Source of the DNA: Nitrosospira multiformis ATCC 25196
GTDB lineage: Bacteria; Pseudomonadota; Gammaproteobacteria; Burkholderiales; Nitrosomonadaceae
Length of the DNA stretch: 32,000 nucleotides
Assembly: GCF_000196355.1 (NCBI RefSeq)
Contig: NC_007614.1
Location: 2,910,001 to 2,942,000, forward strand
Direction of reading: 5' to 3'
Shown: piece by piece, positions 1 to 32,000 of the stretch
Position numbering within the stretch: the stretch's first letter is position 1
How the letters are laid out: the number at the start of each line of letters is the position of its first letter
The notes under the pieces: model-generated
Databases searched by the model: none
The model's input: only the letters and a program-made list of their open reading frames with translations
What the model was told of the DNA's origin: nothing
Program-made: the position numbers and the translations under genes

Positions 1-1185
1 GAGCGGTTCGGTTTCCGCGGGTTCAATTCCCGCTTCCTCGCGCAACTGTGCAGCCTTATCCGTCGATTCCCAGCTGAATTCCGGTTCGTCCCGGCCAAAA
101 TGGCCATAGGCAGCTGTCTTCTCGTAGATGGGACGCAGCAGATCAAGGCCGTGGATGATGCCGCGCGGACGCAGATCGAAGTGCCGCTCAATCAGTTTGA
201 CGATTTTATCGTCCGGAATTTTTCCGGTTCCAAAAGTGTCCACCATCAGCGAAACGGGGCGGGCAACTCCGATCGCATAAGCCATCTGTACCTCGCATCT
301 ACTGGCGATACCGGCCGCAACAAGATTCTTTGCCACATATCGTCCGGCATAAGCAGCGGAACGATCTACTTTGGACGGATCCTTGCCGGAGAAGGCGCCC
401 CCGCCATGGTGCGCGGTACCTCCATAGCTGTCGACGATAATCTTCCGTCCGGTCAGTCCGCAATCTCCCATGGGGCCGCCCACTACGAAACGTCCTGTGG
501 GGTTGATCAGATACCGCGTTTCGCCACTCAGCATTTTTTTCGGAAGCACGGGTTTGATGACTTCCTCAATAATGGCCTCGCTCAAATCGGTGTGACTGAT
601 GTCCGGGTGATGTTGTGTGGAAATGACAACGGTCTCGATTCGCTGCGGCTTGCCGTCCAGGTAACGTACTGAAACCTGCGATTTTGCATCCGGACGCAGC
701 CACGGGAGGCGTCCGTCTTTCCGCAGTTCCGCCTGGCGCTCCATCAACCGGTGGGCATAGTAGATCGGCATGGGCATCAATTGCGGCGTCTCATCGCAGG
801 CGTAGCCGAACATGAGACCCTGGTCACCCGCCCCCTGATCCATTTCCTCTTCCTTGGTGCGGTTGACCCCGCGCGCGATATCAGGGGATTGCTTATTGAA
901 AGCAGTCAGCACTGCACAGGTATTATAGTCAAAGCCGATATCGGAACTGTTGTAACCGATGCGCTTGACCGCGGCGCGCGCGACCTGCATGTAGTCCACA
1001 TTGGCCTGAGTGGTGATTTCGCCCGACATGACGATCAGACCGGTACTGCATAACGTTTCGCAAGCTACCCGTGCATTGGGATCCTGAGCCAGGATGGCGT
1101 CGAGGATGGAATCGGAAATTTGATCGGCCACCTTATCGGGATGACCTTCAGACACGGATTCGGAGGTAAAAAGATATTCGCTCAT
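1..1185 (-). CDS. metK: S-adenosylmethionine synthetase; the 3' end runs off the window start
   Basis: Absent from the ORF track because the frame is open at base 1. My reverse-strand translation from ATG 1185-1183 reads [25 protein letters not shown]...[17 protein letters not shown]...[19 protein letters not shown]...[10 protein letters not shown]. These are canonical MetK signatures, and 395 codons have no stop. Confidence 0.95.
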
Positions 1186-1327
1186 TTTGTCCAGCCCGCT
1201 TAATCGTAAAAGGTCTGTAGAATACCAAATTCTACGCTTATTAAGAAGACGGATAATACAATACGGCTTGACATGCCGATGTTTCCATACCTCGTGCTGT
1301 GATTCTTATTCTTGCAACGCTTGATGA

Positions 1328-2161
1328 ATGAAGCTCAAGTTCACCAAAATGCATGGCCTCGGCAACGATTTCATTGTCATTGATGCCGTGAATCAGCAGA
1401 TTTCCCTCTCACCCGAACAATTGCGGCGCCTTGCCGACCGCCACCTGGGAGTAGGCTGCGACCAGATTCTGCTGATCGAAAAGGCGGAAGGGGATGCTGA
1501 TTTCCGTTATCGCATTTTTAATGCCGACGGAGGAGAAGTGGAACAATGCGGCAATGGGGCGCGCTGCTTCGTTCGCTACGTCCATGATCATGGTATGACG
1601 GACAAGCAGCAGGTAAGGATTGAAACGCTAAGCGGGGTGGTTATTCCGGAGCTTGAAGCGGACGGGGAAGTAACGGTCAACATGGGTGTGCCGAAATTCG
1701 ATCCCGTCGAAATTCCTTTTATCGCCGAACAGCGAGCGCCTACTTACTCCCTCTCCCTGGATGACAGGCAGGTGGAAATCAGCAGTGTATCGATGGGCAA
1801 TCCCCACGCGGTCCAGGTAGTATCGGATCTGGATAACGCGCCGGTTTTGACGGAGGGGCCAGTTATCGAAAAGCATTCTCGTTTTCCTCAGCGAGTAAAT
1901 GCCGGATATATGCAAGTCGTCGATCCTCATCATATCCGGCTGAGAGTCTACGAGCGGGGCGCGGGTGAAACCCTGGCTTGCGGCACCGGTGCCTGTGCGG
2001 CGGCGGTTGCGGGAATTCAGCGAGGGCTGCTCGAATCGCCCGTCAGGGTGAGCTTTTCCACTGGAGACCTGTTCATACGATGGGAAGGGGAAAATCAGCC
2101 GGTGTGGATGACCGGTCCTGCCGTCGCCGTTTTTGATGGAGAAATCGAGTTGCAGTTTTAA
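1328..2161 (+). CDS. dapF: Diaminopimelate epimerase
   Basis: 277 aa. N-terminus [19 protein letters not shown], catalytic Cys contexts EQCGNGARC and ACGTGACA, and the conserved dapF-DUF484-xerC synteny. Confidence 0.95.
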
Positions 2162-2174
2162 AAACAGAAAAGAT

Positions 2175-2834
2175 ATGAAATCAAGTTTCGAAGAGATAGC
2201 AGAGTATCTGCGTGCGAATCCCGAGTTCTTTGAAGCCCATGCGAGCATGCTGGCAGATATTCAGGTGCCCAATCCCCATGACGGGAGGGCGATTTCCTTA
2301 AGTGAGCGTCAAATCCTGGCGTTGCGGGAAAAAAACCAGATTTTGCAGGATAAACTGGAGGAACTGATCCTGTTCGGCAAGGAGAATGACGCCATCGCGG
2401 AAAAAATGCACAAATTGGCAGTCTCGCTCCTCGCCTTCAGACGTTTGCCCGATCTTCTGGATGGACTCACTTTTGCGCTGCGTGAAAGCTTCTTGGTGCC
2501 TCACAGCGTGCTTCGCATCTGGAATATCGGTATTGACGGGCCCCTGCCACCGGAATTTCTACCCGTCAGCAGCGAGGTTCACGCGATGGCGGAAAATTTG
2601 CTGCACCCTTATTGCGGACCCCATGTTCCGGATGAGATCAGAAGCTGGTTCGGTGAACAGGCCGAGCATCTGCGTTCATTTGCGATGACAGCATTGCATG
2701 GAGATCAAACCATCGGATTACTGGTAATGGGCAGTGAAGAATCGCAGAGGTTCTATCCGGAGATGGGAACAGTTTACCTTGGGCGACTCGGTGAACTTGC
2801 CAGTGCGTCATTGAAACGTTTTCGCACGGCCTGA
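2175..2834 (+). CDS. DUF484 family protein (YigA-like)
   Basis: Sits between dapF and xerC as in many proteobacteria. N-terminus SSFEEIAEYLRANPEFF is followed by a coiled segment and a GAF-like C-terminal half. I chose ATG 2175 because the ORF-track start at 2133 overlaps the dapF 3' end. Confidence 0.8.
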   Translation: MKSSFEEIAEYLRANPEFFEAHASMLADIQVPNPHDGRAISLSERQILALREKNQILQDKLEELILFGKENDAIAEKMHKLAVSLLAFRRLPDLLDGLTFALRESFLVPHSVLRIWNIGIDGPLPPEFLPVSSEVHAMAENLLHPYCGPHVPDEIRSWFGEQAEHLRSFAMTALHGDQTIGLLVMGSEESQRFYPEMGTVYLGRLGELASASLKRFRTA

Positions 2835-2836
2835 GA

Positions 2837-3793
2837 ATGGGAAAGGAGCAACACCCGGAATCCCTAACCGGTCTGAGCGATCCCGGCAAGATGCCCGAAA
2901 AGGGGCAGGCCGAACTTGCCTCCGCCTATCTCGCTTATCTTTCCGTCACGCGGCGACTGTCGCCGCTTACCTGCGAAAGTTATGGCCGCGATCTCGATGT
3001 ACTGATGAATCTCTCGCGGGGAATCGCGCTGGAGCATTTGCAAATCCATCATATCCGGCGTTTTCTTGCTCAGTTGCATGCAAACGGATTTTCCGGCAGG
3101 AGCCTGGCGAGAATGCTGTCTGCATGGCGAGGGCTCTACAATTACCTGGCGCGACATCATGGTTACGCGTGTAACCCCTGCGCCGGGGTGCGGGCGCCGA
3201 AGTCCCCCAGGAGCCTGCCTCGCACCCTGTCCCCTGATGAGGCCTTGAAGCTGCTGGAGTTTGATACTCCCGATCTGGTTGCCTTACGCGATAAAGCCAT
3301 GTTCGAACTCTGCTATTCTTCGGGATTGCGGCTGGCGGAACTCGCGAACCTGAAGCCGGAGGATTTAAGTCTGGCGGAGGGGATCGTGCGCGTTACCGGC
3401 AAAGGGAATAAAACGCGGGATGTGCCGGTAGGAAGCAAAGCCATGCAAGTAGTGAGGGAATGGATAAAACAACGCGCCACGCTCGCCAAGCCAGGGGAAA
3501 CAGGTCTATTCCTGTCCCGCCACGGGAGGAATATCAGTCGCCGGTCGATCGATCAGCGTCTGAAAATCCAGGCAGTAAAGCAAGGAATCAGCGGACGCAT
3601 CCACCCGCACGTGCTGCGGCATTCATTTGCATCACATGTACTGCAATCCAGCGGCAACCTGAGAGCGGTGCAGGAGATGCTGGGGCATGCCAGCATCAGC
3701 ACCACGCAGGTATATACCCATCTCGACTTCCAGCATCTATCGAAGGTCTATGATGCGACCCACCCCCGCGCACGAAAGAAGAAAGAGTCTTGA
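2837..3793 (+). CDS. xerC: Tyrosine recombinase XerC
   Basis: 318 aa. N-terminal SAM-like domain (YLAYLSVTRRLSPLTCESYGRDL) and catalytic region ...HPHVLRHSFASHVL...LGHASISTTQVYTHL carrying the R-H-R-Y signature. The internal Met at 2891 is an alternative start. Confidence 0.92.
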   Translation: MGKEQHPESLTGLSDPGKMPEKGQAELASAYLAYLSVTRRLSPLTCESYGRDLDVLMNLSRGIALEHLQIHHIRRFLAQLHANGFSGRSLARMLSAWRGLYNYLARHHGYACNPCAGVRAPKSPRSLPRTLSPDEALKLLEFDTPDLVALRDKAMFELCYSSGLRLAELANLKPEDLSLAEGIVRVTGKGNKTRDVPVGSKAMQVVREWIKQRATLAKPGETGLFLSRHGRNISRRSIDQRLKIQAVKQGISGRIHPHVLRHSFASHVLQSSGNLRAVQEMLGHASISTTQVYTHLDFQHLSKVYDATHPRARKKKES

Positions 3794-3893
3794 GTCGCAA
3801 AGATGAACCGGACTACGGATTGGTACAAACACTGTTTGCATGCTTCGCGCGAATCGGCGTTATAATCTTCGCTCTCCAATTACCGGGCTAGAC

Positions 3894-4430
3894 ATGGCAG
3901 AATACCACGGCACAACCATACTTTCCGCCCGGCGCGGGAACCACGTCGCGCTGGGCGGCGATGGCCAAGTGACGCTGGGAGCGGTGGTAGCCAAAGCCAG
4001 CGCGCGCAAGGTCCGGCGGCTGTATCATGACAGAATCCTGGCCGGATTTGCCGGAGGAACGGCGGATGCCTTTACTTTGTTCGAACGTTTTGAAGGCAAG
4101 CTGGAAAAACATCAGGGCCACCTCATGCGCTCGGCGGTGGAATTGGCAAAAGACTGGCGCACCGACCGGATTCTGCGCAGACTCGAAGCCATGCTCGTCG
4201 TCGCCGATCCGGCTGCCACCCTCATTATTACCGGGGCGGGAGATGTAATAGAGCCAGAGTTCGGGCTGGCGGCAATCGGCAGCGGCGGTTCCTACGCGCA
4301 TTCAGCGGCACGCGCGCTTCTGGAAAATACCGACCTTACACCGCCGGAAATCGTCAAGAAGGCGCTTACCATAGCCGGGGATCTGTGTATCTACACCAAT
4401 CAGAACCACGTAATCGAGGTTCTGGAATAG
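3894..4430 (+). CDS. hslV: ATP-dependent protease subunit HslV
   Basis: [29 protein letters not shown]... is a typical HslV. The ATG at 3894 leaves the short MxxxHGTT leader before the active-site Thr. The ORF-track start at 3840 adds 18 unrelated residues. Confidence 0.93.
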
Positions 4431-4556
4431 CAGCCGAAGAAAATGAATCCGGAAATATAGGACTGGCACCTCTATTCCGGTATAACCTTATGCCTTGTAT
4501 CGTTTGTACTATTGCTTTGATTTCTCTCACCCCTTGCCTTTATCGCTGACCTGATC

Positions 4557-5888
4557 ATGTCTCAACTGACTCCCCGTGAAATCGTCCACGAGCTTGACAA
4601 GCACATCATAGGTCAGGATGCCGCCAAACGTTCGGTTGCCATCGCGCTCAGGAATCGCTGGCGCCGGCAGCAGGTACAGGATCCACTGCGCCAGGAGATC
4701 ACACCCAAGAATATTTTGATGATCGGTCCCACGGGTGTCGGCAAGACGGAAATAGCGCGCCGGCTCGCGAAACTTGCGGATGCGCCGTTCATCAAGGTGG
4801 AGGCAACCAAATTTACCGAAGTAGGGTATGTTGGGCGTGATGTGGATTCGATCATCCGTGATCTTGTGGAAGCGGCGGTCAAGCAATCCCGGGAGCGTGA
4901 AACGCAAAAGATGCGGGCGCGCGCGGAAGACCATGCCGAGGAGCGCATTCTCGATGTGCTATTGCCTGTGGCCAGGGAAACGGGGCTGCAGATGGACTCC
5001 ATCGAAGCGGAAAGTGCTACCCGCCAGAAATTTCGAAAGAAGCTGCGCGAGGGAGAGCTCAACGATAAGGAGATCGAAATCGAGTTGGCAACCCCGCATA
5101 CCCACATGGAAATCTTTGCCCCCCCCGGAATGGAAGAGCTGACAACGCAGATTCAAGGCATGTTCCAGAATCTGGGTGCGGAAAGAAAAAGGATGCGAAA
5201 GCTTAAAATCCGCGAAGCGATGAAGCTCCTTATTGATGAGGAAGCCTCGAAGCTGGTTAATGATGAGGAATTGAAACTGCGCGCGGTGCAGAATGTCGAG
5301 CAGAACGGCATCGTGTTTCTGGATGAAATCGACAAGATCACGAGCCGTTCCGAGACTTCGGGGGCAGACGTATCGCGCCAGGGCGTTCAACGGGACCTGC
5401 TGCCTCTGGTCGAAGGTACCACGATTTCCACCAAATATGGCATGATCAAGACAGATCATATTCTGTTTATCGCCAGCGGAGCCTTTCACCTCGCCAAGCC
5501 TTCCGATCTGATTCCCGAGTTGCAGGGCCGTTTTCCAATCCGGGTCGAACTCACCAGTCTCAGCGCTGGCGATTTTGTACAAATCCTCACCAATACCGAT
5601 GCCTGTTTGAAACGTCAATATGAAGCGCTGCTGGAAACCGAAGGGGTGAGGCTGGAATTTACCCCTGATGCGGTCAAGCGTCTGGCGGAGATCGCCTTTG
5701 CAGTCAACGAAAAAACAGAGAATATTGGAGCACGGCGTCTTTATACCGCCATGGAAAAACTGCTGGAGGATGTTTCGTTCGATGCGGAGAAACACCATGG
5801 AGATGCGGTTGTCATTGATGCCGCCTATGTGGATAAACGGCTCGGCGACCTGGCGCAAAGCGAGGATCTCGCCCGCTACGTGCTTTAA
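4557..5888 (+). CDS. hslU: ATP-dependent protease ATPase subunit HslU
   Basis: 443 aa. Starts [37 protein letters not shown], has Walker [16 protein letters not shown] and Walker [11 protein letters not shown], plus the I-domain insertion. Confidence 0.97.
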
Positions 5889-6162
5889 GGAATCTCGGAA
5901 CAAGTCTCCGCAGAGCGCGTTGCTGTTAAAATTGGGATGATCACAAGGCACAGTTCGAAGGTCGTAATCCAAACTACAATACTAAGAAGTTCAAAGAAGT
6001 GAGCGCCCAATTTTGTAGCAACCCTTATGGGACGGGACTTTGCAGGCGGTCTGCTTTGTCAGGCTCCTAGCGAAGGGGATCACCATTCGCGTCGTCGCCT
6101 TTCGCGCATCCCATCCTGCAAAGTGCGTCGCGCCTCCGGGAACCTGTTCAGAGATTCCTTAA
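5885..6162. repeat. Approximately 278-bp non-coding element bounded by imperfect terminal inverted repeats
   Basis: 5885-5910 ttaaggaatctcggaacaagtctccg matches the reverse complement of 6137-6162 (ttaaggaatctctgaacaggttcccg) at 21 of 26 positions. A second inverted pair is actttgcagg (near 6037-6046) with cctgcaaagt (near 6113-6122). No ORF. Confidence 0.45.
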
Positions 6163-6260
6163 GAAGTCGCTGAAGGCTTCCATCTTCAGACAATCTTCAT
6201 CCCCATAAGAAGAAGACTATCTCGGCACGATACAGATACGCACTACCGATAAAGCTGCGG

Positions 6261-7445
6261 TTACACTGATTGCCCTGCCGCATAACCCGATGACCAGGCC
6301 CACTGGAAATTGAAGCCCCCCAGTTGGCCCGTGACATCGACGACTTCTCCCACGAAATAAAGGCCGGGTACTTTTTTCGATTCCATCGTTTTGGAAGAAA
6401 GCTCGGCAGTATCGATGCCTCCAAGGGTTACTTCCGCCTTTTTATAGCCGGCGGTGCCGCTCGGAATAACCTGCCAGGCATGCAATTGAGGAGCCAGTTG
6501 CCTCAAGCTCTTGTTGCCATACTGGTTTACAGGTGTTTCCGGGAGCCCACCCATCATTGCACCCAGCCAGGCCTCTGCAAACCGCCGGGGCAGATGCTGC
6601 GCTAACAGATTGGATAGCAGGACCCCGCTGTGTCTGCGATCGCGCAACCAATCGTCTGCATCCAGTTCAGGTAACAGGTTGATATGGATCGGATCTCCCG
6701 GCCGCCAGTATGAGGAAATCTGGAGGATTGCAGGCCCGCTCAGACCCCGATGCGTGATCAGCAGATTTTCTCTAAAATGCGCGCCGTTACAGCTCACTAT
6801 TGTATCGAGCGCAATTCCCGTGAGCCCTGAAAAAGCGGATAACTGTTCCGGCGCAAAAGTCAGCGGTACCAGGGCGGGACGTAGCGCCGTAACGTTTATG
6901 CCGAACTGTTCTGCGATGCGATAGCCAAAAGGACTGGCGCCGATTTGCGGAATGGAAAGACCTCCGGTCGCGATTACCAGCGCGTCTGCCATCACTTTGC
7001 TACAGCTGGTTTCCAATACGAATCCAGTATTGCCGGAGTCCCGGTCTATGCGGCTTACCTCGCAGGGCATTTGAAAGATGACTCCGGCTGCCTCGCATTC
7101 ACTGCGCAGCATGTCGATGATTTGCTGCGAGGCCTCATCGCAAAATAGCTGTCCCAGCTTTTTTTCGTGATAACGGATGCGGTGCTTTTCCACCAGCTCT
7201 ATGAAGTGGCGAGGAGTGAAACGTGCAAGTGCGGATCGGCAGAAATGCGGATTCTGCGACAGAAAATTTTCCGGAACAGTGTGGCGATTCGTGAAATTAC
7301 ACCGCCCCCCTCCCGAGATACGGATTTTTTCCGCCAGTTTGCTGGCATGATCCACCAGCAACACACTTCGTCCACGCTTTCCCGCTTCCATTGCGCACAT
7401 CATGCCGGCTGCGCCAGCGCCTATTACGACGACATCTTTCTTCAA
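6261..7445 (-). CDS. NAD(P)/FAD-dependent oxidoreductase, HI0933/YhiN (BaiN-like) family
   Basis: Dinucleotide fold KKDVVVIGAGAAGMMCA, family signature ISGGGRCNFTN, C-terminus GGFNFQWAWSSGYAAG. The start is set at TTG 7445-7443, the only start codon just before the GxGxxG motif. The 478-aa ORF-track version overlaps the upstream gene and is an artefact. Confidence 0.85.
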   Translation of the reverse strand: MKKDVVVIGAGAAGMMCAMEAGKRGRSVLLVDHASKLAEKIRISGGGRCNFTNRHTVPENFLSQNPHFCRSALARFTPRHFIELVEKHRIRYHEKKLGQLFCDEASQQIIDMLRSECEAAGVIFQMPCEVSRIDRDSGNTGFVLETSCSKVMADALVIATGGLSIPQIGASPFGYRIAEQFGINVTALRPALVPLTFAPEQLSAFSGLTGIALDTIVSCNGAHFRENLLITHRGLSGPAILQISSYWRPGDPIHINLLPELDADDWLRDRRHSGVLLSNLLAQHLPRRFAEAWLGAMMGGLPETPVNQYGNKSLRQLAPQLHAWQVIPSGTAGYKKAEVTLGGIDTAELSSKTMESKKVPGLYFVGEVVDVTGQLGGFNFQWAWSSGYAAGQSV

Positions 7446-7479
7446 TTGCGGTGCTTGGGGGAAAATGGGCCTTGCGGAC

Positions 7480-8121
7480 TTACCCGCGTTCTGTTGCAGG
7501 CTTGCGCCATACACTGGCCAGCCAGGGTTGCTGCTCGCGTGGAAGGCCTGTGGGGCGATAGTAATGAGCAAGCTCGACGAAACCCGCGCCGGACATATAG
7601 CGCCTCCAGCCATCGATATCGTGATAGACGCAATAACGCCCCTGGTTCCAGCCCTCCTCGTTATTCCCGCGGGGGTTGGAGCTGAACAGCACTCCACCCG
7701 GTTTCAGCGTTGCCCACAGTTCTTTTAGCACGCGCGGAAGTTCAACACTCGGAACATGAAACAGGGAGGCATTCGCAAATATGCCATCAAAGTGTTCCTC
7801 AGGCAGATCGAGCCGGAGAAAGTCCTGCTGCCATATCTCGCAGCCGCTATGGTTAGCCGCCATTTCGGCAAGCCGCGTTGCACCTTCCAGCCCGATCGCC
7901 ACATGACCGAGATCGGTAAAAGATTTCAGGTCGCGTCCGGGGCCGCAACCCAGATCCAGTATCTTGAAGGGTGGAGGACTTTCGATGTGGCGCAGCAATG
8001 CAGCAATATTTTGGCTGACATCGTGGTCTTTGGTAGCCTCCCAGAACGCTTCGGCTCTTTCGTTGTAACTGTTCAGGACAAGATGGGAGAGTTTTCTGAG
8101 ATCCGCTGAATCGGTTTTCAC
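7480..8121 (-). CDS. Class I SAM-dependent methyltransferase
   Basis: 213 aa. Motif I ILDLGCGPGRD, motif II FDGIFANASLFHV, motif III LKPGGVLFSS. GTG start at 8121 with no clear SD, so the start is uncertain. Confidence 0.8.
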   Translation of the reverse strand: MKTDSADLRKLSHLVLNSYNERAEAFWEATKDHDVSQNIAALLRHIESPPPFKILDLGCGPGRDLKSFTDLGHVAIGLEGATRLAEMAANHSGCEIWQQDFLRLDLPEEHFDGIFANASLFHVPSVELPRVLKELWATLKPGGVLFSSNPRGNNEEGWNQGRYCVYHDIDGWRRYMSGAGFVELAHYYRPTGLPREQQPWLASVWRKPATERG

Positions 8122-8142
8122 GGCAACTTACACAAATAGGAT

Positions 8143-8167
8143 AAAAATCAGGCGGACATTCTGCCTG
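8143..8167 (-). terminator. Weak candidate intrinsic terminator after the DUF2063 gene
   Basis: Minus-strand reading is caggc-agaatgtcc-gcctg followed by attttta. The stem is only 5 bp with a short U-tract. Confidence 0.25.
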
Positions 8168-8193
8168 TCTCGTGTGAGTCGAACGAAAAGCAC

Positions 8194-8964
8194 TTACTCT
8201 CTGGCAATACCCAGCAATGCGCCCCGAGCCTGAAGATCAATCATGATCTTCTCGCCGCCCTGCATCACGACTTCGGGGGACGGATGCCTGCTTTCGGCCG
8301 TGATGATTTCAAGAGCGGCATGCCCGGTATGCTCTTCCAGCGCAAGCAGATCTATCAGACGCGCGGTAAAGGCGTTGATTTCTGAAAATTGAATCTCATC
8401 ATCCGCGTCACGAAACAGCAGCAAGTAAGTTGTTGCCGGAGTGATGCGGGCGCGTGGGCGGATATGATGAACTGGCCAATGATAGCAAAGATTGGCAAGC
8501 ACCGGATTCAAAAGAGGCCGCCCCTCGAGCAGATTACCGGCGCTATCGATCGTCTTCCAATCGGGCATGTCCGTTGAGGTGGACAATGCCAGTTCCACCC
8601 ATTCGTAGTGCGCCAGCTCCAGGAGGAATCCCGGATAGTTTTCAGGGATGACGCCTTTACTCCCTAGAAATTCTATAAACTCACCGGCTATCTGATGGAA
8701 AAGGGGAGAACGGCTACGATGCGCAATGAGAAAAGCGCGCACCAGCCTTGACCATCGCCGCGGCCCCAGCACATCTCGAGTCACCGGAAAGCATCTGAGA
8801 AGAAAACTGTCGAGATTCTCGTAAACCAGTCTGCTGTATATGCCCATCCGCCGCGCATCGAGTCCAGATGGAACAGGCTTTGCCCGGGGATCGCGAAGGT
8901 GCGCAGTGAAGGCGTACTGGAAGCGCTGAAATTCAGGTGGCTGAGGCATCGCCTGAATCCGCAT
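8194..8964 (-). CDS. DUF2063-type partner protein of an MNIO enzyme (HvfC/BufC-like)
   Basis: N-terminus QRFQYAFTAHLRDP...GMGIYSRLVYENLDSFLLRCFPVTRDVLGPRRWSRLVRAF...SPLFHQIAGEFIEFL matches the DUF2063 pattern. Its start overlaps the DUF692 gene by 32 nt (17 nt if Met6 at 8949 is used). Confidence 0.8.
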   Translation of the reverse strand: MRIQAMPQPPEFQRFQYAFTAHLRDPRAKPVPSGLDARRMGIYSRLVYENLDSFLLRCFPVTRDVLGPRRWSRLVRAFLIAHRSRSPLFHQIAGEFIEFLGSKGVIPENYPGFLLELAHYEWVELALSTSTDMPDWKTIDSAGNLLEGRPLLNPVLANLCYHWPVHHIRPRARITPATTYLLLFRDADDEIQFSEINAFTARLIDLLALEEHTGHAALEIITAESRHPSPEVVMQGGEKIMIDLQARGALLGIARE

Positions 8965-9784
8965 GCTGTGCCTGGATCAGCGCGATATGTAGCACTTCCC
9001 GCATCAACTGCTCGAGCGGAGGAATATTGAAGTCACGCTCGAGCAAAGTCGGCGCAACCCCGTGCATTCCGTAGGTTTGATCCAGCAGCGACCATACCGG
9101 ATCGATTACATCGGCTCCGTGAGTATCGATGATAAGATTCTCCGCCTCCTTATGATGCCCGGCCATGTGCATATACACGATGCGATCGGAAGGCAACGCC
9201 CGGATGAAGTCCACGGGATCATAGTCGTGGTTAATGCTGTTGACGTAGACGTTATTGACATCGAGATGAAGATCGCAATCCGCCTCCAGCAAAACAGCCC
9301 GGATAAAGTCCAATTCACTCATATCGCTGATAGGCGAAGCAACATAAAACGATGCATTTTCCAATGCGATACGCCGCTCGAGAATATCCTGGGTACGGCG
9401 AACGCGTTCAGCGACATATTTTACCGCTTCCTCCGTAAAAGGGATCGGAAGCAGATCGTACAGGTGACCGTCATCGGAGCAGTAGGAAAGATGTTCCGTA
9501 TAAAGAAGTACCCGGTGCTGATCGAGGAACTGGCGAATCTTTTGCAGCAGAATTTCATCCAGGGGAGCAGGACCACCGATTGAAAGGGAAAGGCCATGAC
9601 AGACAAAAGGATAGCGCTCGGTAAAAAAAAGCAGATCCCGTGCCGCCCCCCCTCCAAGGTCGATCCAGTTCTCGGGGGCGATCTCGAAAAAATCGATGGT
9701 GGCGGGGACACCGCTTTTCAGCGCAGGAATGAGCTCCCGCCGGAAGCCCAGCCCCACGCGGGCGAGGCGTGGGAACTGTTGCAT
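8933..9784 (-). CDS. DUF692 / MNIO (multinuclear non-heme iron oxidative) enzyme, MbnB/HvfB/BufB-like
   Basis: 283 aa with the conserved DUF692 TIM-barrel blocks: FFEIAPENW, HGLSLSIGG, YTEHLSY, IALENASFY, LHLDVNNVYVNS, MHMAGHH, IDTHGADV, TLLERDFNIP. Confidence 0.88.
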   Translation of the reverse strand: MQQFPRLARVGLGFRRELIPALKSGVPATIDFFEIAPENWIDLGGGAARDLLFFTERYPFVCHGLSLSIGGPAPLDEILLQKIRQFLDQHRVLLYTEHLSYCSDDGHLYDLLPIPFTEEAVKYVAERVRRTQDILERRIALENASFYVASPISDMSELDFIRAVLLEADCDLHLDVNNVYVNSINHDYDPVDFIRALPSDRIVYMHMAGHHKEAENLIIDTHGADVIDPVWSLLDQTYGMHGVAPTLLERDFNIPPLEQLMREVLHIALIQAQHADSGDASAT

Positions 9785-9790
9785 GTCCAG

Positions 9791-10204
9791 TTATTTCTTC
9801 ATCTGCCCATGGGGCGCTGCCGTTCCGCCACCGGACTTGCTTTTTGCAAAGCTGTCCGCTTCCGCCGGATCGACGGCTCCATCCTTGTTCGCGTCAATCT
9901 TGTCGAAGATGCCTTCGTGATGCTTGATAAATTCTTCCTTGGTCACTTTATTGTCTTTGTTCTTGTCCGCCAGCGACATGCCGCAATTTCCTTCCGCCGC
10001 TTTTGCGCCTGCCCCATATTTACTGGGGTCCACCCGGTCGGCATAAGCCACTATATAACGCTCGTTTAACGACTCCATGACGAAAGGATTGCTTGCCTTG
10101 CTGTCCGCCTCACTGTCGCCCGCGAAAACAATGGGAGAGGCGCCGAGGCCGGTAGCAAGGACCGACCCTATGACGATGGAAATCTTGGATTTTTTGTCTT
10201 GCAC
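9791..10204 (-). CDS. Secreted EF-hand protein; candidate MNIO substrate (HvfA/bufferin-like precursor)
   Basis: 137 aa with a GTG start. An aaggag SD ends 8 nt upstream of the start. Sec signal MQDKKSKISIVIGSVLATGLGASPIVFA|GD. The single Cys (C74) lies in AAEGNCGMS. Two canonical EF-hand loops are DKNKDNKVTKEE and DANKDGAVDPAE, and the His/Met-containing tail is GGGTAAPHGQMKK. The gene ends 6 nt before the DUF692 start. Confidence 0.75.
   Translation of the reverse strand: MQDKKSKISIVIGSVLATGLGASPIVFAGDSEADSKASNPFVMESLNERYIVAYADRVDPSKYGAGAKAAEGNCGMSLADKNKDNKVTKEEFIKHHEGIFDKIDANKDGAVDPAEADSFAKSKSGGGTAAPHGQMKK
9860..9967 (-). other. Pair of EF-hand Ca-binding loops (residues 80-91 and 104-115)
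   Basis: Both loops fit D-x-[DN]-x-D-[GN]-x-[IV]-x-x-x-E, and the inter-loop helix is FIKHHEGIFDKI. Confidence 0.65.
9974..9994 (-). other. EGNCGMS motif; predicted MNIO modification site (Cys74 codon at 9985-9983)
   Basis: Reverse strand reads gaa gga aat tgc ggc atg tcg. It resembles the EGKCG core of the HvfA / bufferin-2 class. Confidence 0.5.
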
Positions 10205-10248
10205 AGTTGGTTCTCCTTGAATCTGGAAAAAATATTATGTCACAGTTT

Positions 10249-10282
10249 GGCAGGAACGGGAGCCGATTCCTCTGATCCTGCC
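10249..10282. promoter_or_regulatory. Inverted repeat upstream of the precursor gene (candidate operator)
   Basis: ggcagga (10249-10255) and tcctgcc (10276-10282) are separated by 20 bp, with an inner ggaa...ttcc pair. It lies 45-80 bp upstream of the GTG start and next to a cataat -10-like hexamer (minus strand, 10239-10234). Confidence 0.3.
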
Positions 10283-10366
10283 GCGCATCGGGAACAAAGA
10301 ACTCCCCCGGAGAGACTTGCAGCAAAATAATGTATTTATTTCTTGCGGGGGTATTCAAGGACTAAA

Positions 10367-10381
10367 AATTCTGCAAGAATT
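10367..10381. promoter_or_regulatory. Perfect 15-bp palindrome aattct-gca-agaatt in the divergent intergenic region
   Basis: Read directly from the sequence. The surroundings are AT-rich. No regulator can be assigned. Confidence 0.25.
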
Positions 10382-10553
10382 CGTGTGCCCCATATGCCCC
10401 CTATATGTCCACAGGGAGTTGAATGTGAAGAGGCTGCGGTTTTGTCATGCACAGGAGGATGAGAACCTCATTCCTAAGCTAAATTGTGGGATTTCCATTC
10501 CTGGCCAGAACCTTGAGGCTTCTGCCAACCGTCTTGCTCTCGGAGCGCATCAA

Positions 10554-10582
10554 CTGAACCGGAGATGAGTTATCTGTATAAT
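10554..10582 (+). promoter_or_regulatory. Candidate sigma70 promoter of dksA
   Basis: Perfect TATAAT at 10577-10582, with a weak -35 ctgaac at 10554-10559 (17-bp spacer). It sits about 65 nt upstream of the dksA ATG. Confidence 0.35.
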
Positions 10583-10646
10583 GGGTTGTTTTTAATAGCA
10601 GTTGCATTGTTACACGTCACCCAGCAATGGAAAGGAAATACTGACT

Positions 10647-11069
10647 ATGCCGCAAGAAATGTATAAACAAGCCACTCCCTACATACCCTCGAAGGGAGAA
10701 AGTTACATGAGTGCCAAGCAGCTTATGCATTTCCGCAATATTCTGGAAGGCATCAAGTTTGAATTGGGACAGGATATCGATCGCACGGTTCACACTATGC
10801 AGGATGAAGCCACCATATTTGCTGATCCTAACGACCGCGCCAGCCAGGAGTCGGATATGGCTCTTGAATTAAGAAATCGTGACCGCGAACGTAAGCTGAT
10901 CAAAAAGATAGAGGAAACGATTGCAAAAATAGATACTGGAGATTACGGCTATTGCGAAAGCTGCGGGGTGGAAATCGGTTTAAAGCGCCTTGAAGCCCGT
11001 CCCACCGCTACACTCTGCATCGACTGCAAGACCTTGGATGAAATAAGGGAAAAGCAAGTCGCGAAATAA
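10647..11069 (+). CDS. dksA: RNA polymerase-binding transcription factor DksA
   Basis: MPQEMYKQ...[14 protein letters not shown]..., a coiled-coil with an acidic tip, and the C4 zinc finger [28 protein letters not shown] 10647 follows a ggaaaggaaa SD-like stretch. The ORF-track start at 10602 is a TTG extension. Confidence 0.93.
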
Positions 11070-11122
11070 ACACCTGCCTGCTTTTCACCAGTTCTACAGA
11101 TAACGAAGTTCTTCATTGCCGT

Positions 11123-11164
11123 CCCGGAATAAAAGCCCTATCGAGAGGAGTCTTTTATTCCGGG
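11123..11164 (+). terminator. Strong hairpin downstream of dksA (13-bp stem); likely terminator or bidirectional barrier
   Basis: cccggaataaaag (11123-11135) pairs perfectly with cttttattccggg (11152-11164). The loop is 16 nt. There is no clean trailing U-run. Confidence 0.5.
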
Positions 11165-11254
11165 GAGACAGCTAAGCAGCTAACTGGGCTCGCTTCAAAA
11201 AAACCGGAAGATACAGGAGAAAAGGCCGGGATAAGAGGGCGAGGAACCGCACAG

Positions 11255-11307
11255 AAAAAAATGGCGGCACTGCTCTTTGTGGAAAATACTTCTCTCTGTT
11301 CCGCCAT
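11255..11307 (-). terminator. Candidate intrinsic terminator of pnp
   Basis: On the minus strand atggcgg (11307-11301) pairs with ccgccat (11267-11261), followed by TTTTTTT (11261-11255). The loop is long (33 nt) with possible inner pairing. The hairpin begins at the stop codon. Confidence 0.5.
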
Positions 11308-13412
11308 CAGGTGGCGGCGTTGTCCGCCACGTCGGTGGCAACCGCTTTCATGCTGAGACGCAACCTTCCCTTGTCATCAGCTTCCAGGACCTTCACCCGA
11401 ACTACCTGCCCTTCCTTGAGGTGATCGCCGACATTGTTGACGCGCTCATTGGCGATTTGCGAGATATGCAACAGGCCGTCCTTGCCGGGCAGAACGCTGA
11501 CGATGGCGCCAAAATCCAGAAGCTTCAGTACCGTTCCGTCATATACCCGTCCCACTTCAACTTCAGCCGTGATGTCCTCGATACGTTTTTTCGCCAGCTC
11601 ACCGCCCTCCGCGTTGACACATGCAATCATGACAGTGCCATCGTCCGTAATATCAATGGTGGTGCCTGTCTCTTCGGTAAGCGCACGGATCACTGCGCCC
11701 CCTTTCCCTATGACGTCACGTATTTTCTCGGGATTGATTCTGATCTTGATGATACGGGGGGCATGTTCCGAGATATCCTCGCGCCGGGCCGGCAACACCT
11801 GCCTCATGATGGCGAGAATATGCATACGTCCTTCCCTTGCCTGTACCAGGGCAGCATGCAGGATCTCCTTGGTGATCCCTTGAATCTTGATATCCATCTG
11901 CAGGGCGGTAATGCCATTTTCGGTACCCGCCACCTTGAAATCCATGTCGCCCAGGTGATCTTCGTCGCCCAGAATATCGGTGAGCACGGCAAACCGGTTG
12001 CCTTCCTTGATGAGCCCCATGGCAATACCCGCCACGTGCCCCTTCAGGGGTACACCGGCATCCATCAATGCCAGGCAGCCGCCGCAAACGGACGCCATGG
12101 AACTGGAGCCATTGGACTCGGTAATTTCAGAAACCACGCGAAGCGAATAACCAAACTCTTCCGGAGAAGGCAGAACTGCAACCAGGGCTCGCTTTGCCAG
12201 CCGTCCGTGGCCGATTTCACGACGCTTGGGGGTTCCAACTCGTCCCGTCTCTCCCGTCGCATAGGGAGGCATGTTGTAGTGAAGCATGAAACGCTCGGAG
12301 TAATCTCCCTGGAGAGCATCGATTTTCTGCTCATCGCGACCGGTTCCCAGCGTTGCAACTACCAGCGCCTGAGTTTCCCCGCGGGTAAATAATGCTGAAC
12401 CGTGGGTCCGCGGCAGGAGCCCGGTCCGGATCGTTATTGGCCGGACGGTGCGGGTATCGCGTCCATCGATGCGCGGTTCGCCGTCCAGAATCTGCGAGCG
12501 CACGATTCTCGATTCCAGCGCAAAACAGGCCTCCTTCACCGCCTGGGCGTCAGGACCCTCCCCGTCCTCGACGCCGAGTTCGGTAAAGACTCTTGTCCAG
12601 ATGTTGTCTATGGTCTCGGACCTGACCTGCTTCTGCTTCTGGCGGAAAGCGGCACGCAAATCATTCTCCGCCAGTTCGGCAATTTTAACGGCCAGCGCAG
12701 GGTCTCTTGCAGGCGGCTCCCAATCCCATGCGGTCACACCCGCCTCATCCGCCAGTTCATTGATCGCATCGATGGCAACCTGCATTTGCTGATGACCATA
12801 AACGATGGCCCCCAGCATGACATCCTCCGACAGCTCCATCGCATCGGATTCCACCATCAGCACAGCCTGCCGCGTGCCGGCCACGACCAGATTCAGCTGT
12901 GTCTGCTTCAGCGCGCTGGTATCGGGATTCAATACATATTCGCCATTGATGTAGCCAATCCGCGCGGCGCCGATAGGCCCATTGAACGGAATGCCCGAGA
13001 GCACCAGCGCGGCAGATGCGCCCAGCATGGCGGGAATATCGGCATCTACTTCGTTATCGGAAGACAGGACGGTGGCTACCACCTGCACTTCGTTGTAGAA
13101 ATTTTCAGGAAAAAGGGGACGGATCGGGCGATCGATCAGACGGGAGGTAAGAATTTCCTTTTCGGAGGGACGGCCTTCACGTTTGAAAAAACTACCGGGT
13201 ATCCGGCCAGCCGCGTAGCTCCTTTCCTGATAGTCCACCGTCAGGGGAAAGAAATCCTGCCCCTGCTTGGCGCTTTTTGCACCTACCACGGTAACCAGGA
13301 CGACGGTATCGCCCATGCTGACCATAATGGCGGCATGGGCTTGTCTTGCTATTTCTCCGGTTTCGAATGTTAGTTGATGAGACCCGTACGTAACGCTTTT
13401 CTTGATTTTCAA
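11307..13412 (-). CDS. pnp: Polyribonucleotide nucleotidyltransferase (PNPase)
   Basis: 701 aa with two RNase PH domains, a KH domain ([16 protein letters not shown]) and an S1 domain ([33 protein letters not shown]). TTG start at 13412, as in E. coli pnp. Confidence 0.97.
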
Positions 13413-13440
13413 TTAACTGCCCTTTTTGATTAAATCATTC

Positions 13441-13480
13441 CGGTTGCGCTCCAAGCACCATAGCCGCGGTCGCGCAACCG
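13441..13480 (-). promoter_or_regulatory. Stable hairpin in the rpsO-pnp intergenic leader
   Basis: cggttgcgc (13441-13449) pairs with gcgcaaccg (13472-13480). A second small hairpin, cggaa-gcca-ttccg, lies at 13488-13501. The position is analogous to the structured pnp leader and rpsO terminator region in E. coli. Confidence 0.45.
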
Positions 13481-13555
13481 ATACAAGCGGAAGCCATTCC
13501 GATGTTCAAGGAAGCAAGAGGTTATTCCGCTGCTATCTCAATCGGGGATTTACTT

Positions 13556-13825
13556 TTACTTGCGCAGGCCAAGCCGTTCTATCAGCGTCCGGTAGCTCTC
13601 CACACTGTTCTGCTTCAAATAATCGAGCAGCTTGCGCCGACGGCTTACCATCCGCAGCAAACCGCGGCGGGAGTGATGATCCTTGACATGCGTTTTGAAA
13701 TGATCGGCCAGATCGTTGATACGCGCGGTCAGTAACGCTACCTGCACTTCGGGAGAACCCGTGTCTCCTGCGGCCCGTTGATAATCGCGCACCACCTGTG
13801 CTTTTTGATCGGTTGTGACTGCCAT
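13556..13825 (-). CDS. rpsO: 30S ribosomal protein S15
   Basis: [17 protein letters not shown]...[52 protein letters not shown] 13825 is preceded by a ggagag SD. The ORF-track start at 13837 is 4 codons too long. Confidence 0.95.
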
Positions 13826-13860
13826 GCTACTCTCCATTACGCCTGATGCGAAAGGGCGAC

Positions 13861-13890
13861 ATTTTACTCTTTAACAGGGTGAATTCTCAA
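13861..13890 (-). promoter_or_regulatory. Candidate sigma70 promoter of rpsO
   Basis: Minus strand: TTGAGA (13890-13885), an 18-bp spacer, then TAAAAT (13866-13861). It sits about 35 nt upstream of the rpsO ATG. Confidence 0.5.
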
Positions 13891-13965
13891 GACATTATTG
13901 GACTTCCAGTGCGCCGGCAGGCGTTACACATCCACTGCGGGAAGTTCATACGCTGATCACCCACC

Positions 13966-14739
13966 TCAAGAACGATCAGAGCCGATGGCTTGCCGCCTGG
14001 CGACATATCCACCAAGCGAGGGCGCGGGTGAATGAACGGCGCGCATTTCCGCATCGGCGTATCGTACTACGGTCGACAGGGTAGAGCGCGCGGCTCGCGC
14101 GTCCGATGCCAGCCGCAGGAGCGTGCCGAGAGTCAGCGCGCGCTTCAGCAACAGCCCCAGCAAGCGTCTCAGGTGAGGACTTCCGTCCGGTCGTACTGCC
14201 TCAAGCAGAACACGCGGGGGTGAGAAGTCGAGGGGATCTGAAATAGCGCGTACTACCATGAATGGCAATCCGGCATTCGTGGCAACTTCGGCGACTGCGC
14301 CGCTTTCCATATCTACTGCGTTCGCGCCGGTGGCTTCGGCCAGCTCGCGTTTTGCAGAAGTGGAGGTAAGCACCTTGCTGCTGGCAGCCAGGATTCCACC
14401 TGCCACATTCAGCTGATCGGGCAGGCATCCCAGCAGACGGGCGCGCCAATTCAAATCAACCGGCAGGAGACAACCGCCCGTATGGATCGACTCTGGCAGC
14501 ACCAACGCTCCCGAGTTCAGGCCTGCATGCAATGCGCCCGCAAAGCCGAAACTCATCAGTGCAGCAGCTCCTGCATTCTTCAGTCCGGTTGCGGCTGCAC
14601 CGGCCGCCTCTGCCCCCACTCCACACAGCCAGACGGCAGCGCCATTCCCGAGATCTGTCCTTTGATTGAAGGAGAGGCGCAATGGCGTTATGCAACCCGC
14701 CTCCATCCGCATGGCGACAATGATGCCGACCGCCGTCAC
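13966..14739 (-). CDS. hpnG: Hopanoid-associated phosphorylase HpnG (nucleoside phosphorylase fold)
   Basis: PNP/MTAN-like blocks VGIIVAMRMEA, GFAGAL, AVDMESGAVAEVA. Directly follows shc. GTG 14739 overlaps the shc stop as GTGA, which suggests translational coupling. The alternative is the ORF-track ATG at 14784, which overlaps shc by 49 nt. Confidence 0.8.
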   Translation of the reverse strand: MTAVGIIVAMRMEAGCITPLRLSFNQRTDLGNGAAVWLCGVGAEAAGAAATGLKNAGAAALMSFGFAGALHAGLNSGALVLPESIHTGGCLLPVDLNWRARLLGCLPDQLNVAGGILAASSKVLTSTSAKRELAEATGANAVDMESGAVAEVATNAGLPFMVVRAISDPLDFSPPRVLLEAVRPDGSPHLRRLLGLLLKRALTLGTLLRLASDARAARSTLSTVVRYADAEMRAVHSPAPSLGGYVARRQAIGSDRS

Positions 14740-16697
14740 CCGGGGAACTTCCGGTTCAATGCATGAAATCGGGTCAATGCCCATACCGGGAAATATTTCG
14801 TATACCCGTAGTACTTGAGGTAGAAAACCCGCGGGAAGCCGGGAGCGGTAAACCAGGGCTCATGCCAGAGCCCGTCGCTGTCCTGTTCCCGCAAGAGGTA
14901 GGCAATTCCCCGGTGAACCTCATGACTTCGCCATTCGCCGGCTCCCATCAGTGCAAGCAGTGCCCATGCGGTATGAAAAGAAGTACTGGTATGAAACTGG
15001 CCTGCCTGCTGGGGGGAAAGATAGCTGTCGTTACTTTCTCCCCATCCGCCATCCTCCCGCTGCACGGATTTGAGCCAGTGCACCGCGCGTCGGATGGCAG
15101 GATGACCGGCATCTATCCCGGCCAGACGGAAGGCCTCCAGCACAGACCACGTTCCATAGATGTAATTGCTGCCCCAGCGGCCGAACCAGGCGCCACTGGC
15201 CTCCTGTTCATTGAAGAGGTATGCCAGACTCCGTTCCAGCGCCTGTTTATGCCTGGACTGGCCGTACAAGGCGAGAAAACCTGCACAGCGGGCGGAAACA
15301 TCACTGGTGGGAGGATCAAGGAGCGCCCCATGATCGGCAAACGGGATCTCGTTGAGATAGTAATACGTATTGTCGCTGTCGAAAGCCGCAAACCCCCCAT
15401 TGCTGGACTGCATCCCCGCCAGCCAGTCGGCGGCCCGGCTGATGCTTTCCTGATAAGCCTTAGGGTCGGCCTGGTACAGTGCCCACGCCACCGCAGCCGT
15501 GTCGTCGAGATCGGGATAGTGGGGATTTGCATACTGAAAAGCCCAGCCCCCGCCCGGTAATCCGGGATGATCTTCTTGCCAGTCCGCCGGCGCATCGAGC
15601 ACCTGACAGGGAACCAGCCAGTCGAGCGCTTTCCGGATGGGCTTCTGATCGACCTCCGTATCCTCCTGAAAGGCGAGACAGGTCAGGACGGTATCCCATA
15701 CTGGGGAAACACAGGGCTGGCACCAGGTACGCTCGCCTTCCTCCACCAGCAGCAGGCGCAGCGCCTTGCGGCATTGCTCCCGCGCGGGATGATCATATGG
15801 GTATCCAAGCAATGCCAGAGCTTCGCCGGCATTCACCATGGCAGGAAAGATCGCCCCCAGGCCTGAGTCGCCGTTCAGCCTTTCCACGATCCAGCTTTCC
15901 GCCCGCCGCAGCGCCAATCTGCGCACCCCTTGGGGTATGAAGGGTTCGAGCAGGGAGAGAGTGCGCTCGATCAGCAGAAACACGCGATTGAGCGCAGTAC
16001 GTACCGGAAAATAATTCCGCTCCTCCCCCGGAGGTACCGTAAACAATTCACGAATGGCGACTTTGCGCGGATTCGCCGCGCGCGCCTTCAGGCTGCACAG
16101 GATAGATAGCGGAACCATTACGGTCCGCGACCAGTATGCGACCTTGCTGGTATGGAATGGAAACCACTTGGGGAACAGTATGATTTCCACCGGCACAAAT
16201 GGCACGCCTCGCCAGGGAAGCTGGTCATACATGGCAAGCAGCAGGCGTGTAAATACATTTGCTCTCGCTGCGCCGCCATGTTTCAGAATTGCTGCACGCG
16301 CACGCACCATGTGGGGCGCGTCCGGGGAGTCCCCCACAATTTTCAGAGCATAATAGGCCTTGACCGAACAACTCAGATCGAATTCACCGCCGTAGTAGAG
16401 CGGCCAGCCTCCGTGCGCTACATCCTGTTTTTCACGAATAAAACGGGCAATCCTGACCTCCAGATCCAGGTCCACTTCATCCATGAAGTGCATCATCAGT
16501 ATATACTCGGCGGGAATCGTGCAATCGGCCTCCAATGGAAAGCACCAGTGGCCATCCTCCCTCTGCTGAGCCAGCAGCGCACCGCGTGCCGCTTCCAGTC
16601 CCGCTTTCAGCATTTTTTCGTCCATTGAGGGAGTATTGTTTGAGCCCGGGGATTGAGCTTGCAATGAAGTTCTCGCCATACCTCCGAATTTTTTCAT
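14736..16697 (-). CDS. shc: Squalene-hopene cyclase
   Basis: 653 aa. Catalytic DxDD in YPDLDDTAAV and repeated QW motifs (QREDGGWGE, QSSNGGFAAF, EQEASGAWFGRWG). The start is uncertain; Met7 at 16679 is an alternative. Confidence 0.95.
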   Translation of the reverse strand: MKKFGGMARTSLQAQSPGSNNTPSMDEKMLKAGLEAARGALLAQQREDGHWCFPLEADCTIPAEYILMMHFMDEVDLDLEVRIARFIREKQDVAHGGWPLYYGGEFDLSCSVKAYYALKIVGDSPDAPHMVRARAAILKHGGAARANVFTRLLLAMYDQLPWRGVPFVPVEIILFPKWFPFHTSKVAYWSRTVMVPLSILCSLKARAANPRKVAIRELFTVPPGEERNYFPVRTALNRVFLLIERTLSLLEPFIPQGVRRLALRRAESWIVERLNGDSGLGAIFPAMVNAGEALALLGYPYDHPAREQCRKALRLLLVEEGERTWCQPCVSPVWDTVLTCLAFQEDTEVDQKPIRKALDWLVPCQVLDAPADWQEDHPGLPGGGWAFQYANPHYPDLDDTAAVAWALYQADPKAYQESISRAADWLAGMQSSNGGFAAFDSDNTYYYLNEIPFADHGALLDPPTSDVSARCAGFLALYGQSRHKQALERSLAYLFNEQEASGAWFGRWGSNYIYGTWSVLEAFRLAGIDAGHPAIRRAVHWLKSVQREDGGWGESNDSYLSPQQAGQFHTSTSFHTAWALLALMGAGEWRSHEVHRGIAYLLREQDSDGLWHEPWFTAPGFPRVFYLKYYGYTKYFPVWALTRFHALNRKFPG

Positions 16698-16901
16698 GTA
16701 TTTTTACCTAGCGCCTCTTTAAAGTTTCAGGGAAGACCATATCGCAGGGGTGTGAGTGCAGCCATAAAAACTATTAAAAGCATGATTTTACTCGATTCTG
16801 CCTCGAAATCGGTACATCGTCGAGATTCATGCAAGGATGTTTATGGCAGATGCAGCGCCCGCTGGACAAGTGAAAGCAGCAGTTGAGATTTGATTAAAAT
16901 C

Positions 16902-17672
16902 TCATCGCAATGGCTCGGCCGCGGCCTCGTTCTGTACGGAATCCTCATCTGCGAATTCGTCCAGGCTTTCGGGCGGCGGGTCGCCATCATAGATCAAGTG
17001 CTTGCGCTGCTGTAAAAAACCTTCGCGAACGAAAAGATAGGGGTCCAGAGCGGCCTGGTCCCGAATACGCATGGGGCCGGACAATCGCGCCCGCCTGTCG
17101 ATGATACTTAAAACCGTGATTGGAGCTACCACCGCGCTGCTGGCAACAGTACCCGCATAAAACAAAAGGTTGCTGAAAACGCTCACAGGAATGCCGGGCG
17201 CATCCCGATAGCTGCTGGGGCCGATCAGAGGGACAAAAAGGTAGGAGCCGGTATCAACGCCCCAGACGCCGAGGGTCTGCCCGAAATCTTCATCATGCTG
17301 TGGCAACCCCATGGGCCCTGCCATGTCGAAGAGCCCGCCCAGGCCGATGGTCGAATTGACCGCAAAGCGAAGGGTGTCCTGGAATCCCTGCCGTACTTTA
17401 CCTTGCAGGAAAGCATTAAGAATAACATTGGGATATGCAAGGTTGTCGTAGAAATTGCCAATCGAACGCTGCAGGGGGTCGGGCACATGCTTTATATAAG
17501 CATCCGCAACCGGCGCCAGAACGGCGCGATCCACCTTGTCGGTAAAATTGTAAAACTGTCGATTGGCTCTTTCATTCGGATCGATCGTATCGATACTCGC
17601 ATCGTTCTTATGCAGCGCCGCGCAACCGGTAAACAGTGATATGCATGCCAACAACAGGAAGGAAGTTCGCAT
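16902..17672 (-). CDS. MlaA/VacJ family outer-membrane lipoprotein
   Basis: Lipobox MRTSFLLLACISLFTGC. Conserved VacJ blocks are DPNERANRQFYNFTDKVDRAVLAPVA, NLAYPNVILNAFLQGK, NSTIGLGGLFD and DFGQTLGVWG. ATG 17672 follows a ggtgg SD-like sequence. The ORF-track start at 17783 adds 37 residues. Confidence 0.85.
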   Translation of the reverse strand: MRTSFLLLACISLFTGCAALHKNDASIDTIDPNERANRQFYNFTDKVDRAVLAPVADAYIKHVPDPLQRSIGNFYDNLAYPNVILNAFLQGKVRQGFQDTLRFAVNSTIGLGGLFDMAGPMGLPQHDEDFGQTLGVWGVDTGSYLFVPLIGPSSYRDAPGIPVSVFSNLLFYAGTVASSAVVAPITVLSIIDRRARLSGPMRIRDQAALDPYLFVREGFLQQRKHLIYDGDPPPESLDEFADEDSVQNEAAAEPLR

Positions 17673-17794
17673 ATTTGCCACCATCCGTAAAGGGAAGGCT
17701 ATGTCCCTGTTAATCTGTCCCTCAGAATCAGAATCCGCATGGAAGGGGATGTCCACAAACCGCCACAGGTGCGAAGTATACAATTATTGCCGGA

Positions 17795-20467
17795 CTAACG
17801 CACAAATCGAGCCTTTGCCCCTGCGGCCGGCGCGCGCAGCAATGCAGGCAGTATCACCAGTGTACAGATAAGCGTAAAAGCCAGCCCCACGGTAAGCATT
17901 ATTCCCATACTCGCAGTGCCTCTGTGAGACGAGAACATCAGACTTGCGAAATCCACCAGCGCGGTCAGGGCGCTGTAAAAAATCGCCCGCGCAGTGCTGG
18001 TATGGATCAGGATCTCGCTTACCAGTTCATTATTCAGACTGCGATGCACCATATGCAGGCTGCTATCGATCCCCAGGCCAAGCAAAAGCGGGAGAGCAAT
18101 GATATTGGCAAAATTGAACGGAACATCCAGCAGGACTGTGAACGCAGCGGTAAACAGGCTGGACAGCAACAGCGGGAGCAGGACCAGCAGCATGTACTTT
18201 ACACTGCGCAACAACACCAGCAGGGCAACGATAATTCCAACGAGCGCAAGCAAAAACGCCTGCATGAAGGCGTGCACTACCGCCTCGCCCGCTTCAAGGG
18301 TCACCACTGGCGCTCCCGTCACTTCGGGCGCCACTTTCTGCACGCTTCGCACGAAGCGCCGCAATGCATTGTTGTCGTTCAGGTCTTCTGATGGATAAAT
18401 TGCCAAGCGATATTCGCCTGACTGGGCCTGCCAGCGGTTGCTCAACGATGGCGGCAGATCCTGCTCGCCAAACAGGTTGGCTTCCGTCGCCGTACGCAGG
18501 CTCTCCAGCGCCGCAGGCAACGTAACCAGCAGATCTCCCTCCAGGGACCGCAACAAGGCGACCTGGCCGGCAGGACTGGCTGTATCAAGCTGTTCAAACA
18601 GGGAGCTCAGGGATGACCTGAGCTTGCGTGCGGCCGGAACTGCCGCATGCTCCGGGCGTGCGGCAATAAAATTGTCCAGTGCGACGGTCAGTGCGTCGAG
18701 CGCCTCGCGCTGTTGCCGGAGGGAACTCTCCACGCGGCGATCCTGTCCCACCTCCGCGATCGGTCCCACGGTCAACGCCATTTCCTCGATGAGTTGCAGC
18801 TTTTCTTCCTGATTGGCCGGCACGAAGTCGGGGAGACTGACTACCTTCTCCACTTCGGGAAGCTTGCTCAATGCCTGCGTCAGACGGGCCAGTTCCTTCT
18901 TGTCTTCTGCCAGCGCCACGGAATGCCACGGCGAGAGATCGGGCTGCGCAAGGAGTTCACGAAAGGCCTGTATCGCTTTTCCCTTCTGATCCTGCAAATT
19001 CAGGAGATTGTAGTCGAACCGCACCTGAGGCAGCAGAAGAAGCGCGCCAATCGACGCGGCAAGCGTGGCGGCGTAGGTGAGTCTGTGCCACTTCAGGGAT
19101 AATTCCAGCACTCTGCCAACCGACGCTTTCGGGGGGGCACTTGCCTTGGCTTGCTGTCGTTTCGGGAGGTAACGCAGCAGGGCAGGCGCAACCGTAAGAG
19201 TTACCAGAAGACTGATAATCATGCCTGTGCCGGAGATGATGCCCAATTCCGCCACGCCGCTGTAATCTGTAGGAATGAACGCGTAGAAACCGATCGCGTT
19301 TGTGATTGTACAGGCAGTAAGCGCCGCGCCTGCATCCCCGCCTGAAACATGCAGCGCCTCGGTAGACGAGTTGCCGCTTTCCAGAACTTCGCGATAACGC
19401 AGCAGAAAGTGAATGGCGAAGTCGGCCCCCAGACCGATGTACAGCACGGCAAACGCAATGGAGATCAGGTTGACATGACCTACTGCGGCGGTGGCAAATG
19501 CCGCCGTAAGAATCAGGCCCATGGCGAGACACACCAGTACGTTGATGATCAGTCCGGGCGCTCGCATCGCAAAATAAAGAACCACGACAACCAGGATGAA
19601 GGTGATGATTCCTGCGTATTGCATGCCGAGCAGCGAACTGCTCAGTTCGTCATGCGATAACGCCACTTCCCCGGTAATACGCAGGCGGACTGCTCCATCC
19701 TCCGTAATTCCTGCATCGCCCGCCGCGGCGAATAGCGCGTTGATGGCCTGCTCCCCGGGAAACATCTGATCATAATTGAGCTTCGGCTTGGCTATGATCA
19801 ATTCCTGGTATTTGCTTTTTTGCGATTCGCCGCTGAAGAGGGCTTGCCACGACAACGCACGCGGCGCTCCTTCCAGTCTTGCTTTCATCGTGTCACTCAC
19901 TGCCCCCAGCACCGGACTGAGTTCCATGTCGCGGCCCTTCTGCAATTCCTCTATCGCGCCCGTCAGCACATCGGCGAAAGCCGCGAGCGTAGGATTTCCG
20001 GCAATATGGGCCATCAACGGCTGCGCGGCAGCCACACGGTCGGTTATGTGCTGCAGTTCCGCAACGCTTTCATAGAGCAGGCCATTGCGCGTGAAGAAGT
20101 CGCCTGCTGTCGGGGGATAGATATCCTCGAAATTGAGAGTGTCTTTTTTCAGCTGCGCGGCAAGGCGTTCGGTGGCCTGATGGACCTGCTCAGGCGTCGG
20201 CGCTTCCAGCACTACCAGAAGCGTGTCGACATCCTGCGGAAATGTCTTGTTGTAGTGGGTGATGTTGACACGAAACGGCAGATCCCTGGAGAGCATGTCG
20301 GTTGTGTCGGTATTCATGCCGAGATTGCGCGAGACGTAGATGCTGCATCCTGCGGAAATCAGCAGTGCTGTGAAAAGAACCCAGGCGCTATGACGATAGC
20401 AAACAGTGGCCCAAGCTGCAAAAATACGGTAGATGCGGCTTTCCGAGCCGTTGTCTGTTGTGGTCAT
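17795..20467 (-). CDS. hpnN: Hopanoid-associated RND/MMPL-type transporter HpnN
   Basis: 890 aa with two 6-TM bundles, each followed by a large periplasmic domain (RND/MMPL architecture). Located inside the hopanoid locus. Confidence 0.85.
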   Translation of the reverse strand: MTTTDNGSESRIYRIFAAWATVCYRHSAWVLFTALLISAGCSIYVSRNLGMNTDTTDMLSRDLPFRVNITHYNKTFPQDVDTLLVVLEAPTPEQVHQATERLAAQLKKDTLNFEDIYPPTAGDFFTRNGLLYESVAELQHITDRVAAAQPLMAHIAGNPTLAAFADVLTGAIEELQKGRDMELSPVLGAVSDTMKARLEGAPRALSWQALFSGESQKSKYQELIIAKPKLNYDQMFPGEQAINALFAAAGDAGITEDGAVRLRITGEVALSHDELSSSLLGMQYAGIITFILVVVVLYFAMRAPGLIINVLVCLAMGLILTAAFATAAVGHVNLISIAFAVLYIGLGADFAIHFLLRYREVLESGNSSTEALHVSGGDAGAALTACTITNAIGFYAFIPTDYSGVAELGIISGTGMIISLLVTLTVAPALLRYLPKRQQAKASAPPKASVGRVLELSLKWHRLTYAATLAASIGALLLLPQVRFDYNLLNLQDQKGKAIQAFRELLAQPDLSPWHSVALAEDKKELARLTQALSKLPEVEKVVSLPDFVPANQEEKLQLIEEMALTVGPIAEVGQDRRVESSLRQQREALDALTVALDNFIAARPEHAAVPAARKLRSSLSSLFEQLDTASPAGQVALLRSLEGDLLVTLPAALESLRTATEANLFGEQDLPPSLSNRWQAQSGEYRLAIYPSEDLNDNNALRRFVRSVQKVAPEVTGAPVVTLEAGEAVVHAFMQAFLLALVGIIVALLVLLRSVKYMLLVLLPLLLSSLFTAAFTVLLDVPFNFANIIALPLLLGLGIDSSLHMVHRSLNNELVSEILIHTSTARAIFYSALTALVDFASLMFSSHRGTASMGIMLTVGLAFTLICTLVILPALLRAPAAGAKARFVR

Positions 20468-20622
20468 GCTGGGGAAGCAATGTCGGGGAATCGATCCGTG
20501 CTTAGAGGATGGTTTCGGGGGTTAGCAGCGAACGAGGTAAAAAAGAATCCCGGTCGTTGGCGAAACAGAATGCAAAAAGGGAAACCTGAAGTCGGGCTTT
20601 TCCTTGGGTCCATCAAGCTGCC

Positions 20623-20706
20623 GTCATACCCGCGAAAGCGGTTATCCGGTTTTTTCAACGAAATAATATTATAAATCCGGTGGATTTCCGCTTTCACGGA
20701 AATGAC
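20623..20706. repeat. Inverted pair of REP-like palindromic units
   Basis: Unit 1 is gtcatacccgcgaaagcggttatcc (20623-20647). The reverse complement of unit 2 is gtcatttccgtgaaagcggaaatcc (20682-20706). They are separated by an AT-rich 34-bp spacer. Spurious ORFs across it read ...SYPRKRLSG... and MDFRFHGNDD.... Confidence 0.65.
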
Positions 20707-20880
20707 GATCAAGGTTTGGCCGGAAGGTTTCTGCCTCTTATTACAAGCCCCGCCCCTTTTGCCCATGCGGTTCTCTGGATGTCACCGATTTTATTCCGGG
20801 TGAAGCGGGCACGGGCTCGAAGTCCGGCGCGACAAGGGCTGGTGGGAAAAGTTGTTTCAAGATTGTCGTGAGAGCAGTGT

Positions 20881-21510
20881 TCAGTCTTTTCCTGCCTGCT
20901 CGATCTTCTGCTGGAGCATGTCGAGGAGCTTTGGGAAACCGTCGCGCTGAAGAATGGCCCTGTACTCGACCCGTTTCAGTGCCAGATCGCTGACACCGTC
21001 GGCCAGAATATTCACGATACGCCACCCATCCTTTCCTTGCCGCAGCATGTAGTCAAAGCGTACTGGCTCGCCGCCGGATTGAATCAACTTGCTACGTATC
21101 ATTACCTGCTCCCGGGGCATGGATTGACGCTCGAGAGACTCAAACCGCTCGCCGTCATATTCCTTGAACTGACTTGCGTAAGTAGCTATGCTCAGCTTGC
21201 GAAAAGTATCTGTAAAGGTACGCTGCTGCTCAGCGCTCAATTGGGTCCAGTTCGCTCCCAGCGACGTGCGCGCGATAAAATCAAGATCATGCGTCTGATT
21301 GATGACAGGAGCCAGCAATTCATAGCGTCCCTCATAGCCGAGCTTTGCGCCCTCGCGCATCGCCTTGATGAGTGCTTCCTGCAACTGTTTGACGACTTGT
21401 TCCGGCGTTCCCGACTCCTGGGTTTCGCTCCAGGAGGGAGACGCCGCCAGAAGCATCAGGACAATTATTTGAAGTTGCAGCAGTGACTTCAGTGCACTCA
21501 GGATCTTCAT
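20881..21510 (-). CDS. hpnM: MlaC/Ttg2D-family periplasmic lipid-binding protein (HpnM-like)
   Basis: Signal peptide MKILSALKSLLQLQIIVLMLLAASPSWS, then toluene-tolerance (MlaC) family features (DLDFIARTSLGANW..., FRKLSIATYASQF, DGWRIVNILADGVSDLALKRVEY). I chose the ATG at 21510. The ORF-track start at 21564 adds 18 residues. Confidence 0.8.
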   Translation of the reverse strand: MKILSALKSLLQLQIIVLMLLAASPSWSETQESGTPEQVVKQLQEALIKAMREGAKLGYEGRYELLAPVINQTHDLDFIARTSLGANWTQLSAEQQRTFTDTFRKLSIATYASQFKEYDGERFESLERQSMPREQVMIRSKLIQSGGEPVRFDYMLRQGKDGWRIVNILADGVSDLALKRVEYRAILQRDGFPKLLDMLQQKIEQAGKD

Positions 21511-21842
21511 GTTGATAATCTTATAGCAGTTTGTCCATGCACATGACTTGATGAGGCATCTCATCCGGCAATATTCCTTGCGATATTCGGCCAGCTGGGT
21601 TTTGCATCGAGTGGCCGATAGTTTCTATACCCCGGAAATCAGATACCCCCCGCGTGACGCTTCCACGATTACATCCCCCACCCCTTTAGCCTTTTGCCGC
21701 TCACGCCTGCGCACCCGGCAGGACGCCAGGTCCTGCCATTCATCGGACCCCCTCCGGTAAAGTTGTCTCGGGCAAACCAGCATGCATCGATTTTTAGGGC
21801 TGCCGGCTACACGCAGTGTCGCTGTTTCGGCAACGGCCAATG

Positions 21843-22952
21843 CTATCGCTCTACCTTGACCGGAATTCCCGCAAGCGTGGCCGGGGTTTGCAGTTCCTCT
21901 CGCGCCCATTTCGGCGTGGGCTCCGCCACCATCGGTCCGGTTGTTTTTGGTCCCCTGATGGAGGTGAGCAGGGCTTTCAGCGGATGCTGCAGCATATCTT
22001 CCACGGCTGTGGCTTCATAGCCGCAATGCGCCATGCATTGGGCACACTTCGGGTTGCTGCTGTTGCCATATTTATCCCAGGGAGTATCATCCAGCAGCTC
22101 CTGGAAACTGGATGCATACCCTTCATCCGGAAGCAGATAGCAGGGCTTTTGCCAACCGAAAATGTTGCGCGTCGGATTACCCCAGGGCGTGCACTGATAG
22201 TTCTGGTTACCCGCGAGAAAATCGAGATAAAGCGACGAGTGATTGAGCTTCCATTTACGGGTCTTGCCTATCTTGAAAATGCCCCTGAAGAGATTCTTGG
22301 TATCCTTCCCCTTAATGAAGATATCCTGCCTGGGAGCGCGCTCATAACTGAACCCGGGCGCGATCGTCGCACCCTCCACTCCCAGCTCCATCGCATAGTC
22401 GAGGAACTCCGCAACATCTTCCGGTGTTTCGCCCTGGAACAAGGTGCAATTGACGGTAACCCTGAATCCCTTGGCAACCGCCAGTTTTATAGCCTCAACC
22501 GCACGATCGAACACTCCGTCCTGACAGACAGAGGCGTCATGCCTTTCCTTCAGACCATCCAGATGAATGGAAAAGGTCAAATAAGGCGAAGGGGTATAGT
22601 CGTCAATCTTCTTCTTTAACAAAAGCGCATTGGTACACAGATAAACATATTTCCTGCGCGCAATGATGCCTCTGACAATCTCCGGCATTTCCTTATGTAT
22701 CAGTGGCTCCCCACCGGGGATGGAAACCATGGGGGCTCCACACTCATCGACCGCCTGCATGCATTCCTCATACGACATCCGCTTGTCCAGAATGTGGTCG
22801 GGATAATCGATCTTGCCGCAGCCGGCACAGGCCAGATTGCACCGGAACAGGGGCTCCAGCATCAAGACCATAGGATATTTTTTTACTCCTCCCAACTTTT
22901 GCTTGAGCAGATAAGTGCCGACAGCTATCTGTTGACGTAAAGGAACTCCCAT
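21843..22952 (-). CDS. hpnH: Adenosylhopane synthase, radical SAM protein HpnH
   Basis: MGVPLRQQIAVGTYLLKQKLGG..YPMVLMLEPLFRCNLACAGCGKIDYP carries the CxxxCxxC radical-SAM cluster. ATG 22952 is preceded by ggagga plus 7 nt. The ORF-track start at 22967 is a TTG extension. Confidence 0.92.
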   Translation of the reverse strand: MGVPLRQQIAVGTYLLKQKLGGVKKYPMVLMLEPLFRCNLACAGCGKIDYPDHILDKRMSYEECMQAVDECGAPMVSIPGGEPLIHKEMPEIVRGIIARRKYVYLCTNALLLKKKIDDYTPSPYLTFSIHLDGLKERHDASVCQDGVFDRAVEAIKLAVAKGFRVTVNCTLFQGETPEDVAEFLDYAMELGVEGATIAPGFSYERAPRQDIFIKGKDTKNLFRGIFKIGKTRKWKLNHSSLYLDFLAGNQNYQCTPWGNPTRNIFGWQKPCYLLPDEGYASSFQELLDDTPWDKYGNSSNPKCAQCMAHCGYEATAVEDMLQHPLKALLTSIRGPKTTGPMVAEPTPKWAREELQTPATLAGIPVKVER

Positions 22953-23035
22953 GTATAAATCCTCCAAAAAACTTCCGTAAACTTTATTAATGTCAGGTTG
23001 GGGTCACCTGATTTCTTCCTGTTGTTATGCAGGTG

Positions 23036-23055
23036 CTGAAGTTGTCTGAAGTTGC
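23036..23055. repeat. Tandem 10-bp direct repeat ctgaagttgt / ctgaagttgc upstream of hpnH
   Basis: Read directly; 9 of 10 positions identical. It lies 85-105 bp upstream of the hpnH ATG. Confidence 0.7.
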
Positions 23056-23386
23056 ACCGGGACACTTCAATGCTGGTTCGTTTTTGCGAAACCCCGGAAA
23101 AAATAAGCTGGGTTCGCCCTTAGAATAGGGCAATCAGGCGATAAGCCCTGCGAAAACCACCTGCACTTTCGATCCGACAGTTACTTGTCATTCTTCTTGC
23201 CAGGATTGCTGTAACGTTTTGTCCTGTAAGCATGTTAACACGTATATTTTCCAAACTAAACTCACAACTCATCCAGGGTTAAACCGCGCAGAGAACATGA
23301 TCTGGCCCGACAAGGCTGCCCAGCGGGGGCCAAACGGGTTCGTCCGGAGTCGCGGTTCAATGCAATTGACATTTAATCGAAGACGG

Positions 23387-23412
23387 AAAAAAAGGGGCGC
23401 CGAGGCGCCCCT
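23387..23412 (-). terminator. Rho-independent terminator of the porin gene
   Basis: Minus strand reads aggggcgcctcggcgcccct followed by TTTTTTT. The GC-rich stem lies 20 nt after the stop codon. Confidence 0.85.
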
Positions 23413-23432
23413 TTCTTGCTGTTGAACAACAA

Positions 23433-24716
23433 TCAGAAATTGTGGCGAAGACCGATAGTGAAGGTACTCCGGTTGCTGCCGGGAGCCACATAGTTGGGTG
23501 CCGTGTAGCCCACCGTTGCGCCGGGAGCGGGCGCCAGATCATTAACCCCTGACCCTGCCGGATTGTTGTCGGTTACGTACACGTGCTGATAGCCGCCGAA
23601 CAGACTGGTGCGCTTGCTCAGGTTGTGAATCGCACCCACGGTAAAGCTGTCGGCCTTGCGTGAGCCCGCGGCATTCACGCCACCAGCATGGGCCTTGGTC
23701 ATACCGCCCTGCGCCACCAGCGTGGTGCTGCCCAATCTGTATTGGGCGCTGGCAAACCAGAGATTGCCGTCTCCCCCCCAGTTCATGGCGGAGTTGCACT
23801 GGCCGGAAACCAGTCCGGAATCGAGCGGATTCGCGGTCAGGGAAGCGGCAGTGCTACATGTGGCCGCCCCGAGCGCGTTGTTGACATCTTCATACTGCCC
23901 GCTCAGCTTGAAATTTTCCCAGGCCCATGAAGCGCCCACGCGCCATATTTCTTCTGTTCTGAGGCCGATGCTTTTCTGGATGCCATTGGCATTATCCCGC
24001 GAATAGCCGCCGAAGATATCGAGGCCCATGCCCATGAAATCAGCATGGTACTTGGCTGCCGCCTGTCCATCGAATTCACCGTTGCGCCCGCCGGTATTGC
24101 CATTGCTGCCCAGGCCGCCAGGAAGGAAGCCGGAAAGGAGGCTGCCGTCCTGAAGAGGATTGAGAGAATTGGCATCGCCCGGCATCAGGATACCCGAGAA
24201 GGTGAACCCTTCGATGCTTGCGGAGTCATAACGAATGGCGCTGTTGACGAAAGTATTCGCACCGGAACCCATGCCATTCGCCGCACCGGACATGGTACCG
24301 CCGGCGCCATTCGCTTGCAGGGTCGTGTAGGCGAACGGATCGATTGTCATGCCCCCGGCAAAATCCTTGAAGGGGGACTGGAGACGACCGAACCTGATAT
24401 CGCCCCAGTGGCTGTGGGAGAGGCCGACCCACTGCTCGCGAGGCGTGGTGGCGGAACCGGAGCCGGTGTTAAGCCCGAATTCGAGACGGGCATTTGCTTT
24501 CAGGCCATTGCCCAGATCTTCTGTAACCTGCAGACCCCAGCGGGAAGAGCGGGAATTGTCCTGGAGCGCTCCCTGGCTGGGCTGACCAGCGAAATCAACG
24601 AGACTGTATTCAGCTTGTGCCCGACCAAAAAGCGTAACGTTTGTCCCCTGAGCGGATGCAACCACCGGGGCCGCGAGTGCACCGGCGACGGCCAGCGCAA
24701 TCAGTTTCTTTTTCAT
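23433..24716 (-). CDS. General diffusion porin (Gram-negative porin family, betaproteobacterial type)
   Basis: Signal MKKKLIALAVAGALAAPVVASA, then QGTNVTLFGRAQAEYS. The sequence is Gly/Asn-rich with alternating beta-strand pattern and ends TFTIGLRHNF with a terminal Phe. ATG 24716 is preceded by aaggag. Confidence 0.9.
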   Translation of the reverse strand: MKKKLIALAVAGALAAPVVASAQGTNVTLFGRAQAEYSLVDFAGQPSQGALQDNSRSSRWGLQVTEDLGNGLKANARLEFGLNTGSGSATTPREQWVGLSHSHWGDIRFGRLQSPFKDFAGGMTIDPFAYTTLQANGAGGTMSGAANGMGSGANTFVNSAIRYDSASIEGFTFSGILMPGDANSLNPLQDGSLLSGFLPGGLGSNGNTGGRNGEFDGQAAAKYHADFMGMGLDIFGGYSRDNANGIQKSIGLRTEEIWRVGASWAWENFKLSGQYEDVNNALGAATCSTAASLTANPLDSGLVSGQCNSAMNWGGDGNLWFASAQYRLGSTTLVAQGGMTKAHAGGVNAAGSRKADSFTVGAIHNLSKRTSLFGGYQHVYVTDNNPAGSGVNDLAPAPGATVGYTAPNYVAPGSNRSTFTIGLRHNF

Positions 24717-24964
24717 GTGGAAAATCTCCTTTAAAGTTGAAACGGTGGGGCCTCGCACCGACCCTATTTCGGTGGGAGTTTATTCCCGCTGCCTGGACCT
24801 CCCGAAAATGAGAGGGTTGAGAGATTGTGCCTAACGTAACAAAGCCTAGCAAGGAAATAAAGAGAGTTTAGGAGGTGGGCAGGGATATGTGTTGCTTTTT
24901 TGCAACAAAGCAGGGGAACCTTCGGAAGCCTTTGAGTTGAATGCAACCCGGACGGATTGATGAA

Positions 24965-25798
24965 TTACCCGAACAACCTCGCCAGCTCGGTCCCGGGATC
25001 GGGAGCCCGCATGAAGGCTTCGCCCACGAGGAAGATGCCTACCCCGTGCCCGCGCATCAGCGCAACATCGTCAGGTGTGAGTACCCCGCTTTCGGTGATG
25101 GCCATACGGTCTGGGGGAATGCGGTCTAGCAGATGCAGGGTCGTATCCAGGCGGGTTTCAAACGTATGCAGGTTGCGGTTATTGATGCCGATCAGGGGAG
25201 ACGCCAACTCCAGCGCCAGCTCGAGTTCCGCCCCATCATGAACCTCCACCAGAACGGCCATCCCGAGCGCATGAGCCAACGACTCCAGCTTGCGCATTTC
25301 CACTACCGCTTCTTCCTGCTGCCGGTGGCTCCCGGCCGAAATGAAAGGATCGCGGAAGGCGGCGACAATGATGAGGATGCAATCCGCACCCATGAGCCTT
25401 GCCTCGGCGACCTGATATTCGTCCAGCATGAAATCCTTGCGCAGGACCGGCAGGTCGCAGGCGCTTCTGGCCTGCTTCAGATATTCCGCGCTGCCACCGA
25501 AATACTGCTGGTCCGTCAGAACCGACAGACAGGCCGCGCCATGCTGGCCATAGCTCACGGCGATGGCGGCAGGGTCGAACTGCTCACGCAACACGCCCTT
25601 GCTGGGACTGGCCTTCTTTATTTCCGCAATGACGGCCGGTAATCCCAGGGCGAGCTTCTTGCGAAGCGCCCCAATGAAATCCCTTGGCGGCGGTAACGCT
25701 TCCGCCTGGCGGCGAAGCACGGCGAGAGAACCCTGCGCTTTCAATGCCGCAATCTCCTGTCGCTTTGTCGCCACAATCTCCTGAAGAATATTAGCCAT
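24965..25798 (-). CDS. trpC: Indole-3-glycerol phosphate synthase
   Basis: [16 protein letters not shown]...[14 protein letters not shown]...[12 protein letters not shown]...IGINNRNL...SESGV. The ATG at 25798 lies 2 nt after the trpD stop. Confidence 0.95.
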
Positions 25799-25800
25799 GA

Positions 25801-26853
25801 TCAAACAAGAGAAACCTCACCGCGGTTCTGCCGGTTCGAGAATTCCACCAGCTCCTGCAATTTTTTCCTCGCGGCGCCGCTTTCTATGGCGGCATGCGCT
25901 TTTTTTACACCTTGCGCGAGCGACTCTGCGATACCTGCCACATAAATCGTGGCGCCCGCATTCAGCAATACGATATCCCGCGGCGGCCCCGGCTGATTAT
26001 TCAATATCGCTCTCAGCATCTCCGCAGACTGAGCGGTGTCATGCGCTTGTATGGTTTCAATGCGAGCCGCTTTCATGCCGAAATCTTCCGGCCTGATGGT
26101 ATATTCGAGGATCTGGCCGTGCCTGAGTTCACCCACCAGCGTCTCGCCAGCAATCGTAATCTCATCCAGTCCGCCTTGGTTGCCGGTGCAGCCATGAACC
26201 ACCATGACATGACGGCTGCCCAGGCGATGCAAAACGCGTGTGACGATGCCCACGAGATCGGGATGGAACACGCCCAGCAGTTGATTTTTTGCTCCGGCGG
26301 GATTGGTCAGCGGCCCGAGGATATTAAACAGGGTGCGCACCCCCAGTTCCCGCCGTACCGAGGCGGCATGTTTCATGGCGCTGTGGAAATTGGGCGCGAA
26401 CATGAAACCGAGCCCGATTTCCCTTATGTTCTCCGCTATTTGCGCGGGTGTCTGGTCGAGATTGACACCCAGTGCTTCGAGCACATCGGCACTTCCCGAT
26501 TTGCTGGAAACAGAGCGTCCGCCATGTTTCGCCACGCGTGCGCCGGCAGCCGCAGCGACGAACGCAGCGGTGGTGGAAATGTTGAAAGTATGGGCACTAT
26601 CCCCTCCTGTTCCACATGTATCGACGAGGCGGTCATCCTCCACTTGCACGGGGGCGGCAAATTCGCGCATTACCTGTGCCGCAGCAGCGATCTCGCCCAC
26701 GGTTTCCTTCTTTACACGCAACCCGGTAATAATCGCTGAAATCAGCGTGGGGGAGAGTTCTCCGCGCATGATCTGTCGCATGAGCGACAGCATTTCATCA
26801 TGAAAGATTTCACGGTGCTCGATGAGGCGCGTCAATGCTTCCTGCGGACTCAC
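25801..26853 (-). CDS. trpD: Anthranilate phosphoribosyltransferase
   Basis: 350 aa with [48 protein letters not shown] and [11 protein letters not shown]. Confidence 0.96.
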
Positions 26854-26925
26854 AGTGGCCTGCTACTGAATGATGCCGCCCCATCAATCCTTTCAACCCT
26901 TTGGCTGGGATTCATGCCACTTCCC

Positions 26926-27495
26926 TCAGTTTTCACTGTTCAGAAAATTCCCGAGCAATGTGTGCCCATGCTCGGTCAGGATGGATTCCGGATGAAACTG
27001 CACACCTTCGATGGGCAGGGTCTTGTGACGCACACCCATGATTTCTCCATCTTCGGTCCAGGCGGTCATTTCCAGGCAGTCGGGCAGAGTTTCCCGTTCA
27101 ATGACAAGAGAGTGGTAACGGATTGCGGTGAACGGGTTGGGCAAACCACGAAACACTCCCGCCCCATCATGAAAGATAAGCGAGGTCTTGCCGTGCATCG
27201 GTCGTGCCGAATGAATTATTTTTCCGCCGAAGGCCTGCCCTATGCTCTGATGACCGAGACAGACACCCAGCAGGGGGATCTGCTCATTGTAGCGCTCGAT
27301 CAGGGATATGGAGATTCCAGCCTTGCTCGGCGTGCACGGGCCTGGGGAGATCACGATGCGCTCAGGCTTTAACTGTGCAACTTCTTGAGGGGTGATTTCA
27401 TCATTGCGAAACACTTTCACTTCCTCGCCCAGTTCACCAAAATACTGGACCAGGTTATAAGTAAAGGAATCGTAATTATCGATCATCAACAGCAT
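26926..27495 (-). CDS. trpG: Anthranilate synthase component II / aminodeoxychorismate synthase glutamine amidotransferase
   Basis: 189 aa. [19 protein letters not shown], catalytic GVCLGHQ and the FHPES triad region. Confidence 0.93.
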
Positions 27496-27648
27496 AGTAA
27501 GAAATCCACCCGATGAAGTCTACCCCTGAAGGATGCAACCAGGATAGCAAAGAGACCGGTATTATCTCTTCTCCAAATCCGACGGGCAAGACCAACGGAA
27601 AGGTTTGATACGCCGGCTCCTTCAAGCAAAGAGCCGAACGTCCGGAGA

Positions 27649-27678
27649 CGAAAAGAGGCGAAAAGAAACGGAAAGAAA
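27649..27678. repeat. Three phased 10-bp purine-rich repeats (cgaaaagagg / cgaaaagaaa / cggaaagaaa)
   Basis: Read directly. Helical-phase A-tracts lie 155-185 bp upstream of trpG, downstream of the stop of the gene at 27750. Confidence 0.75.
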
Positions 27679-27704
27679 TTCTGTGCTGTCAGGAGCGATG
27701 CGGT

Positions 27705-27722
27705 CAGCGATGAGGATCGCTG
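27705..27722 (-). terminator. Hairpin after the RHH-like gene (possible terminator with a distal U-rich tract)
   Basis: cagcgat-gagg-atcgctg is a 7-bp stem. A further atcgctg copy allows alternative pairing. The pyrimidine-rich run on the minus strand begins about 25 nt further on. Confidence 0.3.
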
Positions 27723-27749
27723 GATCGCTGATGAAAAATCCCTACGCGG

Positions 27750-28217
27750 TCACCCGATCCGTTCCATGACAGCGAGAAGTTCGGTGTCGTCCATTTGCGC
27801 CAGCACGAGGATGCCAGCCCGCAAAATCTGGCTCTTCTTCGCCCGCCGTCCCTGATCCAGACACCGTTTCTTAAGCACGGAAATCTGCTTGTGCTCGTTC
27901 TCAGGGATAGAATAACTGTCGCGTATCCGTTTATTTTTCTTCGGCGTGGGGGTATTGGAAAACTCCCCTGCGTTCGCGTCCATTTCCTTCCCTGATCTTG
28001 CCTCCGCTACGCGCTTCCGCGGTTTGTCTTCTTTCGGGCTGTACTCACCGCTCTTGTCCGATGCCCTCGGCCTGCGAGGTCTGACAACTTCCGCTGGCGT
28101 CTCCGTCGGGGCGGAAGCCAGGGGGTCATTTTGTGATATTGCCGCTTCCTTTGCTGTCCGGCCAGGTTTTCTTGAATTCTGTTTTCTTGAATTCTGCCTG
28201 CCTGCTGCTGACGTCAT
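27750..28217 (-). CDS. Small basic protein with a disordered N-terminal region and a ribbon-helix-helix-like C-terminal domain
   Basis: 155 aa. The K/R/P/S-rich N-terminal 100 aa have no predicted fold. The C-terminus RDSYSIPENEHKQISVLKKRCLDQGRRAKKSQILRAGILVLAQMDDTELLAVMERI fits a strand-helix-helix (RHH) pattern. No family name recognised. Confidence 0.55.
   Translation of the reverse strand: MTSAAGRQNSRKQNSRKPGRTAKEAAISQNDPLASAPTETPAEVVRPRRPRASDKSGEYSPKEDKPRKRVAEARSGKEMDANAGEFSNTPTPKKNKRIRDSYSIPENEHKQISVLKKRCLDQGRRAKKSQILRAGILVLAQMDDTELLAVMERIG
28167..28196. repeat. Perfect 2 x 15-bp tandem duplication inside the RHH-like gene
   Basis: ttttcttgaattctg occurs twice. It is in frame and encodes QNSRK-QNSRK near the N-terminus. 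Confidence 0.9.
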
Positions 28218-28368
28218 GATTTCTCCTGAAAAGGGTCAAGGGGATATACATCCTGAAGCCATAAACAAACGATAGTGCTTCCCTTGATGCAATAGTTACC
28301 AGTCAAACTGGACTGGCAGACGGATACCCCGGAACATCGGGAAACATAAGACTCATCCGCTCGCTTCC

Positions 28369-29046
28369 CTATGGTAGCAGATGCCCGTGGATTTCGCGGC
28401 TGGTGGAAGGTTCCAGATGCCGGGTTTCAAGCTTTTCGCGATAACCTTCGAGCAGATTTTCCATTTCGACGCTCTTCATCCCGGTGAACGGTTCGGCCTC
28501 CAGGATCGCGTTCAGAGGCCCCTTGCTGGTATACCAATCCACCAGCTCGCGCCCGATGCGATAGAGCTCCCCGTTATTCGTTTCACACAGGTTTCTGTGT
28601 TCTCCCTCCTTTGCCAGCGCCGCTGCCGTGATCTTCAGATCCTGTTCCAGCTGTTTGCGCTGGAGATCGAGTTCCTGGTTCTGTTTCTGCGCTTCCTTGA
28701 GTTGGGCGCTCAATTCCGCTTTTTCCCGGCTTGCCGCTTCAATATCCTTTTGGAGGCGAGACGCCTTGGCTGCGGCACTGGCCGCAGACTTTTTATGAGA
28801 CTCCGTTTCCCTGCCGGCATTCTTCAGCGTTTCTTCCAGCGCCGTTTTCTCCTGATCGAGTGCCGATTTCTGCTGCTGCATTTCGTTCAGCTGCTGTTGC
28901 ATGCGCCGCAGCATCTGTCGCTCTTTCTTGGCATTCCTGTCGGCGGCGGTGCCCGCTGTGCCGGCGGAGGGCCAGGAGGCTGCCAACAGAGCAACGATCA
29001 TCCCCCGGACCAGGAGCGGCAGAAGCTTTTTTTTCCGGCGGCTCAT
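28369..29046 (-). CDS. Secreted coiled-coil protein of unknown function
   Basis: 225 aa. Signal-like MSRRKKKLLPLLVRGMIVALLAASWPSAG, about 130 aa of Q/E/K/L heptad-rich sequence, and a small C-terminal globular part. It starts 13 nt after the upstream barrel gene. Confidence 0.6.
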   Translation of the reverse strand: MSRRKKKLLPLLVRGMIVALLAASWPSAGTAGTAADRNAKKERQMLRRMQQQLNEMQQQKSALDQEKTALEETLKNAGRETESHKKSAASAAAKASRLQKDIEAASREKAELSAQLKEAQKQNQELDLQRKQLEQDLKITAAALAKEGEHRNLCETNNGELYRIGRELVDWYTSKGPLNAILEAEPFTGMKSVEMENLLEGYREKLETRHLEPSTSREIHGHLLP

Positions 29047-29059
29047 GATATTCTTTTCT

Positions 29060-30745
29060 TCAGAATCTGGCGTTCAGATCCAGATTGACGGAATCGATCG
29101 ACAGCGGCAATCCGCTGATATTGTCGTATGACATATAGCGAAGTCCCACCCAGGTATTATGGGCTACGCCATACAAACCCTGAATGGTGTAGCCCTTGTG
29201 ATTGGTGCCGCCCAGCAGGTAATTGGAATCGGTAAAGGCGTCCAGCATCGAATCCCGCTCCGACCGGCGGTAAAACCCGAGAACCTGCCACTGATGCCGC
29301 TCGGAAATGACCGGATAACCCACCGTGAGGCGAGCCTGGTATGCATTGATTTCCGGCTTGATATCCTGGCCGGTGCGGGCAAGAATCCTGTCCTGGTCAT
29401 ACCCCACATTGCGCGCATAATCCAGCGTTCCGATTACATGGATAGGCTTGAATCTGGAGTAGTCGGCCACCAGGGTCGCGTTTGCGATCTTGTAATCAGA
29501 AGCCAGGGCCCATAAGTTCGTGGTCGGGTCGCCATCGTTGTCGATGTTGAAAAGACTGTTGCCTTTTTGGCGGAATAACGGGGCAGTCTGGTTGAAAAGG
29601 GTATCGCCGAAGTTGGGATTGCGAACACCACTGATATTTTCAAAATCATAATAAGCTGCCCCCAGCCGGATTTTGGTGTCGGCACCTTCCGGAACCCACT
29701 CTATTCCGGCCTGGGCGCCATAAAACCACTTATCCTTGGCTTTGACCGTCTCGCTTTGATTTATTTTTTGCAATGGAAATATGCCCGCATTGAGAAACGG
29801 CTTGATCGTTCGCTCCTGCTTCTTCCAGGGATGAAGATTGACCGCGAGTCCCTCGAAGTTCACGTCCGCGTCCCACAGCAGGTCCGTATGCACCACGCCA
29901 GCGGTGGGGATGGTGTGGGGCGCTTTCCCGATTGTGCCGGTATATATGTTGCCAACCGTGCCCACGAAGAAAGGATTGGGAAAACGCCCTCCGCTGACAG
30001 TCAGCCAGTCCCAGGGGGAAAGCTTGAGATAAGCCTGATCCAGCACGAAACTGAATTTACTGTTGTAAGTGCCCAGCGTCTGCAAGGTAGAGGTGGGGGA
30101 TCCGCCCATCAAGTCCCCCGTGACGGCCGGCCCGTTGACATTACCGGTGGTCAAGCGAAGCCCCAGATCTACTCCCCGCGTGACATTGGCATTAATCCCG
30201 AGACGCATGCGGATGCGCTCGCGGTGATGACTGTCTTTGGTCGTGTTGTCGATTTGCTGACCGATCGCCTGGAAATTGGCTGCCGGCGCATTGCGGTCAC
30301 CGAAGAAATCCGCCTGCTCGCGCAACCTTATATCCCCTTCCAGGGTAAAGCGATCCAGCCATTCAGGAGTGGCATTTACATTGCCCCAGCGTTCCTGCTT
30401 GGCCTGGCCCACCACTTCCTCGCGCAACTGATCACGAATCTCTTTCTTGATGTGCTCGGGAACGTAAGTCACCCGTACCTCGCCCTTTTTCGGCTCCCCG
30501 GCGGGGGGCTGCCCACCCTGTTCCCGTGCTTGCTGCTGGGAGGCTTTCGCTTTCTGCTCCGCCTTCCTGATCATTTCATCAGCAACCTCCTGCTTGATGA
30601 CGCCCTGCTCCACCAGGAGATGAATCAGGTTCAGGGTAGTCTCATACAGGACTTCTATCTTTTCGTGCTCTTCAGTTTTTGCGTCGACGCTGCCCATGGC
30701 CGCCAAGGCCATGACCGCGCCTGCGAGCATCGCAGGGATTCTCAT
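29060..30745 (-). CDS. Large outer-membrane beta-barrel (putative-porin family) with a charged N-terminal extension
   Basis: 561 aa. Signal MRIPAMLAGAVMALAAMGSVDA. About 100 aa are helical and charged (EQKAKASQQQAREQGGQPPAGEPKKGE). A long alternating-pattern barrel follows, ending LDLNARF with the terminal Phe beta-signal. A ggagaa SD precedes the ATG. The gene starts 15 nt after tonB. Confidence 0.7.
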   Translation of the reverse strand: MRIPAMLAGAVMALAAMGSVDAKTEEHEKIEVLYETTLNLIHLLVEQGVIKQEVADEMIRKAEQKAKASQQQAREQGGQPPAGEPKKGEVRVTYVPEHIKKEIRDQLREEVVGQAKQERWGNVNATPEWLDRFTLEGDIRLREQADFFGDRNAPAANFQAIGQQIDNTTKDSHHRERIRMRLGINANVTRGVDLGLRLTTGNVNGPAVTGDLMGGSPTSTLQTLGTYNSKFSFVLDQAYLKLSPWDWLTVSGGRFPNPFFVGTVGNIYTGTIGKAPHTIPTAGVVHTDLLWDADVNFEGLAVNLHPWKKQERTIKPFLNAGIFPLQKINQSETVKAKDKWFYGAQAGIEWVPEGADTKIRLGAAYYDFENISGVRNPNFGDTLFNQTAPLFRQKGNSLFNIDNDGDPTTNLWALASDYKIANATLVADYSRFKPIHVIGTLDYARNVGYDQDRILARTGQDIKPEINAYQARLTVGYPVISERHQWQVLGFYRRSERDSMLDAFTDSNYLLGGTNHKGYTIQGLYGVAHNTWVGLRYMSYDNISGLPLSIDSVNLDLNARF

Positions 30746-30760
30746 TTCGTTCTCCGGACA

Positions 30761-31438
30761 TCAGGCGCGCGAGGTCACGCGTATTTTTAACGGCTGCGGC
30801 ATGTCTGCCGGCGGACCTTCGCGCAACGCCTTCAAGCTCTGCAGTACATCTTCCAGCAATTCATCAACCCGCGGGTTGCCGGTCTTGTCGACCAGCGCAA
30901 CCCGTGCCACTTTCCCACCGGCATCGATCCACACTTTCACTACTACCCGGTACGTCTTGTCCTTGAGCCCCTGTTCCCGCGATAGCGCATCCTGAAAGGC
31001 GGAATTCACCGCCTCGTTTACTATTGCGTCATACCAGGCCCAAGGATTCCCCCTGGCGCCACCTATTAGATCGGCGCCGCCTTTTTTCCCGACAAGGCCG
31101 AATCCATCGCCATCCCCCGTCCCTTCGGCATCGACCCCCAGATCCGGGCCGGGAGGCGGCTCATCCGCTTTCTCCATGGGTTCGGGGGCAGGATCCGGCA
31201 GCTTCACTTCTTCCTTTACTACAGGTTCGGGCGGCTTCTGCTCCGGGGGCGGAGGGGGAGGAGGCGGAGGCTTGATCAACGTGATTTGCTGTAGCGAACG
31301 CTTCGGGGGCGGCTCATCGCTTCCCAGAAGCCCCTTCAGCCATAATCCCAGCATGATCGCCCCCGCCAGGCAAAGTACAACAACTCCCCATCGTGCCCAG
31401 CCAGGCCAATTGGGCGAATCCGGGCTAGACGCCTCCAT
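30761..31438 (-). CDS. tonB: TonB-family energy transducer
   Basis: N-terminal TM anchor WARWGVVVLCLAGAIMLGLWL, Pro-rich spacer PPPPPPPPPPEQKPPEPVVKEEVKLPDPAPEP, and a C-terminal TonB/TolA-like domain (YRVVVKVWIDAGGKVARVALV). Follows exbD. Confidence 0.8.
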   Translation of the reverse strand: MEASSPDSPNWPGWARWGVVVLCLAGAIMLGLWLKGLLGSDEPPPKRSLQQITLIKPPPPPPPPPEQKPPEPVVKEEVKLPDPAPEPMEKADEPPPGPDLGVDAEGTGDGDGFGLVGKKGGADLIGGARGNPWAWYDAIVNEAVNSAFQDALSREQGLKDKTYRVVVKVWIDAGGKVARVALVDKTGNPRVDELLEDVLQSLKALREGPPADMPQPLKIRVTSRA

Positions 31439-31452
31439 CAGCCGTCATGCCA

Positions 31453-31857
31453 TTACTTCACCAGGCGCTGGGTGACGAGGCCCAGTTGCGTTATATCCAG
31501 TTGCCCGAGTAATTCGAGGACTTCCATCACCTTGCCGTACTGCACCACTGTATCCCCCTTGACTACGACCGGCAGCTCCGGATTGGCTGCTTTCAACTGG
31601 CTCAAACGGGTTTTCAATTCATCCAGTGTTACCGGGTAGGCATCCAGAAAAATCTGTCCGCTCTCGTTGATCGTGATCGCCTTGGTTTGCGGCTTGGCCA
31701 GACTGGGAGAATTACTGGCCTTGGGCAGATTGACCTTTATCCCCTGGACAGATGCTGTTGTCATGATGATGAAAATCACCAGCAAGACATAGGCGAGATC
31801 CAGCATGGGAACGACATTGATTTCGTCGTAAAGCTCGTTTTCTTCCTGAACTTTCAT
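31453..31857 (-). CDS. exbD: Biopolymer transport protein ExbD/TolR
   Basis: 134 aa with EINVVPMLDLAYVLLVIFII and a periplasmic domain containing VVVKGDTVVQYGKVMEVLELL. Confidence 0.92.
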   Translation of the reverse strand: MKVQEENELYDEINVVPMLDLAYVLLVIFIIMTTASVQGIKVNLPKASNSPSLAKPQTKAITINESGQIFLDAYPVTLDELKTRLSQLKAANPELPVVVKGDTVVQYGKVMEVLELLGQLDITQLGLVTQRLVK

Positions 31858-31866
31858 GTCAATCCG

Positions 31867-32000
31867 TCAGCGGCTGTAGTTTTCGGCAAGCTTGGTGATG
31901 AACTCGTCCACGAAAATATGCATCCTGGATACTATGGCCTTGATGCGCGAGGCGAGATAGTTGTAGCCAAAGAGGGATGGAATCGCCACACCCATGCCTG
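31867..32000 (-). CDS. exbB: MotA/TolQ/ExbB proton channel protein; C-terminal fragment, 5' part beyond the window end
   Basis: My reverse-strand translation reads ...GMGVAIPSLFGYNYLASRIKAIVSRMHIFVDEFITKLAENYSR*, with the stop TGA at 31869-31867. Absent from the ORF track because it is open at the window edge. Confidence 0.85.
   Translation of the reverse strand, partial: GMGVAIPSLFGYNYLASRIKAIVSRMHIFVDEFITKLAENYSR

What the first reader, a model, noticed from the sequence alone, without database searches (positions are those of the whole stretch)
8194..10204. MNIO (DUF692) + DUF2063 + secreted precursor: a bufferin/HvfA-like RiPP operon of an apparently undescribed subtype
Seen: three co-directional genes are packed tightly, with a 6-nt gap and then a 32-nt overlap. 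The middle protein carries every conserved DUF692 block (HGLSLSIGG, EHLSY, ENASFY, DVNNVYVN, MHMAGHH, IDTHG, TLLERD). The last protein has the DUF2063 N-terminal pattern. The first protein has a Sec signal peptide.

Established: DUF692 proteins are multinuclear non-heme iron oxidative (MNIO) enzymes such as MbnB, HvfB, BufB, TglH and ChrH. With a DUF2063-type partner (HvfC/BufC) they convert Cys residues of Sec-exported precursors into oxazolone-thioamide or 5-thiooxazole metal-binding groups.

Inference: this is such a system, but with a different substrate class (see the next finding) and without the DoxX gene seen in bufferin operons.
Basis: partly seen in the sequence, partly recalled or inferred. 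Interest (0 to 1): 0.8.

Follow-up and report, generated by a model that had tools for sequence, protein, structure and literature searches.

The report
EF-hand RiPP precursor with HvfBC maturase
A three-gene operon in a Nitrosospira-like ammonia oxidiser encodes a secreted calcium-binding protein with one invariant cysteine, plus the iron enzyme pair HvfB/HvfC that most likely converts that cysteine into a copper-binding thiooxazole ring; this operon type was already catalogued in 2025, so it is a new member of a known kind.

Summary
Three co-directional minus-strand genes (9791-10204, 8933-9784, 8194-8964) encode a 137-aa EF-hand protein, an HvfB-family MNIO and an HvfC-family DUF2063 partner. 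Both enzymes score above the curated NCBIfam cut-offs.

MNIO+DUF2063 operons whose first gene is a "Buf_EGKCG|EF-hand_5 chimaera" were described by Antoine et al. 2025. The P. aeruginosa EF-hand protein EfhP was reported next to DUF692/DUF2063 genes in 2014.

The precursor is not a different substrate class. Its only Cys sits in an invariant E-G-x-C-G core, exactly 6 residues before the first Ca2+ ligand of EF-hand 1. HvfB carries the Arg15/Arg16 and Asp251/Phe252 positions reported to select EGKCG substrates.

Across 80 species-level loci, hvfB follows the precursor wherever the Cys motif is present and enough DNA is available. Two lineages that lost hvfBC have Tyr in place of the Cys. Sister species carry a canonical EGKCG-repeat precursor in tandem in front of the same hvfBC.

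The expected product is a 5-thiooxazole, per the 2026 revision of oxazolin. No EF-hand chimaera has been shown experimentally to be modified. That gap, and the minimal one-Cys form, are what remains of interest.

The parts
10232..10244 (-). TGTGACATAATAT: an extended -10-like promoter element (TGn + CATAAT), about 28 nt before the start codon
   Evidence: Invariant or nearly so in 11 of 12 Nitrosospira/Nitrosovibrio upstream regions, while the flanks diverge (alignment A3). It is unique in the window, with 0 matches expected by chance. The generic -35/-10 scan did not call it. Promoter function is inferred.
10213..10217 (-). Shine-Dalgarno AGGAG, 8 nt before the GTG start
   Evidence: Read directly from the sequence. 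The AGGAGA block is conserved in A3.
9791..10204 (-). Precursor gene (hvfA-like): 137-aa EGxCG|EF-hand chimaera with a single Cys
   Evidence: Supported. Homologues have the same length and start. The exact protein occurs on 6 public contigs with the same neighbours.
10121..10204 (-). Sec signal peptide (residues 1-28, predicted cleavage VFA|GD), probably also serving as the leader for HvfC
   Evidence: The n/h/c anatomy and a conserved A-x-A site are visible in A1. The leader role is inferred from HvfA and bufferin experiments.
10016..10090 (-). Conserved post-signal segment (residues 39-63, NPF..L..(R/G)Y.VAYADRVDP.KY)
   Evidence: F41, L46, Y50 and A53 are conserved at 90% or more across 141 family members, multi-Cys paralogues included. 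The same segment occurs in the canonical EGKCG-only precursor of Nitrosovibrio Nv6. A recognition role is inferred.
9980..9994 (-). Core motif E71-G72-N73-C74-G75; Cys74 (codon 9983-9985) is the predicted modification site
   Evidence: E, G, C and G are 100% conserved in 67 single-Cys members, and position 73 varies among N, S, K, R and Q. It is the only EG.CG in a six-frame translation of the 32-kb window. It fits the FonBC substrate rules.
9932..9967 (-). EF-hand loop 1 (D80-E91, DKNKDNKVTKEE); position 6 is Asn, where most homologues have Gly
   Evidence: Pfam EF-hand_1 and EF-hand_5 match. D80, D84 and E91 are invariant. AF2 pLDDT is 83-91 for residues 80-120.
9860..9895 (-). EF-hand loop 2 (D104-E115, DANKDGAVDPAE)
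   Evidence: Pfam EF-hand_5 matches residues 99-115. D104, N106, G109 and E115 are invariant.
8933..9784 (-). hvfB: MNIO (DUF692) maturase of the EGKCG ('Lys-Cys') type
   Evidence: NF003818 HvfB scores 425 against a cut-off of 360, and PF05114 gives E=2.4e-102. The closest solved structure is 3bww, E=6.9e-76. R15/R16 and D251/F252 are present, matching FonB R15/R16 and D249/F250.
8194..8964 (-). hvfC: DUF2063 / NGO1945_C partner (PME-type 1, RRE-containing), overlapping hvfB
   Evidence: NF050145 HvfC scores 258 against a cut-off of 142. PF09836 and PF22106 match. It matches 3dee, which is NGO1945/NgoC, at E=2e-17.

Best explanation
This is a minimal hvfABC-type ('captophorin'/oxazolin-family) RiPP operon of a Nitrosospira multiformis-like bacterium. 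Its precursor is a one-cysteine member of the EGKCG|EF-hand chimaera class.

Proposed mechanism:
1. The three genes are transcribed from a conserved extended -10 promoter. hvfB and hvfC are translationally coupled.
2. In the cytoplasm, the HvfB-HvfC heterodimer binds the full-length precursor through its Sec signal peptide and the following conserved segment.
3. HvfB uses its iron cofactor and O2 to oxidise Cys74 (four electrons, -4 Da) within E-G-N-C-G to a 5-thiooxazole that includes the Gly75 amide.
4. The protein is exported by Sec and cleaved after Ala28.
5. The mature ~109-residue periplasmic protein carries one soft-metal (most likely Cu(I)) ligand directly at the N-terminal edge of a folded two-EF-hand Ca2+-binding domain.

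Shown here: gene identities, family membership of both enzymes, the core motif and its conservation, and the co-occurrence and co-loss pattern.

Inferred: the modification itself, its chemistry, export and cleavage, and the metal specificity.
For: Enzyme identity:
- HvfB and HvfC equivalog models score above their cut-offs. Pfam and solved structures 3bww and 3dee agree.

Substrate fit:
- Invariant E71-G72-x-C74-G75.
- FonBC requires Cys at position 4 and a small residue at position 5. It tolerates A, R and T at position 3, and Glu1 is read by Arg15/Arg16.
- The window's HvfB has R15, R16, D251 and F252.

Homology to canonical precursors:
- The 74-aa EGKCGx3 precursor of Nitrosovibrio Nv6 aligns to the N-terminal half of the window protein (39% over 72 aa, E=4e-10).
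- In Nv6 that canonical precursor sits in tandem with the single-Cys EF-hand gene, in front of the same hvfBC.
- Nsp1 and L012 carry a 5-Cys EF-hand paralogue in the same tandem position.
- Xanthomonad relatives have EGKCG repeats on both sides of the EF-hand pair.

Genomic coupling:
- 29 of 31 species-level loci with a Cys at -6 have hvfB 9-86 nt downstream. The two exceptions are paralogues on contigs that end 450-490 nt downstream.
- None of 47 EF-hand loci without the Cys motif has hvfB, apart from L037, whose frameshifted precursor still carries Cys motifs and has hvfB 1.4 kb downstream.

Natural co-loss:
- L024 has EDKYG instead of EGxCG, no hvfB, and only two decayed hvfC fragments.
- L086/P0041 also has Tyr and no hvfBC in the 427 nt available.
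- The two proteins are 50% identical and share an rsmI neighbourhood.

Fixed geometry:
- 159 of 186 retrieved short EF-hand relatives have a Cys exactly 6 residues before Asp1 of loop 1. Of these, 64 have that Cys as their only one.

Chemistry:
- All characterised MNIO-DUF2063 systems install 5-thiooxazoles and bind Cu.

Cu hint:
- Family members P0142 and P0143 carry Met/His-rich inserts next to the Cys.
Against: - No EF-hand chimaera has been shown experimentally to be modified. I found none in six literature searches.
- In vitro, FonBC did not modify a shortened FonA with a single EGKCG repeat, only the two-repeat peptide. A one-Cys substrate is therefore not guaranteed to turn over.
- A single thiooxazole cannot chelate Cu the way paired ones do in bufferin 1, so extra ligands or dimerisation would be needed.
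- The EF-hand protein persists as an intact ORF in lineages without the Cys and without hvfBC. The EF-hand module therefore has a function that does not need the modification.
- EfhP phenotypes published so far concern Ca2+ and iron regulation, not copper.
- Signal-peptide cleavage, as opposed to a membrane anchor, is unresolved. EfhP and the chimaeras are described as having a predicted transmembrane helix.
Confidence: 0.62

Rival explanations
1. The EF-hand protein is only a periplasmic Ca2+ sensor or buffer (EfhP-like), and its Cys is not modified. HvfBC in this genome act in trans on other precursors encoded elsewhere, and the adjacency is inherited synteny.
For: - The EF-hand protein survives without the Cys and without hvfBC in two lineages.
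- FonBC failed on a one-repeat peptide.
- Orphan Cys-bearing paralogues exist in Nitrosospira genomes with no hvfBC nearby (P0039 in L087). Trans-acting modification is therefore plausible anyway.
- Published EfhP work explains its phenotypes through Ca2+ binding.
Against: - E, G, C and G of the core are 100% conserved in 67 single-Cys members, while neighbouring columns vary and carry indels.
- The Cys is replaced only where hvfBC is gone.
- There is a 6-nt gap to hvfB, so the genes are tightly coupled.
- The window holds no other EG.CG-encoding ORF.
- The HvfB specificity residues match an EGxCG substrate.
Confidence: 0.15
2. Cys74 is modified by HvfBC, but the product or its role differs from the copper-detoxifying captophorin paradigm. 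It could be another heterocycle, or a thiooxazole used for Ca2+-gated sensing, redox chemistry or another metal (Fe, Zn, Au).
For: [quoted passage not shown]
- Antoine et al. suggest roles beyond copper, including Ca2+ homeostasis or signalling, for the EF-hand fusions.
- The EfhP authors hypothesise Fe sensing by the EGKCG Cys residues.
- There is only one Cys, so no bis-thiooxazole site is possible within a monomer.
Against: - Every MNIO-DUF2063 pair characterised so far (HvfBC, FonBC, NgoBC, BufBC) makes 5-thiooxazoles associated with copper.
- The window's HvfB passes the HvfB equivalog cut-off.
Confidence: 0.13
3. The operon is larger. The downstream class-I SAM methyltransferase (7480-8121) and the HI0933-like flavoprotein (6261-7364) would be tailoring enzymes, for example performing S-methylation of the thiooxazole.
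For: - Both genes are co-directional, with a 72-nt gap after hvfC and no terminator-like site in that gap.
- The order hvfC-MT-FAD is kept in most Nitrosospira/Nitrosovibrio loci.
Against: - Both genes are absent from all xanthomonad and Thiothrix hvf loci.
- They are also absent from Nitrosospira sp. 56-18 (L012), where ubiC and ubiA follow hvfC.
- The methyltransferase matches no RiPP-specific model above cut-off.
- Within-genus synteny alone explains the conservation.
Confidence: 0.07
4. One reading: a previously undescribed subtype of MNIO system with a new substrate class.
For: - NCBIfam has no specific model for the precursor; it gives only sub-threshold hits to XopAW and lanmodulin.
- Public sources name the homologues 'hypothetical' or 'EF hand'.
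Against: The class is explicitly described and counted in PMC12452194. The EfhP-DUF692-DUF2063 operon was reported in 2014, and the EGKCG repeats of EfhP were noted in 2024.
Confidence: 0.03

Closest known systems
Buf_EGKCG|EF-hand_5 chimaera gene clusters (Antoine et al. 2025, Microb Genom, PMC12452194)
   Same: The gene order is precursor, MNIO, DUF2063. The precursor has an N-terminal hydrophobic segment, a short unstructured EGKCG-type region without the 17-residue repeats, and two C-terminal EF-hand_5 domains. My AF2 model likewise shows a disordered N-terminal half and a confident EF pair.
   Different: The window protein has a single core (EGNCG, Lys replaced by Asn). It also has clade-specific AYADRVDPxKY and PHGxMKK segments. 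The paper gives no experimental data, and its own HMM was not available to me.
EfhP (PA4107) with PA4106 (DUF692) and PA4105 (DUF2063) of Pseudomonas aeruginosa
   Same: It is an EF-hand protein with two Ca2+ loops facing the periplasm, encoded directly upstream of DUF692 and DUF2063 genes. It contains EGKCG motifs.
   Different: EfhP has four EGKCG repeats and a predicted uncleaved transmembrane anchor, whereas the window protein has one Cys and an A-x-A cleavage site. EfhP's Ca2+ binding and its virulence and iron-regulation phenotypes are experimental, but its modification has not been studied. I could not retrieve the EfhP sequence, so orthology was not tested.
hvfABC(X) / oxazolin of Haemophilus influenzae, fontiphorin (FonABC) and gonophorin (NgoABC), the 'captophorins'
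   Same: HvfB and HvfC are equivalogs. The precursors share a Sec signal peptide and the EGKCG-type core. The expected chemistry is Cys to 5-thiooxazole (-4 Da, absorbance maximum ~302-305 nm) with copper binding.
   Different: Those precursors are short peptides with 6-7 tandem EGKCG cores and no folded domain, and hvf also has a DoxX-like gene. Here there is one core fused to a folded Ca2+-binding domain, with no DoxX gene nearby.
Bufferins Buf1 (DUF2282) and Buf2 (6/12 Cys) with BufB/BufC
   Same: They share the MNIO + DUF2063 + Sec-precursor logic, the thiooxazole product and the copper-stress role.
   Different: The window MNIO scores below the BufB cut-off (259 against 310). The precursor has no DUF2282 or Buf2 signature.
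Methanobactin MbnA/MbnB/MbnC
   Same: The MNIO fold and iron-dependent oxidation of a precursor Cys are shared. MbnB is a distant hit (7dz9, E=2e-10).
   Different: MbnB scores 34 bits against a cut-off of 325. The partner is MbnC rather than DUF2063, the product is an oxazolone-thioamide, and the precursor has no Sec signal.

Membership tests
HvfB-family MNIO (NF003818 / PF05114) | The profile HMM scores above its curated cut-off over the full length | tested here: met
   NF003818 scores 425.3 bits against a cut-off of 360, covering residues 10-271 of 283. PF05114 scores 342 bits against a cut-off of 25.
HvfB-family MNIO (NF003818 / PF05114) | Conserved metal-ligand and catalytic motifs (HG.S, EH.S, EN, D.NN, H.AGH, DTH, ERD) | tested here: met
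   All motifs are present, at residues 63, 97, 142, 175, 205, 219 and 247. They are identical in the alignment to the DUF692 structure 3bww. D251 corresponds to the proposed catalytic base FonB-D249. Assigning individual residues as ligands rests on published MbnB/HvfB work and was not tested here.
HvfB-family MNIO (NF003818 / PF05114) | Substrate-selecting residues of the EGKCG ('Lys-Cys') subgroup: Arg-Arg near the N-terminus and Phe after the catalytic Asp | tested here: met
   G-F-R15-R16-E and E-R-D251-F252 are present. They were compared with FonB R15/R16/D249/F250.
HvfB-family MNIO (NF003818 / PF05114) | Iron- and O2-dependent conversion of a precursor Cys to 5-thiooxazole | not testable with these tools
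   This needs co-expression with MS, UV and NMR analysis.
HvfC-family partner (NF050145; DUF2063 + NGO1945_C; PME-type 1) | Both domains are present, the score is above cut-off, and the gene is adjacent to the MNIO gene | tested here: met
   NF050145 scores 258 bits against a cut-off of 142. PF09836 matches residues 15-100 and PF22106 matches residues 153-244. It matches 3dee at E=2e-17. The gene overlaps hvfB.
Buf_EGKCG|EF-hand_5 chimaera precursors (Antoine et al. 2025) | An N-terminal signal or transmembrane segment, then a short Cys-containing EGKCG-type region without 17-residue repeats, then two EF-hand_5 domains | tested here: met
   Read from the sequence. Two EF-hand loops are found by Pfam. 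There is a single E-G-N-C-G. The protein is homologous to EGKCG-repeat relatives.
Buf_EGKCG|EF-hand_5 chimaera precursors (Antoine et al. 2025) | A match to the authors' Buf_EGKCG/oxazolin HMM | not testable with these tools
   That HMM is not in Pfam or NCBIfam. As a substitute, I aligned the protein to a canonical EGKCGx3 precursor (E=4e-10).
Buf_EGKCG|EF-hand_5 chimaera precursors (Antoine et al. 2025) | The gene immediately precedes the MNIO and DUF2063 genes | tested here: met
   There is a 6-nt gap in the window. The arrangement is conserved in 29 species-level loci.
Bufferin BufB / Buf1 / Buf2 | The BufB equivalog scores above cut-off, and the precursor has DUF2282 or the 6/12-Cys signature | tested here: not met
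   NF050167 scores 259 bits against a cut-off of 310. The precursor has no DUF2282 hit and only one Cys.
Methanobactin MbnB | TIGR04159 scores above cut-off, with an MbnC partner | tested here: not met
   TIGR04159 scores 33.9 bits against a cut-off of 325. The partner here is DUF2063.
Canonical EF-hand Ca2+-binding pair | Two 12-residue loops with ligands at positions 1, 3, 5 and 12, each flanked by helices | tested here: met
   Loop 1 is D80-x-N-x-D-...-E91 and loop 2 is D104-x-N-x-D-G-...-E115. AF2 predicts helices at 89-103 and 113-126 with pLDDT 83-91. The entering helix of EF1 is reduced to residues 76-79, and loop 1 has Asn instead of Gly at position 6 in this species. Ca2+ binding itself was not tested.

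The most novel reading that the evidence does not exclude
In the one-Cys clade, a single 5-thiooxazole is installed exactly at the N-terminal cap of EF-hand 1, at a spacing of 6 residues that is conserved across the family. This would make the soft-metal site and the Ca2+ site structurally coupled. The protein would then be a Ca2+-gated Cu(I) sensor or chaperone of the periplasm of ammonia oxidisers, whose ammonia monooxygenase depends on copper.

The Cu site would be completed in one of two ways. The first is by clade-specific conserved Tyr63, Met76, His95/96, His132 and Met135; Tyr63 and His132 align with Cys of relic KCG motifs in multi-Cys paralogues. The second is by Ca2+-dependent EF-hand dimerisation that brings two thiooxazoles together.
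Probability: 0.12. Interest if true: 0.75.

Novelty: new member of a known kind. Interest (0 to 1): 0.35.

Why it matters
MNIO-DUF2063 systems are among the largest RiPP families. The EF-hand chimaeras, however, including the virulence-linked EfhP of P. aeruginosa, have never been shown to be modified. EfhP has so far been interpreted purely as a Ca2+ sensor.

The Nitrosospira protein offers the simplest possible test case. It has one Cys, one expected -4 Da change and a small folded reporter domain. Natural 'control' alleles exist in which Cys is Tyr and the enzymes are lost.

If Cys74 is modified, two things would follow:
- These enzymes would be shown to act on a single core next to a folded protein domain.
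- EfhP biology would need re-reading, because the protein studied in E. coli without PA4106/PA4105 would have lacked its modification.

It would also put a copper-binding RiPP-protein into the core genome of soil ammonia oxidisers, organisms whose central metabolism depends on copper. As a genome annotation, though, the locus is ordinary.

Tried and rejected
- **Retrieving EfhP or other named relatives.** A profile search with a 16-sequence cross-clade alignment gave 1040 hits, but the 120 listed were almost all Nitrosospira or unnamed metagenomic proteins. EfhP was therefore not compared directly.
- **HMMER against 1.84 billion representatives.** The result was dominated by generic multi-EF-hand proteins (11,219 hits). 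Only about 20 full-length single-stretch hits were informative.
- **AF2 with 21 sequences.** The model was unusable (pLDDT 52). With 141 sequences only the EF pair became confident.
- **Foldseek against the PDB.** It gave no significant match (best E=0.25). All weak hits were EF-hand proteins, so no structural claim beyond 'EF-hand pair' is made.
- **Generic promoter/terminator scan.** It found nothing convincing around the operon. The conserved -10-like element came from the comparative alignment instead.
- **Rfam.** No RNA family was found anywhere in the window.
- **DoxX.** It was not found among the 31 window ORFs scanned with Pfam. Smaller ORFs were not scanned.
- **Methyltransferase and flavoprotein as tailoring genes.** Considered and rejected as core components.
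- **Relic motifs.** The idea that KYG(63) and PHG(132) are relic EGKCG sites depends on the multiple alignment. A pairwise BLAST places the gap differently, so it is kept only as a lead.


Full report
**1. Observation**

The window carries three co-directional minus-strand ORFs:
- 9791-10204 (137 aa, GTG start)
- 8933-9784 (283 aa)
- 8194-8964 (256 aa)

There is a 6-nt gap between the first two. The last two overlap by 32 nt (17 nt if the second in-frame ATG of the last gene is used). A strong AGGAG lies 8 nt before the GTG.

The exact 137-aa protein occurs on six public contigs with the same neighbours. The closest species-level genome is Nitrosospira multiformis Nl12, with 93% identity on the precursor and hvfB and 89% on hvfC. 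The window is therefore from a N. multiformis-like betaproteobacterial ammonia oxidiser.

The surroundings are core housekeeping genes. On one side are dapF, xerC and hslVU. On the other are dksA (divergent), pnp, hopanoid genes, mla genes and trpGDC.

**2.

- The middle protein matches PF05114 at E=2.4e-102. It passes the NCBIfam HvfB equivalog (425 bits, cut-off 360).
- It fails the BufB (259 against 310), ApyH, ChrH and MbnB models.
- Its closest solved structure is the Haemophilus somnus DUF692 protein 3bww (E=6.9e-76).
- The last protein has DUF2063 plus NGO1945_C. It passes the HvfC equivalog (258 bits, cut-off 142) and matches 3dee, the N. gonorrhoeae protein now called NgoC.
- The first protein matches only EF-hand models (two loops).

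**3. The precursor is not a new substrate class**

Its only cysteine lies in A-A-E-G-N-C-G-M-S. That is the E-G-K-C-G core of HvfA, FonA and NgoA with Lys replaced by Asn.

Conservation of the core:
- In 21 homologues (47-96% identity), E71, G72, C74, G75, M76 and S77 are invariant. Residue 73 varies among N, S, K, R and Q, and the preceding segment has indels.
- In a 141-sequence alignment, E, G, C and G are 100% conserved among the 67 one-Cys members.

This pattern fits the experimentally defined FonBC substrate rules:
- Cys at position 4 is essential.
- Only small residues are allowed at position 5.
- Ala, Arg and Thr are tolerated at position 3.
- Glu1 is read by Arg15/Arg16, and Phe250 follows the catalytic Asp249.
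- The window's HvfB has R15, R16, D251 and F252.

**4. Comparative evidence ties the Cys to hvfBC**

I scanned one genome per species with the precursor profile and obtained 80 loci. The contingency is as follows:
- Twenty-nine loci have a Cys exactly 6 residues before Asp1 of EF loop 1 and have hvfB starting 9-86 nt after the precursor stop. Where the contig is long enough, hvfC follows. These are Nitrosospira, Nitrosovibrio, Luteimonas and Pseudoxanthomonas.
- A Thiothrix locus has EGKCG cores at another spacing, plus hvfBC.
- Two Cys-bearing paralogues lie on contigs that end about 450-490 nt downstream.
- Of the 47 loci without a Cys motif, 46 are generic EF-hand proteins and none has hvfB. 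The 47th is L024, described below. One frameshifted locus, L037, still carries Cys motifs and has hvfB 1.4 kb downstream.

The xanthomonad precursors show the family relationship plainly. After the signal peptide and a QGYLL segment come EGKCG repeats, two EF-hands, and then more EGKCG repeats.

Sister species are more telling:
- Nitrosovibrio sp. Nv6 has a canonical 74-aa EGKCGx3 precursor without EF-hands, directly upstream of the one-Cys EF-hand gene and hvfBC.
- Nitrosospira sp. Nsp1 and sp. 56-18 have a five-Cys EF-hand paralogue in that position.
- The Nv6 canonical precursor aligns with the N-terminal half of the window protein (39% over 72 residues, E=4e-10). The two share the signal peptide and the NPF..L..GY segment.
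- The window has lost, or never had, the tandem gene. There is no remnant, and only one EG.CG in all six frames of the 32 kb.

**5. A natural loss experiment**

- In a Nitrosomonadaceae MAG (L024), the EF-hand ORF is intact but reads E-D-K-Y-G in place of E-G-x-C-G. hvfB is gone, and only two decayed fragments of hvfC remain.
- A 50%-identical relative (P0041 on L086) has the same rsmI neighbourhood. It also has Tyr at that position and no hvfB or hvfC in the 427 nt that follow.

So the Cys is dispensable exactly where the enzymes are absent. The EF-hand module is kept in those lineages, which means it has a function of its own. These two cases may represent a single ancestral event.

**6. Anatomy of the protein**

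- Residues 1-28 form a typical Sec signal: MQDKKSK, a 15-residue hydrophobic core, then S-P-I-V-F-A|G. An A-x-A site is conserved in homologues.
- AF2 with 141 sequences gives a confident EF-hand pair (pLDDT 83-91 for residues ~80-120; helices 89-103 and 113-126). Everything before residue 74 has low confidence. This agrees with the published statement that the Buf_EGKCG part of the chimaeras is predicted to be unstructured.
- The entering helix of EF-hand 1 is reduced to one turn (76-79). Cys74-Gly75 therefore sit at the N-terminal cap of the Ca2+-binding domain.
- The Cys-to-Asp1 spacing of 6 residues is kept in 159 of 186 retrieved short relatives, and 64 of those have this Cys as their only one.
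- Foldseek found nothing significant.

**7. Mechanism (inferred from characterised relatives)**

- HvfB and HvfC form a heterodimer only when co-expressed. HvfC is needed for the active mixed-valent diiron state. This fits the overlapping hvfB/hvfC genes here.
- HvfA without its signal sequence is barely modified, so the Sec signal acts as the leader.
- Each Cys becomes a 5-thiooxazole (-4 Da, ~302-305 nm, alkylatable). This is the revised structure for oxazolin, fontiphorin, gonophorin and bufferins.
- I therefore expect Cys74 to be converted to a 5-thiooxazole in the cytoplasm. Sec export and signal cleavage would follow, giving a periplasmic protein that binds Ca2+ and a soft metal, most likely Cu(I).
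- Met/His-rich inserts next to the Cys in some family members (P0142, P0143) fit a copper role.

Caveats:
- FonBC did not process a one-repeat peptide in vitro.
- One thiooxazole cannot form the paired sites seen elsewhere.

**8. Regulation**

A 13-nt element, TGTGACATAATAT (TGn + CATAAT), lies at 10232-10244. It is essentially invariant across Nitrosospira and Nitrosovibrio upstream regions whose flanks have diverged, and it is unique in the window. I read it as an extended -10 promoter, giving a ~23-nt leader.

No regulator gene is adjacent. Xanthomonad loci instead have an ECF sigma factor upstream. Rfam finds nothing.

**9. What is known already**

- Antoine et al. 2025 built a Buf_EGKCG/oxazolin profile covering about 2,000 proteins. 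They describe its second type as two EF-hand_5 domains fused to a short Buf_EGKCG domain after a predicted transmembrane helix. They mark the corresponding MNIOs in their networks and point to EfhP.
- Sarkisova et al. 2014 reported efhP as operonic with DUF692 and DUF2063 genes.
- The 2024 mBio paper notes four EGKCG repeats in EfhP and speculates on Fe sensing, without mentioning the neighbouring maturase genes.
- I found no paper linking Nitrosospira to EF-hand proteins and none testing modification of any EF-hand chimaera.

**10. Verdict**

The system assignment is right, but the novelty claim is not. The locus is a new, minimal, one-Cys member of a class that has been described only bioinformatically.

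The points added here are:
- the core-motif reading and its fixed spacing to EF loop 1
- the match of the enzyme specificity residues
- the tandem canonical precursor in sister species
- the Cys-to-Tyr/hvfBC co-loss
- the conserved promoter element
- the correction of the proposed experiment (keep the signal peptide; expect a thiooxazole)

Interest is moderate to low for the locus as such. It would be higher only if the Ca2+/Cu coupling idea proved true.

Noticed in passing
L026 5610-5834 and 6001-6411; L011 5437-5820 and 6001-6390; L012 5498-5869 and 5986-6393: Sister species carry two tandem precursor genes in front of one hvfBC. The first is either a canonical 74-aa EGKCGx3 peptide or a 5-Cys EF-hand paralogue, and the second is the one-Cys EF-hand gene. 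The window has only the latter.
   Followed up: yes
L024 6001-6399 and 6494-6726; L086 4125-4523: These are EF-hand homologues with Tyr in place of the core Cys, sitting in an rsmI neighbourhood. hvfB is absent, and hvfC is reduced to two fragments in L024. This looks like co-loss of the Cys and the maturase.
   Followed up: yes
L087 5001-5645 (P0039); L028 1982-2377: These are orphan paralogues with a duplicated EGxCG-EF-hand module, a Gly/Tyr-rich linker and an HMKPMGE C-terminus. L087 is monocistronic between a DUF815 gene and argJ, with no hvfBC nearby. They are presumably modified in trans, if at all.
   Followed up: partly
window 10016-10018 (Tyr63) and 9809-9811 (His132): In the 141-sequence alignment, Tyr63 (K-Y-G) and His132 (P-H-G) of the one-Cys clade fall in columns where multi-Cys paralogues have Cys of K-C-G motifs (85% and 46%). 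They may be relic cores turned into other metal ligands. The result depends on the alignment.
   Followed up: partly
window about 10365-10390 (dksA/precursor intergenic): A GAATTCT-TGC-AGAATT(T/C) inverted repeat sits within a block (GGCAGCACGAATTCTTGCAGAATTCT...CTTGAATACCCCC). The block is conserved in the Nitrosospira loci that lack the tandem precursor. Its function is unknown; it could belong to dksA regulation.
   Followed up: partly
window 9950-9952 (Asn85): EF loop 1 has Asn at position 6, where 79% of one-Cys homologues and all multi-Cys ones have Gly. This is specific to the N. multiformis group and might weaken Ca2+ binding at site 1.
   Followed up: no
window 7480-8121 and 6261-7364: A class-I SAM methyltransferase and an HI0933-like (aminoacetone-oxidase family) flavoprotein follow hvfC co-directionally in most Nitrosospira. 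They are absent from L012 and from the gammaproteobacterial hvf loci. The listed 478-aa ORF for the flavoprotein overlaps the methyltransferase; the real start is probably the one giving 367 aa.
   Followed up: partly
window 13966-22967: This is a hopanoid-related cluster: a PNP_UDP_1 (HpnG-like) gene, squalene-hopene cyclase, MlaA, an MMPL transporter, MlaC, and a radical-SAM DUF3463 (HpnH-like) gene.
   Followed up: no
L034 5293-5835: In Pseudoxanthomonas, an ECF-type sigma factor gene lies directly upstream of the EGKCG/EF-hand precursor. This suggests a different mode of regulation from Nitrosospira.
   Followed up: no
P0142, P0143 (metagenomic family members): These have Met- and His-rich inserts (for example GGMMKGMM and MKPMEGEMGGMKHG) flanking the single core Cys. 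They are reminiscent of Cu(I)-binding Met motifs.
   Followed up: no

Follow-up and report, generated by a model that had tools for sequence, protein, structure and literature searches.

A three-gene operon of Nitrosospira multiformis ATCC 25196 (precursor, hvfB and hvfC) probably makes a protein-sized, RiPP-like metalloprotein, in which Cys74 of a secreted EF-hand protein would be modified by HvfB and HvfC and for which binding of both copper and Ca2+ is predicted. We put the probability of this reading at about 0.55, on the strength of sequence comparison and of analogy with characterised systems. The operon lies within the window, i.e., the whole stretch of 32,000 nt that was analysed. Direct observations are the gene order, the family assignments, the conservation seen in the motif and in the EF-hand ligands, and the joint loss of the cysteine and the maturase genes.

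The precursor gene and its product

The precursor gene is on the minus strand at 9791..10204 (GTG start, stop codon included) and encodes a 137-aa secreted EF-hand protein that scores above the cut-offs of Pfam EF-hand models. The translated aa sequence is identical to ABB75840.1/WP_011381839.1, annotated as “EF hand” in N. multiformis ATCC 25196. Along the chain are found the cleavage site VFA↓G (residues 26-29), AAEGNCGMS (69-77), DKNKDNKVTKEE (80-91), HH (95-96), DANKDGAVDPAE (104-115) and PHGQMKK (131-137). C74 is the only Cys, and a cut after VFA28 leaves a mature protein of 109 aa. The preliminary description had listed the same reading frame, secretion signal, lone C74, pair of EF-hand loops, HH and tail, and was right in every detail.

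A Shine-Dalgarno sequence, AGGAGA, is found 8 nt 5′ of the GTG (10213..10218, minus strand) and is kept in an alignment of upstream sequences (A4). The same alignment brought out a conserved 14-mer, TGTGACATAATATT (10231..10244, minus strand), which has exact matches 27-40 nt upstream of the gene start at 19 Nitrosospira/Nitrosovibrio loci, including some with another precursor gene upstream. Judged from its sequence (TGa-CATAAT), the 14-mer is probably an extended -10 promoter element of the single-Cys gene. A promoter and terminator scan of the minus strand gave nothing useful, and an Rfam scan of positions 9700-10700 returned a single chance match to a miRNA, below threshold.

Residues 1-28 (10121..10204, minus strand) read as a candidate signal peptide, with a Lys-rich n-region, the hydrophobic core ISIVIGSVLATGL of 13 residues, and a c-region with Gly, Ser and Pro that ends in GASPIVFA↓G. 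Inspection of the N-terminus found neither a lipobox nor a twin-Arg motif. In orthologues an A-x-A is found just ahead of (A)(D/E)NPF, and the family cleavage motif is ASA↓A(D/E)NPF. The segment may instead be an uncleaved anchor that tethers the protein to the inner membrane, facing the periplasm. The corresponding segment of related proteins is called a predicted TM helix in the 2025 MNIO survey, the first paper on the Pseudomonas protein EfhP also predicted a TM segment, and the hydrophobic stretch of the precursor reaches ~21 residues when the c-region is counted. However, the family has a conserved small-x-small cleavage motif after a short hydrophobic core, the c-region contains Gly, Ser and Pro, the EfhP segment was later reassigned as a signal peptide by SignalP 5, and the signal peptide of HvfA is cleaved in E. 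coli (PMC11252979). An anchor is considered improbable.

Maturase genes and neighborhood

The stop codon of the precursor gene is separated by only 6 nt from the start of a gene on the same strand (8933..9784) for WP_011381838.1, an HvfB-family MNIO maturase (PF05114, 2.4e-102; NF003818, 425 bits, cut-off 360). The protein matches PDB 3bww at E 7e-76. It falls below the cut-offs of the BufB model (259 bits, cut-off 310) and of the MbnB model TIGR04159 (33.9 bits, cut-off 325). The third gene, also on the minus strand (8194..8964), shares 32 nt with the end of hvfB and encodes the HvfC partner WP_011381837.1, with DUF2063 and NGO1945_C domains by Pfam and 258 bits against NF050145 (cut-off 142). 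The candidate put forward earlier, a protein-sized secreted EF-hand precursor with its Cys in a conserved EGxCG, is found next to an HvfB/HvfC pair. Given these two adjoining families and the invariance of E71, G72, C74 and G75 in 28 orthologues, the pattern seen in the precursor is not due to chance.

Two further genes were considered as tailoring enzymes and rejected, a methyltransferase (7480..8121) and an HI0933-like flavoprotein (6261..7697). Both are found 3′ of hvfC in Nitrosospira/Nitrosovibrio alone, a group in which the synteny extends to dksA, and both are absent from locus L007 and from all other lineages. The precursor-hvfB-hvfC cluster has no DoxX gene; the DoxX of this genome is encoded elsewhere. 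Searching the literature with the Nmul locus tags, or for ammonia oxidisers together with DUF692, found nothing relevant.

Conservation of the EGNCG core

The core E71-G-N-C74-G75 spans 9980..9994 on the minus strand, with the Cys74 codon, the predicted 5-thiooxazole site, at 9983-9985. C74 lies 6 residues before EF-hand loop 1. E71, G72, C74 and G75 are invariant in the 28 orthologues of alignment A1, down to 47% identity, so that the conservation of Cys74 and EGxCG proposed earlier as a check on the motif is borne out. In an alignment of the wider family (A3), 129 of 136 sequences have Cys in the C74 column, and a Cys at position -6 from loop 1 is present in 360 of 390 family sequences, which makes this the most conserved Cys position of the family. 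At least one G-x-C-G is kept in all 46 MNIO-adjacent relatives. Synonymous turnover is evident at 22 single-Cys loci, where E, G72 and G75 use 2, 4 and 4 codons, respectively, with the residues constant.

Taken together, these comparisons argue strongly for C74 as the residue on which the maturase acts. The lone Cys is very probably converted into a heterocycle, predicted to bind copper, by the two enzymes encoded directly downstream.

Loss of the cysteine at loci devoid of hvfBC

At four loci (L020, L026, L027 and L031) hvfBC has been deleted in place. Synteny with the MNIO-bearing loci is retained, from the precursor gene to nrdA, and two HvfC fragments remain in L020. All four display a Cys to Tyr change. 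Fisher's exact test of Cys loss against hvfBC loss gives p = 2e-4, a value that is not a true probability since the loci are phylogenetically non-independent. His95-His96 is replaced by Y-N in four Cys-less orphans only, which probably represent one lineage, and the covariation of His95/96 with Cys74 is not strict family-wide; this co-loss is no more than a weak hint. The Tyr variants offer ready natural controls.

These loci also bear on a different explanation, whereby the precursor serves in the periplasm as an EF-hand sensor or buffer for Ca2+, in the manner of EfhP and with an unmodified Cys74, HvfBC acts on another substrate, and the adjacency to hvfB is a relic of tandem duplication. 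Other candidate substrates are at hand. A multi-Cys paralogue, preA, is found in tandem upstream of the single-Cys gene at 9 Nitrosospira loci, and the 2025 MNIO survey lists a second Buf_EGKCG protein, WP_011380357.1, in the same genome; thus HvfBC could be kept mainly for one of these. Of at least four Cys positions in the ancestor, the clade has already lost three, EfhP has Ca2+-related phenotypes, and the Tyr variants persist without Cys or maturase, which points to a precursor function that is independent of modification. However, the Cys is replaced exactly where hvfBC is deleted, the retained Cys sits at the best conserved Cys position of the family, and its E-G-x-C-G frame is invariant despite the synonymous turnover. 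In addition, the single-Cys gene is the only precursor gene beside hvfBC in the window and at L001, L002, L004, L011, L015-L018 and L021. An unmodified Cys74 is considered unlikely, and modification by HvfB/HvfC is the preferred reading.

EF-hand loops, tail and structure modeling

Loop 1, DKNKDNKVTKEE (residues 80-91; 9932..9967, minus strand), lies in a Pfam EF-hand_1 match at 76-94, and loop 2, DANKDGAVDPAE (residues 104-115; 9860..9895, minus strand), in an EF-hand_5 match at 99-115. Scores for the precursor are 35.7 for EF-hand_5 (cut-off 25.9), 32.4 for EF-hand_1 (25.4) and 27.0 for EF-hand_6 (25); the pair model EF-hand_7 reaches 23.5, below its cut-off of 30. Positions 1-5 of the EF-hand_1 profile would fall on EGNCG. 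The ligands of loop 1 are D80, N82, D84 and E91, with D80, D84 and E91 invariant in 136 sequences, and its position 6 is Asn here and Gly in most orthologues. Loop 2 has invariant D104, G109 and E115 and nearly invariant N106 and D108 in the same sequences. As for the EF-hand positions singled out beforehand for alignment, positions 1, 5 and 12 of the loops proved invariant and the position 3 ligands invariant or nearly so. A lanmodulin-like reading was rejected (NF053806, 16.7 bits, cut-off 135).

His95-His96 (9917..9922, minus strand) lies in the helix that joins the two EF-hands and offers candidate extra metal ligands; 126 of the 136 sequences have H96. On the N-terminal side, a block of the form NPF..L..(G)Y..AYADRVDPSKYG (10013..10090, minus strand) has an invariant F41 and nearly invariant L46 and Y50 (136 sequences). 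Most of the family has Cys at the position of Y63 (C 64, Y 36, A 19 of 136), and by this alignment Y63 is a relic, formed by a change of K-C-G to K-Y-G. The tail P-H132-G-Q-M135-K-K (9794..9814, minus strand) appears as a relic of the family C-terminal motif KCGEGKCGGMKK, with His in a Cys column (C 97, H 30 of 136); G133, M135 and K136 are common to the family. A further column, that of G127, has Cys in 86 of the 136 sequences.

An AF2 model from the 28-sequence alignment was unusable (pLDDT 51.6). With the 136-sequence alignment pLDDT rose only to 56.7, and the model contains three helices (76-79, 89-103 and 113-122). This model is poor, and no structural claims are made for the geometry of Cys74. 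A Foldseek search with it against PDB found nothing significant, the top matches being EF-hand proteins (polcalcins) at E ~0.3.

Place in the family

The preliminary description had suggested a possible new protein-sized class. This does not hold, as EF-hand/EGKCG chimaeras have been in print since 2025 and the survey tables contain both this protein and an orthologue. WP_011381839.1 is entered as Buf_EGKCG with the MNIO WP_011381838.1 and the DUF2063 protein WP_011381837.1, and the orthologue MBA4142552.1 (P0020) is listed in the EF-hand chimaera group. By their description, the chimaeras begin with a signal or TM segment, which is followed by a short region with EGKCG and then by two EF-hand_5 domains, and their genes lie upstream of MNIO and DUF2063 genes. 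The precursor resembles them in its short EGKCG-type region, the lack of 17-residue repeats, the EF-hand pair and the MNIO/DUF2063 linkage. The survey contains no single-Cys analysis and no experiments, and it was the only work, a bioinformatic one, found in a literature search on MNIO together with EF-hands.

Most of the chimaeras that were recovered have 3-8 Cys, located on both sides of the EF-hand pair, and the Nitrosospira clade has one. According to the alignments, the clade is one that retains a single site of at least four ancestral Cys sites, with Tyr63 and His132 at others. This retention seems to be an undescribed aspect of the family, and the protein is best seen as a pared-down member of a class already described. 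In a profile search of 1.84 billion representatives, the single-Cys clade collapsed to about one cluster at 50% identity; other single-Cys types were found in the same search, the output of which was swamped by generic multi-EF-hand proteins.

With one Cys site retained, the precursor is missed by the NCBI HvfA models. NF050137 (KCGExKCG_twice) and NF050188 (HvfA) do not match it even at E<=10; the multi-motif relatives L053 and P0057 match NF050137 above the cut-off. Tandem KCGExKCG repeats are absent from the precursor, which has a single EGNCG copy. Single-motif members thus escape both NCBIfam models, and their annotation goes no further than “EF hand” or “hypothetical protein”.

Possible mechanism and significance

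The 137-aa pre-protein would be made in the cytoplasm, where the iron enzyme HvfB, together with HvfC, would oxidise Cys74 of E-G-N-C-G to a 5-thiooxazole. The ring nitrogen and exocyclic sulfur of the heterocycle would form a chelating group for soft metals. Sec would then export the modified protein in unfolded form, and cleavage after VFA28 would remove the signal peptide. Once in the periplasm, which is rich in Ca2+, the two EF-hand loops may bind Ca2+ and the C-terminal half may fold. The heterocycle would cap the N-terminus of the entering helix of EF-hand 1, which is very short. One Cys per chain does not allow the canonical two-heterocycle Cu(I) site within the precursor. Thus in the Nitrosospira clade, with one predicted heterocycle where relatives have 3-8 Cys, a Cu(I) site would need completion by other ligands, possibly side chains (Met76, His95/96, His132/Met135), a second copy of the protein or a partner protein.

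A modified Cys74 that does not serve copper should also be considered. The heterocycle could adjust the conformation of EF-hand 1 or its affinity for Ca2+, act as a ligand for another metal or take part in redox chemistry. The bis-heterocycle Cu(I) site that has been proposed for HvfA is out of reach of a lone heterocycle, the site would lie directly at the entering helix of EF-hand 1 (helix 76-79 of the model), the 32,000-nt window has no copper-related genes, and the 2025 survey proposes roles beyond copper for the EF-hand chimaeras. However, all characterised products of HvfB- and BufB-type enzymes are copper ligands, and conserved Met and His surround the site. In addition, related clusters elsewhere are flanked by genes for the copper chaperone PCuAC and a TonB-dependent receptor, as well as by an ECF sigma/anti-sigma pair. 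A role other than copper handling is regarded as distinctly unlikely.

Coupling of copper to Ca2+ binding, as proposed in the preliminary description, is a plausible hypothesis. A more specific form is speculative and quite improbable: a lone thiooxazole at the EF-hand 1 N-cap might form a hybrid Cu(I) site with the side chains of His95/His96, Met76 and His132/Met135, its geometry dependent on Ca2+-driven opening of the EF-hand pair. If true, an ammonia oxidiser would have, in its periplasm, a chaperone or sensor for copper that is gated by calcium, and the repeated retention of Cys74 alone, seen in several lineages, would identify this Cys as the smallest unit of the family that can function.

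The host depends on copper for AMO, and any periplasmic protein that handles copper is therefore physiologically relevant. The chimaeras make up a sizeable subfamily of predicted MNIO substrates, known so far from bioinformatic description, and EfhP, a virulence-linked protein of P. aeruginosa, shares their gene context in published descriptions. The Nitrosospira protein, with its three-gene operon, a single candidate target Cys and a single EF-hand pair, is the simplest test case that nature offers. It could reveal whether a lone site in a folded-domain protein is modified by enzymes of the HvfB type, whether one thiooxazole suffices for copper, and whether Ca2+ and copper binding interact.

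Comparison with known systems

Among the closest known systems is HvfA/oxazolin of nontypeable Haemophilus influenzae, matured by HvfB and HvfC (PMC11252979; bioRxiv 10.64898/2026.07.17.739211). Every Cys that HvfA has in its EGKCG motifs is modified by HvfB with HvfC, and the modified product binds Cu(I), the data fitting one Cu(I) per heterocycle pair (PMC11252979). The product is now assigned as 5-thiooxazole, the change from Cys being -4 Da with a chromophore at ~300 nm. The Nitrosospira system is similar in its maturase families, both above equivalog cut-offs, and in its predicted E-G-K-C-G-type target, and its N-terminus reads as a candidate Sec signal peptide. However, HvfA has 95 aa, three AEGKCGEGKCG repeats with 6 modified Cys and no EF-hands, whereas the precursor has one motif, in a cluster without DoxX. 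The preliminary description had ascribed EGKCG-like cores to HvfA and bufferin-2; this is correct for HvfA/oxazolin (Buf_EGKCG) and not for bufferin-2, which belongs to Buf_6/12Cys.

EfhP (PA4107 of P. aeruginosa) is compared here through published text on its gene and protein. Its gene is directly upstream of those for DUF692 (PA4106) and DUF2063 (PA4105) proteins, and the protein is N-terminally targeted and periplasmic with two EF-hands, as is predicted for the precursor. Its Kd for Ca2+ is 13.7 uM, and its phenotypes are related to Ca2+ and to virulence. In that text all biochemistry is on E. coli-expressed protein, and co-expression with PA4106/PA4105 is not described. The 2025 survey table flags the precursor as Buf_EGKCG but not EfhP.

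Bufferins 1 and 2 (DUF2282 and Buf_6/12Cys, with BufB/BufC) are also protein-sized MNIO substrates with a signal peptide, their Cys are converted to 5-thiooxazoles, and the proteins have a role in copper stress. They form a different precursor family; the Nitrosospira precursor has no DUF2282 match and its MNIO is below the BufB cut-off. Methanobactin (MbnA/MbnB/MbnC) differs in being a small secreted peptide with a leader peptide and two oxazolone/thioamide pairs, and the MNIO described here fails the MbnB model. The two systems are nevertheless alike in that an MNIO and a partner protein act on Cys, or are predicted to do so here, the methanobactin product being a copper-binding N,S chelating group, and in that both hosts depend on a copper monooxygenase, pMMO in the one and AMO in the other.

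Candidate precursor gene and encoded protein

The precursor ORF at 9791..10204 (minus strand) begins with a GTG codon, and an AGGAGA Shine-Dalgarno sequence is present 8 nt upstream. The translated product is identical to ABB75840.1/WP_011381839.1 from Nitrosospira multiformis ATCC 25196, whose only annotation is "EF hand" or "hypothetical protein". The features listed in the preliminary description of this DNA are all found where it had placed them, and the observation is confirmed. The only Cys is residue 74, within AAEGNCGMS (residues 69-77); VFA|G at residues 26-29 leaves a mature part of 109 aa; and the EF-hand loops DKNKDNKVTKEE (residues 80-91) and DANKDGAVDPAE (residues 104-115) are followed by the tail PHGQMKK (residues 131-137), with an HH pair at residues 95-96. 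Three Pfam EF-hand models exceed their gathering thresholds, and NCBI's HvfA models give no match. The N-terminus displays neither a twin-Arg motif nor a lipobox.

Conservation of the Cys74 motif

Residues E71, G72, C74 and G75 are invariant in 28 orthologues with identities down to 47%, as are the EF-hand ligand positions, the AYAD(R)VDP.KY block and the final KK. The check proposed earlier, conservation of EGxCG and of the EF-hand ligand positions among homologues, thus gave a positive outcome. Across 22 loci of the single-Cys type, E71, G72 and G75 are encoded by 2, 4 and 4 synonymous codons, respectively, with the residues unchanged, and this codon turnover indicates that selection acts on the amino acids. 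In a wider-family alignment the C74 column is Cys in 129/136 sequences. A Cys exactly six residues before EF-hand loop 1 is present in 360/390 family sequences and is the best-conserved Cys position in the whole family.

Maturase genes and their surroundings

The precursor gene forms an operon with two maturase genes. The MNIO (DUF692) gene, hvfB, starts 6 nt past the precursor stop codon and encodes a 283 aa protein that matches PF05114 at 2.4e-102 and the NCBIfam HvfB equivalog at 425 bits (cut-off 360); scores against the BufB, ApyH, ChrH and MbnB models each fall below the respective cut-off. The nearest solved structure is that of the Haemophilus somnus DUF692 protein 3bww (E 7e-76). The hvfC gene overlaps the end of hvfB, and its 256 aa product has the DUF2063 and NGO1945_C domains (258 bits, cut-off 142). 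The translations of both maturases lack an N-terminal hydrophobic segment, thus any action on the precursor must be cytoplasmic and precede export.

Downstream of hvfC lie a methyltransferase gene and a flavoprotein gene, which, like dksA on the other side, are syntenic only in Nitrosospira/Nitrosovibrio; the two downstream genes were rejected as members of the system, as they are missing from related clusters of other genera. The longest ORF of the HI0933-like flavoprotein gene (6261-7697, minus strand) shares ~218 nt with the methyltransferase gene and is matched by Pfam from residue 88 onwards; translation probably begins at a site further downstream.

Housekeeping and hopanoid genes make up the remainder of the window, and none is copper-related. 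The region 13966-22967 (minus strand) is likely a hopanoid gene set unrelated to the precursor. By Pfam scan it has an MMPL transporter (17795-20467), a radical SAM/DUF3463 protein (21843-22967) and MlaA and MlaC genes, all on the minus strand; a nucleosidase-like ORF (13966-14784, minus strand) and a squalene-hopene cyclase-like ORF of 653 aa (14736-16697, minus strand) were read from their translations alone, with no family-model scan.

Origin of the single-Cys form

The family consensus consists of a signal peptide, A(E/D)NPF..L..GYMVA, K.GEGKCG..K.GEGKCGM, EF-hand 1, EF-hand 2 and GKCGEGKCGGMKK, and most sampled members contain 4-6 Cys. The form with a single Cys is essentially confined to the Nitrosospira/Nitrosovibrio clade, and at 50% identity it forms about one cluster among the 1.84 billion representatives searched. 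In the 136-sequence alignment, the column of Y63 (K-Y-G) is Cys (K-C-G) in 64 sequences, that of G127 is Cys in 86, and that of H132 (P-H-G-x-M-K-K) is Cys (K-C-G-G-M-K-K) in 97. With His in a Cys column, the Gly-rich tail that ends in PHGQMKK is a relic of the C-terminal twin motif. Judged from these alignments, the Nitrosospira clade has lost all but one of the ancestral modification sites, which numbered at least four.

A lone Cys exactly six residues before EF-hand 1 is also found in other lineages (P0353, P0413, P0438 and L040; also L081), and the reduction was independent in the first four. Some of these other single-Cys lineages carry GYGEKR-type repeats and His-rich tails. On the short contig that carries P0353, the next gene downstream is oppositely oriented, and no MNIO gene follows P0353 there.

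A 3-4-Cys EF-hand paralogue immediately precedes the single-Cys gene within the cluster in nine other genomes of Nitrosospira (L003, 5362-5745; L005 and L006, 5437-5820; L007, 5498-5869; L008, 5127-5510; L009; L010; L013; L019), and truncated remnants are found in three more (L012, L014, L028). No such paralogue is present at the locus in the window, at L001 and L002 (all N. multiformis), or at several others. Published tables (PMC12452194) list a second protein of the same family, termed Buf_EGKCG, and a DoxX protein elsewhere in the ATCC 25196 genome (WP_011380357.1 and WP_011380954.1), with only one MNIO; WP_011380357.1 may be another HvfBC substrate.

The tandem paralogues and WP_011380357.1 lend some weight to the main alternative, whereby the single-Cys protein is an unmodified Ca2+ sensor and HvfBC serves a multi-Cys paralogue. 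However the retained Cys motif is strictly invariant, and in many genomes the single-Cys gene is the sole precursor adjoining hvfBC.

Loss of Cys together with hvfBC

Loci were scanned with one genome per species, giving 80 loci. In 46 of these, hvfB and hvfC come next after the EF-hand relative, and a G-x-C-G motif is present once or more in every one (46/46). Twelve full-length relatives have no adjacent MNIO gene, and in 5/12 Tyr replaces Cys (EDKYGMS, GG.YGMS). Full flanks are available for L020, L026, L027 and L031, four of the five Tyr loci, and all four are syntenic with MNIO-bearing Nitrosomonadaceae loci of the order precursor-hvfB-hvfC-nrdA (L022, L023, L030, L034, L035). In the Tyr loci nrdA begins only 420-730 nt past the precursor gene (precursor at 6001, nrdA from about 6816-7125; L020, 6001-7124), and the L020 gap has two HvfC fragments (E 3e-7 and 1e-3) and no HvfB. 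The synteny, the short gap and the fragments show that hvfBC was deleted in place while the EF-hand protein persisted with Tyr substituted for Cys. A 2x2 test gives p = 2e-4, which serves as an illustration rather than a probability, as the loci are phylogenetically related. The HH pair is also changed, to YN, in L026, L027, L031 and L033.

Other orphan copies retain Cys. Four of them share a metagenome-assembled genome with an MNIO cluster (L024/L023, L025/L022, L038/L035, L040/L017), thus these four could be modified in trans.

The persistence of Cys-less descendants without a maturase is compatible with an unmodified Ca2+ sensor, but the Cys replacements coincide exactly with the loss of hvfBC, and that alternative is considered unlikely. 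Motif conservation and the co-loss of Cys with the maturase genes give the earlier reading of this protein as a precursor good support from comparative genomics. Modification of Cys74 by HvfB/HvfC is favored, with a probability of roughly 55%. The single-Cys precursor system is an attractive minimal system for experiments.

Probable regulatory elements and copper context

The 14-mer TGTGACATAATATT (10231-10244, minus strand) is perfectly conserved in 19 loci, 27-40 nt ahead of the start of the single-Cys gene, although the encoded proteins share only about 50-60% identity. It resembles an extended -10 promoter, thus the single-Cys gene probably has its own promoter even where another precursor gene precedes it. 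An inverted repeat, GAATTCT-TGC-AGAATT(C/T) (10367-10382, minus strand), is exact in 13 Nitrosospira/Nitrosovibrio loci. Its distance to the dksA start is roughly constant (about 155-255 nt), but that to the precursor gene is not, and it is probably a dksA regulatory site.

Thiobacillus-type and related loci have ECF sigma factor and zf-HC2 anti-sigma genes upstream and a PCuAC copper chaperone gene downstream, which a TonB-dependent receptor gene adjoins in two loci (L042, L046); an ECF sigma factor gene is upstream of the cluster in Xanthomonadaceae. The loci concerned are L029, L039, L041, L042, L043 and L046, and also L049, L053, L055, L056, L063 and L066. These neighbor genes support a copper link for the family as a whole; none of the ECF sigma/anti-sigma, PCuAC or TonB-dependent receptor genes is present at the N. 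multiformis locus.

Proposed mechanism

By analogy with HvfABC, Cys74 would be oxidized to a 5-thiooxazole in the cytoplasm, the precursor exported unfolded via Sec, and the signal peptide removed after VFA28. The EF-hands would be largely empty at cytoplasmic Ca2+ levels, and would bind Ca2+ and fold in the periplasm. A weak AF2 model (pLDDT 56.7) has helices at residues 76-79, 89-103 and 113-122, and residues 30-75 are disordered. With a helix at 76-79, the heterocycle would cap the one-turn entering helix of EF-hand 1. Since one heterocycle cannot form a bis-heterocycle site, a Cu(I) site would need more ligands, for which Met76, His95/96 and His132/Met135 are candidates, or else a second chain or a partner.

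Comparison with known systems

The preliminary description had suggested a possible new class of protein. This class is already in a July 2025 survey (Microb Genom, PMC12452194), which defines the "Buf_EGKCG/oxazolin" family and tabulates WP_011381839.1 itself as Buf_EGKCG of GCF_000196355.1, with WP_011381838.1 (DUF692) and WP_011381837.1 (DUF2063). There the N-terminal parts of EF-hand/EGKCG chimaeras are reported as disordered. A full-text search for MNIO with EF-hand returned only this survey, and no experimental work on any such chimaera was found.

EfhP of P. aeruginosa (PA4107) is an EF-hand protein encoded in an operon with, and upstream of, DUF692 (MNIO) and DUF2063 genes. It binds Ca2+ with a Kd of 13.7 uM at about one site, and SignalP 5 predicts a signal peptide. 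The Ca2+ biochemistry used E. coli-made protein, and the available portions of the source describe no co-expression of PA4106/PA4105. Unlike WP_011381839.1, EfhP has no Buf_EGKCG flag in the survey table.

In H. influenzae, HvfB with HvfC modifies all six Cys in the AEGKCGEGKCG repeats of HvfA, and the modified protein competes for Cu(I) (PMC11252979). The modification was at first described as oxazolone/thioamide and is presently assigned as 5-thiooxazole. The Cu(I) data are consistent with one Cu(I) for every two modified residues, whereas the N. multiformis precursor, with one Cys, has no bis-heterocycle site alone. This single-site, relic-bearing precursor is a variant of a known but uncharacterized kind.
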